Positions 1 to 64,000 of a DNA stretch of 64,000 nt are shown piece after piece. The notes beneath the pieces were generated by a model. That model was given only the letters and a program-made list of their open reading frames with translations, made no database searches and was not told the origin of the DNA. Both the position numbers and the translations under genes were made by a program. Numbering within the stretch: position 1 is the first letter of the stretch; each line of letters begins with the position of its first letter. This stretch comes from Clostridia bacterium. Lineage in GTDB: Bacteria > Bacillota > Clostridia > Oscillospirales > CAG-272. The stretch spans positions 1,174 through 65,173 of the forward strand of contig JAFTSW010000008.1 of assembly GCA_017467085.1 (NCBI GenBank), read 5' to 3'.

Positions 1-55
1 AACCTGCGGCATCGACGTACCAAACGTCGCGCGCTACCAACTGCGCCACACCCCG
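1..55 (-). tRNA. tRNA-Pro (anticodon UGG), 3' part cut by window edge
   Basis: Reverse complement reads CGGGGTG-TG-GCGC-AGTTGGTA-GCGC-G-CGACG-TTTGGTA-CGTCG-ATGCC-GCAGGTT. This gives the acceptor 5' strand, D arm, a perfect anticodon stem with TGG anticodon, and the start of the T arm. Confidence 0.85.
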
Positions 56-175
56 AAGTGTGAAAAATATTGATTTTTTGAGGTTTTTCCGTAAGTGGTC
101 AAATCTGTGGTCAAGCCACTTAAAATGGGATTTTTGCGAGAGAGAATAGTACCGAAAAAGTCAGTGTTTACAAGG
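48..175 (-). repeat. tRNA-Pro 5' end plus upstream (promoter-side) segment, copy 1; diverged copy at 582..706
   Basis: The string caccccgaagtgtgaaaaatatt...ttccgtaagtggtcaaatctgtggtca...gaaaaagtca..gtttaca recurs at 582..706 with scattered substitutions and indels. Confidence 0.7.
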
Positions 176-217
176 CTTTTCGGCGTTTTTTATTTCGGGA
201 TATCTTTGGGGCGGTGT

Positions 218-260
218 CCTGCTCCCAAAGCACGCGCGCTACCAACTGCGCCACACCCCG
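218..260 (-). pseudogene. truncated tRNA-Pro fragment (5' acceptor strand, D arm, anticodon arm only)
   Basis: Reverse complement CGGGGTGTGGCGCAGTTGGTAGCGCGCGTGCTTTGGGAGCAGG is identical to the genuine tRNA-Pro over the first 27 nt. It keeps a TGG anticodon loop. No T arm or 3' acceptor strand follows. Confidence 0.6.
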
Positions 261-309
261 AAAACTATTAAATTGAAGATGTATCCTGCCCTTGAATTTG
301 TGTGCTTTG

Positions 310-532
310 CTCGCCCTTCCTAAAATATAGTCGAAATGTGCGCAAATCATAGCTTTGCTTCATTTCTCCTTATTTTAGTTAAGCGCTTCGTGAAAACAGT
401 TATCAACTGTTTTCACTCGTTGGCCCTTCCTAAAACATAGTCGTCTGTCGTCGCCTGCGCCTGCTCGGCTCGGCAGACTCCTTGTTTTAGTTAAGCGCTT
501 CGCGAAAACAGTTATCAACTGTTTTCACTCGC
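310..532. repeat. two tandem ~110-nt two-hairpin modules (310..420 and 421..532)
   Basis: The flanks gcccttcctaaaaYatagtcg and ctccttRttttagttaagcgcttcgYgaaaacagttatcaactgttttcactcg are conserved around a ~33-nt core that differs completely between units. Each unit ends in a 12-bp-arm palindrome, gtgaaaacagtt-atc-aactgttttcac. Confidence 0.7.
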
Positions 533-540
533 TTACCCAA

Positions 541-590
541 AGCGCGCTACTGACTTCGCGTCTGCGAAGTGTCTGCGCACACACCCCGAA
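541..590 (-). pseudogene. degenerate tRNA-Pro 5' fragment interrupted by a small hairpin
   Basis: Reverse complement CGGGGTGTG[TGCGCAGACACTTCGCAGACGCGAAGTC]AGTAGCGCGC keeps the acceptor 5' strand and D-stem 3' half of tRNA-Pro, with an inserted CTTCGC/GCGAAG hairpin. Confidence 0.35.
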
Positions 591-706
591 GTGTGAAAAA
601 TATTCGATTTTAGGTCAATTTCCGTAAGTGGTCAAATCTGTGGTCAGACCGCTTTTTTGTTGCGATTTTTCAAAAGAGGATGTGCGAAAAAGTCAATCGT
701 TTACAC
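582..706 (-). repeat. tRNA-Pro upstream segment, copy 2
   Basis: Diverged duplicate of 48..175 (see that entry). Confidence 0.7.
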
Positions 707-963
707 ATTTTCGCAAGCGAAAATCGGGTTTTCGAGCCTTTGGAAAACCTTCGACCGAAATCTGACTGCATGCTCCAAAGCAAGCGCACTACGGCCTCGC
801 AGAAGAAGCTTGAGGACTGTTGTATTATAGCACAGGAAAGCGCGCTTTGTCAAGGGGAAAAAGAAGGGCAAAGAGATAATCAGACGCAAGATTTTTAGAG
901 AGTAAGGAAAGCCGCGCGCTTCTGCTACGAAGAACACGACCTCCTTGCTCTTTTGCTTTTTCA

Positions 964-1854
964 TCAGCGCTTTGCTACGCACGCGAGGCTTTGGCGGAAT
1001 TTGTAAGGCGGAACGCCGTAGCGCAGGCGAAAGCGTTCTGTGAAATAGCTTGTGGAATTAAAGCCGAGCGCTGCGGCAATGTCGCTGATGGTGCGGTGCG
1101 TGGTCAGAAGCAGGCGCTCGGCCTCGCGCAAGCGCAAGGCTTCGGTGTACGCCGTGAAGGAAATGCCGAACACGCGCTTGAAGATGCGGGAAAAATAACT
1201 GTAAGAAAGGTGCGCGAAGGCGGCTGCGTCCTCCGCACTGAAATCCTCATATACGCGCGCGTTTGCCTCGGCAAGCACCGATTCCAAAACAGACAGCGTT
1301 TCGGGCGGCAGGTCGGTCGTCATGGGCGAAAAGGCACAGCGATGACGGAAAATCCACACAAAAATGCGCATCACGTTGGCGTAAATTAAAAGCTCGTAGC
1401 CGGTTTGCATCCTCTCGTATTCTTCACGAATTTCCGTTATCCAACGGTCAACCTCGCTTCCCGTTAGCTCCGAAGCGCGAATAGCAGGCGCAAAGGAGAC
1501 TTCGTTTTGCCAAAGTGAGAGAAGATAGCGAATGCCCAAAAGGCTTTTGCCCTGTGCATAAAGAAGGTCGGGCAAAAATTTGATAACGTAATAGTCTGCC
1601 GTTCCCTCGGTTGCGTATACCTCGTGCGGCTCGCCCGCATGAATGACAAGAAGGTCTCCCTTTGCCATCGAATAGGTGCGCTCTCCAATGATAACCTGCG
1701 CCTCGCCCTCTATACCGTATAAAAGCTCAATATAACTGTGATAGTGAACGCGCACATCATCGCCTGTTGGCAGAATGTGTCGCAAAAGACAGTCGATAGG
1801 CTGCTCCCAACCGTCGACGTATTTCAGCTTTTCTTCAACAACCTGTCGTTGCAT
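964..1854 (-). CDS. AraC-family transcriptional regulator (N-terminal cupin sensor, C-terminal double HTH)
   Basis: 296-aa ORF. The N-terminus has a cupin pattern (HYHSYIELLYGIEGE...GDLLVIHAGEPHE). The C-terminus has an AraC HTH (TISDIAAALGFNSTSYFTERFRLRYGVPPYKFR). It is divergent from a sugar-enzyme pair. Confidence 0.9.
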   Translation of the reverse strand: MQRQVVEEKLKYVDGWEQPIDCLLRHILPTGDDVRVHYHSYIELLYGIEGEAQVIIGERTYSMAKGDLLVIHAGEPHEVYATEGTADYYVIKFLPDLLYAQGKSLLGIRYLLSLWQNEVSFAPAIRASELTGSEVDRWITEIREEYERMQTGYELLIYANVMRIFVWIFRHRCAFSPMTTDLPPETLSVLESVLAEANARVYEDFSAEDAAAFAHLSYSYFSRIFKRVFGISFTAYTEALRLREAERLLLTTHRTISDIAAALGFNSTSYFTERFRLRYGVPPYKFRQSLACVAKR

Positions 1855-1973
1855 AAAAACTCCTTATGACAAAAAAACGATACTTTAATACAAAATAATT
1901 ATAGCATATCAAAATCAAATATGCTATACTTTTTTTGGAAAAAACAAATTTTTTCTTTGAAAGGAAGAGGACT

Positions 1974-2762
1974 ATGAGAATAGGAAGAATCCAAAATGAT
2001 TATACCGAAAAGGGCTTCGGACTCGTGAAGGAGCAAGGCCTTTCCTTTGCCGAGCTTTGCATGAACAGCCAAGCGGAGAGCGAGGCCTTGGTTTCGAGTC
2101 GCGAAAGCATCCTTGCCGCCGCCAAGGCGACGGGGATTGACGTTTCCTCTGTCGGCAGATGGAATCACGACGTTGCGGAAAACGGTGTTATCAATGCAGA
2201 AAAGGCCAAGAGCTATTACGAGCTTTTGGATGCCGCCATCTATCTTGGCGCCAAAACCTTCGTTTGCGGTATCAACCGCGACGAGAGCGTTAGCCTGTAT
2301 CGAAACTATACCAATGCAATCGAGTTCTTCGGCGGTCTTTGCGAGCACGCCAAGGGCAAGGGCATCAAGGTGGCTGTGCAAAACTGTAATTGGAACAATT
2401 TTGTGGTCAGCCCGTTTGATTGGGATGTCGTGCTTGGAGAAGTGCCTGATCTTTGGCTGAAATACGATGCCTCTCATTCCTACAACCGAGGCGACGATTA
2501 TCTTGGCGAGCTTTCCGATTGGTGCGAGCGCGTGGCGCACGTACATATTAAGGGCACAACGCACGCAGGCAAGCGCGCCGTAGCCGACCCGCCGGCAGGA
2601 ATGGACGATATCAAGTGGTCCTCGCTCTTCTCCATTCTCTATGCGCGCGGCTATGACGGCGATTTGAGCATTGAACCGCATTCAAGCGTTTGGTGCGGCG
2701 AGCTTGGCGCGGCAGGCGTCCTCTTCACCCGTGATTTTGTTAAACAGTATATCGTACGCTAA
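1974..2762 (+). CDS. sugar phosphate isomerase/epimerase (xylose isomerase-like TIM barrel)
   Basis: ATG at 1974 lies behind GGAAGAGG. Motifs include VAHVHIKG and GYDGDLSIEPH, typical of the AP-endonuclease-2/xylose-isomerase-like fold. Confidence 0.75.
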   Translation: MRIGRIQNDYTEKGFGLVKEQGLSFAELCMNSQAESEALVSSRESILAAAKATGIDVSSVGRWNHDVAENGVINAEKAKSYYELLDAAIYLGAKTFVCGINRDESVSLYRNYTNAIEFFGGLCEHAKGKGIKVAVQNCNWNNFVVSPFDWDVVLGEVPDLWLKYDASHSYNRGDDYLGELSDWCERVAHVHIKGTTHAGKRAVADPPAGMDDIKWSSLFSILYARGYDGDLSIEPHSSVWCGELGAAGVLFTRDFVKQYIVR

Positions 2763-2782
2763 ACAGGAAAGGAACGAAAAAA

Positions 2783-3864
2783 TGAAAAAGACAGTTAAGG
2801 TTGGTATTATCGGCTGCGGCGGTATCGGAACCGGCAAGCATATGCCCTCGCTCAAAAAGGTGGAGGGCTGTGAAATGGTTGCCTTCTGCGACATTATTCC
2901 CGAAAGAGCCGAAAAGGCGGCCAAGGAATTCGGCACGCCCGACGCACGCGTTTACACCGATTATAAGGAATTGCTCAAGGAAGATTTGGACGCGGTGCAC
3001 GTTTGCACGCCTAACCGCTCGCATAGCTTTATCACGGTGGACGCGCTGGAGGCAGGCAAGCACGTTATGTGCGAAAAGCCTATGGCCATCAATTCCGCCG
3101 AGGCTAAGAAGATGCTTGACGCGGCAAAAAGAATGGGCAAAATTCTCACCATCGGCTACCAAAGCCGCTTCCGTCCCGATTCGCAGTATATGAAGGCGGA
3201 GGCAGAGGCAGGTACCTTCGGCGAGATTTATTACGCCAAGGCAACCGCGCTTCGCCGCCGCGCCGTTCCTACCTGGGGCGTATTCCTCAACGAATACGAG
3301 CAGGGCGGCGGCCCCCTTATCGATATCGGAACGCACGCGCTTGACCTGACCCTTTGGATGATGAACAACTATGAGCCTCTTTACTGCGTCGGCACGGCCT
3401 ATCATAAGCTCAACAACGATACCGACCAGGGCAATGCCTGGGGCAACTGGGACCCTGAAAAGTTCTCGGTTGAGGATAGTGCCTTCGGCTTTATTGTGAT
3501 GAAGAACGGTGCCACCGTTATTCTGGAATCCTCTTGGGCGCTCAATATTCTTGACCCCCGTGAAGCCATCACCACGGTTTCCGGTACCAAGGCAGGCGCC
3601 GATATGCTGGACGGGCTTCGCATCAACGGCATTCGCAACGGCAGACAGTACGTGATGAAGCCCTCCTTTGAGGCGGGCGGTGTAGCATTCAATGCAGGCC
3701 GCGGAGATGAAAGCCCTGCCGATTGCGAGGAAAGACTCTTTATTGAGGCCGTGCGCGGCGGTGCTGCTCCAATCACCAAGCCTGAGGAGGCCTATTGCGT
3801 CACGCGTATTCTTGAGGGTATTTACGAATCTGCCAAGACGGGCAAGCCCTACTATTTCGATTGA
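2783..3864 (+). CDS. Gfo/Idh/MocA-family NAD(P)-dependent oxidoreductase
   Basis: Start MKKTVKVGIIGCGGIGTGKH (Rossmann GxGxxG) behind AGGAAAGGA. The CEKPMA motif is present. Confidence 0.9.
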
Positions 3865-3883
3865 TTGTTTGTACAGAAAAAGC

Positions 3884-3917
3884 AAAGCGAAGCGGCAAAA
3901 ACCGCTTCGCTTTTTTT
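3884..3917 (+). terminator. rho-independent terminator between convergent genes
   Basis: Stem gcgaagcgg / ccgcttcgc with loop caaaaa, followed by T7. An A-rich stretch on the other side makes it plausibly bidirectional. Confidence 0.8.
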
Positions 3918-3934
3918 GACGCGAGAGGGAAGTG

Positions 3935-4318
3935 TTATTCCAAGCGCGTGATGTATTGGCAGTAAACGTATACGTTTTGCACCTTTTTGGCCTCAACCCC
4001 ATCATCCGCCTGAATAATCGGCTGGGTTTCAGAGGGGGTGACGTAAAGCTTGAAAACGATGGCGTCCTGCCCGGGGCGCATATTGCGGATGCGCTTGTAA
4101 TTCAGCTGCTTCCGCTCAACACCCAGATAGTCAAAAATAATGGTCTCGATGCCGCTATCGCTGAAGCAGCGGAGAATTTCGTCCTCGTGATATGCGTCAA
4201 GCAATACCTTTGCCTCATCGAAGGTCAGGTTGTGGCATTTGAACAGTCCTTCGTTCAGGACACTCATCATACTGCTGTTGTCTAACAGCAATAAGGGCAG
4301 CTCGTGTTGTTCGTACAT
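3935..4318 (-). CDS. small conserved hypothetical protein; possibly DUF1874 / viral B116-like fold (recollection only)
   Basis: 127-aa ORF with RBS GGAGGAACC upstream, isolated between terminators and an AT-rich spacer. The family assignment is from memory of the general sequence pattern and was not verified. Confidence 0.55.
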   Translation of the reverse strand: MYEQHELPLLLLDNSSMMSVLNEGLFKCHNLTFDEAKVLLDAYHEDEILRCFSDSGIETIIFDYLGVERKQLNYKRIRNMRPGQDAIVFKLYVTPSETQPIIQADDGVEAKKVQNVYVYCQYITRLE

Positions 4319-4671
4319 GGTGGTTCCTCCTTGGTTTGTTTCTTGGTACCATTATACGGGCAATTTTGCAATTTGTCAATAGAAAACTTGCAAAAAATGG
4401 AATTTCTACACTTTTCACAAATTGAGGCTGAAAAACCGTACAAGTTGCACAAATTGTTAAATTTATAACAAATAACGGCAGGAAAGTGGGGAAAAAATAG
4501 AAAAAACAATGCGTTTTTTGCTTTTTCAATTTCTACAAGAGCTTTTAATACTTTTGGAAGAAATGCAGGAAAAAAACAGAAACTTGCAAAACGGGCAAAA
4601 AGAGAGCAACGAAAAAAAGAAGAAAAGGCTTGAGAAAAAAAGAAAAAATAAGAAAAGACCTCCTCTGCCTC

Positions 4672-4700
4672 TTGCCATTCCTTTGGCTTTGTGCTATACT
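4672..4700 (+). promoter_or_regulatory. sigma-A type promoter for fumC
   Basis: TTGCCA, 17 nt spacer, then TGcTATACT (extended -10). Confidence 0.5.
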
Positions 4701-4772
4701 ACTTGCAGAAAAGAACGGCGCAAGGTGGCGCCCCTATGATACGTATCAAAGAGTCCTATAAGGAGAGAAGAG

Positions 4773-6164
4773 ATGGAAACCGAAAAGAAGGAAGCCTTTC
4801 GCATAGAGCACGATTCTATGGGCGAGGTGGCAGTTCCGGCAGAAAGCCTCTGGGGCGCCCAAACCCAGCGAAGCCTTGAAAATTTCCCTATTGGAGAGGA
4901 AAAAATGCCGAAGGATATCATTCGTGCCTTTGGCATTATCAAAAGGGCGGCTGCCTCTGTCAATCATATGCTGCGCCCCGAAAAAATGTCCGAGGAAAAG
5001 CGGAATGCCATTCTTGCCGCCTGCGATGAGCTGGCAGAAGGAAAGCTGGACGCCCATTTTCCCCTGGTGGTCTGGCAAACGGGAAGCGGCACCCAGTCTA
5101 ATATGAATGTCAACGAGGTGATTGCCAACCGTGGCAACGCCATAGCAGAGAAGAGTGCGCTTTTACACCCCAACGATGACGTCAATATGTCCCAAAGCTC
5201 CAACGATACCTTCCCCACCGCCCTGCACGTGGCGGCGGTGCTGGCAGTAGAGAAAGGGCTTTTGCCCGAAATCGATGCGCTGATAGAGGTGCTTTGCCGA
5301 TTAGAAAAGGAAAACGAGGGCATTGTTAAAAGCGGCAGAACCCATCTGCAGGACGCAACCCCCATTGCCTTTTCCCAAGAAATCAGCGGCTGGCGCAATT
5401 CCTTGGAAATTGACGCCCAAATGATAAAAGCCGCCCTTTCTCCCCTTCGCGCCCTGGCACTGGGCGGTACGGCGGTGGGAACGGGCTTGAACGCCCCCCG
5501 TGGCTTTGCCGAGGGCGTAGCCGAGGAAATTACCGCCTTGACAGGAACGGCGTTCCATACCGCCGAAAACAAGTTCCATTCCCTGACGAGCAAGGGCGAG
5601 CTTGCCGCCGCCCACGGCGCCATGAAGGCGCTGGCTTGCGATTTGATGAAGATTGCCAACGATATCCGTTTCTTAGCATCGGGTCCCCGTCTGGGCTTGG
5701 GAGAAATCTATATCCCCGAGAACGAGCCGGGCTCCTCCATTATGCCCGGCAAGGTCAACCCCACCCAATGCGAGGCTATCACGATGATTGCCGTAGAGGT
5801 AATGGGCAACGATGCCGCCATTGGCATTGCCGCCTCCCAGGGTAACTTTGAACTAAACGTCTTTATGCCCGTCTTGGCATATAATTTCCTGCAATCCGTT
5901 CGCCTGCTTGCGGACGGCATCCGCTCCTTCCGTCTGCGCTGTGTGTCGGGCATAAAAGCCAATAAGGAGAAAATGAAGGAAAACCTCCATCGCTCTTTGA
6001 TGCTGGTTACCTGCCTGAACCCCCATATCGGCTACGAGCGCGCCGCCGCCGTTGCCAAAAAGGCGTACGCCGAGAATATTTCCTTAAAGGAGGCTTGCCT
6101 CTCTCTTGGCTATATGACCGAGGAAGCCTTTGATGCCGCCTTCAAGCCCGAGGAAATGGTGTAA
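4773..6164 (+). CDS. fumC: class II fumarate hydratase
   Basis: 463 aa. The fumarate lyase signature GSSIMPGKVNPTQCEA is present, and similarity to FumC runs full length (SSNDTFPTA, GRTHLQDATP). Confidence 0.97.
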   Translation: METEKKEAFRIEHDSMGEVAVPAESLWGAQTQRSLENFPIGEEKMPKDIIRAFGIIKRAAASVNHMLRPEKMSEEKRNAILAACDELAEGKLDAHFPLVVWQTGSGTQSNMNVNEVIANRGNAIAEKSALLHPNDDVNMSQSSNDTFPTALHVAAVLAVEKGLLPEIDALIEVLCRLEKENEGIVKSGRTHLQDATPIAFSQEISGWRNSLEIDAQMIKAALSPLRALALGGTAVGTGLNAPRGFAEGVAEEITALTGTAFHTAENKFHSLTSKGELAAAHGAMKALACDLMKIANDIRFLASGPRLGLGEIYIPENEPGSSIMPGKVNPTQCEAITMIAVEVMGNDAAIGIAASQGNFELNVFMPVLAYNFLQSVRLLADGIRSFRLRCVSGIKANKEKMKENLHRSLMLVTCLNPHIGYERAAAVAKKAYAENISLKEACLSLGYMTEEAFDAAFKPEEMV

Positions 6165-6180
6165 GCGCCGCGAATTTTAT

Positions 6181-6596
6181 AAAAAAGAGAGAACAGCAGC
6201 ATAGTGTGATACTCTTAACGGAGTATCACGCTAACTAAGTTTGCCCTTTGGGCAAGTGAAGTTATCTTCGATAGTGAAGTTCACTTCGTGAGTGAAGTTT
6301 CGCCTAACGGCGAAGTGTGGGCAAACTTAACTTCACTTGTGCATAAAAGTTGCAAAGCAACTTTGCACAAACTTCACTGCGTAGCAACTTCACTTTCGCG
6401 ATAGCGAAAACTTCACTAACAGAAAAAGTGATAACATTTCGGTTGTGAACCGATTTGTTATCTCTTTCTGTCGTTATATGGGTTTGGGCTTAGCCCATTT
6501 GCGTTTGACTGGTCAAATGCGATGCTCGCACTTTGCGGGGAGTGTAAAATTCTCCGCTAAGGACATCACCCTATAACTGCTTTGCTCTCTCTTTTT
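6181..6596. repeat. repeat- and hairpin-dense spacer bounded by imperfect inverted repeats
   Basis: AAAAAGAGAGAacagcag at the left edge faces ctgctttgCTCTCTCTTTTT at the right edge. Inside are 7 perfect copies of a 9-mer. AGTGAAGTT occurs at 6255, 6273 and 6291. Its complement AACTTCACT occurs at 6329, 6370, 6386 and 6409. Several short hairpins are also present. Confidence 0.7.
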
Positions 6597-6607
6597 GTTT
6601 AGTTGTC

Positions 6608-7609
6608 TTAGTTGTCGTTTGCTTTCAAAGCCATCAGCTTGTCGTACAGGGTAGGAATGGTAATCTGATGGTCGCCGCAGAAGTGCCAGCCAAAGCCGCC
6701 ACGGCTGGTGGGACGGTTGACGATGTTCTTTCTGGGACGGTAGTAGTAGTTGGGGTCGCTGTAGCCAATCTTGCTGCGGTAGTCCCCAAGGTCAATCAGG
6801 TCAAAGTTTGCGGTGGTGATGTGGAAGGTTTCGTAGCCCAGGTTTCTTGCCACGGAAAGCGCCTTCAAGAACACCTCAGCGCCAATAACGGCAGAGCCGA
6901 AGTTTAAGAACACGCCGCCCTCAAGCTTTGCCACGGAAGCGCACATCTTCTTGAAATCAATGCCCGAGCAACGCCCGATAGCCGCCATATCGCAGGTGGG
7001 ATGCTGGTGAATGATGTCCGTGCCCAGCGCAATATGGTAGGTAGCAGGCACGTTGTGTACGTATGCCTGGTAGAGAACGCAGTTCTCGCGGTTGGGGAAG
7101 CGCTCGGGATGCTCGGCAATGTACTTGCCAAGCGCCTCGCCGTAGCCAAGGTTTTCCTTGGCGCCCGCCTGCAGCGCCTCGTTCATCCAGGCGCCCGTCT
7201 GCTCCCACATACCGAAGGAGCCGTCCTCAATGGCGGTGGGAACGTCCTCGCTGGTGCCGCCCAGGTATGCCAGCTCAAAATCGTGAATACTGCCTGCGCC
7301 GTTGGAGGCAATGTGGGTGATAACGCCCTCCTTAATCAAGGCAATCAGATAGTTGGAAAGGCGGTTCTTGATAACGTGAGCGCCCATAGACCAGATAACG
7401 GGCTTGCCGTTCTTTCTCGCCTCATAAATCTTAGATACCAGAATATCGAAATCGGGATGCTCAAAATTCTCGTGGGGAGTCACGGAGGGAATCATCAGAT
7501 TCTCAATCGTCACCAGATTGCGACGGATGGATGCGTCATAGGTCTTAACCTCTGCAATGTCAAGATATTGGCTTCTTCCCTCGCCAATAAAGGTTCCTCT
7601 TTCTTTCAT
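6608..7609 (-). CDS. conserved hypothetical protein; weak resemblance to the deoxyhypusine-synthase-like Rossmann family
   Basis: 333-aa ORF, apparently co-transcribed with the upstream kinase (27-nt gap). The stretch GAHVIKNRLSNYLIALIKEGVITHIASNGAGSIHDFE recalls the DHS-family NAD-binding core. The family call is tentative. Confidence 0.6.
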   Translation of the reverse strand: MKERGTFIGEGRSQYLDIAEVKTYDASIRRNLVTIENLMIPSVTPHENFEHPDFDILVSKIYEARKNGKPVIWSMGAHVIKNRLSNYLIALIKEGVITHIASNGAGSIHDFELAYLGGTSEDVPTAIEDGSFGMWEQTGAWMNEALQAGAKENLGYGEALGKYIAEHPERFPNRENCVLYQAYVHNVPATYHIALGTDIIHQHPTCDMAAIGRCSGIDFKKMCASVAKLEGGVFLNFGSAVIGAEVFLKALSVARNLGYETFHITTANFDLIDLGDYRSKIGYSDPNYYYRPRKNIVNRPTSRGGFGWHFCGDHQITIPTLYDKLMALKANDN

Positions 7610-7636
7610 AGCGTGTCCTTTCTTTTGTCCTCGTTA

Positions 7637-8677
7637 TCAGTTGGCGCTGTCATACAGAGCCAGAATTTCCTCACGGGATGCGGAGCCCGTCGTGTGTAGC
7701 TTTTTCACGCAAACGCCCGACGCCAAAGAGCCGATAGCGCCTGCCTCTGCCGTTTCAGCCCCTGCCGCCAAGGCAAGAGAGAAGGCGGAAAGGAAGCAGT
7801 CCCCGGCGCCCACAATGTCAAAGGGCGGGGAAAGCTTGATAGCGGAAATGGGCGTAAAGTCACCGCCGCGGTATACCATACTGCCGCGGTCCCCCAAGGT
7901 TAAGCAAACGGAGGAATCGGTCTTTTCGCTAAGCGCAACGGCGGCAGCCTTAATAGCCGCCTCGTCTGCCCTTTCACGGCTCAGCGCATCGTCTGCCATG
8001 CCTAAGGCTCTGGCGCATTCGATTTCGTTGGGCTTAAGAATACAGTTGCGGTACAGCCCGATTTTCGAGCGGCTGTCTACCACCGTCAAAAGTCCGCCCT
8101 TGGCAAGCTCGTTGATGCGCTCTCGAATTTTCGGGGTGATGCAGCCCGAAGCAAATTGGTCGCTGACGCACAAAAGGTCCGCTCCCTTAGTAGCCTCGTT
8201 CAGCTTTTCCAAAAGGGCATCCTCTGCCTCCTTGGAAAGAGGCGTAAAGCTTTCAAAATCAAGCCTTGGGTCCTCCATAACCTCAGCAGAGAAGCCACGG
8301 CGCATAGGCTTGCAGTAGGCGTTGGTGACACGGTCATCCACCTCCACCAGGTACTCGGTGGAAATCCCCTGCTTCTTCAGCACCTCCAAAAGGCACGCAC
8401 CGCGCCAGTCCCGTCCCACAATACCGACAGGCAGGAAGCTGTCACAAAGCACCGACATATTCACCGCCGCATTGCCGCCCGCACCCGCCGACATTTTCTC
8501 CTCCACCACAGGCAGAGGAAAATGAGGCGTTTCACGGGAAAGCACGCTCTGGGTCATATCGGCGAACCAATACACGTCAAGGCACATATCGCCAATCAAA
8601 ACCGCCTTTACCCCTTGAATACCGTCTAAAAGGGCAGTCAGTCTTTTTCTGTCTATACGCTGTTCCATAGTAAGCAT
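7637..8677 (-). CDS. PfkB-family carbohydrate kinase, HldE/RfaE domain-I-like
   Basis: 346 aa. N-terminal VLIGDMCLDVYW...PGGAGN-like pattern and C-terminal DIVGAGDCFLSAF (PfkB signature 2). Confidence 0.8.
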   Translation of the reverse strand: MLTMEQRIDRKRLTALLDGIQGVKAVLIGDMCLDVYWFADMTQSVLSRETPHFPLPVVEEKMSAGAGGNAAVNMSVLCDSFLPVGIVGRDWRGACLLEVLKKQGISTEYLVEVDDRVTNAYCKPMRRGFSAEVMEDPRLDFESFTPLSKEAEDALLEKLNEATKGADLLCVSDQFASGCITPKIRERINELAKGGLLTVVDSRSKIGLYRNCILKPNEIECARALGMADDALSRERADEAAIKAAAVALSEKTDSSVCLTLGDRGSMVYRGGDFTPISAIKLSPPFDIVGAGDCFLSAFSLALAAGAETAEAGAIGSLASGVCVKKLHTTGSASREEILALYDSAN

Positions 8678-8715
8678 CTTCCTTCTGATGAAAATATATC
8701 TGAATATATCAACTC

Positions 8716-8744
8716 ATTGTAGCACGAAATCGGCGGCTTGTCAA
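8716..8744 (-). promoter_or_regulatory. sigma-A type promoter for the kinase operon
   Basis: The minus strand reads TTGACA, 17 nt spacer, TACAAT. Confidence 0.55.
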
Positions 8745-8786
8745 CTGTTTGTTAGTAAAATTAACTAAAAAATGGCGCAAGGGCAT

Positions 8787-9467
8787 TCATAAAACAACAG
8801 GCACCTCGTCCTTGATAAAAAGAGCGTCCTCTTTCACGGTACAGGTGAAGGCGTGTATCCCAACGCCCCCCGCCTTCGCCTCCCGAAGCGCCTGAGCAAA
8901 GGCAGGATGGGTTTCGGCGTTGGGGGTGAAATAGCGGCAGTCCTCTACCTGTAAAATAAAGAAAACGTGGGCTTCAAGCCCTGCCGCTACCGCCTGGGTC
9001 AGCTCTCGCAGATGCCTGACGCCTCGCTCCGTTGGCGCATCGGGGAAGAGAAGAACCCCGTCCCTTTCCAGGGTAACGCCCTTGACCTCCACCAGAATTT
9101 GCCTTCCTTCTGCCTCCAAATAAAAATCAAAGCGAGAATGCAGATATGTATACTCGGGCTTTAAGAGGGACACCCTGCCAAAAAAATCGGTTTCCCCTGC
9201 CCATTCGCCAAAAACACGGTTAGGCGCCTGGCTGTCCATATTGATTAAAAGCGAGCCCTTGTAAACCGCCACTAAATCGTAGGCGGTTTTTCTCGTCCCG
9301 ACCTCGCTCCTTTCCAGTATCACCGTTGCCCCGGGCACCAATAGTTCTCGGCAGCGCCCCGTGTTTTTTACGTGGCATATCTCCCGTTTGCCGTCTATCT
9401 CCACCTCGGCAATAAAGCGGTTGGGGCGTGAAAGAAAAATTCCCCTTTTGACGTTGCGGTATTGCAT
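8787..9467 (-). CDS. sfsA: sugar fermentation stimulation protein A homolog (SfsA)
   Basis: Start MQYRNVKRGIFLSRPNRFIAEVEIDGKREICHVKNTGRCRELL is the typical SfsA N-terminus. The upstream in-frame extension in the ORF track is judged non-coding. Confidence 0.9.
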   Translation of the reverse strand: MQYRNVKRGIFLSRPNRFIAEVEIDGKREICHVKNTGRCRELLVPGATVILERSEVGTRKTAYDLVAVYKGSLLINMDSQAPNRVFGEWAGETDFFGRVSLLKPEYTYLHSRFDFYLEAEGRQILVEVKGVTLERDGVLLFPDAPTERGVRHLRELTQAVAAGLEAHVFFILQVEDCRYFTPNAETHPAFAQALREAKAGGVGIHAFTCTVKEDALFIKDEVPVVL

Positions 9468-9541
9468 AGCGTCCTCCCTTTGTATGTTGAAGCAATAAGC
9501 GAAAAACAAGCCCCAAGGCTTTTGCCGTTGGGGCAAGGAAA

Positions 9542-10540
9542 TCAGGCTTCTTCTGCTTTTTTGGCAGGCTTTCCGTCGTATTTTTTCCAAAACGCCTTGA
9601 CGGTGCTCTCGTACTTGTCCTGCTCTACCCAATAGCTGAGCCCGTGCTCAGCGCCGGGAACAATCAAAAGCTCCTTGGGCGAGGCGCACGCCATATAGTT
9701 CTGATAGGTCATTTCTACGGGCACGAACTTGTCCGCCGTGCCGTGGACAAATAAAACGGGAACAGTCGCCTCACGCAGGGCGTCCTCGCAGGAATAGCAG
9801 GACTCGGCGTTGGTGATGCGGCGGTACGCCTTGTCAATCCGTGCGGAAATAAAGCCGTAGGGCATATGCAGATTATCCTTGGCAACATGCCGCCAGATGG
9901 CCTTTGGCGAGGTGTAACCGCAGTCCGCCATAATGCCCTTGACGGTAGAGGGGAAGGGAAAGTCCGCGGTCATCAGAACGGTGGAGGCACCCATTGAGAT
10001 ACCTGCCAGATAAATGGGCAGCTTGCCGCCTGTGCGCTCGTGAATGTACTTCACCCAGGCAAAGCAGTCGAAGCGCTCAATGGGACCGAAGCCCATATAA
10101 TCACCGCCGCTGGCGTTCTGTCCTCTCTGTTCCGCATACAGCACCGAGCTGCCGTTTTTGTGCCAGAAATCCGCAATACCGCCGAAGTCGCGGCTCCAGG
10201 CAGAGCGCCAGCCGTGCATAGCAATAATAACACGCTTGGGTTTTTCTGCCTCAAAATAGTGCCCAACCAGAGAAATTCCGTCCTCTGCCGTAATGGTGAC
10301 GGTCTCCTTGGCGGTTTCCTCCAAGCGCTCGGAAAGTGCCTTGACAGCCTCTAACTTTTTTTCCTCCTCCTTGGTGGAGCCGCTGACACGCCGTCTTCCC
10401 ATCTTCAGCTTGGAGGAAAGCTTGCGCTCCAACGCCAGATTGGTCATAATGTCGGTTAAGGTGTTCTGTACAGCAACGACAGCGGCCGTTGCCAAGCCCA
10501 GTCCTACACCCAATAAAAGCGTTTTCTTTCCGTTTTTCAT
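9542..10540 (-). CDS. membrane-anchored alpha/beta hydrolase
   Basis: N-terminal TM helix, nucleophile elbow GISMGAS, and C-terminal HGTADKFVP. Confidence 0.8.
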   Translation of the reverse strand: MKNGKKTLLLGVGLGLATAAVVAVQNTLTDIMTNLALERKLSSKLKMGRRRVSGSTKEEEKKLEAVKALSERLEETAKETVTITAEDGISLVGHYFEAEKPKRVIIAMHGWRSAWSRDFGGIADFWHKNGSSVLYAEQRGQNASGGDYMGFGPIERFDCFAWVKYIHERTGGKLPIYLAGISMGASTVLMTADFPFPSTVKGIMADCGYTSPKAIWRHVAKDNLHMPYGFISARIDKAYRRITNAESCYSCEDALREATVPVLFVHGTADKFVPVEMTYQNYMACASPKELLIVPGAEHGLSYWVEQDKYESTVKAFWKKYDGKPAKKAEEA

Positions 10541-13500
10541 CAGTTTTCTCCTTTTAGCTTTAACCGCTCCTTGGCGGTTGTCATCATCAGCTTGATGCGG
10601 TTCAGCTGATTAACCTCGCTGGCGCCGGGGTCATAGTCCACCGCCACGATATTGGCTTCGGGATAGGTGGACTTAATTGCCTTGATAACGCCCTTGCCTA
10701 CCACATGATTGGGTAAGCACGCAAAGGGCTGAATACAAACAACGTTGGGGGTGCCGTGGGTTACAAGCTCCAACATTTCACCCGCTAAGAACCAGCCCTC
10801 GCCGTATTTGTTGCCTAAGGAAAGGAAGGGCTTGGTAGCCTCGGCAATCTCTTCAATGGCGCAGGGGGCGTCAAAGCGGCGGCTTCTCTCCAATGCCTTC
10901 ACGGCAGGCTGGCGCACACGGGCAACCGCCCAAAGCCCCAGATGGGAAAAGAGATGTGAGGTATATTTGCCGCCTAAATGCTTCCACTTGTAGGTGGCGC
11001 CGTACAGGCTGTAATTAAAGAAGTCGATAAGGTCGGGGACCACCGCCTCGCCACCCTCTGCCTCAATTACCTCTACCAGGTGGTTGTTCGCCAAGGGCAT
11101 ATACTTGACCAAAATCTCGCCCACGATGCCGACCCGTGGCTTTCGCAAGCCCTCTTGCAGAGGAAGCATATCAAAGTCCTCTACGATGCCGCGGCAAACG
11201 TCAGCGTAGCGGTACCTGCTCTTGGGGTTGGTCAGACAGTCAACAGAGGCATCGCGCCACTTGCGGTGCAGGGCGTTGGCAGAGTCGGGAATCTGCTCGT
11301 AGGGACGGGTGCGGTATAAGCAGCGCATCAATAAGTCCCCCAGCACCAGCGCCTTTGCCGCCGCCAGAAGCATAGAGGGAGAGAAGGAGAAGCCGGGGTT
11401 TTTCTCCATACCGTTGGCGTTCAAGGATATAACGGGAATGTGAGAAAGCCCTGCCTTATCCAAGGCGCGGCGAATAAAGGAAACGTAGTTGCTGGCGCGG
11501 CAGCAGCCCCCCGTTTGCGACATTATAATCGCCAGGCGGTCGGTGTCGTATTTGCCAGACAAAACGGCTTGCATAAACTGTCCCACTACCGTGACGGAGG
11601 GGTAGCAGGCATCGTTGTTGACAAATTGCAGACCCGTGTCAATCGCCTCGCGGTTATCGTTGTCCAAAATCTCCAGGTTGTAGCCGCCAAGACGGAAAAC
11701 GGGCTCTAAAATATCAAAATGAATAGGGGACATCTGGGGGGCTAAAATGGTGTAGCCCTCCTTTTTCATCTCCTTGGTGAAAATAGCGCGGCGGTACTGA
11801 TAGGGAGAGGGAAGGGGGTAAATGCCTCTCTCCTCGCGCAGACGCATAGCCGCCAAGAGGCTTCGTATACGAATACGGACGGCTCCCAGGTTGTTCACCT
11901 CGTCAATTTTCAGTACGGTATAGAGTTTATTGCTTTTTTCTAAGATTTCATTCACCTGGTCGGTGGTAACGGCATCCAGTCCGCAGCCAAAGGAGTTTAA
12001 CTGCACAAGCTCCAAATCTCGCCGTGTGCAAACAAACTCTGCCGCGGAATAGAGTCTGGAATGGAATACCCATTGGTCTACAACGCGCAGTGTCCTGTCG
12101 GTTTTCGGATTGACAGGGAGGCTGTCCTCGGTAAAGACGTAAAGCCCAAAGCCCGCAATCATCTCGGGAATACCGTGGTTGATTTCGGGGTCAACGTGAT
12201 AGGGACGCCCCGCCAACACGATGCCACGGGCGCCCTTTTTCTCCATTTCCGCAAGCAGGCGCGCGCCCTCGCGGCGAATATCCTCCTTGGCGGCAAGCTG
12301 CTCGCGCCAGGCAAGCGCGGCGGCGCGCTTTACCTCGCCCTTGGGAATGGAAAACGCCTCGCGGCAGAAGTCTATTAAGCGCTTCGTTGCCACCTTCTCG
12401 CTTGTGAAGGCGATAAAGGGACGCAAATACCGTACCCCCTCGCTTTCAATAGACTCCATATTGTTTTTCAAATTTTCCGCATAGGAAATGACGATAGGGC
12501 AGTTATAGCGGTTGGCGGCATTCTCCGTTTCCTTGCGCTCGTAGTAAACGCAGGGATGGAAAATCGTCTTAACCCCCTGCTGTATCAGCCATTCGGCGTG
12601 ACCGTGGGCAAGCTTGGCAGGATAGCATTCCGATTCGGAAGGGATTGACTCCATACCAAGCTCGTATAGGGACCTGGTAGAGAAGGGTGAGGTCACCACC
12701 GAGAAGCCAAGCGCACGGAAGAAGGTAGCCCAGAAGGGGTAATTTTCGTATAGATTCAGTACCCGTGGAATACCGATAACCCCACGGGGTGCCTCCTCCT
12801 TAGGAAGGGGCTCGTAGTCAAATATGCGTTTTTTCTTGTAGGCAACCATATTGGGCGCCGCCTCGTTGCGCGAAGCACCGCCGCTGCCCTTTTCGCAGCG
12901 GTTGCCCGTAATATGTACCACGTCCCGATGTCCCTCGGCAGAGAAGCGGTTGAAGGTCAGCATACAGTTGTTCTGACAGCCGCCACAGCGACGGGAAACG
13001 GAGGTATAGCGCAGGGCGGCTATCTCCTCTAAGGAAAGAAGGGTGCTTTTTTGCCCCGTATAGTGCGCCTTGGCAAGCAGGGCGGCGCCAAAGGCGCCCA
13101 TCAGTCCCGCAATGTCGGGGCAAATCACCTGGCAGCCTGCAATCTTCTCAAAGGCGCGAAGCACCGCCTTGTTGTAGAAGGTGCCTCCCTGTACCACAAT
13201 ATGCTCGCCCAAATCCTTGGCGGAGGAAAGCTTGATAACCTTAAAAAGGGCGTTTTTAATAACCGAGTAGGCAAGCCCCGCGGAAATGTCCGAAATGGGA
13301 GCGCCCTCCTTTTGCGCCTGCTTCACGTTGGAGTTCATAAAAACGGTACAGCGGGTGCCCAAATCCACGGGATTTTCGGCGAACAGCGCCTCTTTGGCAA
13401 AGTCCTCGGCAGAATAGCCCATAGAGGCGGCAAAGCTTTCAATAAAGGAGCCGCAGCCCGAGGAGCAGGCCTCGTTCAGCACCACGCTCTCCACGCAACC

Positions 13501-14796
13501 GTCCTTCAGGCAGATGCATTTCATATCCTGTCCGCCAATATCCAGAACGCAGTCTACCGCAGGATTGAAAAAGGCGGCGGCGGTGGCGTGGGCAATGGTT
13601 TCCACCTCGCCCTCGTCCAGACGGAAGGCGGTCTTTAACAGCCCCTCGCCGTAGCCCGTGGAGCAGGCTCTGGCAATATACGCCCCCTCGGGCAGCTTCT
13701 TTTGCAGGTCGGCAAGCGCCGCGCGGGCGGTTTCAATGGGACTGCCCTCGTTGCCGGCGTAGTAGGAATAGAGCAAAGCCCCGTCCTTGTCCGTCAGGGC
13801 AATTTTCGTGGTGGTAGAGCCGGCGTCAATGCCCAAAAAGCAGGGACCCTCATACAAGGCAAGCGCCCCCTTGGGTACCTCTGCCTCTCCGTGACGGCGG
13901 CAAAAGGCGTCATACTCCGCCCCGTTTTCAAACAGAGGCGCCAGACGCTTGATTTCATAATCCAGGCGCACGCCCTCGCCTAAGCGCTCCACAAGCCCGT
14001 CAAGCGCAAGAGGCTCCACCTCCGCCGCATCCAAGGCGGCACCTAAGGCGGCAAAAAGGTGGGAGCTTTCGGGGTCGACAACCTCCTCCTCGGTTAAACG
14101 CAGGGTGCGGATAAACGCCTTCTTCAGCTCGGGCATAAAGTGCAAGGGGCCGCCTAAAAAGGCAACACAGCCCCGAATGGGCTTGCCGCAGGCAAGACCC
14201 GAAATGGTCTGGTTGACCACCGATTGGAAAATAGAGGCGGCAAGGTCTGCCTTGGTGGCACCCTCGTTGATGAGGGGCTGAATATCCGTCTTGGCAAACA
14301 CACCGCAACGGGCGGCAATGGGATAAATCTGCTTGTAATCCTTGGCAAACTCGTTGAGTCCCTGGGCGTCTGTCTGTAAAAGTGCCGCCATCTGGTCGAT
14401 AAAGGAGCCCGTGCCACCGGCGCAAACGCCGTTCATACGCTCGTCAAGCCCGCCCTTGAAATAAATAATCTTGGCGTCCTCGCCGCCAAGCTCAATGGCA
14501 ACGTCGGTTTGGGGCGCAACCTGCGCGATAGCGCCTGCCACCGCCACTACCTCCTGTAAAAAGGGAATGGCGAGCGCCTTGGAAAGCCCCATAGCTCCGG
14601 AGCCCGTGATTTTGACGCGAAGCGCCTCGGCACCCGTTTGCGCCTTAGCCTCCAAAAGAAGCGCGCGGAGGGTTTCCTGGGTCTTTGCCATATGGCGCCG
14701 ATAGGCGCTGTATACGGTTTCATTCTTTTCGTTCAAAAGCAACAGCTTAACGGTGGTAGAGCCAATATCTATGCCCGCTCTGTATATCATCTTCAT
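10540..14796 (-). CDS. fused BadF/BadG/BcrA/BcrD-type ATPase (two activase modules) plus 2-hydroxyacyl-CoA dehydratase-like domains
   Basis: 1418 aa. There are two actin-fold activase repeats (GIDIGSTTVK..., GIDAGSTTTK...) with Cys pairs. A large C-terminal region is typical of the CoA-substrate-specific enzyme activase related proteins. Confidence 0.8.
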   Translation of the reverse strand: MKMIYRAGIDIGSTTVKLLLLNEKNETVYSAYRRHMAKTQETLRALLLEAKAQTGAEALRVKITGSGAMGLSKALAIPFLQEVVAVAGAIAQVAPQTDVAIELGGEDAKIIYFKGGLDERMNGVCAGGTGSFIDQMAALLQTDAQGLNEFAKDYKQIYPIAARCGVFAKTDIQPLINEGATKADLAASIFQSVVNQTISGLACGKPIRGCVAFLGGPLHFMPELKKAFIRTLRLTEEEVVDPESSHLFAALGAALDAAEVEPLALDGLVERLGEGVRLDYEIKRLAPLFENGAEYDAFCRRHGEAEVPKGALALYEGPCFLGIDAGSTTTKIALTDKDGALLYSYYAGNEGSPIETARAALADLQKKLPEGAYIARACSTGYGEGLLKTAFRLDEGEVETIAHATAAAFFNPAVDCVLDIGGQDMKCICLKDGCVESVVLNEACSSGCGSFIESFAASMGYSAEDFAKEALFAENPVDLGTRCTVFMNSNVKQAQKEGAPISDISAGLAYSVIKNALFKVIKLSSAKDLGEHIVVQGGTFYNKAVLRAFEKIAGCQVICPDIAGLMGAFGAALLAKAHYTGQKSTLLSLEEIAALRYTSVSRRCGGCQNNCMLTFNRFSAEGHRDVVHITGNRCEKGSGGASRNEAAPNMVAYKKKRIFDYEPLPKEEAPRGVIGIPRVLNLYENYPFWATFFRALGFSVVTSPFSTRSLYELGMESIPSESECYPAKLAHGHAEWLIQQGVKTIFHPCVYYERKETENAANRYNCPIVISYAENLKNNMESIESEGVRYLRPFIAFTSEKVATKRLIDFCREAFSIPKGEVKRAAALAWREQLAAKEDIRREGARLLAEMEKKGARGIVLAGRPYHVDPEINHGIPEMIAGFGLYVFTEDSLPVNPKTDRTLRVVDQWVFHSRLYSAAEFVCTRRDLELVQLNSFGCGLDAVTTDQVNEILEKSNKLYTVLKIDEVNNLGAVRIRIRSLLAAMRLREERGIYPLPSPYQYRRAIFTKEMKKEGYTILAPQMSPIHFDILEPVFRLGGYNLEILDNDNREAIDTGLQFVNNDACYPSVTVVGQFMQAVLSGKYDTDRLAIIMSQTGGCCRASNYVSFIRRALDKAGLSHIPVISLNANGMEKNPGFSFSPSMLLAAAKALVLGDLLMRCLYRTRPYEQIPDSANALHRKWRDASVDCLTNPKSRYRYADVCRGIVEDFDMLPLQEGLRKPRVGIVGEILVKYMPLANNHLVEVIEAEGGEAVVPDLIDFFNYSLYGATYKWKHLGGKYTSHLFSHLGLWAVARVRQPAVKALERSRRFDAPCAIEEIAEATKPFLSLGNKYGEGWFLAGEMLELVTHGTPNVVCIQPFACLPNHVVGKGVIKAIKSTYPEANIVAVDYDPGASEVNQLNRIKLMMTTAKERLKLKGEN

Positions 14797-14856
14797 CTCC
14801 TGTTGGATAAATTTTCCAAGTAATAATACATATTGTATAGGAAAAACAAGAATTTT

Positions 14857-15486
14857 TTATGACCTTTTTCCTTTGGAAAAGTAAAATTTATGCTCTTCTC
14901 CCTTGCAAAGGCGTCGGATGTTCTCCCGATGACGCCAAACCATAAAAAGCACCTCTATAGCGCAAATACCGAAAACCCAGAGCGAATCCATGCCCCAGAG
15001 CCACAGGGAAGCCACGCCAAGCGCCATCGCCACCATGGTGGAGAGGGACATATAATGGGTGGTAAACAGCAAAAGAGCGAGAACGGCAGTCGCCACAAGC
15101 CCTGCCCGTACGTCCACGAACCAGACCGTGGACATCAGAACCAAAAAGCCCTTGCCACCCTTAAAGCCGTAAAAAACGGGAAAGGCGTGCCCTATCATAC
15201 AAAAGGCGCCCGTGTAGGCGGCACCTAACTGATAGGAGCCTGTATGGCGAAGGAAGAGGGAGGCAAATAACGCAATCGCCAGCGCCGCCTTGCCCAAATC
15301 CAATACCATCACCAGCCAGGCGAATCTGCCGCCGAAGCTTCTTTTGAAGTTGGTAAAGCCGGGGTTGCCGCTGCCTACCGTCCGAATATCCTGCCGATAG
15401 AGCAGCTTGGAAAGGAAAATGGCGGGATTCCAGGCGCCGATGAGATACCCAAAAAGGGCAGCGAGAATAAAAAGCCAGAGTTTCAT
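14857..15486 (-). CDS. plsY: glycerol-3-phosphate acyltransferase PlsY
   Basis: Start MKLWLFILAALFGYLIGAW; motif GSGNPGFTN; multi-pass membrane protein. Confidence 0.9.
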   Translation of the reverse strand: MKLWLFILAALFGYLIGAWNPAIFLSKLLYRQDIRTVGSGNPGFTNFKRSFGGRFAWLVMVLDLGKAALAIALFASLFLRHTGSYQLGAAYTGAFCMIGHAFPVFYGFKGGKGFLVLMSTVWFVDVRAGLVATAVLALLLFTTHYMSLSTMVAMALGVASLWLWGMDSLWVFGICAIEVLFMVWRHRENIRRLCKGEEHKFYFSKGKRS

Positions 15487-15544
15487 ACGGAGGGGCTCCT
15501 TTCGTTGTTGCGGGAAAACCAAAAGGGGGTATTACCCCCTCTTG

Positions 15545-16438
15545 TCAGTCAATGGTAAAGGTGATTTCCTTGCCAAAGGCAAAAACGCCAATGGCATCGG
15601 GTCCGATAGAGGAGCCGACGATGGGGCCTATGTAAACCGATTCAATGGCGGCGGCAGTGGGAATTGCCTCGGCAAGAAAGCCCTTTAAGGCGTTAATCTC
15701 GTTCTCGCCGCAGTCTGCGTGGGCAATATAAACGGTTTGCTTTTCGGGCTCGATAATACTTTCCTTCAAAAGTGCCGCTAACTCCTTCAAGGAGGTCATT
15801 CTGCCCCGCACCTTCTTAAAGGCGGCTTGGGTGCCGTTGGCGTCGGAAATGATAATGGGCTTGACCCCCATCAGATTGCCGAAAAAGGCGGCGGAGCCCT
15901 TCACGCGCCCTGCCTTGTACAGCGCGTCAAGGGAATGAACGGTCACGTATTCGTTGACTCTGTTCCGCATATCCAAAACGGTGTGAAGAACCGTGTCGAT
16001 ATCCTTGCCCGCACTAACCAGCTTGGCTGCCTCAATGGCAAGCATTCCCTCGCCAATGCTGGCGTTCAGGGAATCCACGCAATAGATTTTGGCATCGGGA
16101 TAGCTGGCAGAGAGCTGCTTGGCAACCACCGAGCCCGCATTCACCGAGCCCGACTGCTTGGAGGAGCAGCCAATATAAAGAATATCATATCCCTCCTCCA
16201 GATACTTTGTGAAAACGGACAGAAATTCCGCCGTGGGTACCTGGGTGGTGGTCACGCGCCTTTTATCGCGCATCACGTTATAAAGGGTATGGAATTCTTC
16301 ATCGGACATCGTCAGAAGCGCGGGGCTCTCCTTGCCGTCCAGAACGGTACGCATCTTCAGATAGTCAATATTGTATTTCTCTAACAGTCCTTGGTTCAAA
16401 TCGCCGCAGGAATCGGTTAATACCTTGATAGGCCGCAT
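15545..16438 (-). CDS. DegV-family fatty-acid-binding protein
   Basis: 297 aa. N-terminal IKVLTDSCGDL, with DegV-like similarity across the full length. Confidence 0.9.
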   Translation of the reverse strand: MRPIKVLTDSCGDLNQGLLEKYNIDYLKMRTVLDGKESPALLTMSDEEFHTLYNVMRDKRRVTTTQVPTAEFLSVFTKYLEEGYDILYIGCSSKQSGSVNAGSVVAKQLSASYPDAKIYCVDSLNASIGEGMLAIEAAKLVSAGKDIDTVLHTVLDMRNRVNEYVTVHSLDALYKAGRVKGSAAFFGNLMGVKPIIISDANGTQAAFKKVRGRMTSLKELAALLKESIIEPEKQTVYIAHADCGENEINALKGFLAEAIPTAAAIESVYIGPIVGSSIGPDAIGVFAFGKEITFTID

Positions 16439-16576
16439 AAAAAATACTCCTTTGTCTTTTATGGCGACATTCTACCTCCCTAACCGCAACAAAACCTCAA
16501 TTTTGACAGTTTTTTACAAAATTTTTCAAGAAAATAAAAAGCGGAACGGCAATCATCCGTTCCGCAGCCGGGCGCG

Positions 16577-16987
16577 TCAGGTTTTTTTATGCAGAGTGGC
16601 GTGACAAACGGGGCAGTGAAGGACAATTTCCCCCTTCCCCTTGGGTACACGCAGGGAGGCGCCGCAGCGGCACTTGAAGTAGCGATGGGTTTTTCTGTCG
16701 CGCCGCTTGTTTTTCTGCAAGCGAAAGAAGCGGCTGATTCTGCCCGTGAATTTCTGATAGACGGCAAGCTCTCGCCGCCGCTTGGGAATGTTGCGGGAAA
16801 AGGTGCGGAAAAACGCCCAGAAAAGCAGGAGCATATATACGATGAAGAGGGGCAAGCGCCAGAAAAACATCGATAAAATGCAAACGATAAGTGCCAGCCA
16901 AACGGTGTGACGGGAGAGGGTATCCTGCCCGTATCTGCCTGCCATAAACCGCTGTACACCAAGGGCCATTCTTTGAAAAAATCTCAT
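16577..16987 (-). CDS. small membrane protein with C-terminal zinc ribbon
   Basis: Start taken at MRFFQRMALGVQRFMAGRYG so that it does not overlap the upstream gene. One or two TM helices, then CRCG...CPVC. Confidence 0.55.
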   Translation of the reverse strand: MRFFQRMALGVQRFMAGRYGQDTLSRHTVWLALIVCILSMFFWRLPLFIVYMLLLFWAFFRTFSRNIPKRRRELAVYQKFTGRISRFFRLQKNKRRDRKTHRYFKCRCGASLRVPKGKGEIVLHCPVCHATLHKKT

Positions 16988-17030
16988 ACTCGTTGCGGCT
17001 TTGAGAAAGCCGTCCTTTCCAAAAAACTTT

Positions 17031-17738
17031 TTATAAAAGCGTGTCGATATACGCAAGAAGAGAAGCAAAGTCGCCGTGGGGATAGGTGGCAATATCCCGT
17101 TCCTTGGGGTTGAGCAGGCAGTCCGTCAGCAGAAAAACACGGTAGCCAAGCTCCCTTGCCATCATATCCTCCTCCACGTCGTTGCCCACCATAATAGCCG
17201 TGTCGGGAGAAATACCGCATACCCCTTCAATCTCGCGGTAATAGAGAGGGTTCGGCTTGCAGAAATGGCTGTTTTCATAGTAGGTCACGTGGGAAAAATC
17301 CGAGGGCGACAGCCCTGCCCAGCGAATACGGGATTCGGTGGCAACCCTGGGGAAGAAGGGGTTGGTTGCCAGAACGAGGCGAAGCCCCCGTTCCTTCAAG
17401 GCGGCAACCAAGGGTGGCACCTGGGGAGAGGGTGAGGTGACGGCTATCACCTCTTGAAATTCATTCTTGTAAAAATCGTCAAAAAGGGCGCTTTCGTTTC
17501 GTATCGCGGGACCTAATTCCTTCTCGAACACAGCCCAGAAAATTTCCTCGTTGGTCAGCTCGCCTGTGTTTTTCACCATAGCGCCAACACCGTGCCAAAG
17601 GCTTTTTACGACGCCCTCGGGAGAGTAGCCGCGAGAGGCTAAGCGGCGGGCAAGACGGGTGGTATATTCCTTGGTAAACGCCGCTTGGTTCATAGGAAGC
17701 AGGGAGCCGTCAAGGTCAAACAGAACGGTTTTCAGCAT
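17031..17738 (-). CDS. HAD-superfamily hydrolase
   Basis: Motif I FDLDGSLL at the N-terminus and motif IV GNDVEEDM. Confidence 0.85.
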   Translation of the reverse strand: MLKTVLFDLDGSLLPMNQAAFTKEYTTRLARRLASRGYSPEGVVKSLWHGVGAMVKNTGELTNEEIFWAVFEKELGPAIRNESALFDDFYKNEFQEVIAVTSPSPQVPPLVAALKERGLRLVLATNPFFPRVATESRIRWAGLSPSDFSHVTYYENSHFCKPNPLYYREIEGVCGISPDTAIMVGNDVEEDMMARELGYRVFLLTDCLLNPKERDIATYPHGDFASLLAYIDTLL

Positions 17739-17816
17739 AAGGACCTCCGCTTTATACGCATATGATAGCGGTAGTATAGCACTTTATCGTGAACAACGTA
17801 TGAATTTTCGGGGATG

Positions 17817-17850
17817 AAAAAAACGGAGAAATGTGAATTTCTCCGTTTTT
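17817..17850 (-). terminator. terminator closing the aromatic supraoperon (bidirectional shape)
   Basis: acggagaaat / atttctccgt stem flanked by an A-run and a T-run, directly after the DAHP synthase stop. Confidence 0.8.
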
Positions 17851-17856
17851 GACCGT

Positions 17857-18888
17857 TTAGCGCAAATCGGCAAGGTCTAAAATCAACCGTTCGGTTTTTT
17901 CCCAGCCAAGACAGGGGTCGGTGATGGATTTTCCGTAGATGCATTCGTCGGCCTTCTGGGCGCCGTCCTCTAAGTAGGACTCAATCATCAAGCCCTTTAC
18001 CAAGCGCTTGATATCGTCCGAATGACGGGTCGAGTGGAGAATTTCCTTGGCAATTCTCGGCTGCTCTGCCCATTTCTTTCCCGAGTTGGAGTGATTGGTG
18101 TCCACGATAACCGCAGGGTTGGCAAGCCCACTCTTGGCATACAGCTCAGAAAGGCGTTGCATATCCTCGTAGTGGTAGTTGGCGTAGGTATTGCCCAATC
18201 TGTCCACGTAGCCGCGCAGAATGGCGTGTGCTAGGGGATTGCCCTTGCTCTCCACCTCCCAGCCGGAGTATACGAAGGTGTGGGCGTGCTGGGCGGCGGT
18301 GATGGAGTTCATCATAACCGACAGGTCGCCGCTGGTGGGGTTCTTCATACCGACAGGCATCTGCAGACCGCTGGCAGTCAGACGGTGCAGCTGGTTTTCT
18401 ACCGAGCGGGCGCCTACGGCAACGTAGGAAAGCACGTCACCCAGATACTTGTGGTTTTCAGGGTAGAGCATTTCGTCAGCGCAGGAGAAGCCCGTTCTCG
18501 TCATCGCCTTTACGTGAAGCTTACGGATGGAAATTACGCCCTTCAGCATATTGGGAGAGCTGTTGGGGTCGGGCTGGTGGAACATACCCTTGTAGCCGTC
18601 GCCCGTGGTACGGGGCTTGTTGGTGTAAATGCGGGGGATAATGAGAATCTTATCCTCCACCTTGTCCTGTACCTCGCGCAGACGGTAAATGTATTCCAGA
18701 ACAGAGTCCTCTCTGTCAGCGGAGCAGGGGCCGATAACCAGAATCAGCTTGTCGCTTTTTCCCGTGAAAACATCCTCAATCTCCTTGTCCCTTGCCGCCT
18801 TCTGCTTTTTCATCTCCTCGGTGATGGGGTACATCGCCATAATCTCCTCCACGGAGGGAAGCTGGCGCTTGAAGCTCATGTTTAACAT
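17857..18888 (-). CDS. aroG: 3-deoxy-7-phosphoheptulonate (DAHP) synthase, type I-alpha; isozyme not assignable
   Basis: Motifs LVIGPCS, KPRTT, GARSVENQLHR, ILRG, HSNS and YGKSITDPCLGW align with AroF/G/H. Start MLNM lies behind AAAGGA. Confidence 0.9.
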   Translation of the reverse strand: MLNMSFKRQLPSVEEIMAMYPITEEMKKQKAARDKEIEDVFTGKSDKLILVIGPCSADREDSVLEYIYRLREVQDKVEDKILIIPRIYTNKPRTTGDGYKGMFHQPDPNSSPNMLKGVISIRKLHVKAMTRTGFSCADEMLYPENHKYLGDVLSYVAVGARSVENQLHRLTASGLQMPVGMKNPTSGDLSVMMNSITAAQHAHTFVYSGWEVESKGNPLAHAILRGYVDRLGNTYANYHYEDMQRLSELYAKSGLANPAVIVDTNHSNSGKKWAEQPRIAKEILHSTRHSDDIKRLVKGLMIESYLEDGAQKADECIYGKSITDPCLGWEKTERLILDLADLR

Positions 18889-18922
18889 ATCTTTATCATC
18901 CTTTCGGTTGCTTTTTATCGTT

Positions 18923-19780
18923 TTATTTTTTGTCAAAGAAAATGCGGCGCTGCGTCGAAAGCCGCATCATTTCCCGTAGGGACTCTCTGTCCCCTTCGGC
19001 AACGGCGTTCCGCATTTTCGTGAACTGCGCGGCGAATAAATCCATCTGTGTCAGAAGCTCCTTTTGGTTCAAAAGGAAAAGCTCGCTCCACATCTCATCG
19101 TTGATTTTGGCGATACGGGTCAAATCACGGAAGGAGTCCCCCGTATATCGTGCCAGATGCTCGGCATCCTTGCAGTCCATCAGCGACACGGCAATGCAGT
19201 GGGTCAGCTGGGAAAGAAAGCCAATCATCTCATCGTGCGCCTCGGGAGAGAGGGTAGAGATGGTGGAAAAGCCCAAAATCTCGCCCAGCGCCTTGCAGGT
19301 GGCAATGGCGGCGTCGGTGTTCTTCTCCGTAGGGGTTACGATGTAGTTGGCGTTTTGAAACATAGCGGTGTCGGCGTTTTCAATCCCCGAAACCTCGCGC
19401 CCTGCCATAGGATGGGCGCCGATATATTCCAAATCCTCGCGGAGCATCGCCTGCGCCCTTTGGACCACAGCTCCCTTCACACCGAGAACGTCGGTTAAAA
19501 GGGCACCCTTTTTAATATATGACTGGTTTTCCTCTATCCAGCGCAGAAAGACGGTGGGATAGAGAGCGAATATCAGTAGGTCATACCTGCCGATAAAATC
19601 GCCGTCAATCTCGGTGCGTCCGTCTTGTATATAGCCCTTGGCAAGAGCAAGGTCCACCGCCTCACGGCGAAGGTCAAGACCGCCAACCGTAAAGCCTTGC
19701 TCGGACAGTCCCTTGGCGTAGCTTCCGCCCAAAAGACCCAGTCCGATAATCAGAATTTTCGTATTTCGGTCAAGCATCAT
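18923..19780 (-). CDS. tyrA: prephenate dehydrogenase
   Basis: ILIIGLGLLGGSYAKGL Rossmann motif and HPMAG motif. Its start overlaps the aroA stop. Confidence 0.88.
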   Translation of the reverse strand: MMLDRNTKILIIGLGLLGGSYAKGLSEQGFTVGGLDLRREAVDLALAKGYIQDGRTEIDGDFIGRYDLLIFALYPTVFLRWIEENQSYIKKGALLTDVLGVKGAVVQRAQAMLREDLEYIGAHPMAGREVSGIENADTAMFQNANYIVTPTEKNTDAAIATCKALGEILGFSTISTLSPEAHDEMIGFLSQLTHCIAVSLMDCKDAEHLARYTGDSFRDLTRIAKINDEMWSELFLLNQKELLTQMDLFAAQFTKMRNAVAEGDRESLREMMRLSTQRRIFFDKK

Positions 19781-20972
19781 AGGATACCTCAATTTGTAAT
19801 TTCCGCAATACCGCAAAGAAATCGGGAAAGCTCTTTTTTACCGCCTCGGCACCAAAGATGCTACCGCCAAGCTCGGTTAAAAGCACCGCCATCGCCATTA
19901 CGATACGGTGGTCGTTATGCCCCTCAATGACCTCCTTGGGTGGGTGTAGAGAAGAGGGCAGAACGGTAAAGGTATTTTCCATTCCCTCGGTACGGGCACC
20001 TACCTTTTCAAGCTCCGTCCGCATTGCCTCCACACGGTCGCTCTCCTTAATTTTCAGCCTTGCCGTCCCCGTAAAGTGGGCGCCGTGTCCCCTTGCCGCC
20101 ATAGCGAAAAGCAGGGGCGCCAAATCGGGGCAGTCGGTCAGGTCAATTTCGGGGGAGGGCTCCTCTAAGCGGGCAAGAAGGGTGGGGAAGACCCTATCGC
20201 CCTGCTTGCTGTCGGGCAAAAGCCCCGATAGCGCAACCTCGCCGCCCAAGGCGTTCAAGGCAAGAAGAAAGGCGCCGTTGGACCAGTCACCCTCCACAAC
20301 GCTTTCACGGACAGCGTAGCGCTGTCCACCGGCAATGAAAAAGACGTTTGGCTCTCTTTCCTCAATCACGATACCGAAATCCTTCAGTACGGCAAGCGTA
20401 ATATCAATATAAGAGCGGCTCTCCACGGGAGAGGATACACAAAGCAGGCTGTCGCCCTCCAGTAGCGGTAGAGCGTATAAAAGCCCCGTAATAAATTGGC
20501 TGGAAACGTCCCCCCGAAGGTGGAATTCTCCTGCCGTGAGCTTGCCCTTAACGGTGAGCCTGTCCTCCCCGCGCTCCACCGTAATGCCCTTGGTGGCAAA
20601 CAGCTCCTCGTAAACCGAGATGCCGCGCGCAATCAGACGGGGGGTGCCGAGAAAGGTGGCGCATTCCGTCTGGGACAAGGCAATGGGAATAAAGAAGCGC
20701 AGGGTGCTGCCGCTTTCGTGGCAGGGGAAAATACTGTCCCTCTTGCCGCCTCTGCCCAGAAAGCGGACGGCGTCACCCTCCCTTTCGTATACCGCGCCAA
20801 GGCTCTCGGCGCAGGCAAGGGTGGCGCTCATATCCTCGCTTTGGGAAATACCCTTTACCCGTCCTCCTCCCTCCGCCAAGGCGGTGGCAAGCAGGTAGCG
20901 GTGGGCAAAGCTCTTGGAGGGGGGCGCCGCTACGGCGCCGCGCGCCCTGCTTGGCTGTATGGTTACCGTCAT
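19770..20972 (-). CDS. aroA: 3-phosphoshikimate 1-carboxyvinyltransferase (EPSP synthase)
   Basis: 400 aa, with EPSP synthase pattern across the full length (PPSKSFAHR, KESDR). Confidence 0.93.
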   Translation of the reverse strand: MTVTIQPSRARGAVAAPPSKSFAHRYLLATALAEGGGRVKGISQSEDMSATLACAESLGAVYEREGDAVRFLGRGGKRDSIFPCHESGSTLRFFIPIALSQTECATFLGTPRLIARGISVYEELFATKGITVERGEDRLTVKGKLTAGEFHLRGDVSSQFITGLLYALPLLEGDSLLCVSSPVESRSYIDITLAVLKDFGIVIEEREPNVFFIAGGQRYAVRESVVEGDWSNGAFLLALNALGGEVALSGLLPDSKQGDRVFPTLLARLEEPSPEIDLTDCPDLAPLLFAMAARGHGAHFTGTARLKIKESDRVEAMRTELEKVGARTEGMENTFTVLPSSLHPPKEVIEGHNDHRIVMAMAVLLTELGGSIFGAEAVKKSFPDFFAVLRKLQIEVSYDA

Positions 20973-21087
20973 AGTAATGGCTGTTCCTTTCCTTAGATTG
21001 CGTCGAACTCCAACCTCTTTCTCCGAAAAATTTTCTCTCGTTAAAATTCGCAGAACTCCCGAGCGAGCTCGTACTCTATTCCTGCAA

Positions 21088-21519
21088 TCAGGCGTTGTCT
21101 ATCAGAATATCCATTGCGTGTAAATAGCCCTGTAAGCCCTCGCCAATGACCGAGGCAGTGGCCACCAAGCCGATATAGCTGACCTGGCGGAAGGGCTCCC
21201 GCTCCTTAACGTTGGAGATATGCACCTCCACCGTGGGAATGCCCACCGCCTTGACCGCATCCGCAATGGCGATGCTGGTGTGGGTGTAGGCACCGGGATT
21301 GAAAACGATACCGTCTATCTTGTCAAAATACGCCTTTTGAATGGCGTCTACCAAATCCCCCTCGTGGTTGGATTGGTAAAAGGAAACCGCAACGCCCCGC
21401 TTCTCGGCGTGCAGGCGTATAAGCGCCAAAAGGTCCTCGTAGGTTTCCTTTCCGTATATAGCAGGCTCGCGGATGCCCAAAAAATTCAAGTTGGGTCCGT
21501 TCAGTATCAAAAGCTTCAT
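21088..21519 (-). CDS. aroQ: type II 3-dehydroquinate dehydratase
   Basis: Start MKLLILNGPNLNFLGIREPAIYG; FYQSNHEG and NPGAYTHTS motifs. Confidence 0.95.
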   Translation of the reverse strand: MKLLILNGPNLNFLGIREPAIYGKETYEDLLALIRLHAEKRGVAVSFYQSNHEGDLVDAIQKAYFDKIDGIVFNPGAYTHTSIAIADAVKAVGIPTVEVHISNVKEREPFRQVSYIGLVATASVIGEGLQGYLHAMDILIDNA

Positions 21520-21520
21520 A

Positions 21521-22753
21521 TCAAATCTCCTGTTTGATTTGTTCGGCAAGCGCCGCAATCTCCCCGTCGCCGTCAAGCGTCACGTCCGCCTCTCTTTTGT
21601 AGAGCGGAAGCCTGTACGCATAAAGGGCAGTCAGCCGTTCCTTGTCCGAGGAAAGGGGTCTGTCGGCGGTGGGCAAGAGCTTATCCAGGGAGCGATTTAG
21701 GAAGAAAAGCTTGCCGTTCTGCTTCAAGCGGCGCATATTTTCGTGGTTCAGAACCGCGCCGCCCCCCGTGGCAATCACAACCCCCGACTCGGCGGAAAGG
21801 TCGGCAATGACCCTTGCCTCCTCGATGCGGAAGGCAGGCTCGCCGTAGGTGTTGAGGTATTCGGGAATAGGCATACCCAGCCGCTCGGTCAAAACGGCGT
21901 CAGAGTCTAAAAAGCGCCGTCCCAAAAGCTGTGCCGTTGCTTTTCCCACCGTGCTTTTGCCCGAGGAGGGCATACCGATTAAAACGGCGTTTTCCTTCTC
22001 CGCCAACATAGCGGCGTAAATCTCGTCGATTTGGTCAAGCCGCGGTGGGGTGGAAAAGAAATGGGATGCGGCGTATACCGCCTGGGCAACCAGCATATAA
22101 AGACCGCCAACCGCGGGAATACCGCCTGCCTCTGCCTGTTGCACCAGAGCAGTACGCAGAGGATGGTAAATGGCGTCCGCCACCCCCGAAAGCTGTGGGA
22201 AGCGGGAAATATCAATGGGAAGCGCCTCGGGAGAGGGGAACATACCGACAGGGGTGGTGTTGACTATCACCTGGGCGTCCGTATGAAGGGAAAGCGCCTC
22301 CTCGTAGGTCAAAATCCCCTCCTGCTTCCTTCTGGAAACACGAAAGACCGCCTTCGCCCCCTCTGCCTTTGCCACAGCAAGGGCGGTTGCGGAGGTGCCG
22401 CCCGTGCCGAGAATCAAAACCTTCTTCCCCGAAAGGGAAATGCCCCCCACCGCAAGCAAACGGGACAGCCCGTAAAAATCGGTGTTGTAGCCGTAAAGGC
22501 GCCCTTCTCGGTTGACAACGGTGTTCACAGCGCCGATGGCGCGCGCCGCCTCGTCAATCTCGTCTAAATAGGGAATAACGTCCTTCTTGTAGGGAATGGT
22601 CACGTTGATGGCGCAAAAATCCCGCTCGGTCATAAATGCGTCAAGACCGTCCCTGGGGATTTCCCGAAGCTCGTAAGGGTAGTCCCCGATTTTGCGGTGA
22701 ATTTCGCAGGAATAGCTATGGGAGAGATGCTCTCCGATTAAGCCGTATTTCAT
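21521..22753 (-). CDS. aroE/aroK: fused shikimate dehydrogenase / shikimate kinase
   Basis: The N-terminal AroE part has YGLIG...NVTIPYK...GTGG. The C-terminal kinase part has the P-loop LIGMPSSGKSTVGK. ATGA overlap with the aroC stop. Confidence 0.9.
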   Translation of the reverse strand: MKYGLIGEHLSHSYSCEIHRKIGDYPYELREIPRDGLDAFMTERDFCAINVTIPYKKDVIPYLDEIDEAARAIGAVNTVVNREGRLYGYNTDFYGLSRLLAVGGISLSGKKVLILGTGGTSATALAVAKAEGAKAVFRVSRRKQEGILTYEEALSLHTDAQVIVNTTPVGMFPSPEALPIDISRFPQLSGVADAIYHPLRTALVQQAEAGGIPAVGGLYMLVAQAVYAASHFFSTPPRLDQIDEIYAAMLAEKENAVLIGMPSSGKSTVGKATAQLLGRRFLDSDAVLTERLGMPIPEYLNTYGEPAFRIEEARVIADLSAESGVVIATGGGAVLNHENMRRLKQNGKLFFLNRSLDKLLPTADRPLSSDKERLTALYAYRLPLYKREADVTLDGDGEIAALAEQIKQEI

Positions 22754-23850
22754 GACTTGGGAATTCCTTTCAAAAGCACGTCCGTGCCGTAGCGCGCGGT
22801 GAGCATATCGCAAAGCACGAAAGCCGTCACGCTGTCAATCACAGGGCAAATGCGGCGGATAATGGCAGGGTCGTGGCGCCCCTCTATGGAAAGCTCCACC
22901 TCCTGCATTTCTATAAAGTCTACCGTTCTCTGGGTCTTGGCAATAGAGGGGGTGGGCTTCACCGCACAGGAGAAGAGAAGAGGCATACCGTTTGTAATGC
23001 CGCCGTTGACGCCGCCGTTTTTGTTGGTTTCGGTGACAACGCATCCGTCCTTGATGCGGAAGGGGTCGTTGGCCTCGCTGCCGCGAAGGGAGGCAAAGCC
23101 GAAGCCCTCGCCAAAGGCAATGCCCTTGATGCCGCCAATGCTGAATAAGGCGTGAGAAAGCAGACTCTCCACGCTGTCAAACCAGGGCTCCCCAAGACCT
23201 GCGGGAAGACCGCAAACGGCGCTTTCCGTCCTGCCGCCAATGCTGTCGCAGTCGGCTCTTGCCGCTAAAATCTCCTTGGAAATCGCCTCGGCGGCGTGGG
23301 GGTCAAGGGTGGGGAAGGTGCTTTCCTCTAAGGCGTCAATGTCTGCCCGTATATCCCCGAAGGGACGGTCAAGGGCATCGCCGCAGGCGGCAATATGGGT
23401 GCCAAGGGTGATGCCCAAGCGCCCAAGGGCGGGTATCAGAATACCGCCAACGGCAACCAGGGCAGCCGTAATTCTTCCCGAAAAGTGACCGCCGCCCCGA
23501 TAGTCCTCGAAGCCGTGGTACTTGGCGTAGGCGGCGTAATCCGCGTGGGAGGGACGGGCATTGCCGTAGCGGTAGTCGCCGCTTTTGGTGTTTTCGTTGG
23601 GAATGAGAATACAAAGGGGTGAGCCCGTGGTTTTTCCGTTAAAGACACCGCTGACAATCTGGAAATTGTCCTTTTCTCTTCTGGGGGTGTCAAGGGCGGA
23701 TCTGGGACGCCTTTTGCTTAAAAGTCTTTCTATTTCCGCCTCGTCTACGGGAATGCCGGGGGCAATCCCGTCCAAAACGGCGCCAATATGGGAGCCGTGG
23801 CTTTCCCCGAACAGGGTCAGGGAAAGGGAGGTGCCAATCGTGTTTTTCAT
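22750..23850 (-). CDS. aroC: chorismate synthase
   Basis: GESHG near the N-terminus, RPSHADY and GGGHFSGR motifs. Confidence 0.95.
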   Translation of the reverse strand: MKNTIGTSLSLTLFGESHGSHIGAVLDGIAPGIPVDEAEIERLLSKRRPRSALDTPRREKDNFQIVSGVFNGKTTGSPLCILIPNENTKSGDYRYGNARPSHADYAAYAKYHGFEDYRGGGHFSGRITAALVAVGGILIPALGRLGITLGTHIAACGDALDRPFGDIRADIDALEESTFPTLDPHAAEAISKEILAARADCDSIGGRTESAVCGLPAGLGEPWFDSVESLLSHALFSIGGIKGIAFGEGFGFASLRGSEANDPFRIKDGCVVTETNKNGGVNGGITNGMPLLFSCAVKPTPSIAKTQRTVDFIEMQEVELSIEGRHDPAIIRRICPVIDSVTAFVLCDMLTARYGTDVLLKGIPKS

Positions 23851-23887
23851 CGTGTTCTCCGTTCTGCGCCCGCAAGTGCTTTGGGCG

Positions 23888-24874
23888 TTATTTTATAGAA
23901 AGCAGCGCCTCGGGGCTCACCGTCTTAAAGACGAAGGAGCCAAGCTCCTCCGCAAAAACGGCAATCACACCCGCCTTGTCCATTTTCTTGTCCCGTACCA
24001 GGTATGGCAACAGCGCCTCGGGTGAGGCGTCCGTCTTGACGGGAAGCGCATACTTTTCGAGAAGAGGGATAAGCCGTCTGAGAACCGCAGGGGATGCGGC
24101 GTAGGTCATACCGAGCGCCACGCATTCGCCGTGAAGCAGCGCGCCGTTTGCGTAGGCCTCAATGGCGTGTCCCACGGTGTGCCCGAAGTTCAGGGCGCGG
24201 CGCAGTCCCGCCTCCTTGAAGTCCTCCTCCACAACCGCCTTCTTGATGCGAAGGGATTGCTCGATAATGACGGGCAGGTCATCCTCTAAGCTCTCGCTTT
24301 TTTCGATGAGGGAGAAAAGGCTCTCGTCGAAGGTTGTCGCCATCTTAATAGCCTCGGCAAGCCCTGCGTGAAGCTGGCGCTTGTCCAAGGTTTTCAGGGT
24401 GTCGGGGTCAATCAGAACCCGACGGGGCTTGTAAAAGGCGCCTACAATGTTCTTGACCCCCTCAAAATCAATGGCGGTCTTGCCCCCGATAGAGGAATCC
24501 ACCTGGGAAAGCAGGGTGGTGGGAATGTTGTAAAAATCAATACCGCGCATATAGCAGGCGGCGGCAAAGCCGCTTAAATCGCCTACAACGCCGCCACCCA
24601 CCGCCACCACACAGTCGCGGCGCGTAAAGGCAGAAGCCACCATCTCGCGGAGTAAAAGGGCAAAGCTGTCTAAATTCTTGCTTGCCTCTCCTTGAGGCAG
24701 CACCACGGTGTGCGCCTCCCGACAGGCGGCGGCAACTGCTTCGGCATAAGCGGCAGGAACGCCGCTGTCCGTTACCACAAGCACGCGCCTGTCCAAATCC
24801 AGGTATTCACCCACCTTGGCAAGAGCGCCTTTTTCCAGAATGATATCGTATTCACCCGAAACGGATAAAATCAT
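23888..24874 (-). CDS. aroB: 3-dehydroquinate synthase
   Basis: GGGVVGDLSGFAAA and NFGHTVGHAIE motifs. Confidence 0.9.
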   Translation of the reverse strand: MILSVSGEYDIILEKGALAKVGEYLDLDRRVLVVTDSGVPAAYAEAVAAACREAHTVVLPQGEASKNLDSFALLLREMVASAFTRRDCVVAVGGGVVGDLSGFAAACYMRGIDFYNIPTTLLSQVDSSIGGKTAIDFEGVKNIVGAFYKPRRVLIDPDTLKTLDKRQLHAGLAEAIKMATTFDESLFSLIEKSESLEDDLPVIIEQSLRIKKAVVEEDFKEAGLRRALNFGHTVGHAIEAYANGALLHGECVALGMTYAASPAVLRRLIPLLEKYALPVKTDASPEALLPYLVRDKKMDKAGVIAVFAEELGSFVFKTVSPEALLSIK

Positions 24875-24892
24875 ATCCTGTTCCTACCTTCT

Positions 24893-25993
24893 TTATTTAA
24901 TGGTTTCTACGTAATAGCTGCCAACCAGCTTCAGCTTAGCGCAAATTGCCGACAGCTCGCAAAGCATATCCTCGCCGTTTTCGGTGTGGATGTTGCCCTC
25001 GGCCTCAATGTAGAAGTAGTAGCTCCATTCCAAATCCTTCATAGGACGGCTGCGCAGGTTACGCATATTGAAGCCGTGGGCACCCACGATGTTCAAGGCG
25101 TTAGCAAGGGAGCCTGCCTTGTTCTGTACGGTGAATACCAGAATGAAGTTCTCGCTTTCCTTTCTGTCGGTGGGGGCGGGGATGTTTCTCTCCTTGGAGA
25201 AGGAGGCAAAGCGCGTCACGTTGATTTTGCTGTCGTTGATGGCGCTCTCCAAAATCTGCAAGCCGAAAATAGAGGCGGTTTCCTCCGAGGCAATGGCGGC
25301 AATGGTGGGGTCGCCGGCGTTCTTCACGTATTCGGCAGCCAGCGCGGTGTTGGAGAAAACTTTGGTTTCTAAGCCGTGGGCGCGAATGTAGTCGGCGCAT
25401 TGGTCAAGCGCCTGGGGATGGCTCAATACCGTCTTGACGGTGTCCTTGGTGGCACCGGGGCAGGCAATCAGATGATGCACAATGGGCACGTCAATGACCT
25501 GGTTGATATGCAAATCTCCCGAGAAAATCAAATCCATTACCGTGCCAACCTCGCCTGCGTAGCTGTTCTCCAAGGGAAGAACGGCGCAGTCATAGGAGCC
25601 CTTTTCTACTGCCGCGTAGGCGTCCGCGAAATCGGCAAAGGCGGAAAGCTCAGCGGCAGGGAAGAGACGCTTGGCGGCAATGTGGGCGTAGGCACCCAGG
25701 GTTCCCGAATAGGTCACGCGCATACCCGTCATCAGCTTGTCCTGGTAGTCGCAGGAAATATCAATCACGTTCCGCAAAAAGCGGGCGTAGTAGGGCTCAA
25801 TGGCGGTAGAGGAAATATAGCTGCAATTCTTTTCAATCAGCGCCCTTTCTCTTGCCTCGTCCTTGACGGAAAGCCCGTTTGCCTTCTTGTGAGCGGCAAT
25901 CCTTTCAGCCGCCGCCATCCGTCTTTCAAACAGAAGCGCCATTTCCTTATCAATTTCGTTGATTTCTTTTCTTGCTTGCTCTAAATCGTTCAT
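24893..25993 (-). CDS. pheA: bifunctional chorismate mutase / prephenate dehydratase (P-protein type, with ACT domain)
   Basis: Start MNDLEQARKEINEIDKEMALLFERRM (chorismate mutase helix), a PDT core (ENSYAGEV, TRF) and a C-terminal ACT-like region. Confidence 0.9.
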   Translation of the reverse strand: MNDLEQARKEINEIDKEMALLFERRMAAAERIAAHKKANGLSVKDEARERALIEKNCSYISSTAIEPYYARFLRNVIDISCDYQDKLMTGMRVTYSGTLGAYAHIAAKRLFPAAELSAFADFADAYAAVEKGSYDCAVLPLENSYAGEVGTVMDLIFSGDLHINQVIDVPIVHHLIACPGATKDTVKTVLSHPQALDQCADYIRAHGLETKVFSNTALAAEYVKNAGDPTIAAIASEETASIFGLQILESAINDSKINVTRFASFSKERNIPAPTDRKESENFILVFTVQNKAGSLANALNIVGAHGFNMRNLRSRPMKDLEWSYYFYIEAEGNIHTENGEDMLCELSAICAKLKLVGSYYVETIK

Positions 25994-26040
25994 TTTTATA
26001 TGCTCCGTTTCTTGCCTGTGGCAAAACAAATAATAAACCA

Positions 26041-26075
26041 AAAAAGAAGGAGCCCTTCCGTTCGGGAAGAGCTCC
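26041..26075 (-). terminator. leader terminator T2 upstream of pheA
   Basis: The minus strand reads GGAGCTCTTCC-cgaac-GGAAGGGCTCC followed by TTCTTTTT, about 50 nt before the pheA start. Confidence 0.7.
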
Positions 26076-26090
26076 GCTTGCGGTCATACA

Positions 26091-26255
26091 TTACCGCATA
26101 AAAGCCTTACATCCTTCACGGAAAAAATGCTTGCAGGTAAAATAATAAAAAAAGCAGTACGCAAAAAATCGTACTGCAAAATAGCAAAAAGAGCCCTCGG
26201 CAGAGGACATAAGGGAGGTATGACAAGACGTGGGCGCGGCTGCACAACGCATCAT
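26091..26255 (-). CDS. candidate 54-codon leader peptide rich in Phe/Tyr
   Basis: AAGGAGG lies 8 nt upstream of ATGATG. Translation: MMRCAAAPTSCHTSLMSSAEGSFCYFAVRFFAYCFFYYFTCKHFFREGCKAFMR (10 Phe, 4 Tyr). It spans terminator T1 and stops 15 nt before T2. Confidence 0.4.
   Translation of the reverse strand: MMRCAAAPTSCHTSLMSSAEGSFCYFAVRFFAYCFFYYFTCKHFFREGCKAFMR
26147..26177 (-). terminator. leader terminator T1 inside the candidate leader ORF
   Basis: The minus strand reads GCAGTACG-attttttg-CGTACTGC followed by T7. Confidence 0.65.
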
Positions 26256-26283
26256 TTTTCATTCCTCCTTGATTTTTTGAATT

Positions 26284-26312
26284 ATTATACACCCTGAAAG
26301 AGGGTTTGTCAA
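26284..26312 (-). promoter_or_regulatory. sigma-A promoter of the aromatic supraoperon
   Basis: The minus strand reads TTGACA, 17 nt spacer, TATAAT. Confidence 0.65.
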
Positions 26313-26405
26313 GGGCTATTTGGCAATTATTTGCTGAAAAACAGCCTGTTTTTACATTTTTTTTCGCAGGGACGCAAAAAAATACAAAAAAATTCAAAAA
26401 ACCTC

Positions 26406-26434
26406 TTGACAAACCGCCGCGAGTGTGCTAAAAT
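26406..26434 (+). promoter_or_regulatory. sigma-A promoter of T-box leader 1
   Basis: TTGACA, 17 nt spacer, TGcTAAAAT. Confidence 0.65.
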
Positions 26435-26439
26435 CGTAC

Positions 26440-26698
26440 CAAATTTGAAAAGGCAATGACGAAGACGGGCTTCTTGGATAGCGGCAAAGAGAAACGGCGG
26501 TTGGTGCGAGCCGTAGCGCAGAGAGAAAGACCCTATCACTTCCGAGCCGGGAGCCTGAACGCAGTAGGGCTTCACGAGAGGCACAGCGTGAGTGTGCAGA
26601 GGTTGCTTGACCTCGTAAAGTGGCGTCTTATGGCGCAATTTGAGTGGTACCGCGAGTGTTTTCACCCGCCTCAAAGAATTTTCTTTGGGGCGGTTTTT
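26440..26698 (+). promoter_or_regulatory. T-box leader 1 (candidate specifier AUC, Ile)
   Basis: Stem I has an ATGA/GA kink-turn, an AGAGA bulge and the distal loop GTTGGTGCGAGCC. The T-box sequence AATTTGAGTGGTACCGCG lies at 26637..26654. The terminator is ccgcctcaaag/ctttggggcgg plus T5. ATC-A sits directly 5' of the lower-stem strand CTTC (26535..26538). Confidence 0.85.
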
Positions 26699-26732
26699 AT
26701 TTTATAAAAAATTTTTAAGGAGGATGTTCGTT

Positions 26733-29000
26733 ATGAATACAAACAACACGCAAAGTCGGTTATCGGAGATTGCAACCCGTATTAAGGAGCTGCGCGAGAT
26801 TATGGGCTTTTCCGTTGCGGAAATGACCGGGAAAACCGATGTGGACGAGGCTACCTATCTTTCTTATGAAAGCGGTACGGTGGACATTCCCTTCTCCTTT
26901 ATTCATAAGTGCGCGCTGGCATTCGGCGTTGAAATGACCGAGCTTTTGGAGGGCAGCACGGCAAAGCTCTCCACCTATACGGTCACAAGAAAGGGCAGAG
27001 GACAGGGAACCGCCAAGGAGGACGGCATCGATATTGCCAACCTGGCGCCCAAGTTCAAGGATAAGCTGGCAGAGCCCTACTACGTTACCTACGAGTATTC
27101 CCAGGCGCAGCAGAACAAGCCCATTCATCTGACCACCCACAGCGGCCAGGAATTTGACTTGGTGCTGAGCGGTAAGCTGAAAATCCAGGTCGGTGAGCAT
27201 ACCGAATTTCTGGAGGAGGGGGACAGCATCTATTACAATTCCTCCATTCCGCACGGTATGATTGCCGTAGACGGCAAGGACTGCACCTTCGTTGCGGTGG
27301 TTATGTCGGGCGACAACTCCAATGAAACGGTTGTCAGAAAGAGCGTTATCGCCGCCAAGAAGAGCGAGGCGCTGGTTTGCGAAAAATTCCTTGACGTAAA
27401 GGAAAACGCAAACGGGGAATTGGAGAGCATCCGCTTCAAGAATACCGAAAGCTTCAACTTTGGCTTCGACATCGTGGACGGCATTGCAGACAGCTATCCC
27501 GAAAAGCTGGCTATGCTTCATCTTGACAGAAACAAGAACGAGCGCCGCTTCACCTTCAAGGATATCAAGAAGGCGTCCAACCAGGTGGCAAACTATTTCA
27601 CCTCCCTTGGCATCAAGCGGGGCGATAAGGTTATGCTGGTGTTAAAGCGCCATTACCAGTTCTGGTTCTGTATGGTTGCGCTGCATAAGCTGGGCGCTAT
27701 CGCCATCCCCGCAACCAACCAGCTGAAGGAGCACGATTTTGAGTATCGCTACAATTCCGCAGGGGTTAAGGCAATCGTCTGCACCGCTGACGGTGATACC
27801 TATACCTATGCCCAAAGCGCCGCCAAAAAGTGTCCCCAGGTGGAAAAGCTTCTGATGGTCGGCGGTGTCAGAGAGGGCTGGCTTGATTTTGATAAGGAAT
27901 ATAAGCTCTTCTCCAGCAAGTTCGAGCGTCCCGCCGACTGCTCCGCGGGAGATGACCTTGCTCTGATGTTCTTCACCTCGGGTACCACGGGTAACCCCAA
28001 AATGGCAGCCCATAAGCATACCTACGCCCTGGGTCACTACGTGACGGCAAAATATTGGCACTGCTGTGAGCGTGATGGCTTGCATCTGACCATTTCCGAT
28101 ACGGGCTGGGGCAAATCCCTCTGGGGCAAGCTCTACGGCCAATGGCTCTGCGAGGGAGCGGTGTTCGTCTATGACTTCGATAAGTTTGACGAGAACGATT
28201 TGCTTCCTATGTTTGCCGAGTACAATATCACCACCTTCTGCGCGCCGCCCACGATGCTCAGAATGCTCATCCGCGGCGACCTTTCCAAGTTCGATTTGTC
28301 CTCTATCCACCATATGACCACCGCAGGCGAGGCGTTGAACCCCGAGGTGTTCAACCAGTTCAAAACGGCAACGGGTCTTGAAATTATGGAGGGCTTCGGG
28401 CAGACGGAAACCACCCTTGCTATTGCGAACCTTTACGGTATGACGCCCAAAATCGGCGCGATGGGTAAGGCAAATCCCCAGTATGACGTGGACGTGGTAG
28501 ACGCCGACGGCAAATCTCTTCCCGCGGGTGAAATCGGCGAAATCGTCATTCACACGGACAAGGAGGTTCCTTGCGGTCTGTTCAAGGAATACTACCGCGA
28601 CAGTGAAAAAACGGTGGACGCCTGGCACGACGGCCTGTATCACACGGGCGACACCGCTTGGCGGGATGAGGACGGCTACTTCTGGTACGTTGGGCGTGTG
28701 GATGACGTTATCAAGTCCTCGGGCTACCGCATCGGGCCCTTTGAAATCGAAAGCGTCATTATGGAGCTGCCGTACGTGTTGGAATGCGGCGTTTCCGCTG
28801 CTCCCGACCCCGTCAGAGGGCAGGTGGTCAAGGCAAGCGTTGTTCTCGTGAAGGGAACCGAGCCCACCGATGCGCTGAAAAAGGAAATCCAGAATTACGT
28901 CAAGGAGCATACCGCCCCCTACAAGTATCCCCGTATCGTGGTGTTCCGCGACTCTCTTCCCAAAACCATCAGCGGCAAGATTCAGAGAAACAAGCTTTAA
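26733..29000 (+). CDS. fusion protein: XRE-type HTH + cupin (PuuR-like) + medium-chain (ACSM/MACS-like) AMP-forming acyl-CoA synthetase
   Basis: ATG lies behind TAAGGAGG. aa 1-70 carry the HTH (RIKELREIMGFSVAEM...). aa ~110-200 carry the cupin (HSGQEFDLVLSGKLKIQVG...GDSIYYNSSIPHG). The remainder is the ligase, with FFTSGTTGNPK, GFGQTETT, YHTGD, SSGYRIGPFEIE and PKTISGKIQR. Confidence 0.85.
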   Translation: MNTNNTQSRLSEIATRIKELREIMGFSVAEMTGKTDVDEATYLSYESGTVDIPFSFIHKCALAFGVEMTELLEGSTAKLSTYTVTRKGRGQGTAKEDGIDIANLAPKFKDKLAEPYYVTYEYSQAQQNKPIHLTTHSGQEFDLVLSGKLKIQVGEHTEFLEEGDSIYYNSSIPHGMIAVDGKDCTFVAVVMSGDNSNETVVRKSVIAAKKSEALVCEKFLDVKENANGELESIRFKNTESFNFGFDIVDGIADSYPEKLAMLHLDRNKNERRFTFKDIKKASNQVANYFTSLGIKRGDKVMLVLKRHYQFWFCMVALHKLGAIAIPATNQLKEHDFEYRYNSAGVKAIVCTADGDTYTYAQSAAKKCPQVEKLLMVGGVREGWLDFDKEYKLFSSKFERPADCSAGDDLALMFFTSGTTGNPKMAAHKHTYALGHYVTAKYWHCCERDGLHLTISDTGWGKSLWGKLYGQWLCEGAVFVYDFDKFDENDLLPMFAEYNITTFCAPPTMLRMLIRGDLSKFDLSSIHHMTTAGEALNPEVFNQFKTATGLEIMEGFGQTETTLAIANLYGMTPKIGAMGKANPQYDVDVVDADGKSLPAGEIGEIVIHTDKEVPCGLFKEYYRDSEKTVDAWHDGLYHTGDTAWRDEDGYFWYVGRVDDVIKSSGYRIGPFEIESVIMELPYVLECGVSAAPDPVRGQVVKASVVLVKGTEPTDALKKEIQNYVKEHTAPYKYPRIVVFRDSLPKTISGKIQRNKL

Positions 29001-29108
29001 TGCATAGATGGGTGCGGTCTGCCTCTATTTGGACCGCACCCGACTCCCCCATCTGTTATATTTTTAATATAATGGATAAATTTGTATCCGAAAAATTGAA
29101 AAAAACAG

Positions 29109-29137
29109 TTGACAAATACTTGAAAGTGTGGTAATAT
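29109..29137 (+). promoter_or_regulatory. sigma-A promoter of T-box leader 2
   Basis: TTGACA, 17 nt spacer, TGgTAATAT. Confidence 0.65.
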
Positions 29138-29144
29138 CTCTTTA

Positions 29145-29417
29145 TAAAGCTATAAAGGCGTTGACGAAGAGTGCAGGTATGTGGCTTTTTCAGAGAAGCG
29201 GCGGTTGGTGCGAGCCGTTAAAATGCTATCCCCTGTTTGTAGCTTCCGAGCCGAGAGGAAGAAAGAGTATCGAGTAGAACCTCTCCGCGTTTGCTGCGTA
29301 AGTGCATACGGGTTGATTGACCCTGAGGGGCGGCTTTTGCCGCAATTTGAGTGGTACCGCGGGTTTTGATGTAACAAGCTCGTCTCAAAGTATTTATCTT
29401 TGTGGCGGGCTTTTTTT
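29145..29417 (+). promoter_or_regulatory. T-box leader 2 (candidate specifier GUA, Val)
   Basis: Same architecture as leader 1: TTGA/GA kink-turn, AGAGA, GTTGGTGCGAGCC. T-box AATTTGAGTGGTACCGCG lies at 29344..29361. The terminator is gctcgtctcaaag/ctttgtggcgggc plus T7. GTA-G precedes the lower-stem strand CTTC (29239..29242). Confidence 0.8.
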
Positions 29418-29443
29418 GTCGCCATAACAATCTTGGAGGAAAT

Positions 29444-31729
29444 ATGCAAGGAATTACGGGACTGGATTTGAAAATAAAGGAAATGGCAAACCGTATCCGT
29501 GAGCTTCGTGAAATCGAGGGCTTGACGGTGGTGGAGATGGCTGCCAAAACGGGTGTGTCCGAGGCAGAATATCTTGCCTGTGAAAACGGCGAGTCCGATT
29601 TGAACTTTGCCTTTATCTATCGCTGTGCCTCCGCCTTCAACGTGGACGTAACAGATATTATCGAGGGTAAAAGCCCCACGCTGAAGTCCTATACCTTAAC
29701 GAGAAGCGGACAGGGTCAGCGCATCGAAGAGGCGCACGGAATGACCTATTTCAACCTAGCATCCGCCTTCCGTAACCGTATCGCCGAGCCCCTGTACGTT
29801 TGCAGCCGTTATAGCGAAAAGGCGCAAACGGGGGACATTGAGCTGACTACCCACGATGGGCAGGAGTGCGATATCGTTCTCAGCGGTCACCTGAAAATTC
29901 AGATTGGCTCTCATATTGAGGTTCTCGGCCCCGGTGACAGCATTTATTACGATAGCTCCACACCTCACGGTATGATTGCCGTGGAGGGTGAGGACTGTCG
30001 CTTCTACGCCATTGTGCTGAATCCCACGGGCGAGCCCATTCCCGAGCTGCAGCCCTCCAAGGCGGTCCAGAGCCGTCCTGCCAAGCGTGACGATAAGGAA
30101 AGAGTCTATTCTGCCTTCGTAGACACCGAGGAGGACGAAAACGGTACCCCCACCTCTATTACCTTCAAAAACACCGACACCTTTAACTTTGCCTACGATG
30201 TAGTAGACAAAATTGCCGAGAAGGAGCCGAGAAAGCTTGCCCTCTTGCACGTGGCAAGCGATAAGACGGAAACCAGGCTTTCCTTCTCCGATATCAAGAA
30301 AAATTCCTGCCGCGCCGCCAACTACTTTAAGTCCCTCGGCATCAAGAAGGGGGACCGCGTGATGCTGGTGCTGGGCAGACACTACCAGTTCTGGTACGCC
30401 ATTCTTGGGCTTCACCGCCTGGGCGCTATCGCCATTCCTGCCATGAACCAGCTGCTGGACCACGACTTAGAATACCGCTTCAAGGCGGCAGGCGTGTCCG
30501 CTATCCTCTGTACGGGGAAGGGCGGCGTTTCCACCGAGGTGGATAAGGCAGAGGCGCAGCTTGGCAGAAGCCTTATCAAGATTATGGTAGGCGGCAAAAA
30601 GGAGGGCTGGCGCAGCTTTGACGAGGAATGCGCCTTATACAGCACCCACTTTGACCGTACCGCCGATACCCCCTGTGGCAACGATACGCTTCTGATGTTC
30701 TTCACCTCCGGCACCACGGGCTATCCCAAAATCGCCGTACATAACCATAAGTACCCCCTGGGTCACTTCCACACCGCCAAGTATTGGCACAACGTGGACT
30801 CGGACGGCTTGCACTTCACCATCTCGGATACGGGCTGGGCAAAGGCGCTCTGGGGCAAGCTCTACGGTCAATGGCTCTGCGAGGCGGCAACCTTTGTGTA
30901 CGATTTCGAGCGCTTCCACGCGGACGATATCCTTCCTATGTTCGCCAAGTACCAGATTACCACCTTCTGCGCACCGCCCACGATGCTCCGTATGATGGTC
31001 AAGGAGGACATCTCCAAGTACGACCTCTCCTCCGTCAAGCATATGACCACGGCAGGCGAAGCGCTGAACCCCGAGGTTTACCGCCAATTCGAGGAAGCCA
31101 CGGGCTTGCAGATTCTGGAGGGCTTCGGTCAGTCCGAAAGCACTATGATTATCGGAAACCTGCGGGGCGCGCCTCATAAGATTGGCTCTATGGGCAAGCC
31201 TGCCCCCATTTACGACGTGGAGCTGCTCTCCGCTGACGGCAAGCAGGTTCCCGTGGGTGAATCGGGTGAAATCGTTGTCAAGATTGCAAACGGCTCTCCC
31301 TGCGGACTCTTCGACGGCTATTACCAGGACGAGGAAAAGACCCGCGAGGTCAAGCACGATGGCTACTACCATACGGGCGACGTCGCCTGGCGTGACGAGG
31401 ACGGCTTCTATTGGTACGTCGGTCGTGTGGATGACGTTATCAAGTCCTCGGGCTACCGCATCGGGCCCTTTGAAATCGAAAGCGTTATTATGGAGCTGCC
31501 GTACGTCTTGGAATGCGGCGTTTCCGCCGCACCCGACCCCGTCAGAGGTCAGGTGGTAAAGGCGAGCATCGTGCTGGTGCCGGGCACCGTTGCCTCGGAC
31601 GCCCTCGTCAAGGAAATCCAGGACTACGTCAAGACCCATACCGCACCCTACAAGTATCCCAGAATTATCGTTTTCCGTGACGCGCTTCCCAAAACCGCCA
31701 GCGGAAAAATCCAAAGAAATCTGCTGTAA
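29444..31729 (+). CDS. paralogous fusion protein: XRE-type HTH + cupin + ACSM/MACS-like acyl-CoA synthetase
   Basis: ATG lies behind GGAGGA. Same three-domain layout as 26733..29000. The N-terminal ~250 aa are strongly diverged from the paralog, while the C-terminal ligase subdomain is nearly identical. Confidence 0.85.
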   Translation: MQGITGLDLKIKEMANRIRELREIEGLTVVEMAAKTGVSEAEYLACENGESDLNFAFIYRCASAFNVDVTDIIEGKSPTLKSYTLTRSGQGQRIEEAHGMTYFNLASAFRNRIAEPLYVCSRYSEKAQTGDIELTTHDGQECDIVLSGHLKIQIGSHIEVLGPGDSIYYDSSTPHGMIAVEGEDCRFYAIVLNPTGEPIPELQPSKAVQSRPAKRDDKERVYSAFVDTEEDENGTPTSITFKNTDTFNFAYDVVDKIAEKEPRKLALLHVASDKTETRLSFSDIKKNSCRAANYFKSLGIKKGDRVMLVLGRHYQFWYAILGLHRLGAIAIPAMNQLLDHDLEYRFKAAGVSAILCTGKGGVSTEVDKAEAQLGRSLIKIMVGGKKEGWRSFDEECALYSTHFDRTADTPCGNDTLLMFFTSGTTGYPKIAVHNHKYPLGHFHTAKYWHNVDSDGLHFTISDTGWAKALWGKLYGQWLCEAATFVYDFERFHADDILPMFAKYQITTFCAPPTMLRMMVKEDISKYDLSSVKHMTTAGEALNPEVYRQFEEATGLQILEGFGQSESTMIIGNLRGAPHKIGSMGKPAPIYDVELLSADGKQVPVGESGEIVVKIANGSPCGLFDGYYQDEEKTREVKHDGYYHTGDVAWRDEDGFYWYVGRVDDVIKSSGYRIGPFEIESVIMELPYVLECGVSAAPDPVRGQVVKASIVLVPGTVASDALVKEIQDYVKTHTAPYKYPRIIVFRDALPKTASGKIQRNLL

Positions 31730-31758
31730 AAATCAATCTAAGGAAAGGGAAGGGCAGT

Positions 31759-32418
31759 ATGCAGGAAAAAAGAATTACTATTTTTTCAGGGCACTACGGC
31801 AGCGGCAAAACCAATATCGCCGTCAATCACGCTCTTGCCCTGAGGGAAAAGCATTCACGGGTTGTCATTGCCGACATCGACATCGTCAACCCCTATTTCA
31901 GAACCAAGGATAGCGAGGCGCTTTTAGCGGAGCGCGATATCCGCCTTATCTGCTCGGCGTACGCCAACAGTAACGTGGATATTCCCGCCCTGCCCCCCGA
32001 AATCTACGCCGTGACGGACGATAAGTCCCTCTATGCGGTGCTGGACGTGGGCGGCGATGAGCGAGGCGCCCTCGCCCTTGGCAGATTGGTTCCCGCTATC
32101 AGAGAGGAGAACGATTACGAGATGGTGTTCGTCTTGAATCGCTTCCGTCCGCTGACACGGGATTTGGACGGTGTTTTCACCGTTATGCGTGAAATCGAGG
32201 CGGCGTGCGGACTCCGCTTTACCGCCCTGATTAACAACTCCAACCTTGGTGCGGAAACCACCGAGGAGGACGTGCGCGGCTCCGTTGCCTTCGCCAAGGA
32301 GGTTGCCGCCGCCGCCAATATTCCATTTTGGTATACAACGGTACACGAATCGCTCTGGCATCTGTTTTCCCAAGAGAGCGAGGACTACCGCCCCATATTA
32401 TTACAAAAACGTATGTAA
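31759..32418 (+). CDS. P-loop NTPase of the MinD/ParA/CooC-like (SIMIBI) type, function unknown
   Basis: The N-terminal ITIFSGHYGSGKTNIAVN is a deviant Walker A. The DIDIVNPYF and LDVGGDERG patterns are present. It sits between the ligase and the oxidoreductase genes. Confidence 0.6.
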   Translation: MQEKRITIFSGHYGSGKTNIAVNHALALREKHSRVVIADIDIVNPYFRTKDSEALLAERDIRLICSAYANSNVDIPALPPEIYAVTDDKSLYAVLDVGGDERGALALGRLVPAIREENDYEMVFVLNRFRPLTRDLDGVFTVMREIEAACGLRFTALINNSNLGAETTEEDVRGSVAFAKEVAAAANIPFWYTTVHESLWHLFSQESEDYRPILLQKRM

Positions 32419-32429
32419 AGGAGAATACC

Positions 32430-32636
32430 ATGGCAAAATTAACCTTCAAAGCAGAAAAATGCAAGGGCTGTGGCCTTTGTGTTGACGCTTGTCCCAAGCA
32501 GGTTCTGGCGCTTGACGCCGATACCATCAACCAGAAGGGACACCATCCCGTCAAGGCGGTCAACGAGGAGGCGTGCATTGGCTGTGCCTTCTGCGCCACC
32601 ATGTGTCCCGATTGCATCATTAAGGTAGAAAGGTGA
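32430..32636 (+). CDS. 2-oxoacid:ferredoxin oxidoreductase delta subunit (2x[4Fe-4S] ferredoxin)
   Basis: 68 aa with the clusters CKGCGLCVDACP and CIGCAFCATMCP. Confidence 0.85.
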   Translation: MAKLTFKAEKCKGCGLCVDACPKQVLALDADTINQKGHHPVKAVNEEACIGCAFCATMCPDCIIKVER

Positions 32637-32644
32637 GAAAAGCA

Positions 32645-33706
32645 ATGTCTGATAAGGTATTAATGAAAGGCAACGAAGCCATTGCCGAGGCCGCCATCAT
32701 CGCAGGCTGCCGTCATTATTTTGGCTACCCCATTACCCCCCAAACCGAAATTGCCGCTTATATGGCAAAGAGAATGCCCAAAATCGGCGGCACCTTCCTG
32801 CAGGCCGAGAGCGAAATTGCCGCCATCAATATGGTATACGGCGTTTCCGCAACGGGCAAGCGCGTGATGACCTCCTCCTCCAGCCCCGGAATTTCTCTGA
32901 AGGGCGAGGGACTTTCCTACTTAGCAGGTGCTGACCTGCCTGCCTTGGTGGTCAACGTGCAGCGCGGCGGCCCCGGTCTTGGCGGTATTCAGCCCTCCCA
33001 GAGCGACTATTTCCAGGCAACCAAGGGCGGCGCTCACGGTGACTTCCATATGCTGGTTCTGGCGCCTGCCTCCGTCCAGGAAATGGCAGAGTTGACGGTC
33101 AAGGGCTTTGCCCTGGCGGACAAGTACCGTATGACCTCTATGATTCTGGCAGACGGTACGATGGGTCAGATGATGGAGCCCGTTTCTCTCTCCTTCGATA
33201 TCGAGGAGGCTCCCGCAAAGCCCTGGGCTGTAACGGGGACCAAGCTTGAAAGACCCCACAACATCGTAAACTCTCTGTTCTTAAAGCCCGAAGAGCTGGA
33301 AAGAACCAACTTCGAGCGTTACGAGCGTTATAAGTACATCGAGGAAAACGAAGTGATGTACGAGGAATATATGATGGAGGATGCGGAAATCTGCGTGGCA
33401 GCCTTCGGCATTGCCGCCCGTGTTTCCAAGAACGCCATCAACGAGGCAAGAGCCAAGGGCATCAAGGTGGGTATGATTCGTCCCATCACCCTCTGGCCCT
33501 TCCCCACCAAGCAGTTTGCCGCGGCAGCAGAGAAGGTCAAGGCCTTCGTGTCCGTGGAGCTTTCTATGGGACAGATGATTGAGGACGTTCGCCTGGCAGT
33601 TAACGGCAAGGCGCCCGTTACTCTTTGCAACAGAGCAGGCGGTATGATTCCTGCGCCCGAACAGGTGCTGGCAGCGATTGAGGCCGCCAATAAAGGAGGT
33701 AACTGA
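32645..33706 (+). CDS. 2-oxoacid:ferredoxin oxidoreductase alpha subunit (VOR/KOR type)
   Basis: [31 protein letters not shown] is the typical N-terminus of the POR_N domain. Length and order fit a four-subunit OFOR. Confidence 0.85.
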
Positions 33707-33707
33707 A

Positions 33708-34451
33708 ATGGTAGTATTTGATAAACCCCATGCGCTTTCCGATGCGCCCCTGCATTATTGCCCCGGCTGTACCCACGGCATCGTGCATCGCCTGGTTGCC
33801 GAGGTAATGGACGAGCTTGGCATTGAGGGAAGAACCATTGGTATTGCCCCCGTTGGCTGCTCGGTTATGGCATATGACTATTTTAACTGCGATATGATTG
33901 AGGCTGCCCACGGCAGAGCTCCCGCCGTTGCGACGGGCGTAAAGCGCTCCGACCCCAATAACATCGTTTTCACCTACCAGGGTGACGGCGACCTTGCCTC
34001 CATCGGTATGGCAGAAACGGTACATAGCGCCGCCAGAAACGAAAATATCACCGTTATCTTTATCAACAACGCCATCTACGGTATGACGGGCGGACAAATG
34101 GCGCCCACCTCCTTGCCCGGACAGGTCACCCAGACCTCTCCCTACGGACGTGACGTTTCTCATTGCGGCTTCCCCATCAAGGTTTGCGAAATGCTTTCCC
34201 AGCTGGACGGCCCCGAGTATCTGGAGCGTGTAGCGGTCAACAACGTCAAGAACGTCAAGAACGCCAAGAAGGCTATCAAGAAGGCTTTTGAAAACCAGGT
34301 CAACGGAAAGGGCTTCTCCTTGGTAGAGGTCATTTCCTCCTGCCCCACCAACTGGGGTATGACGCCTGCTAAGGCTTTGGCTTGGATTGACGAGAAAATG
34401 ATTCCTTATTATCCTCTCGGGGTATATAAGGACAGAAGCGCAGGAAAGTAA
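33708..34451 (+). CDS. 2-oxoacid:ferredoxin oxidoreductase beta subunit (TPP-binding)
   Basis: YCPGCTHGI cysteine motif and the GDGD TPP-binding region. Confidence 0.85.
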
Positions 34452-34463
34452 GGAGGAAGGACG

Positions 34464-35006
34464 ATGAAAACAACCCAGTATTTGTTTGCAGGCTTTGGCG
34501 GACAGGGCATTCTGTTCGCAGGTAAGTTTTTGGCATACCAGGGACTCAACGATGGCAAGAACGTCAGCTGGCTCCCCTCCTACGGTCCCGAAATGCGTGG
34601 CGGTACGGCAAGCTGCAGCGTCATCATCAGCGATATTCCCGTTGGCTCTCCCATCGTGTCGAATCCCGACGTATTGATTGCGATGAACCTGCCCTCCCTG
34701 GATAAGTACGAGTCCACCGTTGCCCCCGGCGGCACCATCTTCGTGGATTCCACGCTGATTTCCCGTAAGGTTACCCGTACCGACGTGACCGTGCATTACA
34801 TTCCTGCCACTCAGATGGCATCCGACAACAAAACCCCCACCCTTGCCAATATGATTATTATGGGTAAGGTTCTGGCAGAAAGCGGCACCTTCGAGGATGA
34901 GGAAAAGGTGCTTGCCGCCCTGCAGAAGGTTATCTCCGCAAAGCGTGCCGATATGTTAGACGTCAACCTTGGCGCTCTTCGCCTCGGCAAGGATTATCAA
35001 GGTTAA
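34464..35006 (+). CDS. 2-oxoacid:ferredoxin oxidoreductase gamma subunit
   Basis: 180 aa with the FAGFGGQGILFAGK N-terminus typical of gamma subunits. Confidence 0.85.
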   Translation: MKTTQYLFAGFGGQGILFAGKFLAYQGLNDGKNVSWLPSYGPEMRGGTASCSVIISDIPVGSPIVSNPDVLIAMNLPSLDKYESTVAPGGTIFVDSTLISRKVTRTDVTVHYIPATQMASDNKTPTLANMIIMGKVLAESGTFEDEEKVLAALQKVISAKRADMLDVNLGALRLGKDYQG

Positions 35007-35040
35007 CAAGGATTATCAAGGTTAATAAGGAGAAGAAAAG

Positions 35041-36108
35041 ATGGAAATCAAAATCACCAGAAATCCTAACCCCGGTGTAAAGCCCGAGCCCTCCGTTCTG
35101 GGCTTCGGTAAATATTTCACCGACCATATGTTTATGATGGACTATTCCGCAGAGGAGGGCTGGCACGATGCCAGAATCGTCCCCTTCGGTCCTCTGATGC
35201 TCCATCCTGCCTGCACAGCCCTGCATTACGGAAGCGAAATCTTCGAGGGCTTGAAGGCATACCGCCGTGCTGACGGCAAGGTACAGCTCTTCCGCCCCAT
35301 CGAGAATATCCGCCGTATGAATCGCTCTGCCGAGCGTCTTTGCCTGCCCACCGTTCCCGAGGAGCTGGCAATGGAGGTTCTGACCAAGTTCATCTCCTTT
35401 GAACAGGATTGGACGCCCTCTGCCCCCGGCACCTCGCTCTATATCCGTCCCTTTATGTTCGGTAATGACGAAACCTTGGGTGTTCACGCGGTGAAGCACG
35501 CCACCTTCGTTATCATCACCTCTCCCGTAGGCAGCTACTATAAGGAGGGCATCAACCCCGTTAAGATTATGATTGAAGCAGACGATGTCCGCGCTGTTCG
35601 CGGCGGTACGGGTGAAGCCAAGTGCGGCGGTAACTACGCCGCCTCCAACCGCGCGGGTGAAAAGGCTGAAAAGGCCGGCTATTCTCAGGTGCTGTGGCTC
35701 GACGGTGTTGAGCGCAAGTACATCGAGGAGGTCGGCGCTATGAACGTTATGTTCAAGATTGACGGCGAGGTTGTTACCCCCGCGCTTCTCGGCTCCATTC
35801 TGCCTGGCATCACCAGAAAGTCCTGCCTTGAGCTTCTGCGCGCCGAGGGCTACCGTGTCAGCGAGCGCCGCTTGAGCATCGATGAGTTGGCAAAGGCATT
35901 GGAGGAGGGCAAGCTCGAGGAGGCTTGGGGCTGCGGCACCGCCGCCGTTATCTCTCCTATCGGTGAGCTTTGCTATATGGGCAAGAAGTACACCATCAAT
36001 AACGGCGAAATCGGCGAGGTGACTGCTCACCTCTACAATTCCTTGACGGGCATCCAGTGGGGAACCCTTCCCGATACCTATGGCTGGACTCTTCCCATTG
36101 AGGACTAA
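35041..36108 (+). CDS. ilvE: branched-chain amino acid aminotransferase
   Basis: 355 aa class-IV aminotransferase pattern (FEGLKAYR, EVGAMNVMF, GITR). Confidence 0.9.
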   Translation: MEIKITRNPNPGVKPEPSVLGFGKYFTDHMFMMDYSAEEGWHDARIVPFGPLMLHPACTALHYGSEIFEGLKAYRRADGKVQLFRPIENIRRMNRSAERLCLPTVPEELAMEVLTKFISFEQDWTPSAPGTSLYIRPFMFGNDETLGVHAVKHATFVIITSPVGSYYKEGINPVKIMIEADDVRAVRGGTGEAKCGGNYAASNRAGEKAEKAGYSQVLWLDGVERKYIEEVGAMNVMFKIDGEVVTPALLGSILPGITRKSCLELLRAEGYRVSERRLSIDELAKALEEGKLEEAWGCGTAAVISPIGELCYMGKKYTINNGEIGEVTAHLYNSLTGIQWGTLPDTYGWTLPIED

Positions 36109-36147
36109 AAAAACGCGAAAAAACCTAAAAAAACCTGAAAAAAGCAC

Positions 36148-36176
36148 TTGACAAAACCGAATGGCTGTGGTATAAT
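36148..36176 (+). promoter_or_regulatory. sigma-A promoter of T-box leader 3
   Basis: TTGACA, 17 nt spacer, TATAAT. Confidence 0.65.
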
Positions 36177-36184
36177 GCTCGTAT

Positions 36185-36449
36185 CAAATTTCAAATGCGA
36201 TGAAGGAATTATTTCTTTTCCTCATTTTACTGCAGAGAGTCGGCGGTTGGTGCAAGCCGATGTAAAGGGTTAAGAAAGTCTCATTCCGGAGCAGAATTTC
36301 CGAACCGAAAGTAAGAAATTCCGTATGCCTCGTTATCGGCTAATGGCTTGTTAGAGCCTGAGAGTGACCGTTTTTTAACGGTAATCAGGGTGGTACCGCG
36401 AAAAGTATTTTTCGTCCCTGAAGCGATTGCTTCAGGGGCGTTTTGTTTT
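36185..36449 (+). promoter_or_regulatory. T-box leader 3 (candidate specifier CUC, Leu)
   Basis: GATGA/GA kink-turn, AGAGAG, distal loop GTTGGTGCAAGCC. T-box AATCAGGGTGGTACCGCG lies at 36383..36400. The terminator is cgtccctgaagc/gcttcaggggcg plus TTTTGTTTT. CTC-A precedes the lower-stem strand TTCC (36280..36283). Confidence 0.85.
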
Positions 36450-36479
36450 ATTTTACCCATCACGAAAGGAAGAGAAACT

Positions 36480-37871
36480 ATGAAAAGAATTTTTGTGTCC
36501 GATATGACCTTGCAGAGCGGCAAGAGCCTGTCCTTCAAGGAAAAGATTGAAATTGTCAGACACCTGGACAAGCTAAACGTGGACGTTATCCATATGCCTG
36601 CCATCGTCAACGCCACGGCGGACGCTTTGCTTATCCGTACCGTTTCTGCCTTTGTTAAAAACAGCGCCCTTTCCGTTCCCGCGGGCTTTACCGAGGAGAG
36701 CGTGAGGGCAGCGTATGCCGCCGTTTCCGCGGCGCATAAGCCCCGCCTTTCCTTCTTTATGCCCGTTTCTGCCGTGCAGATGGAGTATTCCTTGCACAAG
36801 AAGGCGGCAAAAATGAAGGAGCTTGCCGCCGCCCTCTTTGCCCAAGCCGTTGGGTATGGGGTGGAGGTAGAGCTGGTAGCGGAGGATGCTACCCGTGCCG
36901 ATAAGGATTTCTTGCAGCAGATGATTCTGCTTGCCGTAGAAAAGGGCGTTTCCGTTATCACCCTGTGTGACGATGAGGGAGCCCGTCTGCCTAACGAGTT
37001 TGGTGCCTTCGTGTCCGAGGCTTGCGCCCTCGTTCCCAAGGACGCCGCTGTGCGTGTAGGCGTGCTTTGCCGCAATACCGTCGGTCTTGCTACCGCCTCG
37101 GTTGTGACGGCAATGCAGGCAGGCGCTGAGGAAATCAAGTGCTGTGTAGGCGAGGCTGACCTTCCCGATATCACCACCTTTGCGGGCGTTCTTGCCGCCT
37201 GTGGCGACAGATGCGGCTTCTCCTCTGCCATCAGCTATCACGAGCTGCAGCGCATCACCAAGCAAATCAAGTGGATTTGCGGCGAGGAGGGGGCAGGCGC
37301 CGTCAAGGGTTCCGTTGCCGAGGAAGCCCCTGCCGTTTACGATAAGAACGATAGCTTCGAGGCGATTTCCGACGCCGTTGTCAAGCTGGGCTATGACCTC
37401 TCCGAGGAGGATATGAAGCGTGTCTATGAGGAATTCGGGCGTGTTGCCGAAAAGAAAGCGGTAACGGGCAAGGATTTGGAGGCGGTGATTGCCAGCGTGG
37501 CAATGCAGGTGCCCGAAACCTATCGCCTTATCAGCTACGTGGTCAATAACGGCAATATCATTGCCTCCTCTGCTCAGATTAAGTTGGAGAAGGAGGGTAA
37601 GGAGATTGCGGGCATCGCTATGGGCGACGGTCCCATTGATGCCGCCTTCCGTACCTTGGAGCAGATTATCGGCTACCACTATGAGTTGGACGATTTCCAG
37701 ATTCAGTCCGTTACCGAGGGCAGAGAAGCCGTTGGCGCGGCGCTCGTCAAGCTCCGCGAGGGCGGACGGCTCTATTCGGGTAAGGGTATTTCCACCGACA
37801 TCATCGGCGCATCTATTCGCGCGTACATCAGCGCCGTCAACAAAATCGTTTATGAGGAGGCAAACAAATGA
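36480..37871 (+). CDS. LeuA/CimA-family homolog with degenerate catalytic motifs but intact C-terminal LeuA-dimer regulatory domain
   Basis: The N-terminal VSDMTLQSGKS replaces the canonical DTTLRDGEQ. The HxHxxD/GERAGN region reads LCRNT...GEADLPD. The C-terminal ~120 aa (GDGPIDAAFRTLEQI...IQSVTEGREAVGAALVKL...GISTDIIGASIRAYISAVNK) match the LeuA allosteric domain. Confidence 0.7.
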   Translation: MKRIFVSDMTLQSGKSLSFKEKIEIVRHLDKLNVDVIHMPAIVNATADALLIRTVSAFVKNSALSVPAGFTEESVRAAYAAVSAAHKPRLSFFMPVSAVQMEYSLHKKAAKMKELAAALFAQAVGYGVEVELVAEDATRADKDFLQQMILLAVEKGVSVITLCDDEGARLPNEFGAFVSEACALVPKDAAVRVGVLCRNTVGLATASVVTAMQAGAEEIKCCVGEADLPDITTFAGVLAACGDRCGFSSAISYHELQRITKQIKWICGEEGAGAVKGSVAEEAPAVYDKNDSFEAISDAVVKLGYDLSEEDMKRVYEEFGRVAEKKAVTGKDLEAVIASVAMQVPETYRLISYVVNNGNIIASSAQIKLEKEGKEIAGIAMGDGPIDAAFRTLEQIIGYHYELDDFQIQSVTEGREAVGAALVKLREGGRLYSGKGISTDIIGASIRAYISAVNKIVYEEANK

Positions 37872-40387
37872 AACTCTCTTTCTCCACAAAGGGATGGCAC
37901 GGAAAAAGCTTTGAAGAGCTTTGCGATATAGCCAAAAGCCTGCGCTTTTCGGGCGTAGAGCTGCATAACGTATCCAACCTTCTGTTCACTGCCTCTGATA
38001 GCGCCCTGCAGGAAAACGCCAGCGCCGCAACCCTGCGCCGCCTGTATGAATTAAAGCTGCAGATTCCCTGTATTGACAGCATTTGCGATATCGCCTCCGC
38101 CGAGGATGCCGAGGCGGCTAAGGCAGAGGTAGAAAAGTGCATCCGTATCGCCGCGCGTCTGCATATCCCCTACGTGCGTTTGCACGCCTTGAAGAGCGAG
38201 GGAGCAGACCCTGCTGCCGTTTCTGCCTTCTTGGAGGCCATGCTTCCCGTAGCGGAGGAAGCCTCCGTTGCCCTTCTGCTTGAAACCAGCGGACTTTTCT
38301 CGGATACGGCGGCTATGCGTGCTTTGCTCGATAGCTTTGCCTGCGATGACCTGGCGGCTCTTTGGGATACCTGCGCCACCTACTTTGACGGCGGCGAGGA
38401 GCCCGAAAAAACTATTGAGAACCTGGGCGCCTACGTCAAGCATATCCACGTGAAGGACGCCAAGAGGGAAGGGGATAGCATCGTCTATTCCTTGATGGGT
38501 GAGGGCGAGTACCCCGTTGCCAACCTCATTTACGCCCTGCGCTCGGTTAACTACAACGGCTTCGTTTCCTTGGAGTGGTCCCCTGCCTGGTGCGAGGAGA
38601 TTGATGACCTGGAAATCATTCTCTCCCAGTTCGAGAGCTATATGAGCCAGTGGAACGATACCTCCAAGGGCGATAACTCTCTCTATTACAACAAGGCGCA
38701 TACGGGTCGCTACGTCTGGAAGAAGGAGCTTCTGATTGAAGAAACCTTCCCCCGTGTGCTGGACAGAATGGTGGAGGAATTTCCCGACCAGCTGGCGTTC
38801 AAGTATACCACCCTTAACTATACCCGTACCTACTATGAATTCCGCAAGGACGTAGACGAGTTTGCCCGTTCTCTGATTGCGATGGGCGTTAAGGCTGGGC
38901 ATCACGTAGCAGTCTGGGCAACCAACGTGCCTCAGTGGTATATTGCCTTCTGGGCAACCACCAAGATTGGCGCCGTTCTGGTTACGATGAATACCGCCTA
39001 TAAGATTCACGAGGCAGAGTACCTCTTGAAGCAGTCCGATACCCATACCCTGATTATGGTAGACGGCTACCGTGATTCCAACTATTCCGCCATTATCGCC
39101 GAGCTTTGCCCCGAGCTTGCGGAAAAGAGCGCTGACGGAAAGCTCCACAGCAAGCGGCTCCCCTTCCTGCGTAACGTCATTACCGTAGGCTTCAAGCAGA
39201 AGGGCTGTATCACCTGGGAGGAGGCGCTGGAAAAGGCGGCATCCGTTCCCCAGGAGGAGGTTTTGCGCCGCGCCGCCCTGGTAGATAAGGACGACGTCTG
39301 CAATATGCAGTACACCTCGGGTACCACGGGCTTCCCCAAGGGCGTTATGCTCACGCATTATAACGTAGTCAACAACGGTAAGTGCATCGGTGACCGTATG
39401 GATTTGTCCACGGCAGACCGTATGATGATTCAGGTGCCTATGTTCCATTGCTTCGGAATGGTGCTGGCAATGACCGCCAGTATGACCCACGGCGCCACCC
39501 TTCTGCCCTTGCCCTATTACTCTCCCAAGCCCGCCCTTTCCTGCGTGCATAACGAGAGAATTACCGCCTTCCACGGCGTTCCCACGATGTTTATCGCTAT
39601 ACTGGAGCACGAGGATTTCCCCAAGACCGACTTCTCCTATATGAGAACGGGTATTATGGCGGGAAGCCCCTGTCCCATCTCGGTTATGAAGGACGTGGTG
39701 GAGAAGATGCATATGTCCGAAATCACCATCGTGTACGGACAAACCGAGGCATCTCCCGGCTGTACCATGAGCTCCACCGACGACCCCATCGAGGTGCGCG
39801 TCAGCACGGTAGGCAGAGCCCTGCCCGAAATCGAGTGTAAGATTGTAGACCCCGAAACGGGCGAGGAATGCCCCGACGAGGTAACGGGCGAGTTTGTTGC
39901 CCGTGGCTACAACATTATGAAGGGCTATTACAAAATGCCCAAGGCAACCCTGTCTGCCATTGATAAGGATGGCTGGCTCCATACGGGCGACCTTGCCTGC
40001 CGTACCCCCGAGGGCAACTACCGTATCACGGGCCGCTTGAAGGATATGATTATCCGTGGCGGTGAGAATATCTACCCCAAGGAAATTGAGGAATTTATCT
40101 ATACCCATCCCAAGGTCAAGGACGTGCAGGTTATCGGCGTGCCCGACGAGCAGTACGGCGAGGAAATTATGGCTTGCATCATCATCAAGGATGGCGAGGA
40201 AATGACCGTAGCGGAAATGAAGGAATATATCAACGCCCATATGGCGCGCCACAAGGTGCCGCGGTATATCGAGTTCGTTACCGAGTTCCCCATGAACGCC
40301 GCGGGAAAGATTCTCAAATACAAGATGCGCGAGGAAGCCATTGAAAAGCTTGGCTTGCAGAAAGCGGCAAAAGTGGTAACGGCATAA
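37868..40387 (+). CDS. fusion protein: xylose-isomerase-like TIM barrel (aa 1-~270) + FadD/YngI-like AMP-forming acyl-CoA ligase
   Basis: ATGA overlap with the upstream gene. The N-terminal domain has GVELH...LLLETSG...HIHVKDA...VSLEWSP. The ligase has YTSGTTGFPKG, GQTEASP, LHTGDL and GKILK. Confidence 0.8.
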   Translation: MKLSFSTKGWHGKSFEELCDIAKSLRFSGVELHNVSNLLFTASDSALQENASAATLRRLYELKLQIPCIDSICDIASAEDAEAAKAEVEKCIRIAARLHIPYVRLHALKSEGADPAAVSAFLEAMLPVAEEASVALLLETSGLFSDTAAMRALLDSFACDDLAALWDTCATYFDGGEEPEKTIENLGAYVKHIHVKDAKREGDSIVYSLMGEGEYPVANLIYALRSVNYNGFVSLEWSPAWCEEIDDLEIILSQFESYMSQWNDTSKGDNSLYYNKAHTGRYVWKKELLIEETFPRVLDRMVEEFPDQLAFKYTTLNYTRTYYEFRKDVDEFARSLIAMGVKAGHHVAVWATNVPQWYIAFWATTKIGAVLVTMNTAYKIHEAEYLLKQSDTHTLIMVDGYRDSNYSAIIAELCPELAEKSADGKLHSKRLPFLRNVITVGFKQKGCITWEEALEKAASVPQEEVLRRAALVDKDDVCNMQYTSGTTGFPKGVMLTHYNVVNNGKCIGDRMDLSTADRMMIQVPMFHCFGMVLAMTASMTHGATLLPLPYYSPKPALSCVHNERITAFHGVPTMFIAILEHEDFPKTDFSYMRTGIMAGSPCPISVMKDVVEKMHMSEITIVYGQTEASPGCTMSSTDDPIEVRVSTVGRALPEIECKIVDPETGEECPDEVTGEFVARGYNIMKGYYKMPKATLSAIDKDGWLHTGDLACRTPEGNYRITGRLKDMIIRGGENIYPKEIEEFIYTHPKVKDVQVIGVPDEQYGEEIMACIIIKDGEEMTVAEMKEYINAHMARHKVPRYIEFVTEFPMNAAGKILKYKMREEAIEKLGLQKAAKVVTA

Positions 40388-41214
40388 TGATACAAGGAAA
40401 ATATACGGTGATAGACGCCCATTGTCATATCTATCCCGAGAAAATCGCCTCCCGTGCCGTCAACGGAACGGATACCTTTTACGGGCTTTCCTCCTTTGGA
40501 GAGGGAACGGTCAGGCATCTGTTAGGGGTAGGTGAGGAATCGGGAATTGACGGGTATCTTGTCCAGTCTGTCGCCACCACACCGCACCAGGTTTCCAGCA
40601 TCAACCGCTTTATCGCCGAAGAGGTCAATCTCTATCGGGGTAAAATGGTAGGGCTTGGCACCCTGCATCCCGACTCTGCCGATATTCTGGGTGACGTGGA
40701 GGAAATTGAGGCGTTAGGGCTTCACGGCGTTAAGCTGCACCCCGACATCCAGCGCTTCCGCGCGGATGACGATGCCTGTGCCGAGATTTACGCCCTCTGT
40801 GAAAAGAAGGGACTCCCCATTCTGATGCACGCAGGGGACCACCGCTACGATTATTCCAACCCCAACCGCCTTGCCCCCGTCCTTGCGTCGCATCCCGCGC
40901 TATGTATGGTGGCGGCGCATCTGGGCGGCTGGTCTGTCTGGGAGGACGCCAAGGAAAAGCTCTCGGGCTTCTCCAACCTCTACGTGGATACCTCCTCCTC
41001 CTTCCCCTTTTTAATGGAAGGGGAGGCAAGGGAGATTATCGAGGCTTTCGGCGTTTCCCACGTCCTCTTTGCCACGGACTATCCTATGTGGCACCCCAAG
41101 GGGGAAATTGAGTATCTGCTTCGCTTAGGCTTCACGGATGAGGAATACAAAATGCTCTTTTCCGAGAATGCCAAGGCCGTTTTCGGTAAGGAAAATTTCT
41201 CCTCTCTTATTTGA
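40387..41214 (+). CDS. amidohydrolase-2 family metal-dependent hydrolase/decarboxylase-like TIM barrel
   Basis: TAATG overlap with the upstream gene. N-terminal VIDAHCHIYPE, later HGVKLHP, MHAGD and FATDYP. Confidence 0.75.
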   Translation: MIQGKYTVIDAHCHIYPEKIASRAVNGTDTFYGLSSFGEGTVRHLLGVGEESGIDGYLVQSVATTPHQVSSINRFIAEEVNLYRGKMVGLGTLHPDSADILGDVEEIEALGLHGVKLHPDIQRFRADDDACAEIYALCEKKGLPILMHAGDHRYDYSNPNRLAPVLASHPALCMVAAHLGGWSVWEDAKEKLSGFSNLYVDTSSSFPFLMEGEAREIIEAFGVSHVLFATDYPMWHPKGEIEYLLRLGFTDEEYKMLFSENAKAVFGKENFSSLI

Positions 41215-41216
41215 AT

Positions 41217-41407
41217 AAAAAGGGGCTGTCTCACTATTTCGTGAGGCACCAAAAAGGAGCCGAAAACGGCTCCTTTTTTGCCCCTGTTCGTTTCACTTTT
41301 GACGAAAAGCGAAACGAACGCACAAATTTTCTTCGAAAATTTTCTCATTTTGCGCCTTTCTTGACGCAAAATGAGACGGGCTGTCTCAAATGAGACAGCC
41401 CGTTTTT
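41217..41407. mobile_element. MITE-like intergenic element, copy 1 (short form)
   Basis: Terminal inverted repeats AAAAAGGGGCTGTCTCA / TGAGACAGCCCGTTTTT and four internal hairpins. A near-identical copy with an expanded second hairpin lies at 57604..57827. Confidence 0.65.
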
Positions 41408-41415
41408 GTTTCGTT

Positions 41416-43692
41416 TTAATTTCTTTTATCCAAAAGGGGAAGTGTAGGAGCAAAAAAGGAAAACCTCACCCGTGTGCTTGCGCTCTCTCCCTCCGAAAGC
41501 AAGCGCTCCGCCGCGCAAGCCACCTGCGCCTTCCCCAAAGGCAGAGAGGAAAGTGAAAAGAGAGCCGCCTTTTGTCCGTAGCTGCCCACAAGTAGCGCCG
41601 AATGTCCCTCGAGCCGCGCGGAAAGGGCGCGGTAGGCGCCGCCCGAGGCAAAGCAGGAGGCAGAGGCGTAAAGGGCAGAGTCAAGCCCCATTTGCAAGGA
41701 ATAGCAAAGGGCAGTATGGGCGCCCTCCTCCTTGATGCGGAAAAGAAGGGAAAAGGAGGCCCTTCCTAAGGATAACGCCTCGCCCTCCCCGTAAAAAATA
41801 ACGGAAAGTGCGCTATCTCTTATTTCCTCCAGTACCTCCCTGGCGGCAAGCGCCTCGGTGGGTGTTTTGGGCTCGGGCAGGTAAAATTGCCGAATGACGG
41901 CTTGCTCCGAAAGAGAGGAAAGCACCGCCGCTGTCCCCGTGCCGTATTCGGTGATAACGTAGCCGTCAATCTCCTGCCGCGCCGCGCTCTTGGCAAGAGA
42001 AAGGGAAAAAGCGGCAGAGTCGGCAGAAAAGAGAGCGCCGTCCACCAAAAAGGTTTTGGTAGCCTCTCGCAGACAAACGGCATCCAGCTCCGACGAGGCA
42101 TCGGAGGCAAAATCCAGCCGCACGCCGTTTCTGTGTAAATAGCTGTCCCCAATATGAACGGCGGAAAGAGAAATAAAAAGCGCCAGCAGAAGGGTGAAAA
42201 CCCGTTTTCTTTTGAAGCGCCGCTTGGGGACGAATAGGTAATACAGAAAAATAAGGGTCGGAAATATACAAGCAAGAACCAGGGAAATAGGACGAGAAAA
42301 GGATATCTGCGTGTGTGGAATAGAGGCAAGCAGGGAGGACGCCCATAAAAAGAGGGCGGTCAGCCTCTCCACCAAAAGGGCAAGCGGCGAAATAAAGCCG
42401 AAAAGAAGCACCGCAATACCGCCGTATAAAAGCAGATTGGATAAGGGCGCTAACAGCAGGTTGGCAGGGACGGACAGCAAGGAAAAGGAGCCGAAGGTCC
42501 TTGCCAGAAGCGGCAGGGTGATAACGGTTGCCGCGGCTGTGATAACAGCGGAAAGCAGGGTATAATTCAGTAAAAATAAAAGAATACGCAGGAGAAGCTT
42601 TTTCGGCTTTTTCTTTGGCTCCCGCGCTTGCTCCTCTTCCTCTCCCTTGGCATAGTAGAGCAAAATGCCGAGAGTCGCCAATGCCGAAAGCCAGAGCGAC
42701 AGGCTGAAAACGCAGTAGGGCTCTAATGCGAGAATGATAGAAAGAGAGGCAAAAAGCGAAAAAATGCTGTTTTGCGAGCGCCCCGATAAAAAGGCAAGCT
42801 GTGTGCAAAGGCACATAAAGCCCGCGCGCAAAACCGATGGGGAGGCGCCCGTCAGCACCACGTATCCCATCATCAGTAAAAGCAGAAGCAGGATGCGCCA
42901 TTTTTTATGAACCCAACGCAGTAAAAAAGCAAGCCCCGAGATAAAAAGGCTTACATGTAAGCCGCTCAGGGCAAGAATGTGTGAGGTGCCAATGCGCGCC
43001 ATATCACGGGAAACAGAAGGTGAAACCCCGCTCTTGTCCCCTAAAAGCAGGGCAGAAAGAAAGGCGCCCTCGTCCCCGTCTATGCGTGTCTGTAAAAGGG
43101 CGGAAAGAGATGCGTTATAATGGGCGGCAAGAGAAAAGAGGGTGTGCTTCTCGCCTGTTTTCTCGCCGCCTGTCGCCGTAATGACGGCGTGTATGCCGTT
43201 TGTTACCTCTTGGCTGCTTGGAGAGTCAATAGAGCTGACGTATACCCGAAGCACGTCCCCCTCGGAATACGCCTCGCCGTTACGCAGGGTCAGCTTTACC
43301 GTAGCGGAAAGGGCATCGCTTCCCAAGGAGGAAAGGGCGGCCTTGGCAACCAGCGTCCCGTTTTCCCTGGATTCCACGTCCAAAATAGACAGGGTCCCAT
43401 AGCCCTGCTTGCCCTCGTATGTGGCAAGGGTGGCGGTGGGGCTTCGGTGGGCGTAGCCAAGAAGAAGGGCGGCGCAAAGAAGAAAAGGAAGCAAAAGCAC
43501 CGTAGAGTGGAGCCGCCAAAGGCGCCCCACCGCCAAAAGGATAGCCCCGAGAAGTAAAAGCCCGATAGCTATCCCGCATAATACCGACAGGGAAAGGGAA
43601 TAAGCGACCGCAACGGCGGCAATCCAGCATAAAGCAAGCAAAAGATGCCTATGCTTTCGCGCAAGGGAAAGTAGCGAAGCGGAGCTCTTCAT
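41416..43692 (-). CDS. comEC: ComEC/Rec2-family DNA internalization channel protein
   Basis: 758 aa polytopic membrane protein with the competence-domain motif ARIGTSHILALSGLHVSLF. The C-terminal domain lacks a recognisable HxHxDH motif. Confidence 0.85.
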   Translation of the reverse strand: MKSSASLLSLARKHRHLLLALCWIAAVAVAYSLSLSVLCGIAIGLLLLGAILLAVGRLWRLHSTVLLLPFLLCAALLLGYAHRSPTATLATYEGKQGYGTLSILDVESRENGTLVAKAALSSLGSDALSATVKLTLRNGEAYSEGDVLRVYVSSIDSPSSQEVTNGIHAVITATGGEKTGEKHTLFSLAAHYNASLSALLQTRIDGDEGAFLSALLLGDKSGVSPSVSRDMARIGTSHILALSGLHVSLFISGLAFLLRWVHKKWRILLLLLLMMGYVVLTGASPSVLRAGFMCLCTQLAFLSGRSQNSIFSLFASLSIILALEPYCVFSLSLWLSALATLGILLYYAKGEEEEQAREPKKKPKKLLLRILLFLLNYTLLSAVITAAATVITLPLLARTFGSFSLLSVPANLLLAPLSNLLLYGGIAVLLFGFISPLALLVERLTALFLWASSLLASIPHTQISFSRPISLVLACIFPTLIFLYYLFVPKRRFKRKRVFTLLLALFISLSAVHIGDSYLHRNGVRLDFASDASSELDAVCLREATKTFLVDGALFSADSAAFSLSLAKSAARQEIDGYVITEYGTGTAAVLSSLSEQAVIRQFYLPEPKTPTEALAAREVLEEIRDSALSVIFYGEGEALSLGRASFSLLFRIKEEGAHTALCYSLQMGLDSALYASASCFASGGAYRALSARLEGHSALLVGSYGQKAALFSLSSLPLGKAQVACAAERLLSEGESASTRVRFSFFAPTLPLLDKRN

Positions 43693-43693
43693 A

Positions 43694-44923
43694 TCAGTCC
43701 TTCGCCCCGTGAATCATATCGTAATATGCCTTGGCAAGCTGCTCGGTTTTGCTGGTGCCAAAGGCGTAGTATTTCTTGCCCTTCAAATCCGTGGGCAGAT
43801 AGTCCTGCTTCACGTAGTGGTTGGGATAATCGTGGGGATACTTGTAGCCGCGGAAGAGAGGACTTTGCAGGTGGGGCGGTATCTCCACGCCAAGCCCTGC
43901 CTCCACGTCCGCCAGCGCCTTTTCATAGGCAATATGGGCGGCGTTGGACTTGGGATAGGTGGCAAGAAGCGCCACGGCGTGAGAGAGGGGAATAGCGGCC
44001 TCAGGCAGACCCAGCTCCTTGGCGCTCTGGGTGCAGGCGTAGACAATGGCAGGCGCTAAGGGGTATGCCTGTCCCACGTCCTCCGAGGCAATCACCTGTA
44101 AGCGGCGGCAAACGGAAAGCAAATCCCCACCTGCCAGAAGCTTGGCAAGGTAGAATAGGGAAGCGTCCGCATCCGAGCCGCGAATAGATTTCTGTAAGCA
44201 GGAGAGCAGGTCGTAATGCACGTCCCCCGATACGTCAAAATTCCCCGTAAAGGAGGGCAAAAGCGAGGCGATAAGCTCTCGGTCCAGGGCGTCCTCACAC
44301 AGGGCAAAGGCATTCTCCAGAATGCCAAGACAGCGTCTGACGTCGCCGCCGCCCCGTCCTGCCATATACAGCAAAGCCTCGTCGCTGGCCGTCTTTTCCG
44401 TCCCCTCCTCGCGGTTGAGAGTCTCCCAGGCACGCCGCAGTGCCTTCACGCACTCCTCGGCAGGCACAGGCTTGAATTCAAACACGGAGGAACGGGAAAG
44501 CAGAGCATTGTAAATGCAGAAATAAGGGTTATCGGTGGTGGAGGCAATGAGAATGATGCGTCCGTCCTCCAAATATTCCAAAAGAGATTGCTGCTGCTTC
44601 TTGTTAAAGTACTGAATTTCGTCTAAATACAGAAGCACGCCCTCTGCCCCGAAAACCGTCTTGGTTTCCTCAGCAATGCGCTTCACGTCCGCCAAGGAGG
44701 CGGTGGTGGCGTTCAAGCGGTAAATCTGTCTGTCCGCATTCTTTGCGATAATGTTGGCGGCGGTGGTCTTTCCCGTACCGGGAGGGCCGCTGAATATCAT
44801 ATTGGTGAGCCTGCCCTTGGCAAGCATAGCACGAATGACACCCTTTTCTCCGAAAAGGTGAGTCTGTCCCACCATCTCGTCAAAGCTTTGGGGGCGCATT
44901 CTGTCGGCAAGGGGTTGTTGCAT
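43694..44923 (-). CDS. rarA: replication-associated recombination protein A (AAA+ ATPase)
   Basis: Start MQQPLADRMRPQSFDEMVGQ; Walker [10 protein letters not shown]; MgsA C-terminal pattern. Confidence 0.9.
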   Translation of the reverse strand: MQQPLADRMRPQSFDEMVGQTHLFGEKGVIRAMLAKGRLTNMIFSGPPGTGKTTAANIIAKNADRQIYRLNATTASLADVKRIAEETKTVFGAEGVLLYLDEIQYFNKKQQQSLLEYLEDGRIILIASTTDNPYFCIYNALLSRSSVFEFKPVPAEECVKALRRAWETLNREEGTEKTASDEALLYMAGRGGGDVRRCLGILENAFALCEDALDRELIASLLPSFTGNFDVSGDVHYDLLSCLQKSIRGSDADASLFYLAKLLAGGDLLSVCRRLQVIASEDVGQAYPLAPAIVYACTQSAKELGLPEAAIPLSHAVALLATYPKSNAAHIAYEKALADVEAGLGVEIPPHLQSPLFRGYKYPHDYPNHYVKQDYLPTDLKGKKYYAFGTSKTEQLAKAYYDMIHGAKD

Positions 44924-44977
44924 GGTGTTCTGCCTTTCTGTCTGAAATGTTGAATAAAGCAAGGAAGGAAGCCGCTA

Positions 44978-47122
44978 TCAGGAAATCACAGCGGCAGAGT
45001 CGGCGGCGTATCGGGCAAGCTCAGCGGAAAGGGCGGCGTGCTTGTCGGTAAAGAGGGCGGTGTCCCCCGATAGGAGCCGCTTCGCCTCCTCGGCGGCGGC
45101 AAAAATCAGCGTCTCGTCCTGGCAAAGAGAAGCAAAGCGGAAGGCAAGACCGCCGCTTTGACGGAAGTCATCGCTGCCTGCCTGGGTGAAGAAATCACCG
45201 GGGCCCCGCATTTTAAGGTCCTCCTCTGCCACACGGAAGCCGTCATATACCGTCCGCATGGTCTCAAGCCGCCCCTTGGCGGTGACGCCCTTGGCGTCGG
45301 AGCGCAAAACACAGTAGGATTTTCGGCTGCCCCGTCCTACCCGTCCGCGGAGCTGATGAAGCTGAGAAAGGCCGAAGCGCTCGGCGTTTTCAATCAGCAT
45401 CAGACAGGCGTTTGGCACGTTGATGCCAACCTCCACAACGGTGGTGGATACTAAAATCTGCACCTCGCCTCTGGCAAAGGCGCCCATAACCGCTTCCTTT
45501 TCGGCAGATTTCATCTTGCCGTGTAAGAGTCCTACCTGCAAGTGGGGAAGGGCAAGCGATAGCTCCTCTGCCTTCTTTTCGGCGGCAACCAGGGGAAGAA
45601 GAGGGGCACCCTCCTTTTCGGTTACTAAGTCGGAAAGCGGAATTTCCGCCTCCTCGGGCTCCTCGGCAATCGCGGGACAAACCACGTATACCTGTCCCCC
45701 CTCGGCGGTCAGCTTGTCCATAAAGGCGACAAGCCTTGCGTCAAAGGAACTGTCTACCACAAAGGTGTCCACCCGCTGTCTGCCCTTGGGAAGCTCGTCA
45801 ATGGTGGACATGGATAAGTCCCCGTATAAGGCAAGGGCAAGGGTACGGGGAATGGGGGTGGCGCTCATCACCAGAAGATGGGAGCGAGGCGCCTTTTGCC
45901 GCAAAGCGGCGCGCTGTAAAACGCCAAAGCGGTGCTGCTCGTCCGTCACCGTCAGAGCAAGGTCGGAAAAAACGGTCTTTTCAGATAAAAGGGCGTGGGT
46001 GCCAATCACCAAATCGATGCGCCCCTCCCCCGTTTTTTGCAGACCCTCGTAAATCTCTCGCTTTTCTCTTTGGGAGGTCGCCCCCAAAAGCAGGGCAACC
46101 CGAAAGCCCATCGCTTCAAAAAAGGGCTTCATCTCCGCATAGTGCTGAGAGGCTAAAATTTCCGTCGGCGCCATCACGGCGGCTTGGTGACGGGAGGCAA
46201 GCGCCAGATAAACGGCGTACATAGCGCAAACCGTCTTGCCGCTTCCTACGTCCCCGATAAGAATACGCCCCATCGGCGTGCCGCTTCTCATATCTGCCTC
46301 AATTTCATCAATGGAGCGACTCTGCGCCCCCGTCAGCTCGTAGGGCAGTCGGGAGAGAAATGCCCCCCTGTCTGCTGAAAGAATAGGTAAGGCCTTCTCG
46401 GTCACAACCCGCTTCTTCGACATCTGCATACGCAAAGCAAACAGGAAAAACTCGTCAAAGGCGAGGCGCCGCGCCGAGGCGCGGATGTCCGCAAGACCGC
46501 TTGGAGAATGTAAGGCGGTAAGCGCGCTTTGCAGGGTCGGCAGTGTATTTCTGCGGCGAATTTCCTCGGGCAAAAAGTCCTCTAATTGGGGCAGGCAGGC
46601 GGCAAGCGCCTGGGCGCACGCCTTTTGTAGGGCGGCGGCGGAAAGCCCCTCGGTCAGTCGGTAAACGGGAATATAGTCGGGTAAGGGCAGGTCGGGCATA
46701 TAAGGCTCGTATTGGGGATTGGTCATAAGAATACGCTTTCCCTTGCGCTCCACCTTCCCCGTAAAGCGATAAGTGTCCCCAACCGCAAATACCTTCTTCA
46801 AAAAATCCTGGTTAAAATAGGTCAGCTCCACGCTTGCCGAGTCGTCAAAGGCGCGTAGCTTGGTCACCGTCAGATTGCGCTTCAGGCGCACGGAGGTGGG
46901 GACAGTGGCAACCGTCAGAAGAAACGTCGCCTTTTCCCCGTCTGCCACGTTCTGTAAAAGAGAAACAGAGGAGCGGTCCTCGTATGCGCGGGGAATATGA
47001 AAAATCAAGTCCCGCAGGGTAAAAATCCCCAAGCGGGCAAACGCCTTTGCCTTGGCGTCTCCAATGCCAGAAAGGCAGGAAACGGGAGAGGATAAGGAAA
47101 TCTTCTCGGCACCCTTCGTCAT
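44978..47122 (-). CDS. recG: ATP-dependent DNA helicase RecG
   Basis: Wedge domain plus SF2 helicase motifs (GDVGSGKT, DEQHRFG, QLHQLRGRVGRG). ATG lies behind GGAGGTG. Confidence 0.95.
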   Translation of the reverse strand: MTKGAEKISLSSPVSCLSGIGDAKAKAFARLGIFTLRDLIFHIPRAYEDRSSVSLLQNVADGEKATFLLTVATVPTSVRLKRNLTVTKLRAFDDSASVELTYFNQDFLKKVFAVGDTYRFTGKVERKGKRILMTNPQYEPYMPDLPLPDYIPVYRLTEGLSAAALQKACAQALAACLPQLEDFLPEEIRRRNTLPTLQSALTALHSPSGLADIRASARRLAFDEFFLFALRMQMSKKRVVTEKALPILSADRGAFLSRLPYELTGAQSRSIDEIEADMRSGTPMGRILIGDVGSGKTVCAMYAVYLALASRHQAAVMAPTEILASQHYAEMKPFFEAMGFRVALLLGATSQREKREIYEGLQKTGEGRIDLVIGTHALLSEKTVFSDLALTVTDEQHRFGVLQRAALRQKAPRSHLLVMSATPIPRTLALALYGDLSMSTIDELPKGRQRVDTFVVDSSFDARLVAFMDKLTAEGGQVYVVCPAIAEEPEEAEIPLSDLVTEKEGAPLLPLVAAEKKAEELSLALPHLQVGLLHGKMKSAEKEAVMGAFARGEVQILVSTTVVEVGINVPNACLMLIENAERFGLSQLHQLRGRVGRGSRKSYCVLRSDAKGVTAKGRLETMRTVYDGFRVAEEDLKMRGPGDFFTQAGSDDFRQSGGLAFRFASLCQDETLIFAAAEEAKRLLSGDTALFTDKHAALSAELARYAADSAAVIS

Positions 47123-47376
47123 ACGGCGCACCTCCTTCTTAATCTTCTACTATTTTATACTATATCCCCTCTTTTTGCAAGAGTTTTTTTGAAGGGCGGC
47201 GGTTTTTGTGGAAAAAAAGAAAACTTTTTGCGAAAAAAGACAAAAAGTGCGTTCTTTTTCTTTACAAAGCAAAAATTTTATGCTACAATAGGAATGATAT
47301 TATGGCGTCGTATCGAATAAAGGAAAAAAGACGCCCTATGGATACCCTTATTGCTATCAAGAAAGGAGTAAGACGA

Positions 47377-49356
47377 ATGAAAAAAATAGCAACGAAAAAC
47401 GACGTTGCCGTTCTTATAGCGGTCGCCTGCTTTATTCTCGTGGCGTTTGCCATTCTCTTGGAGCGCGTCGCCCTCACCCCGCTTTTTCTGGGTATGATTG
47501 CTGTTTTCGTTTATCTTGCGTTCCTCGCCATTTACTGGTCCCTGCGGATGAAGCCGCGTCAGAATACGGAAGAAGCCGAGGTCTTTTTGCGGACCGACAA
47601 TACGGAAATATGGATTTCCAACCTGCAAGCCCCTGCCGCTTTGTGCGACGGAGAGGACAACCTTGTCTTGGCAAACGCCGCCTTTTTGGAGGCGCTGGGC
47701 GTCGAGAAGGTAGCGGCTGGCCGTCCCTTTTCTGCCTACTGTCGCACCGTTCCTGCCGAATACCTTGCCCTTCCCGAAAACGAGGAAAACAAAAACAAGG
47801 AAATCGTTTTAATCAACGATAAGCTGTTCCGTGTCGGACGCTCCTCCTTAGAGGAGCAAAACCTGCATATGCTCTTTTTGGAGGACGTAACGGGGTTGTT
47901 TGAATACTTCCGCCGCTACGTGGAGGACAGAACTGCCGTTGCCTATATCGTTATTGACAACATCGAGGAGCTTTTGCAGTACATTCAGGAGAAATTCCGT
48001 TCTGCCGCCTCGGAGGTTGAGGAAATTCTGCGTAACTGGGCAGCGTCTATGAACGGCGTTATCCGTTCCTACGAGCGTGATAAGTACATTATGCTCTTTG
48101 ACTACGCCCATTTAAGCGAGTGCGTGGAAAGCCGCTTCAATATTCTGGACGAGGTGCGAAGCATCCGCGTGGGTGACGGTATGCCCGTCACGGTGTCTAT
48201 CGGTGTGTCCTGCGTGTCGGGCACCCTCTCCTACCGTGAGCAAATGGCGCAGGCGGCGCTGGATATGGCGTTGCAGCGCGGCGGTGACCAGGTGGTTTAT
48301 AAGAATGATACGGGCACCGAGTTCTACGGTGGAAAAACCAAGGCGGTCCATAAGCGTGCCAACGTGCGTGCCAGAGTGATGGGGAACGCCATCGTGGGTC
48401 TGATGGTACGGGCGGACAACGTGCTGATTATGGGTCATAACTATGGCGACTACGATTCCTTCGGCGCCTCCATCGGTATAGCGCGCTTGGCAATGTTCGC
48501 GGGGGCAGAGCCCCGTATCATCGTCAATCGCTCGGATGAAAACCTGCGCTCCTGCTTTGATAAAATCGCCGCCTGCGAGGAGTATGACGACGTCTTTATC
48601 ACCGAAAGTGAGGCGCTGGAAATGGTGCGCCCCCGTACCCTCCTTATCGTGGTGGACGTGAACAACGTATCCAATACCGTATGTCCCAAGCTCTTCGGGC
48701 TGGTGGAGGATACGGTTATTGTGGACCATCACACCAAGTCGGGTAATACGGACGTCAAGCCCAAGATTTCCTATATTGAGCCCTCTGCCTCCTCGGCGTC
48801 GGAAATGGTAGCGGAGATTTTGGAGCAGCATATGACCACCAAGCGCCTCTTGAAGGAGGAAGCGGAGCTTCTTCTTTCGGGTATTCTCTTAGATACCAAG
48901 CAGTTAACCAAGAACACGGGCACCAGAACCTACGGTGCGGCGCAGTTCTTGCGCGGCGAGGGCGCCAACCCCAGCGAAACCAACGAGCTGTTCAAAACGG
49001 ACGTCAACGATATGATTAAGCAGGGAAGATTCCTTTCCCACGTGCTTGTGTATAAGGACAACCTGGCAATCGCCGTTTGTGACGGCGATACCGACGCCAG
49101 CTACCGTGTCATTGCCGCTAAGGCGGCAGACGCACTGTTGGCAGGTAAGGGCATCAACGCCTCCTTCGCCTTAGTTCCCATCAACGGAAGAGTGCACGTT
49201 TCTGCCCGCTCTGACGGAACGGTCAACGTGGCAAAGATTCTGGAGGAGCTGCACGGCGGCGGTCACTTTGACTCGGCAGGCGCCCAGGTAGACGAAAGCA
49301 CGGGTCTTGCAACGGTAGAACGGCTTAAAAAAGCAATCGATAAATATATCAATTAA
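47377..49356 (+). CDS. gdpP: GdpP-type cyclic-di-AMP phosphodiesterase (TM-PAS-degenerate GGDEF-DHH/DHHA1)
   Basis: Start MKKIATKND behind AAAGGAG. Two N-terminal TM helices, DHH motif (VDHH), and DHHA1 GGGH near the C-terminus. Confidence 0.85.
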   Translation: MKKIATKNDVAVLIAVACFILVAFAILLERVALTPLFLGMIAVFVYLAFLAIYWSLRMKPRQNTEEAEVFLRTDNTEIWISNLQAPAALCDGEDNLVLANAAFLEALGVEKVAAGRPFSAYCRTVPAEYLALPENEENKNKEIVLINDKLFRVGRSSLEEQNLHMLFLEDVTGLFEYFRRYVEDRTAVAYIVIDNIEELLQYIQEKFRSAASEVEEILRNWAASMNGVIRSYERDKYIMLFDYAHLSECVESRFNILDEVRSIRVGDGMPVTVSIGVSCVSGTLSYREQMAQAALDMALQRGGDQVVYKNDTGTEFYGGKTKAVHKRANVRARVMGNAIVGLMVRADNVLIMGHNYGDYDSFGASIGIARLAMFAGAEPRIIVNRSDENLRSCFDKIAACEEYDDVFITESEALEMVRPRTLLIVVDVNNVSNTVCPKLFGLVEDTVIVDHHTKSGNTDVKPKISYIEPSASSASEMVAEILEQHMTTKRLLKEEAELLLSGILLDTKQLTKNTGTRTYGAAQFLRGEGANPSETNELFKTDVNDMIKQGRFLSHVLVYKDNLAIAVCDGDTDASYRVIAAKAADALLAGKGINASFALVPINGRVHVSARSDGTVNVAKILEELHGGGHFDSAGAQVDESTGLATVERLKKAIDKYIN

Positions 49357-49379
49357 CAAAGGAAAGTGTGGAAAAACCA

Positions 49380-49823
49380 ATGAAGGTTATCTTGTTAGCA
49401 AACGTAAAGGCTCTGGGCAAAAAGGATGACGTGGTAGAGGTGGCGGAGGGCTATGCCGTCAACTTCCTTCTGCCTCGCAAGCTTGCCATTCGGGCAGACA
49501 ATAAGGCAATCAACGATTTGAAGGGCAAGGAGGAGTCCAAGCGCTTCAAAATCGAGGAGGAGCGCAAGGCAGCAAAGGCTGTTGCCGAGCGCCTGGAATC
49601 CATCACGGTGAAAATCCGTTCCGCATCGGGTGCCGATGGCAGACTGTACGGCGCCGTTACTGCCAAGGATATTGCCGAGGCGCTGGATAAGGATTTCGGC
49701 ATCACGGTGGATAAAAGAAAGATTGAGCTTGCCGACAATATCAAGGCATACGGCAGCTATACCCTGAACGTAAAGCTCTACGAGGGCGTAGTCGGAAAGA
49801 TTGCGCTGGTTGTCCATCAATAA
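49380..49823 (+). CDS. rplI: 50S ribosomal protein L9
   Basis: MKVILLANVKALGKKDDVVEVAEGYAVNFLLPRKLA. Confidence 0.95.
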   Translation: MKVILLANVKALGKKDDVVEVAEGYAVNFLLPRKLAIRADNKAINDLKGKEESKRFKIEEERKAAKAVAERLESITVKIRSASGADGRLYGAVTAKDIAEALDKDFGITVDKRKIELADNIKAYGSYTLNVKLYEGVVGKIALVVHQ

Positions 49824-49850
49824 CCAAAAAAACGAAAAGGGGAACCCTCT

Positions 49851-51224
49851 ATGGCACTTGACCTGGGAGCCCAGAAGCTGCCCGTATCCTTAGAAGCGGA
49901 GCAGGCGGTGCTTGGCTCAATTCTGATTAAGCCCGAGTCCTTTGAAAGCGTCGCGGGCAAGCTCGTGGCGGACGATTTTTATATCGAGGAGCATCGGCAG
50001 ATTTTTGCCGCTATGCAGACGATGTTTCTGCAAAGCCGCCGCATTGATACCGTGACCCTGTTGAATACCTTAATCAAGGGCGGCGCCTATGACGAGCAGT
50101 CGGGCGTTGCGTATCTGCGTAGCCTGGCGGAAAGCGTCCCCTCGGCTGCCAATATCGCCGACTACGGCAAAATTGTCAAGGAAAAGGCGCTTTTGCGCCG
50201 CTTGATTGCCGCCTGTGACGAAATCAGCGCCACCGCCTATGCGGAAAGTGGCGAAATTGACGCCATTTTAGACTCCTCTGCCCAAAAGATTTTTGACGTG
50301 GCGCAGAAGCAGGACTCCAAGGACTTCCGTCACATCAGCGAGGTTATGCAGGTCGTTTACAAGGACTTGCAATATAAATCCGAGCATCCGGGCGAGGTAT
50401 CGGGTGTGAAAACGGGCTTTTCCGAGCTGGATAATACCTTGGTGCAGCTTGGCAAGGGCGACCTTGTCCTGGTAGGCGCCCGACCCGGTATGGGTAAAAC
50501 CAGCTTTGTAATGAATATTGCCGTGGACGTTGCCAAAAAGACGGGCAAGGCAGTTGCCTGCTTCTCCTTGGAAATGCCTGCGGAGCAGCTGGCTATGCGT
50601 ATGCTGTCGGGTGAAGCAATGGTAGACAGCCGCGCTATGCGTAGCGGTCAGTTCAGCGATACCGATTGGGAAAATATTGCGGACGCCACCATTGCTTTAG
50701 CCGGCTGTGATATCCTCATTGACGATACCGCCGACATCACCCCCACCGATATGAAGGCGAAGCTTCGCCGTGTGAAAAACCTCGGTATGGTGGTTATCGA
50801 CTACCTGCAGCTGATGCAGAGCGGTAAGTCTATTGAAAACCGTGTGCAGGAGGTGGGTGACATTTCCCGAAGCCTGAAAATTATGGCAAAGGACTTTGGC
50901 GTGCCCATTCTTTGCTGCGCCCAGCTTTCCCGTGGTCCCGAGGGCAGAACGGTGAAAAAGCCGATGCTGTCCGACCTGCGTGACTCCGGCTCCATCGAGC
51001 AGGACGCGGATATTGTTCTGTTCCTCTACCGTGACGAATATTATAAGGATGTCGACCCCAAGGCGCAGGTGGCGGCCGCCAACACTGCCGAGGTCATCAT
51101 CGCCAAGAACAGACACGGTGCCGTTGGAAGCGTAACGATGGGCTGGAACGCCCAGTATACCAAATTCCGCTCCTTGGAGGATAACGGACTTCCCGAGCCG
51201 CCTCCCCCCTATGGGCAAGCGTGA
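49851..51224 (+). CDS. dnaB: replicative DNA helicase
   Basis: N-terminal EAEQAVLGSIL, Walker A GARPGMGKTSF, and the RecA-like C-terminal domain. Confidence 0.95.
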   Translation: MALDLGAQKLPVSLEAEQAVLGSILIKPESFESVAGKLVADDFYIEEHRQIFAAMQTMFLQSRRIDTVTLLNTLIKGGAYDEQSGVAYLRSLAESVPSAANIADYGKIVKEKALLRRLIAACDEISATAYAESGEIDAILDSSAQKIFDVAQKQDSKDFRHISEVMQVVYKDLQYKSEHPGEVSGVKTGFSELDNTLVQLGKGDLVLVGARPGMGKTSFVMNIAVDVAKKTGKAVACFSLEMPAEQLAMRMLSGEAMVDSRAMRSGQFSDTDWENIADATIALAGCDILIDDTADITPTDMKAKLRRVKNLGMVVIDYLQLMQSGKSIENRVQEVGDISRSLKIMAKDFGVPILCCAQLSRGPEGRTVKKPMLSDLRDSGSIEQDADIVLFLYRDEYYKDVDPKAQVAAANTAEVIIAKNRHGAVGSVTMGWNAQYTKFRSLEDNGLPEPPPPYGQA

Positions 51225-52621
51225 TGGAAAAGGGAAAAAAATCCTCCGCCCTTGCCTTGGTGCAGGAGCGATTTGAAAAAACCGTCAGGGAAGAAAATAT
51301 GCTTCCCTTGATGCGCGGCGGCGTCCTTTTAGCGCTGTCGGGCGGGGTGGATTCCTCTTTGCTGCTGGTGCTTTTGCAGGCGCTTTGTCAAAAGGAGGGC
51401 TTCCCCCTGGAGGCGATGCACGTTAACCACGGTATCCGTGGTGAGGAGGCGTTGCGGGATGAGCGCTTTTGTGCCTCTCTCTGTAAGGACCTTGGCGTCC
51501 CCCTCCATATCGCCGCCATCTCCGTCCCTGCCCTTGCCGAGGAGGAAGGGAAGGGCATCGAGGAAACGGCGCGGAAGCACCGCTATGCGCACTTAGAGAA
51601 AAAAAGGGAGGAGCGAGGGCTTTCCGCCATCGTTACCGCCCATAACGCAAACGATAATGCGGAAACCGTTCTTTTGCATCTTGTCAGAGGAACGGGTCTG
51701 CGAGGGCTTTGCGGCATTCCTGCCGTGCGTGGGCGCCTGCTTCGGCCTCTTCTGCGCGTTACCAAGGAAATGATTTACGAAGCGGCAAGGGAAGCCTCCC
51801 TTTCCTTCGTGGAGGACAGCACCAACGGAGACGTTGCCTATGCCCGCAACTATATCAGGCACGAGCTTTTTCCCCGTATGGAGCGCTTAAACCCCTCCCT
51901 TTGCGACGCCTTTTCCCGTATGACCGTCGAGGTTGGACGGGATGCCGCCTATTTAGATTGCCTGGCAAAGGAAAAATTTGAGGCGCTCTATGACGGCAAA
52001 GCCCTTTGCCGTGCCGCCCTTTCGTCCTTGCCCTATTCCCTGGCATACCGCCTTTTGCTGCTTTTGCACGGGGCGCAATGCGAGGGTGCCGAAAAGCCAA
52101 GCGCCTTGCAAATCGAGGGTGCTGTCGGAAAAATACAAAGCGACGCCTGCGGCTCGCTCTCCTTTCCCTCTGCCTTTTCCTTGGTGGTGGAAAGAGAAAG
52201 CGTGTTTTTTCGCATAGAAGGCGAGCCTCTCTTTGATTTCGGAGAGGAAAAAATCCGCCTTGGTGAGAATTGTCTTGCAAACGGGGGTATACTGTATGTA
52301 TCCCTCGGAAAGGAAGACAATCTTTTCACAAATCTTCACAAACCCGTGATACACCGAACACTCTCTTCTGCTACAATACAGGGAGAATTGTTCGTGCGCT
52401 CCAAGCGGGAGGGGGATTCCTATCGGTACGGTGGGAGGACCCGCAAGCTCAAAAAGCTTTTCTCAGATGCCTCCGTTCCGCCCCACCTGCGTAGCCGTGT
52501 CCCCGTCCTCTGTGACGAAAAGGGCATCGTCTGGGTAGCAGGCTTCGGCGTGCGTGAGGATAACGAAAAGGATAAAACAAAAGTCTACAATCAGTACCAT
52601 ATTTACTACATTGAAGCATGA
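51224..52621 (+). CDS. tilS: tRNA(Ile)-lysidine synthetase
   Basis: PP-loop LALSGGVDSSLLL. TGATG overlap with the dnaB stop. Confidence 0.9.
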   Translation: MEKGKKSSALALVQERFEKTVREENMLPLMRGGVLLALSGGVDSSLLLVLLQALCQKEGFPLEAMHVNHGIRGEEALRDERFCASLCKDLGVPLHIAAISVPALAEEEGKGIEETARKHRYAHLEKKREERGLSAIVTAHNANDNAETVLLHLVRGTGLRGLCGIPAVRGRLLRPLLRVTKEMIYEAAREASLSFVEDSTNGDVAYARNYIRHELFPRMERLNPSLCDAFSRMTVEVGRDAAYLDCLAKEKFEALYDGKALCRAALSSLPYSLAYRLLLLLHGAQCEGAEKPSALQIEGAVGKIQSDACGSLSFPSAFSLVVERESVFFRIEGEPLFDFGEEKIRLGENCLANGGILYVSLGKEDNLFTNLHKPVIHRTLSSATIQGELFVRSKREGDSYRYGGRTRKLKKLFSDASVPPHLRSRVPVLCDEKGIVWVAGFGVREDNEKDKTKVYNQYHIYYIEA

Positions 52622-52637
52622 GGGAAGGACAGTTCAA

Positions 52638-53195
52638 ATGAAGAACGAAATGGACGACGTATTAAAGATTCTTGTTTCCGAAAAGGAGTTAGACGAAATC
52701 ACTACCCGTATCGCCAGTGAGATTGATAGAGATTATGGGGAAAGCCCCCACCGTGTGGTTCTGGTAGCGATTTTGAAGGGCTCCGTCGTCTTTATGGGCG
52801 ATTTGATGCGTAAAATCAAGACCCCCATTGAAATCGATTTTATGAAGGTTGCCTCCTACGGCGGCAATACCGCCAGCACGGGCAATATCAATATTCACCT
52901 GGATTTGCAAAGAGCCGATATTGCCAACTGCGAAATTATCCTGGTAGAGGATATCGTAGACAGCGGCAGAACCCTGGCGCACTTAGTGGAATACTTGAAG
53001 CTGAAGGGGGCAAAAAGCGTGCGCACCGCAACCCTCTTGGATAAGCCCTCCCGTCGTGTGGTGGATTTTGAAGCGGACTACGTGGGTCGCAAGGTTCCCG
53101 ATGAGTTCGTCATTGGCTACGGCTTAGATTTTGATGAAAAGTATCGCGCGTTGCCCTTTGTTGGCGTCTTAAAGCCCGAAGCGTACGAGAAATAA
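52638..53195 (+). CDS. hpt: hypoxanthine phosphoribosyltransferase
   Basis: PRPP-binding motif ILVEDIVDSGRTL; start behind AGGGAAGGA. Confidence 0.9.
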   Translation: MKNEMDDVLKILVSEKELDEITTRIASEIDRDYGESPHRVVLVAILKGSVVFMGDLMRKIKTPIEIDFMKVASYGGNTASTGNINIHLDLQRADIANCEIILVEDIVDSGRTLAHLVEYLKLKGAKSVRTATLLDKPSRRVVDFEADYVGRKVPDEFVIGYGLDFDEKYRALPFVGVLKPEAYEK

Positions 53196-53232
53196 GCGCG
53201 GACATAGATAGAAGGAAGGATTTTTTCTGCCC

Positions 53233-55314
53233 ATGAAATTTAGTTTTAAGAATATCATTTTTTTGCTGGTGCTGGTGGTTGGCTTCGTTCTGGTGGCAAG
53301 CCTTTTTTCCGGCTACGGCGAGGAAACGGTAGACCTGACTTACAGCGATGTATTGCAATACTTCGAGAAGGGAGAGGTGTATTCCTTTGAGGTGAATACC
53401 TCTAACGTTCTGAAGATGCAAGTTCGGCAGTACGATGAGTCGGGTGCTGTCAAGTTGGATAAGAACGGCAAGGAGGAAACCAAGACCGTCACCTACCGTC
53501 TTTCCAACTCGATGCAGTATCAGGAAATCAATGAGATTGCCAAAGCGAGCCTGATTACCGAAAATAATCCGGGCGGCACCCTCCATTTTTACAACTACGA
53601 GGAGCCCGTGGATACCCCCTGGTATCAGCTCTATCTGCCCTATATCATCATCGCTGTGGTGCTGGTGATTTTCTGGGTTATTATGATGCGCCAGGCATCG
53701 GGAAAGGGCGGCAAAATGGGCTCCTTCTCCCACGCCAAGGTAAAAACCAATGCCGACACCAAGAACGCCGTCAAGTTTGTTGACGTGGCAGGTGCGGATG
53801 AGGAAAAGGAAGAGCTGCAAGAGGTGGTGGAATTCTTAAAGAATCCCGAAAGATTTGTGCGGCTCGGCGCTAAAATTCCCAGGGGCGTATTGCTCGTGGG
53901 CCCTCCCGGAACGGGTAAAACCCTGCTTGCCAAGGCTGTGGCAGGTGAGGCTGGCGTGCCCTTCTATTCCATCTCGGGCTCCGATTTCGTGGAAATGTAC
54001 GTGGGCGTCGGTGCTTCCCGTGTCCGTGATTTGTTCGAAACCGCCCGTAGAAGCCCTGCCAGCATTATCTTCATCGATGAGATTGACGCTGTCGGCAGAC
54101 AGCGTGGAACGGGTCTTGGCGGCGGTCACGATGAGCGTGAGCAAACCCTGAACCAGCTGTTAGTGGAAATGGACGGCTTCGGTACCCACGAGGGCGTTAT
54201 CGTCATGGCGGCAACCAACCGCCCCGATATCTTAGACCCCGCGCTTTTGCGCCCCGGTCGCTTTGACAGACAGGTCACCGTCAACTATCCCGACTTGAAG
54301 GGAAGAGAAGCCATTCTGCGTGTGCACGTCCGCAACAAGCCCTTGGAGGGTGACGTGGACTTGGCAAAGATTGCCCAGACCACCGCAGGCTTCACAGGCG
54401 CTGATTTGGCAAATCTCCTTAACGAGGCAGCCCTCTTGGCGGCACGTAAGGGAAAGAGCCTTATCGGTATGACGGAAATTGAAGCGGCAACCCTCAAGGT
54501 CTTAGTAGGAACCGAAAAGAAGAGCTCCCGTATGACCGAGGAGGAAAAGAAGAATACCGCGTACCACGAGGCAGGGCATGCTATTCTGTCCCATCTGTTG
54601 CCCACCCAGGACCCCGTCCGCCGCATCTCCATCGTGCCCAGCGGCAGAGCCTTGGGCTACACCCTGTCGGTGCCCGAGCGTGACCGTGTCAGCGTGTATA
54701 AATCCCAGTTGAAGGAAAAAATCGCTATGCTGTTGGCAGGTAGAGCCGCGGAGGAGCTGGTCTTTGGCGACGTGTCCGCAGGTGCCTCCAACGATATCCA
54801 GCGCGCCACCCGTGTTGCCCACGATATGGTAACCCGTTACGGTATGAGCGAGGAAATCGGCACCATTCTTCTTGGCGGTGAGCATAGTGACGCCGAGGTG
54901 TTCTTGGGCAGAGATTTCAATAGCACCAAGAACTATTCCGAGGCAACCGCCCATAAAATTGACTTGGAGGTCAAGAGAATTGTGGACGAGGCGTATGCCC
55001 TTGCCAAGAAGGTCTTGACGGAAAACAGAGTCAAGCTGGACTTTATCGCTGCGTATCTTGTGAAATACGAGGTAATGGACGGTGAGCAGTTCCTGTATGT
55101 AATGGAGGACGAAACCCCCACCGAGGAGGAGCTGACTGCTATGGTAGAAAAGCGTGCCAAGCAGAGCGAGGCGGAAAACCGTGCCGCCGCCGAGGAAAAG
55201 GCAAGGGAAGAGGCAGAGCGCGCGATGCGTGAAGCGCTTCAGGATGAAGAAGGAGAATCCACCGCCACCGAGGAAACGGACGGCGATGACTCCGACTCCC
55301 GGCCCAACGAATAA
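53233..55314 (+). CDS. ftsH: ATP-dependent zinc metalloprotease FtsH
   Basis: Walker [17 protein letters not shown] region, zinc motif HEAGHA, and an acidic C-terminal tail. Confidence 0.97.
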
Positions 55315-55334
55315 AAACAACAAGTGAGGCTTCT

Positions 55335-55745
55335 ATGAAGGTAATCGTGGTAGACGGGCAGGGCGGACTTTTAGGCGCCCAGCTCATCAAGGAAATTGCG
55401 GCGCAGCTGCCAAGCGTGGAACTGACCGCCATCGGCACCAATGCGGTAGCAACGGCAACGATGCTGAAGGCAGGCGTCAAGAACGCCGCCACGGGGGAAA
55501 ATCCCCTGGTTGTGGCTTGCCGTCGGGCAGACGTTATCGTCGGCCCCATCGGTATCGTGATTGCGGATGCCCTCTTGGGTGAAATTACCCCCAAAATGGC
55601 AGAGGCAGTCGGGCAGGCAGAAGCAACGCGCATTCTCATTCCTATGAATAAATGCGGTAATTATGTGGCGGGTGTCGCCGATTACGGGCTCTCCACCTTG
55701 ATTGCGGACGCCGTTGCCAAGCTGAAAAGCCTTGTAGACCGATAA
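55335..55745 (+). CDS. small conserved protein, probably DUF3842 family
   Basis: 136 aa starting MKVIVVDGQGGLLGAQLIKEI. The family name is from recollection only. Confidence 0.5.
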   Translation: MKVIVVDGQGGLLGAQLIKEIAAQLPSVELTAIGTNAVATATMLKAGVKNAATGENPLVVACRRADVIVGPIGIVIADALLGEITPKMAEAVGQAEATRILIPMNKCGNYVAGVADYGLSTLIADAVAKLKSLVDR

Positions 55746-55763
55746 GCGAATCGCGCAAAGGGC

Positions 55764-55792
55764 TTGACAAAGCGCGCTTTTTGTGCTATGAT
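55764..55792 (+). promoter_or_regulatory. sigma-A promoter of the ECF S-component operon
   Basis: TTGACA, 17 nt spacer, TGcTATGAT. Confidence 0.65.
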
Positions 55793-55798
55793 ATTTCC

Positions 55799-55920
55799 GT
55801 AAACGGCGCAGAAGCGCCCCTCGCCCGGAAGGGCGGGATAAAAGCAGAAGCTTCTAAATTAGAGTTATAAGAAAATGATACCATAAGGCATCGCCATCTC
55901 AGAAGAGATAGTGGTGCCTT
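55799..55920 (+). promoter_or_regulatory. structured 5' leader ending in an intrinsic terminator (unclassified riboswitch/attenuator candidate)
   Basis: Two adjacent GC-rich tetraloop hairpins (GGCGC-agaa-GCGCC and CTCGCCC-ggaa-GGGCGGG) are followed by the terminator ggcatcgccatctc-agaa-gagatagtggtgcc plus T5. The start codon lies about 60 nt downstream. Confidence 0.5.
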
Positions 55921-55982
55921 TTTCTATCCTTGTGGCTTGAAAACGTATTTTTGCGCCCTTGGAAAAAAGGAAGAATGTACGT

Positions 55983-56516
55983 ATGAAAATGAAACAAGCA
56001 AGACTTTTCAAATTGATTTTGGCGGCGCTCTGTATGGCAATGGCGTACCTGTTGCCCTTTGTAACGGGGCAAATGGCGGAGCTTGGCCAAATGCTCTGTC
56101 CGATGCACCTGCCCGTCCTTCTGTGTGGCTTCTTATGTGGCTGGCCCTGGGGGCTGGTGGTGGGGGCAGTGGCACCCCTTCTTCGCTCGCTGACCCTCGG
56201 TATGCCCCCCCTCTTCCCAGCTGCCCTCTGTATGACATTGGAGCTTGCAGCCTATGGGGCAGTATCGGGGCTTCTGCATCGCCTTCTGCCCCCCAAAAAG
56301 CCCTATATATACGCCTCTCTCGTTGCGGCAATGCTGGTAGGCAGATTGATATGGGGCGGGGCGATGTTCCTCTGCCTCGGTGGGGTGGGCGGTAGCTTCA
56401 CCCTCGCTGCCTTCTTGGCAGGCACCTTTACCAACGCTATCCCCGGCATCATTTTGCAAATCGTGGTCATTCCCGTCTTGGTAATGGTGCTGGATAATCC
56501 GAAAAAAAGACTGTAA
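55983..56516 (+). CDS. ECF transporter S component (substrate not assignable)
   Basis: About 177 aa, 5-6 TM helices. The motif LPFVTGQMAELGQMLCPMHLPVLLCGFLCGW is typical of ECF S units. Confidence 0.6.
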   Translation: MKMKQARLFKLILAALCMAMAYLLPFVTGQMAELGQMLCPMHLPVLLCGFLCGWPWGLVVGAVAPLLRSLTLGMPPLFPAALCMTLELAAYGAVSGLLHRLLPPKKPYIYASLVAAMLVGRLIWGGAMFLCLGGVGGSFTLAAFLAGTFTNAIPGIILQIVVIPVLVMVLDNPKKRL

Positions 56517-56528
56517 GGAAATACGCCT

Positions 56529-57593
56529 ATGACGCCCTCTTTTGATGCTTCCGCCCTCCTTTTGGAGCAGGCGAAGGTCTATCCGCTTTTTACTCCACAG
56601 GATGTATATAAGCTCCTCTATCAAGCCGCCTTCGGGTGTGAGCATCTGATTGCTTCGCCCTGCGCCGTCGAGGAGCGCCTCGCCGAGGAATACGCCGCCG
56701 CTGCCCCCTATTTAGAGGAGAAAATTGAGTCCCTCGGGGATGGATACGGGCGTCTGTATCTGGGCTATATGAAAAAGGGACTCACAGCGAAAACAATCGC
56801 AGGGCTCCTTCTTGCCTCTGCCAAAAAGGAGGACGGTGTAGCCGCCTTGGAAAAGGGGCTTACCCTTGCGCTTTCCTTGGCAAAGGAAGGAAAGCTCCCC
56901 TTCTCGGCAGAGGCGCTCCTTGCGGAATGGGAAATGCGGAAAAGGGAAGGGTACCCCTCTTGCCGTCATTCCGAGGCATATAGAGCCGCCTATCACCCTG
57001 CCTACCGTGTTGTAGCCAATCGGTATTTGCTGTACCTTCCCCTTCTTCTGCGGTTAGACCGTATGCTTGCCAAGGGCAGAGTGGTGCTGGCAATCGAAGG
57101 AGGAAGCGCTGCAGGAAAAACCACCCTCGCCGCCCTCTTGGAGCGCCTCTACGGCGCCACCGTCCTTCATATGGACGATTATTTTCTCCGCCCCACCCAG
57201 CGCACGAGGGCGCGCCTCTCGGAGCCTGGCGGTAACGTGGATAGAGAGCGAGTCCTGTCGGAAATCCTCCTGCCCCTTTCCCAAGGAGCGTCCGCTATTA
57301 CCTACGCCCCCTATTCCTGTCAGAGCGGCGCCCTCTTGCCCCCCGTCACCGTCACTCCCACCCCCTTAACCGTCATAGAGGGCGCCTATTCGATGCACCC
57401 CCTCTTGCAGCCCTATTACACCCTGTCCGTCTTTTTGGACGTCCCCCCAAGCCTGCAAAGGGAGCGCATAAAAAAACGCAATACCCCCCAGCATGCCAAG
57501 CGCTTTTTCGAGGAATGGATACCTATGGAGGAGGCGTATCGCCAGGCCTTCGCCATCCAAGAAAAGTGCGATATCGTTATTCCCGTACAGTAA
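56529..57593 (+). CDS. two-domain protein: unknown N-terminal domain + uridine-kinase/PRK-family P-loop kinase domain
   Basis: The C-terminal half has VLAIEGGSAAGKTTLAALLERLYGATVLHMDDYFL and later VIEGAY. The N-terminal ~170 aa were not recognised. Confidence 0.5.
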   Translation: MTPSFDASALLLEQAKVYPLFTPQDVYKLLYQAAFGCEHLIASPCAVEERLAEEYAAAAPYLEEKIESLGDGYGRLYLGYMKKGLTAKTIAGLLLASAKKEDGVAALEKGLTLALSLAKEGKLPFSAEALLAEWEMRKREGYPSCRHSEAYRAAYHPAYRVVANRYLLYLPLLLRLDRMLAKGRVVLAIEGGSAAGKTTLAALLERLYGATVLHMDDYFLRPTQRTRARLSEPGGNVDRERVLSEILLPLSQGASAITYAPYSCQSGALLPPVTVTPTPLTVIEGAYSMHPLLQPYYTLSVFLDVPPSLQRERIKKRNTPQHAKRFFEEWIPMEEAYRQAFAIQEKCDIVIPVQ

Positions 57594-57603
57594 AACAATA
57601 TTA

Positions 57604-57827
57604 AAAAAAGGGGCTGTCTCACTATTTCGTGAGACACCAAAAAGTAGCCGAAACGGCGACCTGCGATAAAGCAGGTGCGCCGTTTCGGCTACTTTTTTGC
57701 CCCTGTTCGTTTCACTTTTGACGAAAAGCGAAACGAACGCACAAATTTTCTTCGAAAATTTCCTCATTTTGCGCCTTTCTTGACGCAAAATGCGACGGGC
57801 TGTCTCAAATGAGACAGCCCGTTTTTT
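57604..57827. mobile_element. MITE-like intergenic element, copy 2 (long form)
   Basis: Same termini and hairpins as 41217..41407. The second hairpin is expanded to GTAGCCGAAACGGCG-ACCTGC-gataaa-GCAGGT-GCGCCGTTTCGGCTAC. Confidence 0.65.
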
Positions 57828-57841
57828 GACAAATTGCGGTC

Positions 57842-58399
57842 TTAGCACTCAGGCAGATACTCGACAGCAGGGTAGGAGAGCGCCTCCAACACCTTGTCCC
57901 AACGGGTGGCGTGGTCGCTGTCGGCGTCGGATAGCAGAACGGGAAGAAAGCCTGCGTCAAGATAGGTCTTGATAGCGGCAAGCCGCCAGTCGTCGGTGCG
58001 AAGCTCGACGGATTTCATCCCTCTTTCCTCTAAAAGAGAAAGCGTCTTTGCCAGCATAAGGTGACCGAGCCCCTTGCCGCGCACGGAAGGGTCAGAGGCT
58101 ACCATATGTACGAGCCCAATACCCGAAGGGGTGGCAATGGCGGTGGAGGAGGCAACGTAATTGCCCTTATCGTCCAGAATAAAGAAGCAGTCCTCCTTGG
58201 CAACCACGTTAGGAAAATCGGCTATCATTTTATAAAAAATCTCCCGTGTTGCGTTTTCGGCAAGACCGAAGCAGCACAGACGCACCCATTCGTCCACTTC
58301 CTTTTCCGAGCCGTCAAAAAACTTGAAGGAAAAGCCAGTAGGAAGCGTGCGTTCCTTTACGGGAGCGGAAAATCTTTTCATTTTAAGCTGCAATGCCAT
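57842..58399 (-). CDS. GNAT-family N-acetyltransferase
   Basis: Acetyl-CoA binding pattern VASDPSVRGKGLGHLMLAKTL. The start at MALQLK is uncertain. Confidence 0.7.
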   Translation of the reverse strand: MALQLKMKRFSAPVKERTLPTGFSFKFFDGSEKEVDEWVRLCCFGLAENATREIFYKMIADFPNVVAKEDCFFILDDKGNYVASSTAIATPSGIGLVHMVASDPSVRGKGLGHLMLAKTLSLLEERGMKSVELRTDDWRLAAIKTYLDAGFLPVLLSDADSDHATRWDKVLEALSYPAVEYLPEC

Positions 58400-58625
58400 A
58401 AACAAATCCTCCCTTGCACCTCTTTGTGCATAAAAATTTGGCGGCTTCGCCGCTTGCGGACAGTATAGCATAAAACAATTTGCTTTTCAAGCCCTATAAT
58501 GAAAAATGTTCTTTGCCTTGGCGAAAAACCGCCAACAGTTGAAAAACTTGAGTGAAATGCTTTGCCTTGCGGCAAATGTGAAATAAAATTTGCCTTTATT
58601 TTCTTTTCTTTTTTTCAATTTCTTG

Positions 58626-58654
58626 TTGACAAAAAGGAAAAACTATGCTACAAT
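58626..58654 (+). promoter_or_regulatory. sigma-A promoter of tRNA-Gln
   Basis: TTGACA, 17 nt spacer, TGcTACAAT. Confidence 0.6.
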
Positions 58655-58691
58655 GTTGCTTGTTCGGGAAGCTCTCCCGACAATTTCATAT

Positions 58692-58766
58692 TGGGATGTC
58701 GCCAAGTGGTAAGGCACAGGACTTTGACTCCTGCATCCGCTGGTTCGAACCCAGCCATCCCAGCCA
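58692..58766 (+). tRNA. tRNA-Gln (anticodon UUG) with encoded CCA
   Basis: TGGGATG-TC-GCC-AAGTGGTAA-GGC-A-CAGGA-CTTTGAC-TCCTG-CATC-CGCTGGTTCGAACCCAGC-CATCCCA-G-CCA folds as a cloverleaf. Confidence 0.9.
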
Positions 58767-58800
58767 GAAAAAAGCACTTGCAATTGCAAGTGCTTTTTTT
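58767..58800 (+). terminator. terminator after tRNA-Gln
   Basis: gcacttgca-at-tgcaagtgc palindrome flanked by A6 and T7. Confidence 0.8.
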
Positions 58801-58918
58801 AACGGAATTTGCCCTTCGGGCAAGTGAAATAGCTTCGCTGGGAGCTATTTACTGACGCGAATGAGAAAAGAGAATAAAAAACGCTATCTTGGGATGGAAT
58901 GCGGTAGTGAATGGGGCG

Positions 58919-59302
58919 TTAGCCGTCCTTTGGGGAGGATTTCTCTTTTTTGCGGTTGTGAAAAAGAGAGAGAATTCCTGAGGCAATCAGGAAAATACCG
59001 AGAATGATGCGTAAAGCCTGCCGTGGCAGGCTTTCGGATAACAAAAAGCCAAGATAGGCGCCCGGGGCGCCGAGCAGGAGAATTTGCAAGAGAAAGGGAT
59101 AGTCCAAGCGCTTCTCTCTGATGTGGATAAACACGGCGGAAAGCAAGGCGGCGATAAAAAAGAGCAGATTGGCCACGGTGGCTTCCTTTTGCGGAAAGCC
59201 CATAAGCTCGGTTAAAAACAGGATATATAGGCCGCCGCTTCCCACGCCCAGCCCTGCCAGCACCGCAAGTAAAAGCGAGGCGACAATATTCAGTACACCC
59301 AA
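58919..59302 (-). CDS. half-size TSUP (TauE/SafE) family membrane protein
   Basis: 127 aa, 4 predicted TM helices, GVGSGG motif. TTG start behind GGGAGG, which overlaps the stop of the upstream gene. Confidence 0.65.
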   Translation of the reverse strand: MGVLNIVASLLLAVLAGLGVGSGGLYILFLTELMGFPQKEATVANLLFFIAALLSAVFIHIREKRLDYPFLLQILLLGAPGAYLGFLLSESLPRQALRIILGIFLIASGILSLFHNRKKEKSSPKDG

Positions 59303-59314
59303 AACAGACCCTCC

Positions 59315-59695
59315 CTATAAAAACAGTTCCTTGATAAGCACGAAAGCCCCCGAGCCAATCAGAAGAAGGGCAAAAATGCCGTTGAGCCATTTGGTGGGGA
59401 TTTTTCCAAGCAACAGCCCTCCGATAGCGCCGCCAAGAAGGGAAGCAACGAGAAAAAGGGGCGTCAGCTCCGTGATAACAGGGGTAATACTCTTGGCAGA
59501 AAGCAGAAGGGAAAGGGCGGATAAAAGCAAAACCCCCGTTGCCGAGGTGGCAAAGGCGCGCTTCCGCTCCTGTCTTGCGCTTGCCGCGAACCAAAGAGGA
59601 ACGCCGCCTCCCGTGCCGAGAAGCCCATTGAGCAGTCCTGCCCCCAAGGCGAAAAGGGGAGAGAGAAGGGAAAACCTCCGTGACTTGTCTTTCAT
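59315..59695 (-). CDS. half-size TSUP (TauE/SafE) family membrane protein
   Basis: Start MKDKSRRFS behind AAAGGAGG. 4 TM helices and a GTGGG motif. The long upstream in-frame extension is judged non-coding. Confidence 0.65.
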   Translation of the reverse strand: MKDKSRRFSLLSPLFALGAGLLNGLLGTGGGVPLWFAASARQERKRAFATSATGVLLLSALSLLLSAKSITPVITELTPLFLVASLLGGAIGGLLLGKIPTKWLNGIFALLLIGSGAFVLIKELFL

Positions 59696-59923
59696 ATTGG
59701 CGCCTCCTTTTGAGCCGAAAACGGAATTTGTCGGGAAAAACGGAAAATTGCGAAAAGATTCTGATTTTTTTCGCCTTGGCTCTTGTATTTCAAGGGAAAA
59801 TTTGCTACAATATAATCGTGCAAATATATCCTCGAGCCAGGATAAGACCTTGCTTTTAGTCTTCTTGGTTTTCGGGAAATTATACCGAAGGGACACCCTT
59901 CAAAAAAACGGAAAGGAAACACG

Positions 59924-62845
59924 ATGGACGAAATGAATCAGGACCGTGAAAACAACGGTCAGAATACCATACATGAGGGCGTCGGCGAAAAGCCTGCCCA
60001 AAATCCAACCGAAAAGGAAAGAAAACCGAGAAGAGAGGACGATTTCTTCGTCCAGGCAATGCCTATCATTCTCTTGGCGCTTGGTGCCTTTTTCGGCATC
60101 TGCGTCTATACCGCAACCCCCGTTGGCGTAGTGGGCGAGTTTTTCCACTATGCGCTGTTCGGTATTTTCGGCAACGCCGCCTTTGGGCTTCCGCCCCTTC
60201 TGATTTACGGCGCTATCTTCTTCAAGAAGGATTATGCCGCCCATACCGTTCTTCGCAAGCTCCTGTTTTCTCTCTTCGGGCTCTTGCTGGTGGCGGTGAT
60301 GTTCTATACCTTCGGCGTTCCCGAGGCAGATAAGGCGGCTTTTGCCTCCTTCTTCCGTATGGGCGTTGACAAAATCGGCGGCGGCATCTTTGGCAACTAT
60401 ATCGGCTTTGCCTTGAACTATACCGTTTCTATGACGGGTACGGTCATTCTGAGCGTGCTGTTCTTGATTTTGTTCGGTATGGTATTCTTCGGCATTACCC
60501 CCTCCAAGGTCTTTGCCAGCCTGCGCGCCAAGCTTTCTGCCCTTGCCAAGGCGCGGAAGGAAAAGCGCCTGCGCTACGCCGAGGAAAAGGAAAGACTCCT
60601 GCTTGAAAAGAAGAACGAGGCGGAAAGACGTGCCGCCAGCGCCTTCTACGGAGAGAGCCTGCCGACAGGTGGCGATGCCCCCGCCCTTCCCAAAGCGGAA
60701 AGAGGCGCCCTTCCGACCTCCGATAAAGCCCCCGACCCCTTCCTGTTTCCCGCAGGCGGTGGCAGAAGAACCTTTTACGATGCCGAGGCGGACAATAGCG
60801 TCTTTGAGGAAGAGAAGCGCCCCGAGGAGCCGACGCCGACTTATACAGGTACAAGCACCCACACCTTCCAGGCGGTCAAGGACCCCTTCTTCTCTATGGA
60901 TGATGAGTCCACCGCTCCCTATGTAGAGGAAAGGGAAGAGGAGGCTGCTCCTTCTCCCGTGCCCCCCACCGAAAAGAAGCCCACCCGTGAAAGAAGCTAC
61001 GCCTTTTCCTTCGTGGAAGAGGAGGAAAACGAGTTTCCTCCCGTGCAGATTGTGCAGGACTCCGATATTCCCGAGGCAGACCTTGTATCCGAGGCGGATA
61101 CCTTGGAGGTTGCCGACGTGTCTATTCCTGCCTTCGACCGGCCCTTTGCGGAATTAGACGCCGAGGACGGGGATGAGAGCGAGGGCATTGACCTTGTAAG
61201 CACCCCCGTGTCCCCCGTGAAGCCCTCTGCCCCCGTGGTGGAAAAGCCCACCGAGCCCGAAAAGCCCCGTGTGCAGATTGTGGATGCCCACAAAATTGAG
61301 CATTCGGGCATCGAATCCTTTGCGGACGCCCCCTCCGTTGCCGACAAAGCCGCCCCTGCCTATACCTTCCCGCCCCTGTCCCTGTTACACGATGAGGACA
61401 AGACAAGCAGCCAGGATAGCGCAGAGGAAATTGAAAGAAGAGGCGAGATACTGCTGAAAACCCTTGCCAGCTTCAATGTGGGCGCTAAAATCAGCCAGGT
61501 GTCCCGCGGTCCCCGTCTGACCCGTTACGAGCTTGTTCCCGATGAGGGTGTTCGTATCAAGTCCATTGAAAACTTAGTCAACGAAATCGCGATGAACTTA
61601 GAAGCCCTTTCCGTGCGTATCGAGGCGCCTATTCCGGGTAAAGCGGCGGTGGGCGTGGAGGTGCCTAACCTCAAATACAGCGCCGTCCGTCTGCGTGGGC
61701 TTCTCGATACCGAGGCGTTCCGTTCTGCCCCCGGTAAAACCACCGTGTGCTTGGGTGTGGACGTGGTAGGCGAGCCCGTCTTTGCGGATTTGGATAAAAT
61801 GCCCCACCTTCTGGTGGCGGGCGCAACGGGTATGGGTAAATCCGTTTGTATCAACTCCATTCTTATTAGCCTGCTGTACAAAGCAAGACCCAACGAGGTC
61901 AAGCTCATTCTCATCGACCCGAAAAAGGTTGAGTTCAAGTCCTATTCGGACATTCCCCACCTGCTTGTCCCCATCGTAACGGATGCCCAAAAGGCGGCAG
62001 GCGCCCTCTCCTGGGCGGTCAACGAAATGGAGCGCCGCTACGATATCATCGAGGAGGCTGGCGTCCGTAACCTGAAGGCATACAATAAGTATCTGGAAAC
62101 CCATCCCGAAGGGGAGAGGCTGCCCCAGATAGTCATTATCATCGACGAGCTGCACGATTTGATGATGCAGGCTCCCGATGCCGTAGAGGATAGCATTTGC
62201 CGTATCGCCCAGAAGGCGCGCGCGGCAGGAATCCTCTTGATTATCGGTACCCAGCGTCCCTCCGTCAACGTTATTACGGGTGTTATCAAGGCAAACATCC
62301 CCTCCCGTATCGCGTTCCACGTTGCTGCCCAGGTTGACTCCCGTACCATTTTGGACTCTGTGGGTGCGGAAAAGCTGTTGAATGACGGTGATATGCTCTT
62401 CCTTTGCCCGGGTATGCGTATGCTGAAGCCCAAGCGTGTGCAGGGCGCATTCTTGGACGATGACGAGGTAAACCGTGTGGCAGAGTTCCTGCGCACCCAT
62501 TCCGATAGCGTGGAATACAGCGAGGAAATTATGGCGGATATGGAGCGCGAAAGCGAAAAATGCAACAAGGAAAAGCGCGGTGCTGTGGATAATATCCCGA
62601 TGGGTGACGGCGCCGACAGCGAGGACGAGCTGTTCTACCGTGCCGTGGAGGTTGCCTTGGATAACGGCAAAATTTCCACCTCGCTTTTGCAGAGAAAGCT
62701 TTCTCTCGGCTTTGGTAAGGCGGCGCGTATGATTGACCGTATGCAGGAAATGGGCATCGTCAGCGAGCCCAACGGGCAAAAGCCCCGTGACGTCTTAATC
62801 AGCTATGACGATTATAAGCGTATGCGCCTGCGTGAGGATGAATAG
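59924..62845 (+). CDS. ftsK: DNA translocase FtsK/SpoIIIE
   Basis: 973 aa. N-terminal TM helices and a long Pro/Glu-rich linker. The motor domain has Walker A GATGMGKS and Walker B IIIDE. The C-terminal gamma winged helix reads STSLLQRKLSLGFGKAARMIDRMQEMGIV. Confidence 0.95.
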   Translation: MDEMNQDRENNGQNTIHEGVGEKPAQNPTEKERKPRREDDFFVQAMPIILLALGAFFGICVYTATPVGVVGEFFHYALFGIFGNAAFGLPPLLIYGAIFFKKDYAAHTVLRKLLFSLFGLLLVAVMFYTFGVPEADKAAFASFFRMGVDKIGGGIFGNYIGFALNYTVSMTGTVILSVLFLILFGMVFFGITPSKVFASLRAKLSALAKARKEKRLRYAEEKERLLLEKKNEAERRAASAFYGESLPTGGDAPALPKAERGALPTSDKAPDPFLFPAGGGRRTFYDAEADNSVFEEEKRPEEPTPTYTGTSTHTFQAVKDPFFSMDDESTAPYVEEREEEAAPSPVPPTEKKPTRERSYAFSFVEEEENEFPPVQIVQDSDIPEADLVSEADTLEVADVSIPAFDRPFAELDAEDGDESEGIDLVSTPVSPVKPSAPVVEKPTEPEKPRVQIVDAHKIEHSGIESFADAPSVADKAAPAYTFPPLSLLHDEDKTSSQDSAEEIERRGEILLKTLASFNVGAKISQVSRGPRLTRYELVPDEGVRIKSIENLVNEIAMNLEALSVRIEAPIPGKAAVGVEVPNLKYSAVRLRGLLDTEAFRSAPGKTTVCLGVDVVGEPVFADLDKMPHLLVAGATGMGKSVCINSILISLLYKARPNEVKLILIDPKKVEFKSYSDIPHLLVPIVTDAQKAAGALSWAVNEMERRYDIIEEAGVRNLKAYNKYLETHPEGERLPQIVIIIDELHDLMMQAPDAVEDSICRIAQKARAAGILLIIGTQRPSVNVITGVIKANIPSRIAFHVAAQVDSRTILDSVGAEKLLNDGDMLFLCPGMRMLKPKRVQGAFLDDDEVNRVAEFLRTHSDSVEYSEEIMADMERESEKCNKEKRGAVDNIPMGDGADSEDELFYRAVEVALDNGKISTSLLQRKLSLGFGKAARMIDRMQEMGIVSEPNGQKPRDVLISYDDYKRMRLREDE

Positions 62846-62972
62846 AAGAGTTAAAGCAAGGGCTTTAACTCTGCTCAAAGCGGAGCTTTAACTCTACGGT
62901 TCCGCTATCGCAGATAGCGGAACCGCCGCTAAATCAAACATGAAAGGATGCCTCAGCGCTTGAGGTGTGGTG

Positions 62973-63860
62973 ATGACTATGCTGTATATTTTACTTGCCG
63001 ATGGCTTTGAGGAAATCGAGGCGTTAACGCCCTTGGATATGCTCAGAAGAGCAGGCTGCACCGTCAAAACGGTGTCTATCACCGCGCACCGCGAGGTGCT
63101 CGGCGCCCACGGAATTCCCGTGCTTGCCGACTTGACGGCAAAGGATGCGCTGGAGGAAATTGACTTGTTGGTGTTGCCCGGCGGTATGCCCGGAAGCAAG
63201 AATCTTGACGAGTCGCCCTTCGTTTCCGCCCTTATCGAAAGAACCCTGGAAAGGGGCGGCCGTCTTGCCGCCATCTGCGCCGCGCCTATGGTGCTTGGTC
63301 ACAGAGGGCTCTTGGAAGGGAAGACTGCCGTTTGTTACCCCGGCTTTGAAACGGAGCTTGAAGGTGCTATTGTATCAGGCGCCCCTGTTGTGACAGACGG
63401 CAATATCACCACCGCCGCAGGTATGGGCGTTGCTCTCCTTTTCGGTGCTGAGTTAGTCCGTCTGACGGTATCCGAAAAGGCGGCAAGAGATTTGCTTTTC
63501 GGCTGCTCGGGTATGCAAGCGCGCGTCCCCACCTTTGTCGAGGGCGAGTTCCTTGGTAGCGAGATGGCACGTGTAGCAGAGTTCTTGCGCTCTCACTTCG
63601 ATAGCGACAGTGAGGTCTTGGACGCCGCCAAGAGCGAGGAGGCGCTGCTCGACCGTGCCGTGGCGATTGCCCTCGAGCGCGGCAAGGTTTCCACCTCGCT
63701 TTTGCAAAGACGGCTTCCTGTCGGCTTTGGCAAGGCAGCGCGGCTGATTGACCGTATGTATGAAATGGGTATCGTCGGCGCACTCAACGGGCAAGGCCCC
63801 CGTGAAGTCTTAATTTCCGCCGAGGATTATGAGAAAATGCGCTCGAACAAGAGCGAATAA
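62973..63860 (+). CDS. fusion protein: DJ-1/PfpI (ThiJ) domain + FtsK-gamma-like winged helix
   Basis: The N-terminal ~185 aa have LLADGFEEIEA...LPGG...AAICAAP (nucleophile-elbow Cys). The C-terminal ~95 aa (VAEFLRSHFDS...STSLLQRRLPVGFGKAARLIDRMYEMGIVGALNGQGPREVLIS) parallel the FtsK C-terminus encoded just upstream. The exact start is uncertain (62967/62973/62979). Confidence 0.8.
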   Translation: MTMLYILLADGFEEIEALTPLDMLRRAGCTVKTVSITAHREVLGAHGIPVLADLTAKDALEEIDLLVLPGGMPGSKNLDESPFVSALIERTLERGGRLAAICAAPMVLGHRGLLEGKTAVCYPGFETELEGAIVSGAPVVTDGNITTAAGMGVALLFGAELVRLTVSEKAARDLLFGCSGMQARVPTFVEGEFLGSEMARVAEFLRSHFDSDSEVLDAAKSEEALLDRAVAIALERGKVSTSLLQRRLPVGFGKAARLIDRMYEMGIVGALNGQGPREVLISAEDYEKMRSNKSE

Positions 63861-63879
63861 ATAGGTGAGGGGCTTTGAT

Positions 63880-64000
63880 ATGGAAAAGCAAAACCCGTTT
63901 TCCCTGGCATTTTGGAAAAGCCGCACCCAACTGCTGCTTTTGCTTTACGCCGTGTCCCTTCTTCTCCTCTTTCTTTTGGCAAAGCTCTTTTTACCCCAGC
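63880..64000 (+). CDS. 5' end of an unidentified membrane protein gene (runs off the window)
   Basis: ATG lies behind GGTGAGGGG. MEKQNPFSLAFWKSRTQLLLLLYAVSLLLSFLLAKLF remains open to the window edge. Confidence 0.4.
   Translation, partial: MEKQNPFSLAFWKSRTQLLLLLYAVSLLLLFLLAKLFLPQ

Follow-up and report, generated by a model that had tools for sequence, protein, structure and literature searches.

The window analysed here is a stretch of 64,000 nucleotides from a Clostridia bacterium and carries, on its forward strand, three tightly overlapping genes under a T-box leader: ORF1 (36480–37871, 463 residues), ORF2 (37868–40387) and ORF3 (40387–41214). ORF1 and ORF2 overlap by ATGA (37868–37871), with a GAGGAGG ribosome-binding site immediately 5′ of this junction, and ORF2 and ORF3 overlap by TAATG (40385–40389). 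A strong bidirectional intrinsic terminator (41373–41406; 15-bp stem with eight GC pairs, T runs on both strands) closes the operon. An initial annotation had described the open reading frames, their overlaps and domains, degenerate motifs in ORF1 and a leucine T-box; these sequence-level statements were all verified, both junctions included. It had also been unable to place the gene combination on any described pathway, and our full-text literature search found no account of the cluster, of a dead LeuA or of a bacterial isovalerate-CoA ligase; the module is uncharacterised.

Upstream of ORF1 a sigma-70-type promoter (36148–36176, TTGACA-17 nt-TATAAT with an extended TG, i.e. TTGACA-17-TGnTATAAT) matches the consensus at 12 of 12 positions and is the best in the 13.5 kb scanned. 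The T-box leader follows at 36191–36422 (Rfam RF00230, 127.2 bits against a gathering score of 93), upstream of the interval covered by the initial annotation (36480–41214), and the covariance match spans the full model (positions 1–219 of 219). The specifier is CUC (Leu, 36280–36282) in the specifier-loop context GAAAGU-CUC-A-UUCC (36274–36287); the codon is followed by a purine, as a T-box requires, in this case A, and then by the 3′ strand of stem I. The T-box core GGGUGGUACCGCG (36388–36400) contains the UGGU bulge that would pair with an ACCA 3′ end. The intrinsic terminator of the leader (36413–36450, TTTTGTTTT) has a 12-bp stem with eight GC pairs, the hairpin itself occupying 36413–36440 with the T run after it. 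CGUCCC is common to the terminator and to the 3′ strand of the antiterminator, so the two structures are mutually exclusive. By the established T-box mechanism, uncharged tRNA-Leu would cause read-through of the terminator and the operon would be induced by leucine starvation. A T-box is present at 68 of the 83 related loci that carry the LeuA-like gene. Four leaders escaped the regular expression used to find the T-box core and were matched by Rfam later, so T-box counts for the metagenome loci, where the LeuA-less modules described below occur, are lower bounds. Specifiers were read in 67 leaders: CTC in 57 and CTG in six of the 63 that were parsed, and CTC in four more by eye.

ORF1 is built as a TIM barrel (residues 1–225), subdomain II (293–343) and a LeuA allosteric domain (344–463). 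Pfam identifies HMGL-like (residues 14–223, 100 bits) and LeuA_dimer (residues 328–456, 110 bits); the HCS_D2 match present in the genuine LeuA of a related locus, L146, is missing. The AF2 model (pLDDT 85.5) has Mycobacterium tuberculosis LeuA (3fig, 1sr9) as its top Foldseek matches over the full length, its barrel matches that of 3eeg with a TM of 0.92, and a short disordered linker (approximately residues 270–292) stands in place of subdomain I. In the alignment with 3rmj, DTTLRDGEQ has become SDMTLQSGK and HCHNDLGLA has become LCRNTVGLA. The same degenerate motifs are seen against the LeuA of L146, where G----EADLP stands in place of GLGERAGN and about 27 residues are deleted, with the loss of AFAHESGIHQHG, the part of subdomain I with the AFAHESGIHQ loop. 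ORF1 of the window has S, L and R in the metal-ligand columns, and across the orthologues the metal Asp column has no Asp and neither His column has a His (83/83). The best NCBIfam LeuA score of ORF1 is 270 bits, about half the cut-off of 532, compared with 756 bits for the L146 protein.

Because the metal Asp and both His are missing throughout the family and subdomain I is lost, ORF1 is very unlikely to be a synthase, in agreement with the initial annotation. One could still suppose that it performs a Claisen condensation (as an isopropylmalate, citramalate or related synthase) through different residues, since it has the LeuA fold and conserves E131, D136 and R139 of the EDATRAD motif. Against the absent metal ligands, the deleted subdomain I segment, the lost GLGERAGN and NCBIfam equivalog scores that are all about half of their cut-offs, we consider this extremely improbable and have rejected a working synthase. 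The barrel retains the LeuA pocket residues D8, T10, E38, S97, E131, D136, R139 and D164, and so may yet bind a ligand or have a residual catalytic role.

The allosteric domain is the best-conserved part of ORF1 (mean conservation 0.78 against 0.58 for the barrel, 83 orthologues); it is near-invariant and keeps the GDGP(I/V)DA loop. PDB sequence searches with the C-terminal half or its profile gave weak matches to 6e1j and to the LiCMS regulatory domain 3f6g and to nothing else, and the literature consulted on this domain gives its architecture but a list of the leucine-pocket residues was not found there. The lost catalytic residues and missing subdomain could also mark a decaying, functionless remnant of leuA. 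However, the reading frame is intact in 83 species-level loci at 44–65% identity, the allosteric domain is retained, and the TIM–ligase fusion follows ORF1 in all 76 loci whose contig continues, with a gap of −4 to +6 nt at most of them and ORF1 usually the first gene behind the T-box. The pseudogene was rejected on the intact frames, the conserved allosteric domain and the coupling to ORF2, and we give it next to no credence. Judged by sequence, ORF1 is a dead LeuA paralogue that has kept its dimerisation/allosteric domain almost unchanged. Where NCBI records any name for the family it is only ‘hypothetical protein’; the reading developed below would supply a function.

ORF2 joins an N-terminal xylose-isomerase-like TIM barrel (37868–38650) to a C-terminal ANL-type acyl-CoA ligase (38708–40387), as initially proposed. 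The ligase (Pfam AMP-binding, residues 299–688, 306 bits; AMP-binding_C, 66 bits) is of the PRK12583/YngI/ACSF2-like type (NF009233, 703 bits, below the cut-off of 832). Its core motifs A3, A5, A7, A8 and A10 are intact (TSGTTGFPK, YGQTE, HTGD, GRLKDMIIRGG and PMNAAGK; HTGD was read from the ORF2 translation, the other four were found by script), and it is 70–89% identical across orthologues with a mean conservation of 0.83, against 0.58 for the TIM domain. Of the enzymes in the operon it is the one that is clearly intact and strongly conserved.

The TIM domain (AP_endonuc_2, residues 20–238, 82 bits against 31; AF2 pLDDT 89.7) matches xylose-isomerase-like barrels with Foldseek TM values of 0.70–0.78, and the residues E139, D167, H194 and E236, all present in the ORF2 of the window, align with ligand columns of Art22, AsbF and MJ1311. 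This E-D-H-E metal site is complete in 30 of 62 orthologues from the dead-LeuA clade against 85 of 86 elsewhere, in modules that lack the LeuA-like gene; the site seems to have decayed only in the dead-LeuA clade. The fold given in the initial annotation stands, but the domain is not simply a normal member of its family. Compared by eye, loss of the TIM ligands shows no visible correlation with the presence of ORF3. Foldseek and PDB searches with the domain gave nothing beyond generic barrels of sugar isomerases, epimerases and dehydratases, which suggest no substrate, and nothing relevant was found in the literature on Art22, the closest solved relative.

ORF3 matches Amidohydro_2 (PF04909) over its full length (108 bits against 26). 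The metal ligands (HxH, His, His and Asp; H12, H14, H148, H178 and D231) are invariant in 27 orthologues, as are K116 and H118, bearing out the HCH...H...D pattern first read in this amidohydrolase-2 protein. The closest solved structure, 3irs, is uncharacterised and suggests no substrate. No more than roughly half of the LeuA-like loci have ORF3 next in line, and we take it to be an intact but optional accessory enzyme. The initial annotation had treated the three genes as a trio that may constitute a pathway. The trio is not what is conserved: the amidohydrolase is often missing, and the LeuA-like gene has been added in one clade to a ligase and TIM module that is older and much wider.

Directly upstream, between 26640 and 36108 on the same strand, lie further genes. 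Two tandem HTH–cupin–acyl-CoA ligase fusions (26640–29000 and 29402–31729) have MbcS as their best family (NF047394, 452 and 433 bits, below the cut-off of 850). They are followed by genes for a ParA/CbiA-like P-loop protein (31759–32418, Pfam), a 2x[4Fe-4S] ferredoxin (about 32430–32636, Pfam), the alpha (32633–33706; VorB-type, NF005507, 536 bits against a cut-off of 399), beta (33678–34451, Pfam) and gamma (34464–35006, Pfam) subunits of a 2-oxoacid:ferredoxin oxidoreductase (VOR) and the branched-chain aminotransferase IlvE (35041–36108; NF009897, 473 bits against a cut-off of 307). The window thus encodes a ligase, all three VOR subunits, ferredoxin and a branched-chain aminotransferase together. 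The synteny with MbcS-like ligases, VOR and IlvE is repeated at most related loci. At L012 a single Leu T-box heads the HTH–cupin ligase, VOR and IlvE through to ORF1–ORF3, and at L063 the order is T-box, ORF1, ORF2, IlvE, VOR. These neighbours, found in some genomes within one Leu T-box operon with ORF1 and ORF2, strengthen the leucine- or isovalerate-related role suggested initially. MbcS activates 2-methylbutyrate and isobutyrate and is poor on isovalerate (PMC10026030), which leaves room for a third, isovalerate-specific ligase.

Across loci the conserved core is the ligase plus the TIM barrel, with or without the amidohydrolase. This core is widespread in apparent Firmicutes in the absence of a LeuA-like gene, often behind Leu T-boxes, and it occurs widely with no VOR or IlvE within 5 kb; neither VOR/IlvE nor the LeuA-like gene is therefore needed for the core function. 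ORF3-like genes follow unfused ligase-then-TIM pairs (L098, L101, L103, L150 and L164) and TIM–ligase fusions (L113 and L148). The flanking genes of the LeuA-less modules are mostly housekeeping (uppS, cdsA, UDG, a methyltransferase, NIF3) and uninformative. In one case, L146, the order is Leu T-box, TIM–ligase, genuine LeuA, and the joining of fusion and LeuA in one operon links the ligase with the making of leucine. Rumen and hindgut samples, as metagenome-assembled genomes, account for most of the related loci. The dead LeuA occurs in metagenome-assembled genomes of Clostridia, many labelled Acutalibacteraceae, Oscillospiraceae or Ruminococcus, and is a clade-specific addition to an older and much wider ligase and TIM module.

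The reading that we favour, tentatively and with a likelihood somewhat short of even, is that the operon encodes an isovalerate-CoA ligase under leucine regulation whose product enters reductive carboxylation to leucine, the dead LeuA sensing leucine in the manner of HisZ. From its context and the T-box specifier, the ORF2 ligase would convert isovalerate (3-methylbutanoate) to isovaleryl-CoA, which the VorB-type oxidoreductase would reductively carboxylate to 4-methyl-2-oxopentanoate for transamination to leucine by IlvE. We infer the carboxylating direction of VOR because a Leu T-box controls both VOR and IlvE in L012 and L063. The two upstream MbcS-like ligases may play the corresponding part for isobutyrate and 2-methylbutyrate. 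ORF1 would bind the ligase fusion and make it sensitive to leucine, as HisZ does for HisG, so that the committed step would be under double leucine control, by tRNA charging and by allostery. The TIM barrel would have partnered the ligase ancestrally, probably as a catalyst, and its metal site would have become dispensable in the dead-LeuA clade.

The near-universal E-D-H-E site of the LeuA-less modules (85/86) and their recurrent amidohydrolase suggest a multi-step chemistry that a simple isovalerate-ligase model does not explain. The module might accordingly serve a multi-step salvage of some leucine-related compound other than free isovalerate, in which the amidohydrolase frees or modifies an acid, the metal-dependent TIM barrel isomerises, epimerises or dehydrates it and the ligase activates the product; the dead LeuA barrel may then still bind the acid or its CoA ester, and the TIM step would have become unnecessary in the dead-LeuA clade. 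The invariant catalytic residues of ORF3, the Leu T-boxes in front of LeuA-less modules and the pocket residues kept in the ORF1 barrel are all consistent with this. However, no candidate substrate fits, and the solved TIM barrels nearest to this one belong to sugar or cyclitol enzymes (13–23% identity) that are unlinked to branched acids. In addition, about half the loci have no amidohydrolase, and half of the dead-LeuA clade dispenses with the TIM metal site while synteny and T-box are unchanged. We regard salvage of this kind as rather unlikely.

A further explanation is that the ligase provides a primer, isovaleryl-CoA or another branched acyl-CoA, for iso-branched membrane fatty acids at times when leucine, from which this primer usually derives, is scarce, the adjacent IlvE and VOR running degradatively and the role being like that of MbcS in Staphylococcus aureus. 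MbcS, which acts in primer supply (PMC10026030), is the best match of the neighbouring ligases. At L142 the fusion is directly preceded by FakA and PlsX, unannotated ORFs at L163 match them in size and position, uppS and cdsA are downstream in L100 and L103, and a cdsA-family gene is downstream in L101. The lipid genes named are, however, common housekeeping neighbours. The Leu T-box also drives IlvE and VOR in L012 and L063, which disfavours their degradative use because inducing leucine breakdown during leucine starvation makes no sense, and at L146 the fusion shares its Leu T-box operon with a genuine LeuA. We judge this explanation improbable, although one fate of isovaleryl-CoA does not preclude the other.

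Fibre degraders of the rumen and hindgut rely on branched-chain volatile fatty acids (the ‘isoacids’ given to livestock), and to our knowledge it has not been established which genes commit isovalerate to leucine. With the isovalerate-to-leucine reading, the module would be a concrete and widely distributed candidate for this commitment with leucine control built in. A bolder version is possible but doubtful: a dead isopropylmalate synthase paralogue would be the allosteric leucine-sensing subunit of an isovalerate-CoA ligase, and the pair with VOR and IlvE would provide the committed step, long missing and under double leucine control, of the reductive-carboxylation route by which rumen and gut Clostridia turn isovalerate into leucine, having evolved stepwise from separate ligase and TIM genes through fusion, LeuA capture and decay of both barrels. 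If true, this would be a clear case in bacteria where an enzyme of amino-acid biosynthesis has been turned into a sensor subunit. The ligase and TIM module, with or without the amidohydrolase, has gone unrecognised as part of the Leu T-box regulon of many bacteria from guts and digesters (apparent Firmicutes).

Compared with LeuA, a DRE-TIM metallolyase (M. tuberculosis 1SR9/3FIG, Neisseria meningitidis 3RMJ), ORF1 shares the TIM barrel, subdomain II and the twice-repeated beta-beta-beta-alpha allosteric domain, whose motifs GDGPxDA, VTEG and G.G(I/L)STD(I/V)I..SI.AY..A(I/V)N recur in the genuine LeuA of L146. Unlike LeuA, it lacks the metal Asp, both His, GLGERAGN and subdomain I, and in the window copy the catalytic Arg; it is some 40–50 residues shorter and is always coupled to the ligase gene rather than to leuBCD. 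Leu T-box leaders with a CUC specifier are known from Bacillus ilv-leu and leuS. The leader described here resembles them in CUC plus purine, the UGGU bulge, the competing terminator and antiterminator and the Rfam architecture, but the genes it controls encode neither an aminoacyl-tRNA synthetase nor a transporter and do not belong to the classical ilv-leu set. MbcS, likewise an ATP-dependent ligase, gives exogenous branched short-chain acids entry to CoA metabolism, and the upstream HTH–cupin ligases match it, whereas the ORF2 ligase belongs to another ANL subfamily, is fused to a TIM barrel, stands behind a Leu T-box and has a dead LeuA as partner.

Classical tracer work showed that rumen anaerobes make leucine from isovalerate by reductive carboxylation. 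The route is mentioned in PMC7356843, and a gene-level description of it was not found in the literature search. The window encodes each step that the route requires (acid-CoA ligase, VOR-type oxidoreductase with ferredoxin, aminotransferase), but its classical form calls for no dead LeuA, TIM barrel or amidohydrolase. For the dead LeuA the precedent is the HisZ–HisG(S) ATP phosphoribosyltransferase, to which ORF1 has no sequence relationship; HisZ is a dead paralogue of histidyl-tRNA synthetase. HisZ, itself non-catalytic, activates the catalytic subunit and is the mediator of its feedback inhibition (PMC9734150). The partner of ORF1 is an ANL ligase and not a phosphoribosyltransferase, and their interaction and regulation are proposed here; what ORF1 has in common with HisZ is to be a dead paralogue that has retained the ligand-binding part.

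ORF1 (36480–37871; Pfam HMGL-like and LeuA_dimer), ORF2 (37868–40387; AP_endonuc_2, AMP-binding and AMP-binding_C) and ORF3 (40387–41214; Amidohydro_2) lie on the plus strand at exactly the positions given in the initial annotation, and the two junctions that it described, ATGA between ORF1 and ORF2 and TAATG between ORF2 and ORF3, are both present. The leucine T-box that it assigned to this operon is also found, slightly upstream of the interval that it delimited. The leader (36191–36422) matches the Rfam model with 127 bits vs. 93, is the sole T-box in the entire window, contains the core sequence GGGUGGUACCGCG and carries a CUC specifier (36280–36282) with A as the next base; we have very high confidence in its identity as a T-box. 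It is preceded by a perfect extended −10 promoter (36148–36176) and includes a terminator (36413–36440) in which the antiterminator's 3′ strand is used again, and a strong bidirectional terminator (41373–41406) closes the operon. No tRNA-Leu gene occurs within the window; a single tRNA-Gln(UUG) gene is located at 58692–58766 (plus strand).

ORF1, a LeuA-like protein, scores about half of the cut-offs or below for every NCBIfam LeuA, CimA and NifV model. Alignment to 3rmj and to a genuine LeuA from a related locus (L146) bears out the degenerate catalytic motifs: DTTLRDGEQTPG has shrunk to DMTLQSG-----K, LCRNTVGLA stands in place of HCHNDLGLA and G----EADLP in place of NGLGERAGN, and some 27 residues holding AFAHESGIHQHG (subdomain I) are absent. 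Across 83 orthologues the metal-binding Asp column never contains Asp (0/83) and both His columns never contain His (0/83); with subdomain I missing as well, the suggestion that the protein is probably not a synthase is upheld. The AlphaFold model of ORF1 (pLDDT 85.5) nevertheless has the complete LeuA architecture, its top Foldseek matches being M. tuberculosis LeuA (3fig and 1sr9); the modelled barrel superimposes on 3eeg with a TM-score of 0.92, and residues 270–283, the expected site of subdomain I, are disordered. Conservation is highest in the allosteric domain (mean 0.78 vs. 0.58 for the barrel, 83 orthologues), which shares with the genuine L146 LeuA the motifs GDGPxDA, VTEG and STD(I/V)I..SI.AY..A(I/V)N. 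The ORF1 family comprises more than 120 clusters at the 90% identity level, 50–65% identical to ORF1, of which the few members named at NCBI are called 'hypothetical protein'. The family is clearly under purifying selection, which argues that ORF1 is a pseudoenzyme and not a pseudogene, an assignment in which we have very high confidence. The barrel keeps several LeuA pocket residues (D8, T10, E38, S97, E131, D136, R139 and D164) and may have a ligand-binding role.

Screening a single genome from each species for this dead LeuA gave 80 loci, every one in a Clostridia metagenome-assembled genome. The samples are largely from rumen and hindgut, and many of the genomes are labelled Acutalibacteraceae, Oscillospiraceae or Ruminococcus, some Lachnospiraceae. 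The three genes had been proposed to form a trio. The pairing of the first two stands, since the TIM barrel–acyl-CoA ligase fusion lies directly 3′ of ORF1 in 76 of the 76 loci where the contig continues (usually with a gap of −4 to +6 nt), but the amidohydrolase follows in only about half of the loci. Co-occurrence extends to the T-box, found at 68/83 loci (70–225 nt 5′ of ORF1 in 67, heading a longer operon in one more). All specifiers are for leucine: of the 63 leaders that were parsed, 57 have CTC and 6 have CTG, and a further four, read by eye, have CTC. At one locus (L083, 7816–10020), from a common gut species (protein cluster of 940 member sequences), the trio occurs by itself, without a VorB-type 2-oxoacid:ferredoxin oxidoreductase (VOR) or branched-chain aminotransferase (IlvE) gene in its vicinity, and is followed by the methionine biosynthesis genes Cys_Met_Meta_PP and HTS.

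The ligase half of ORF2 is intact: it retains every ANL core motif, is 70–89% identical among orthologues and has a PRK12583/YngI-like model as its top family match. The other half is a divergent xylose-isomerase-like TIM barrel (AlphaFold pLDDT 89.7; Foldseek TM-scores 0.70–0.78 at 13–23% identity), in which E139, D167, H194 and E236 fall in the canonical metal-ligand columns of a profile alignment to Art22, AsbF and MJ1311. ORF3, a metal-dependent enzyme with a hydrolase fold, is intact and keeps H12, H14, K116, H118, H148, H178 and D231 in 27/27 orthologues; its nearest solved relative, 3irs, is uncharacterised.

Exhaustive searching with a profile of the ORF2 TIM domain detected stand-alone TIM proteins of about 270 aa, the gene for one of which lies directly 3′ of a stand-alone ligase 59% identical to that of ORF2. 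In a metagenome scan seeded with these proteins (80 loci), the TIM gene adjoins or is fused to such a ligase in 58 loci, as a separate ligase-then-TIM pair (27), a fusion (30) or a separate TIM-then-ligase pair (1); an ORF3-like amidohydrolase comes next in several. No LeuA-like gene occurs within 5 kb in these loci with one exception, L146, and a leucine T-box precedes at least 20 of the LeuA-less modules. L146 is a single metagenome contig on which a leucine T-box operon (3261–7361) runs T-box, TIM–ligase fusion, genuine LeuA; at 756 bits this LeuA clears the cut-off of 532, and it has all catalytic motifs and an HCS_D2 domain. The operon may be a snapshot of an association that predates the dead-LeuA partnership. 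The TIM metal-site set (E-D-H-E) is intact in 85/86 LeuA-less modules vs. 30/62 members of the dead-LeuA clade, where changes include D167N, E236V/I and E139K/Q. From these results we conclude that ligase and TIM barrel (± amidohydrolase) are an ancient core, part of the leucine regulon, that the dead LeuA was added later, and that the TIM metal site became dispensable along with that addition. A multi-step salvage of an unrecognised kind, in which TIM barrel and amidohydrolase are both catalytic, is one of two main rivals to the mechanism proposed below and appears fairly unlikely to us.

Several of the related loci have features of their own. The neighbours of an unfused ligase–TIM pair in L094 (3692–5943) and of a stand-alone ORF3-like amidohydrolase in L085 (7001–9350) include genes for pantothenate kinase and for the S-component of an ECF transporter; the arrangement occurs in these two loci alone and hints at a possible CoA or pantothenate link. 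In L119 (about 540–700) and L169 (about 4650–4800) short tandem-like repeats, with units such as TTAGGTGCG/TTTGGTTGC and AAGCCGATCAGG, fill the region 5′ of the T-box core, and the specifier is therefore unreadable. In L142 (2295–4926) the TIM–ligase fusion is immediately preceded, on the same strand, by FakA (fatty acid kinase subunit A) and PlsX, and L163 (2362–4925) has two ORFs that correspond to them in size and position. Both loci bear on the other main rival, the idea that the ligase supplies a primer for iso-branched lipids, which we consider improbable.

In the window and most loci the operon adjoins a recurrent set of genes: one or two HTH–cupin–ligase fusions with the branched-chain carboxylate-CoA ligase MbcS as top family match, a ParA-like P-loop protein, a ferredoxin, a VOR (alpha subunit above the curated cut-off) and IlvE (above cut-off). 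In the window the fusions, each an enzyme and putative regulator, are tandem paralogues (HTH_19/HTH_3; 26640–29000 and 29402–31729, plus strand), and their architecture suggests a dedicated sensor for each branched-acid ligase. The P-loop protein (ParA/CbiA/NUBPL-like, 219 aa; 31759–32418, plus strand) is flanked by the ligase on one side and the ferredoxin/VOR genes on the other, a place that it occupies in nearly all related loci, and might carry Fe-S clusters to VOR. Also in the window, on the minus strand, are a 1418-aa ORF (10540–14796) and a shikimate and phenylalanine block (19770–26041) with EPSP synthase, chorismate synthase, dehydroquinate synthase, a chorismate mutase–prephenate dehydratase–ACT protein and a shikimate dehydrogenase–shikimate kinase fusion (21521–22813).

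The neighbour genes are linked to leucine supply by three loci, among them L012, where one leucine T-box heads the neighbour genes and the operon together, and L063, with the order T-box, ORF1, ORF2, IlvE, VOR. Switching on VOR and IlvE when leucine is scarce speaks for carboxylation, the biosynthetic direction. MbcS is active on 2-methylbutyrate and isobutyrate and poor on isovalerate (PMC10026030); for isovalerate, a third ligase, controlled by leucine, thus suggests itself. We propose that the ORF2 ligase would activate isovalerate to its CoA ester, VOR would carboxylate isovaleryl-CoA to 4-methyl-2-oxopentanoate and IlvE would convert this to leucine, while the dead LeuA would dock on the TIM–ligase fusion and pass a leucine-binding signal to the ligase. 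That the ligase serves leucine supply is probable; that isovalerate is its substrate is a nearly balanced proposition, and the mechanism as a whole is tentative.

A literature search found no description of the cluster, of the dead LeuA or of a bacterial isovalerate-CoA ligase. The T-box, the ANL ligase and the pseudoenzyme partner are each of a known kind; what is new is the way in which they are combined, together with the protein family. For the action of ORF1 on the ligase the model is HisZ–HisG (PMC9734150), and by analogy with this pair the dead LeuA might be an allosteric subunit, a role that we put forward with more reserve than the pathway itself.
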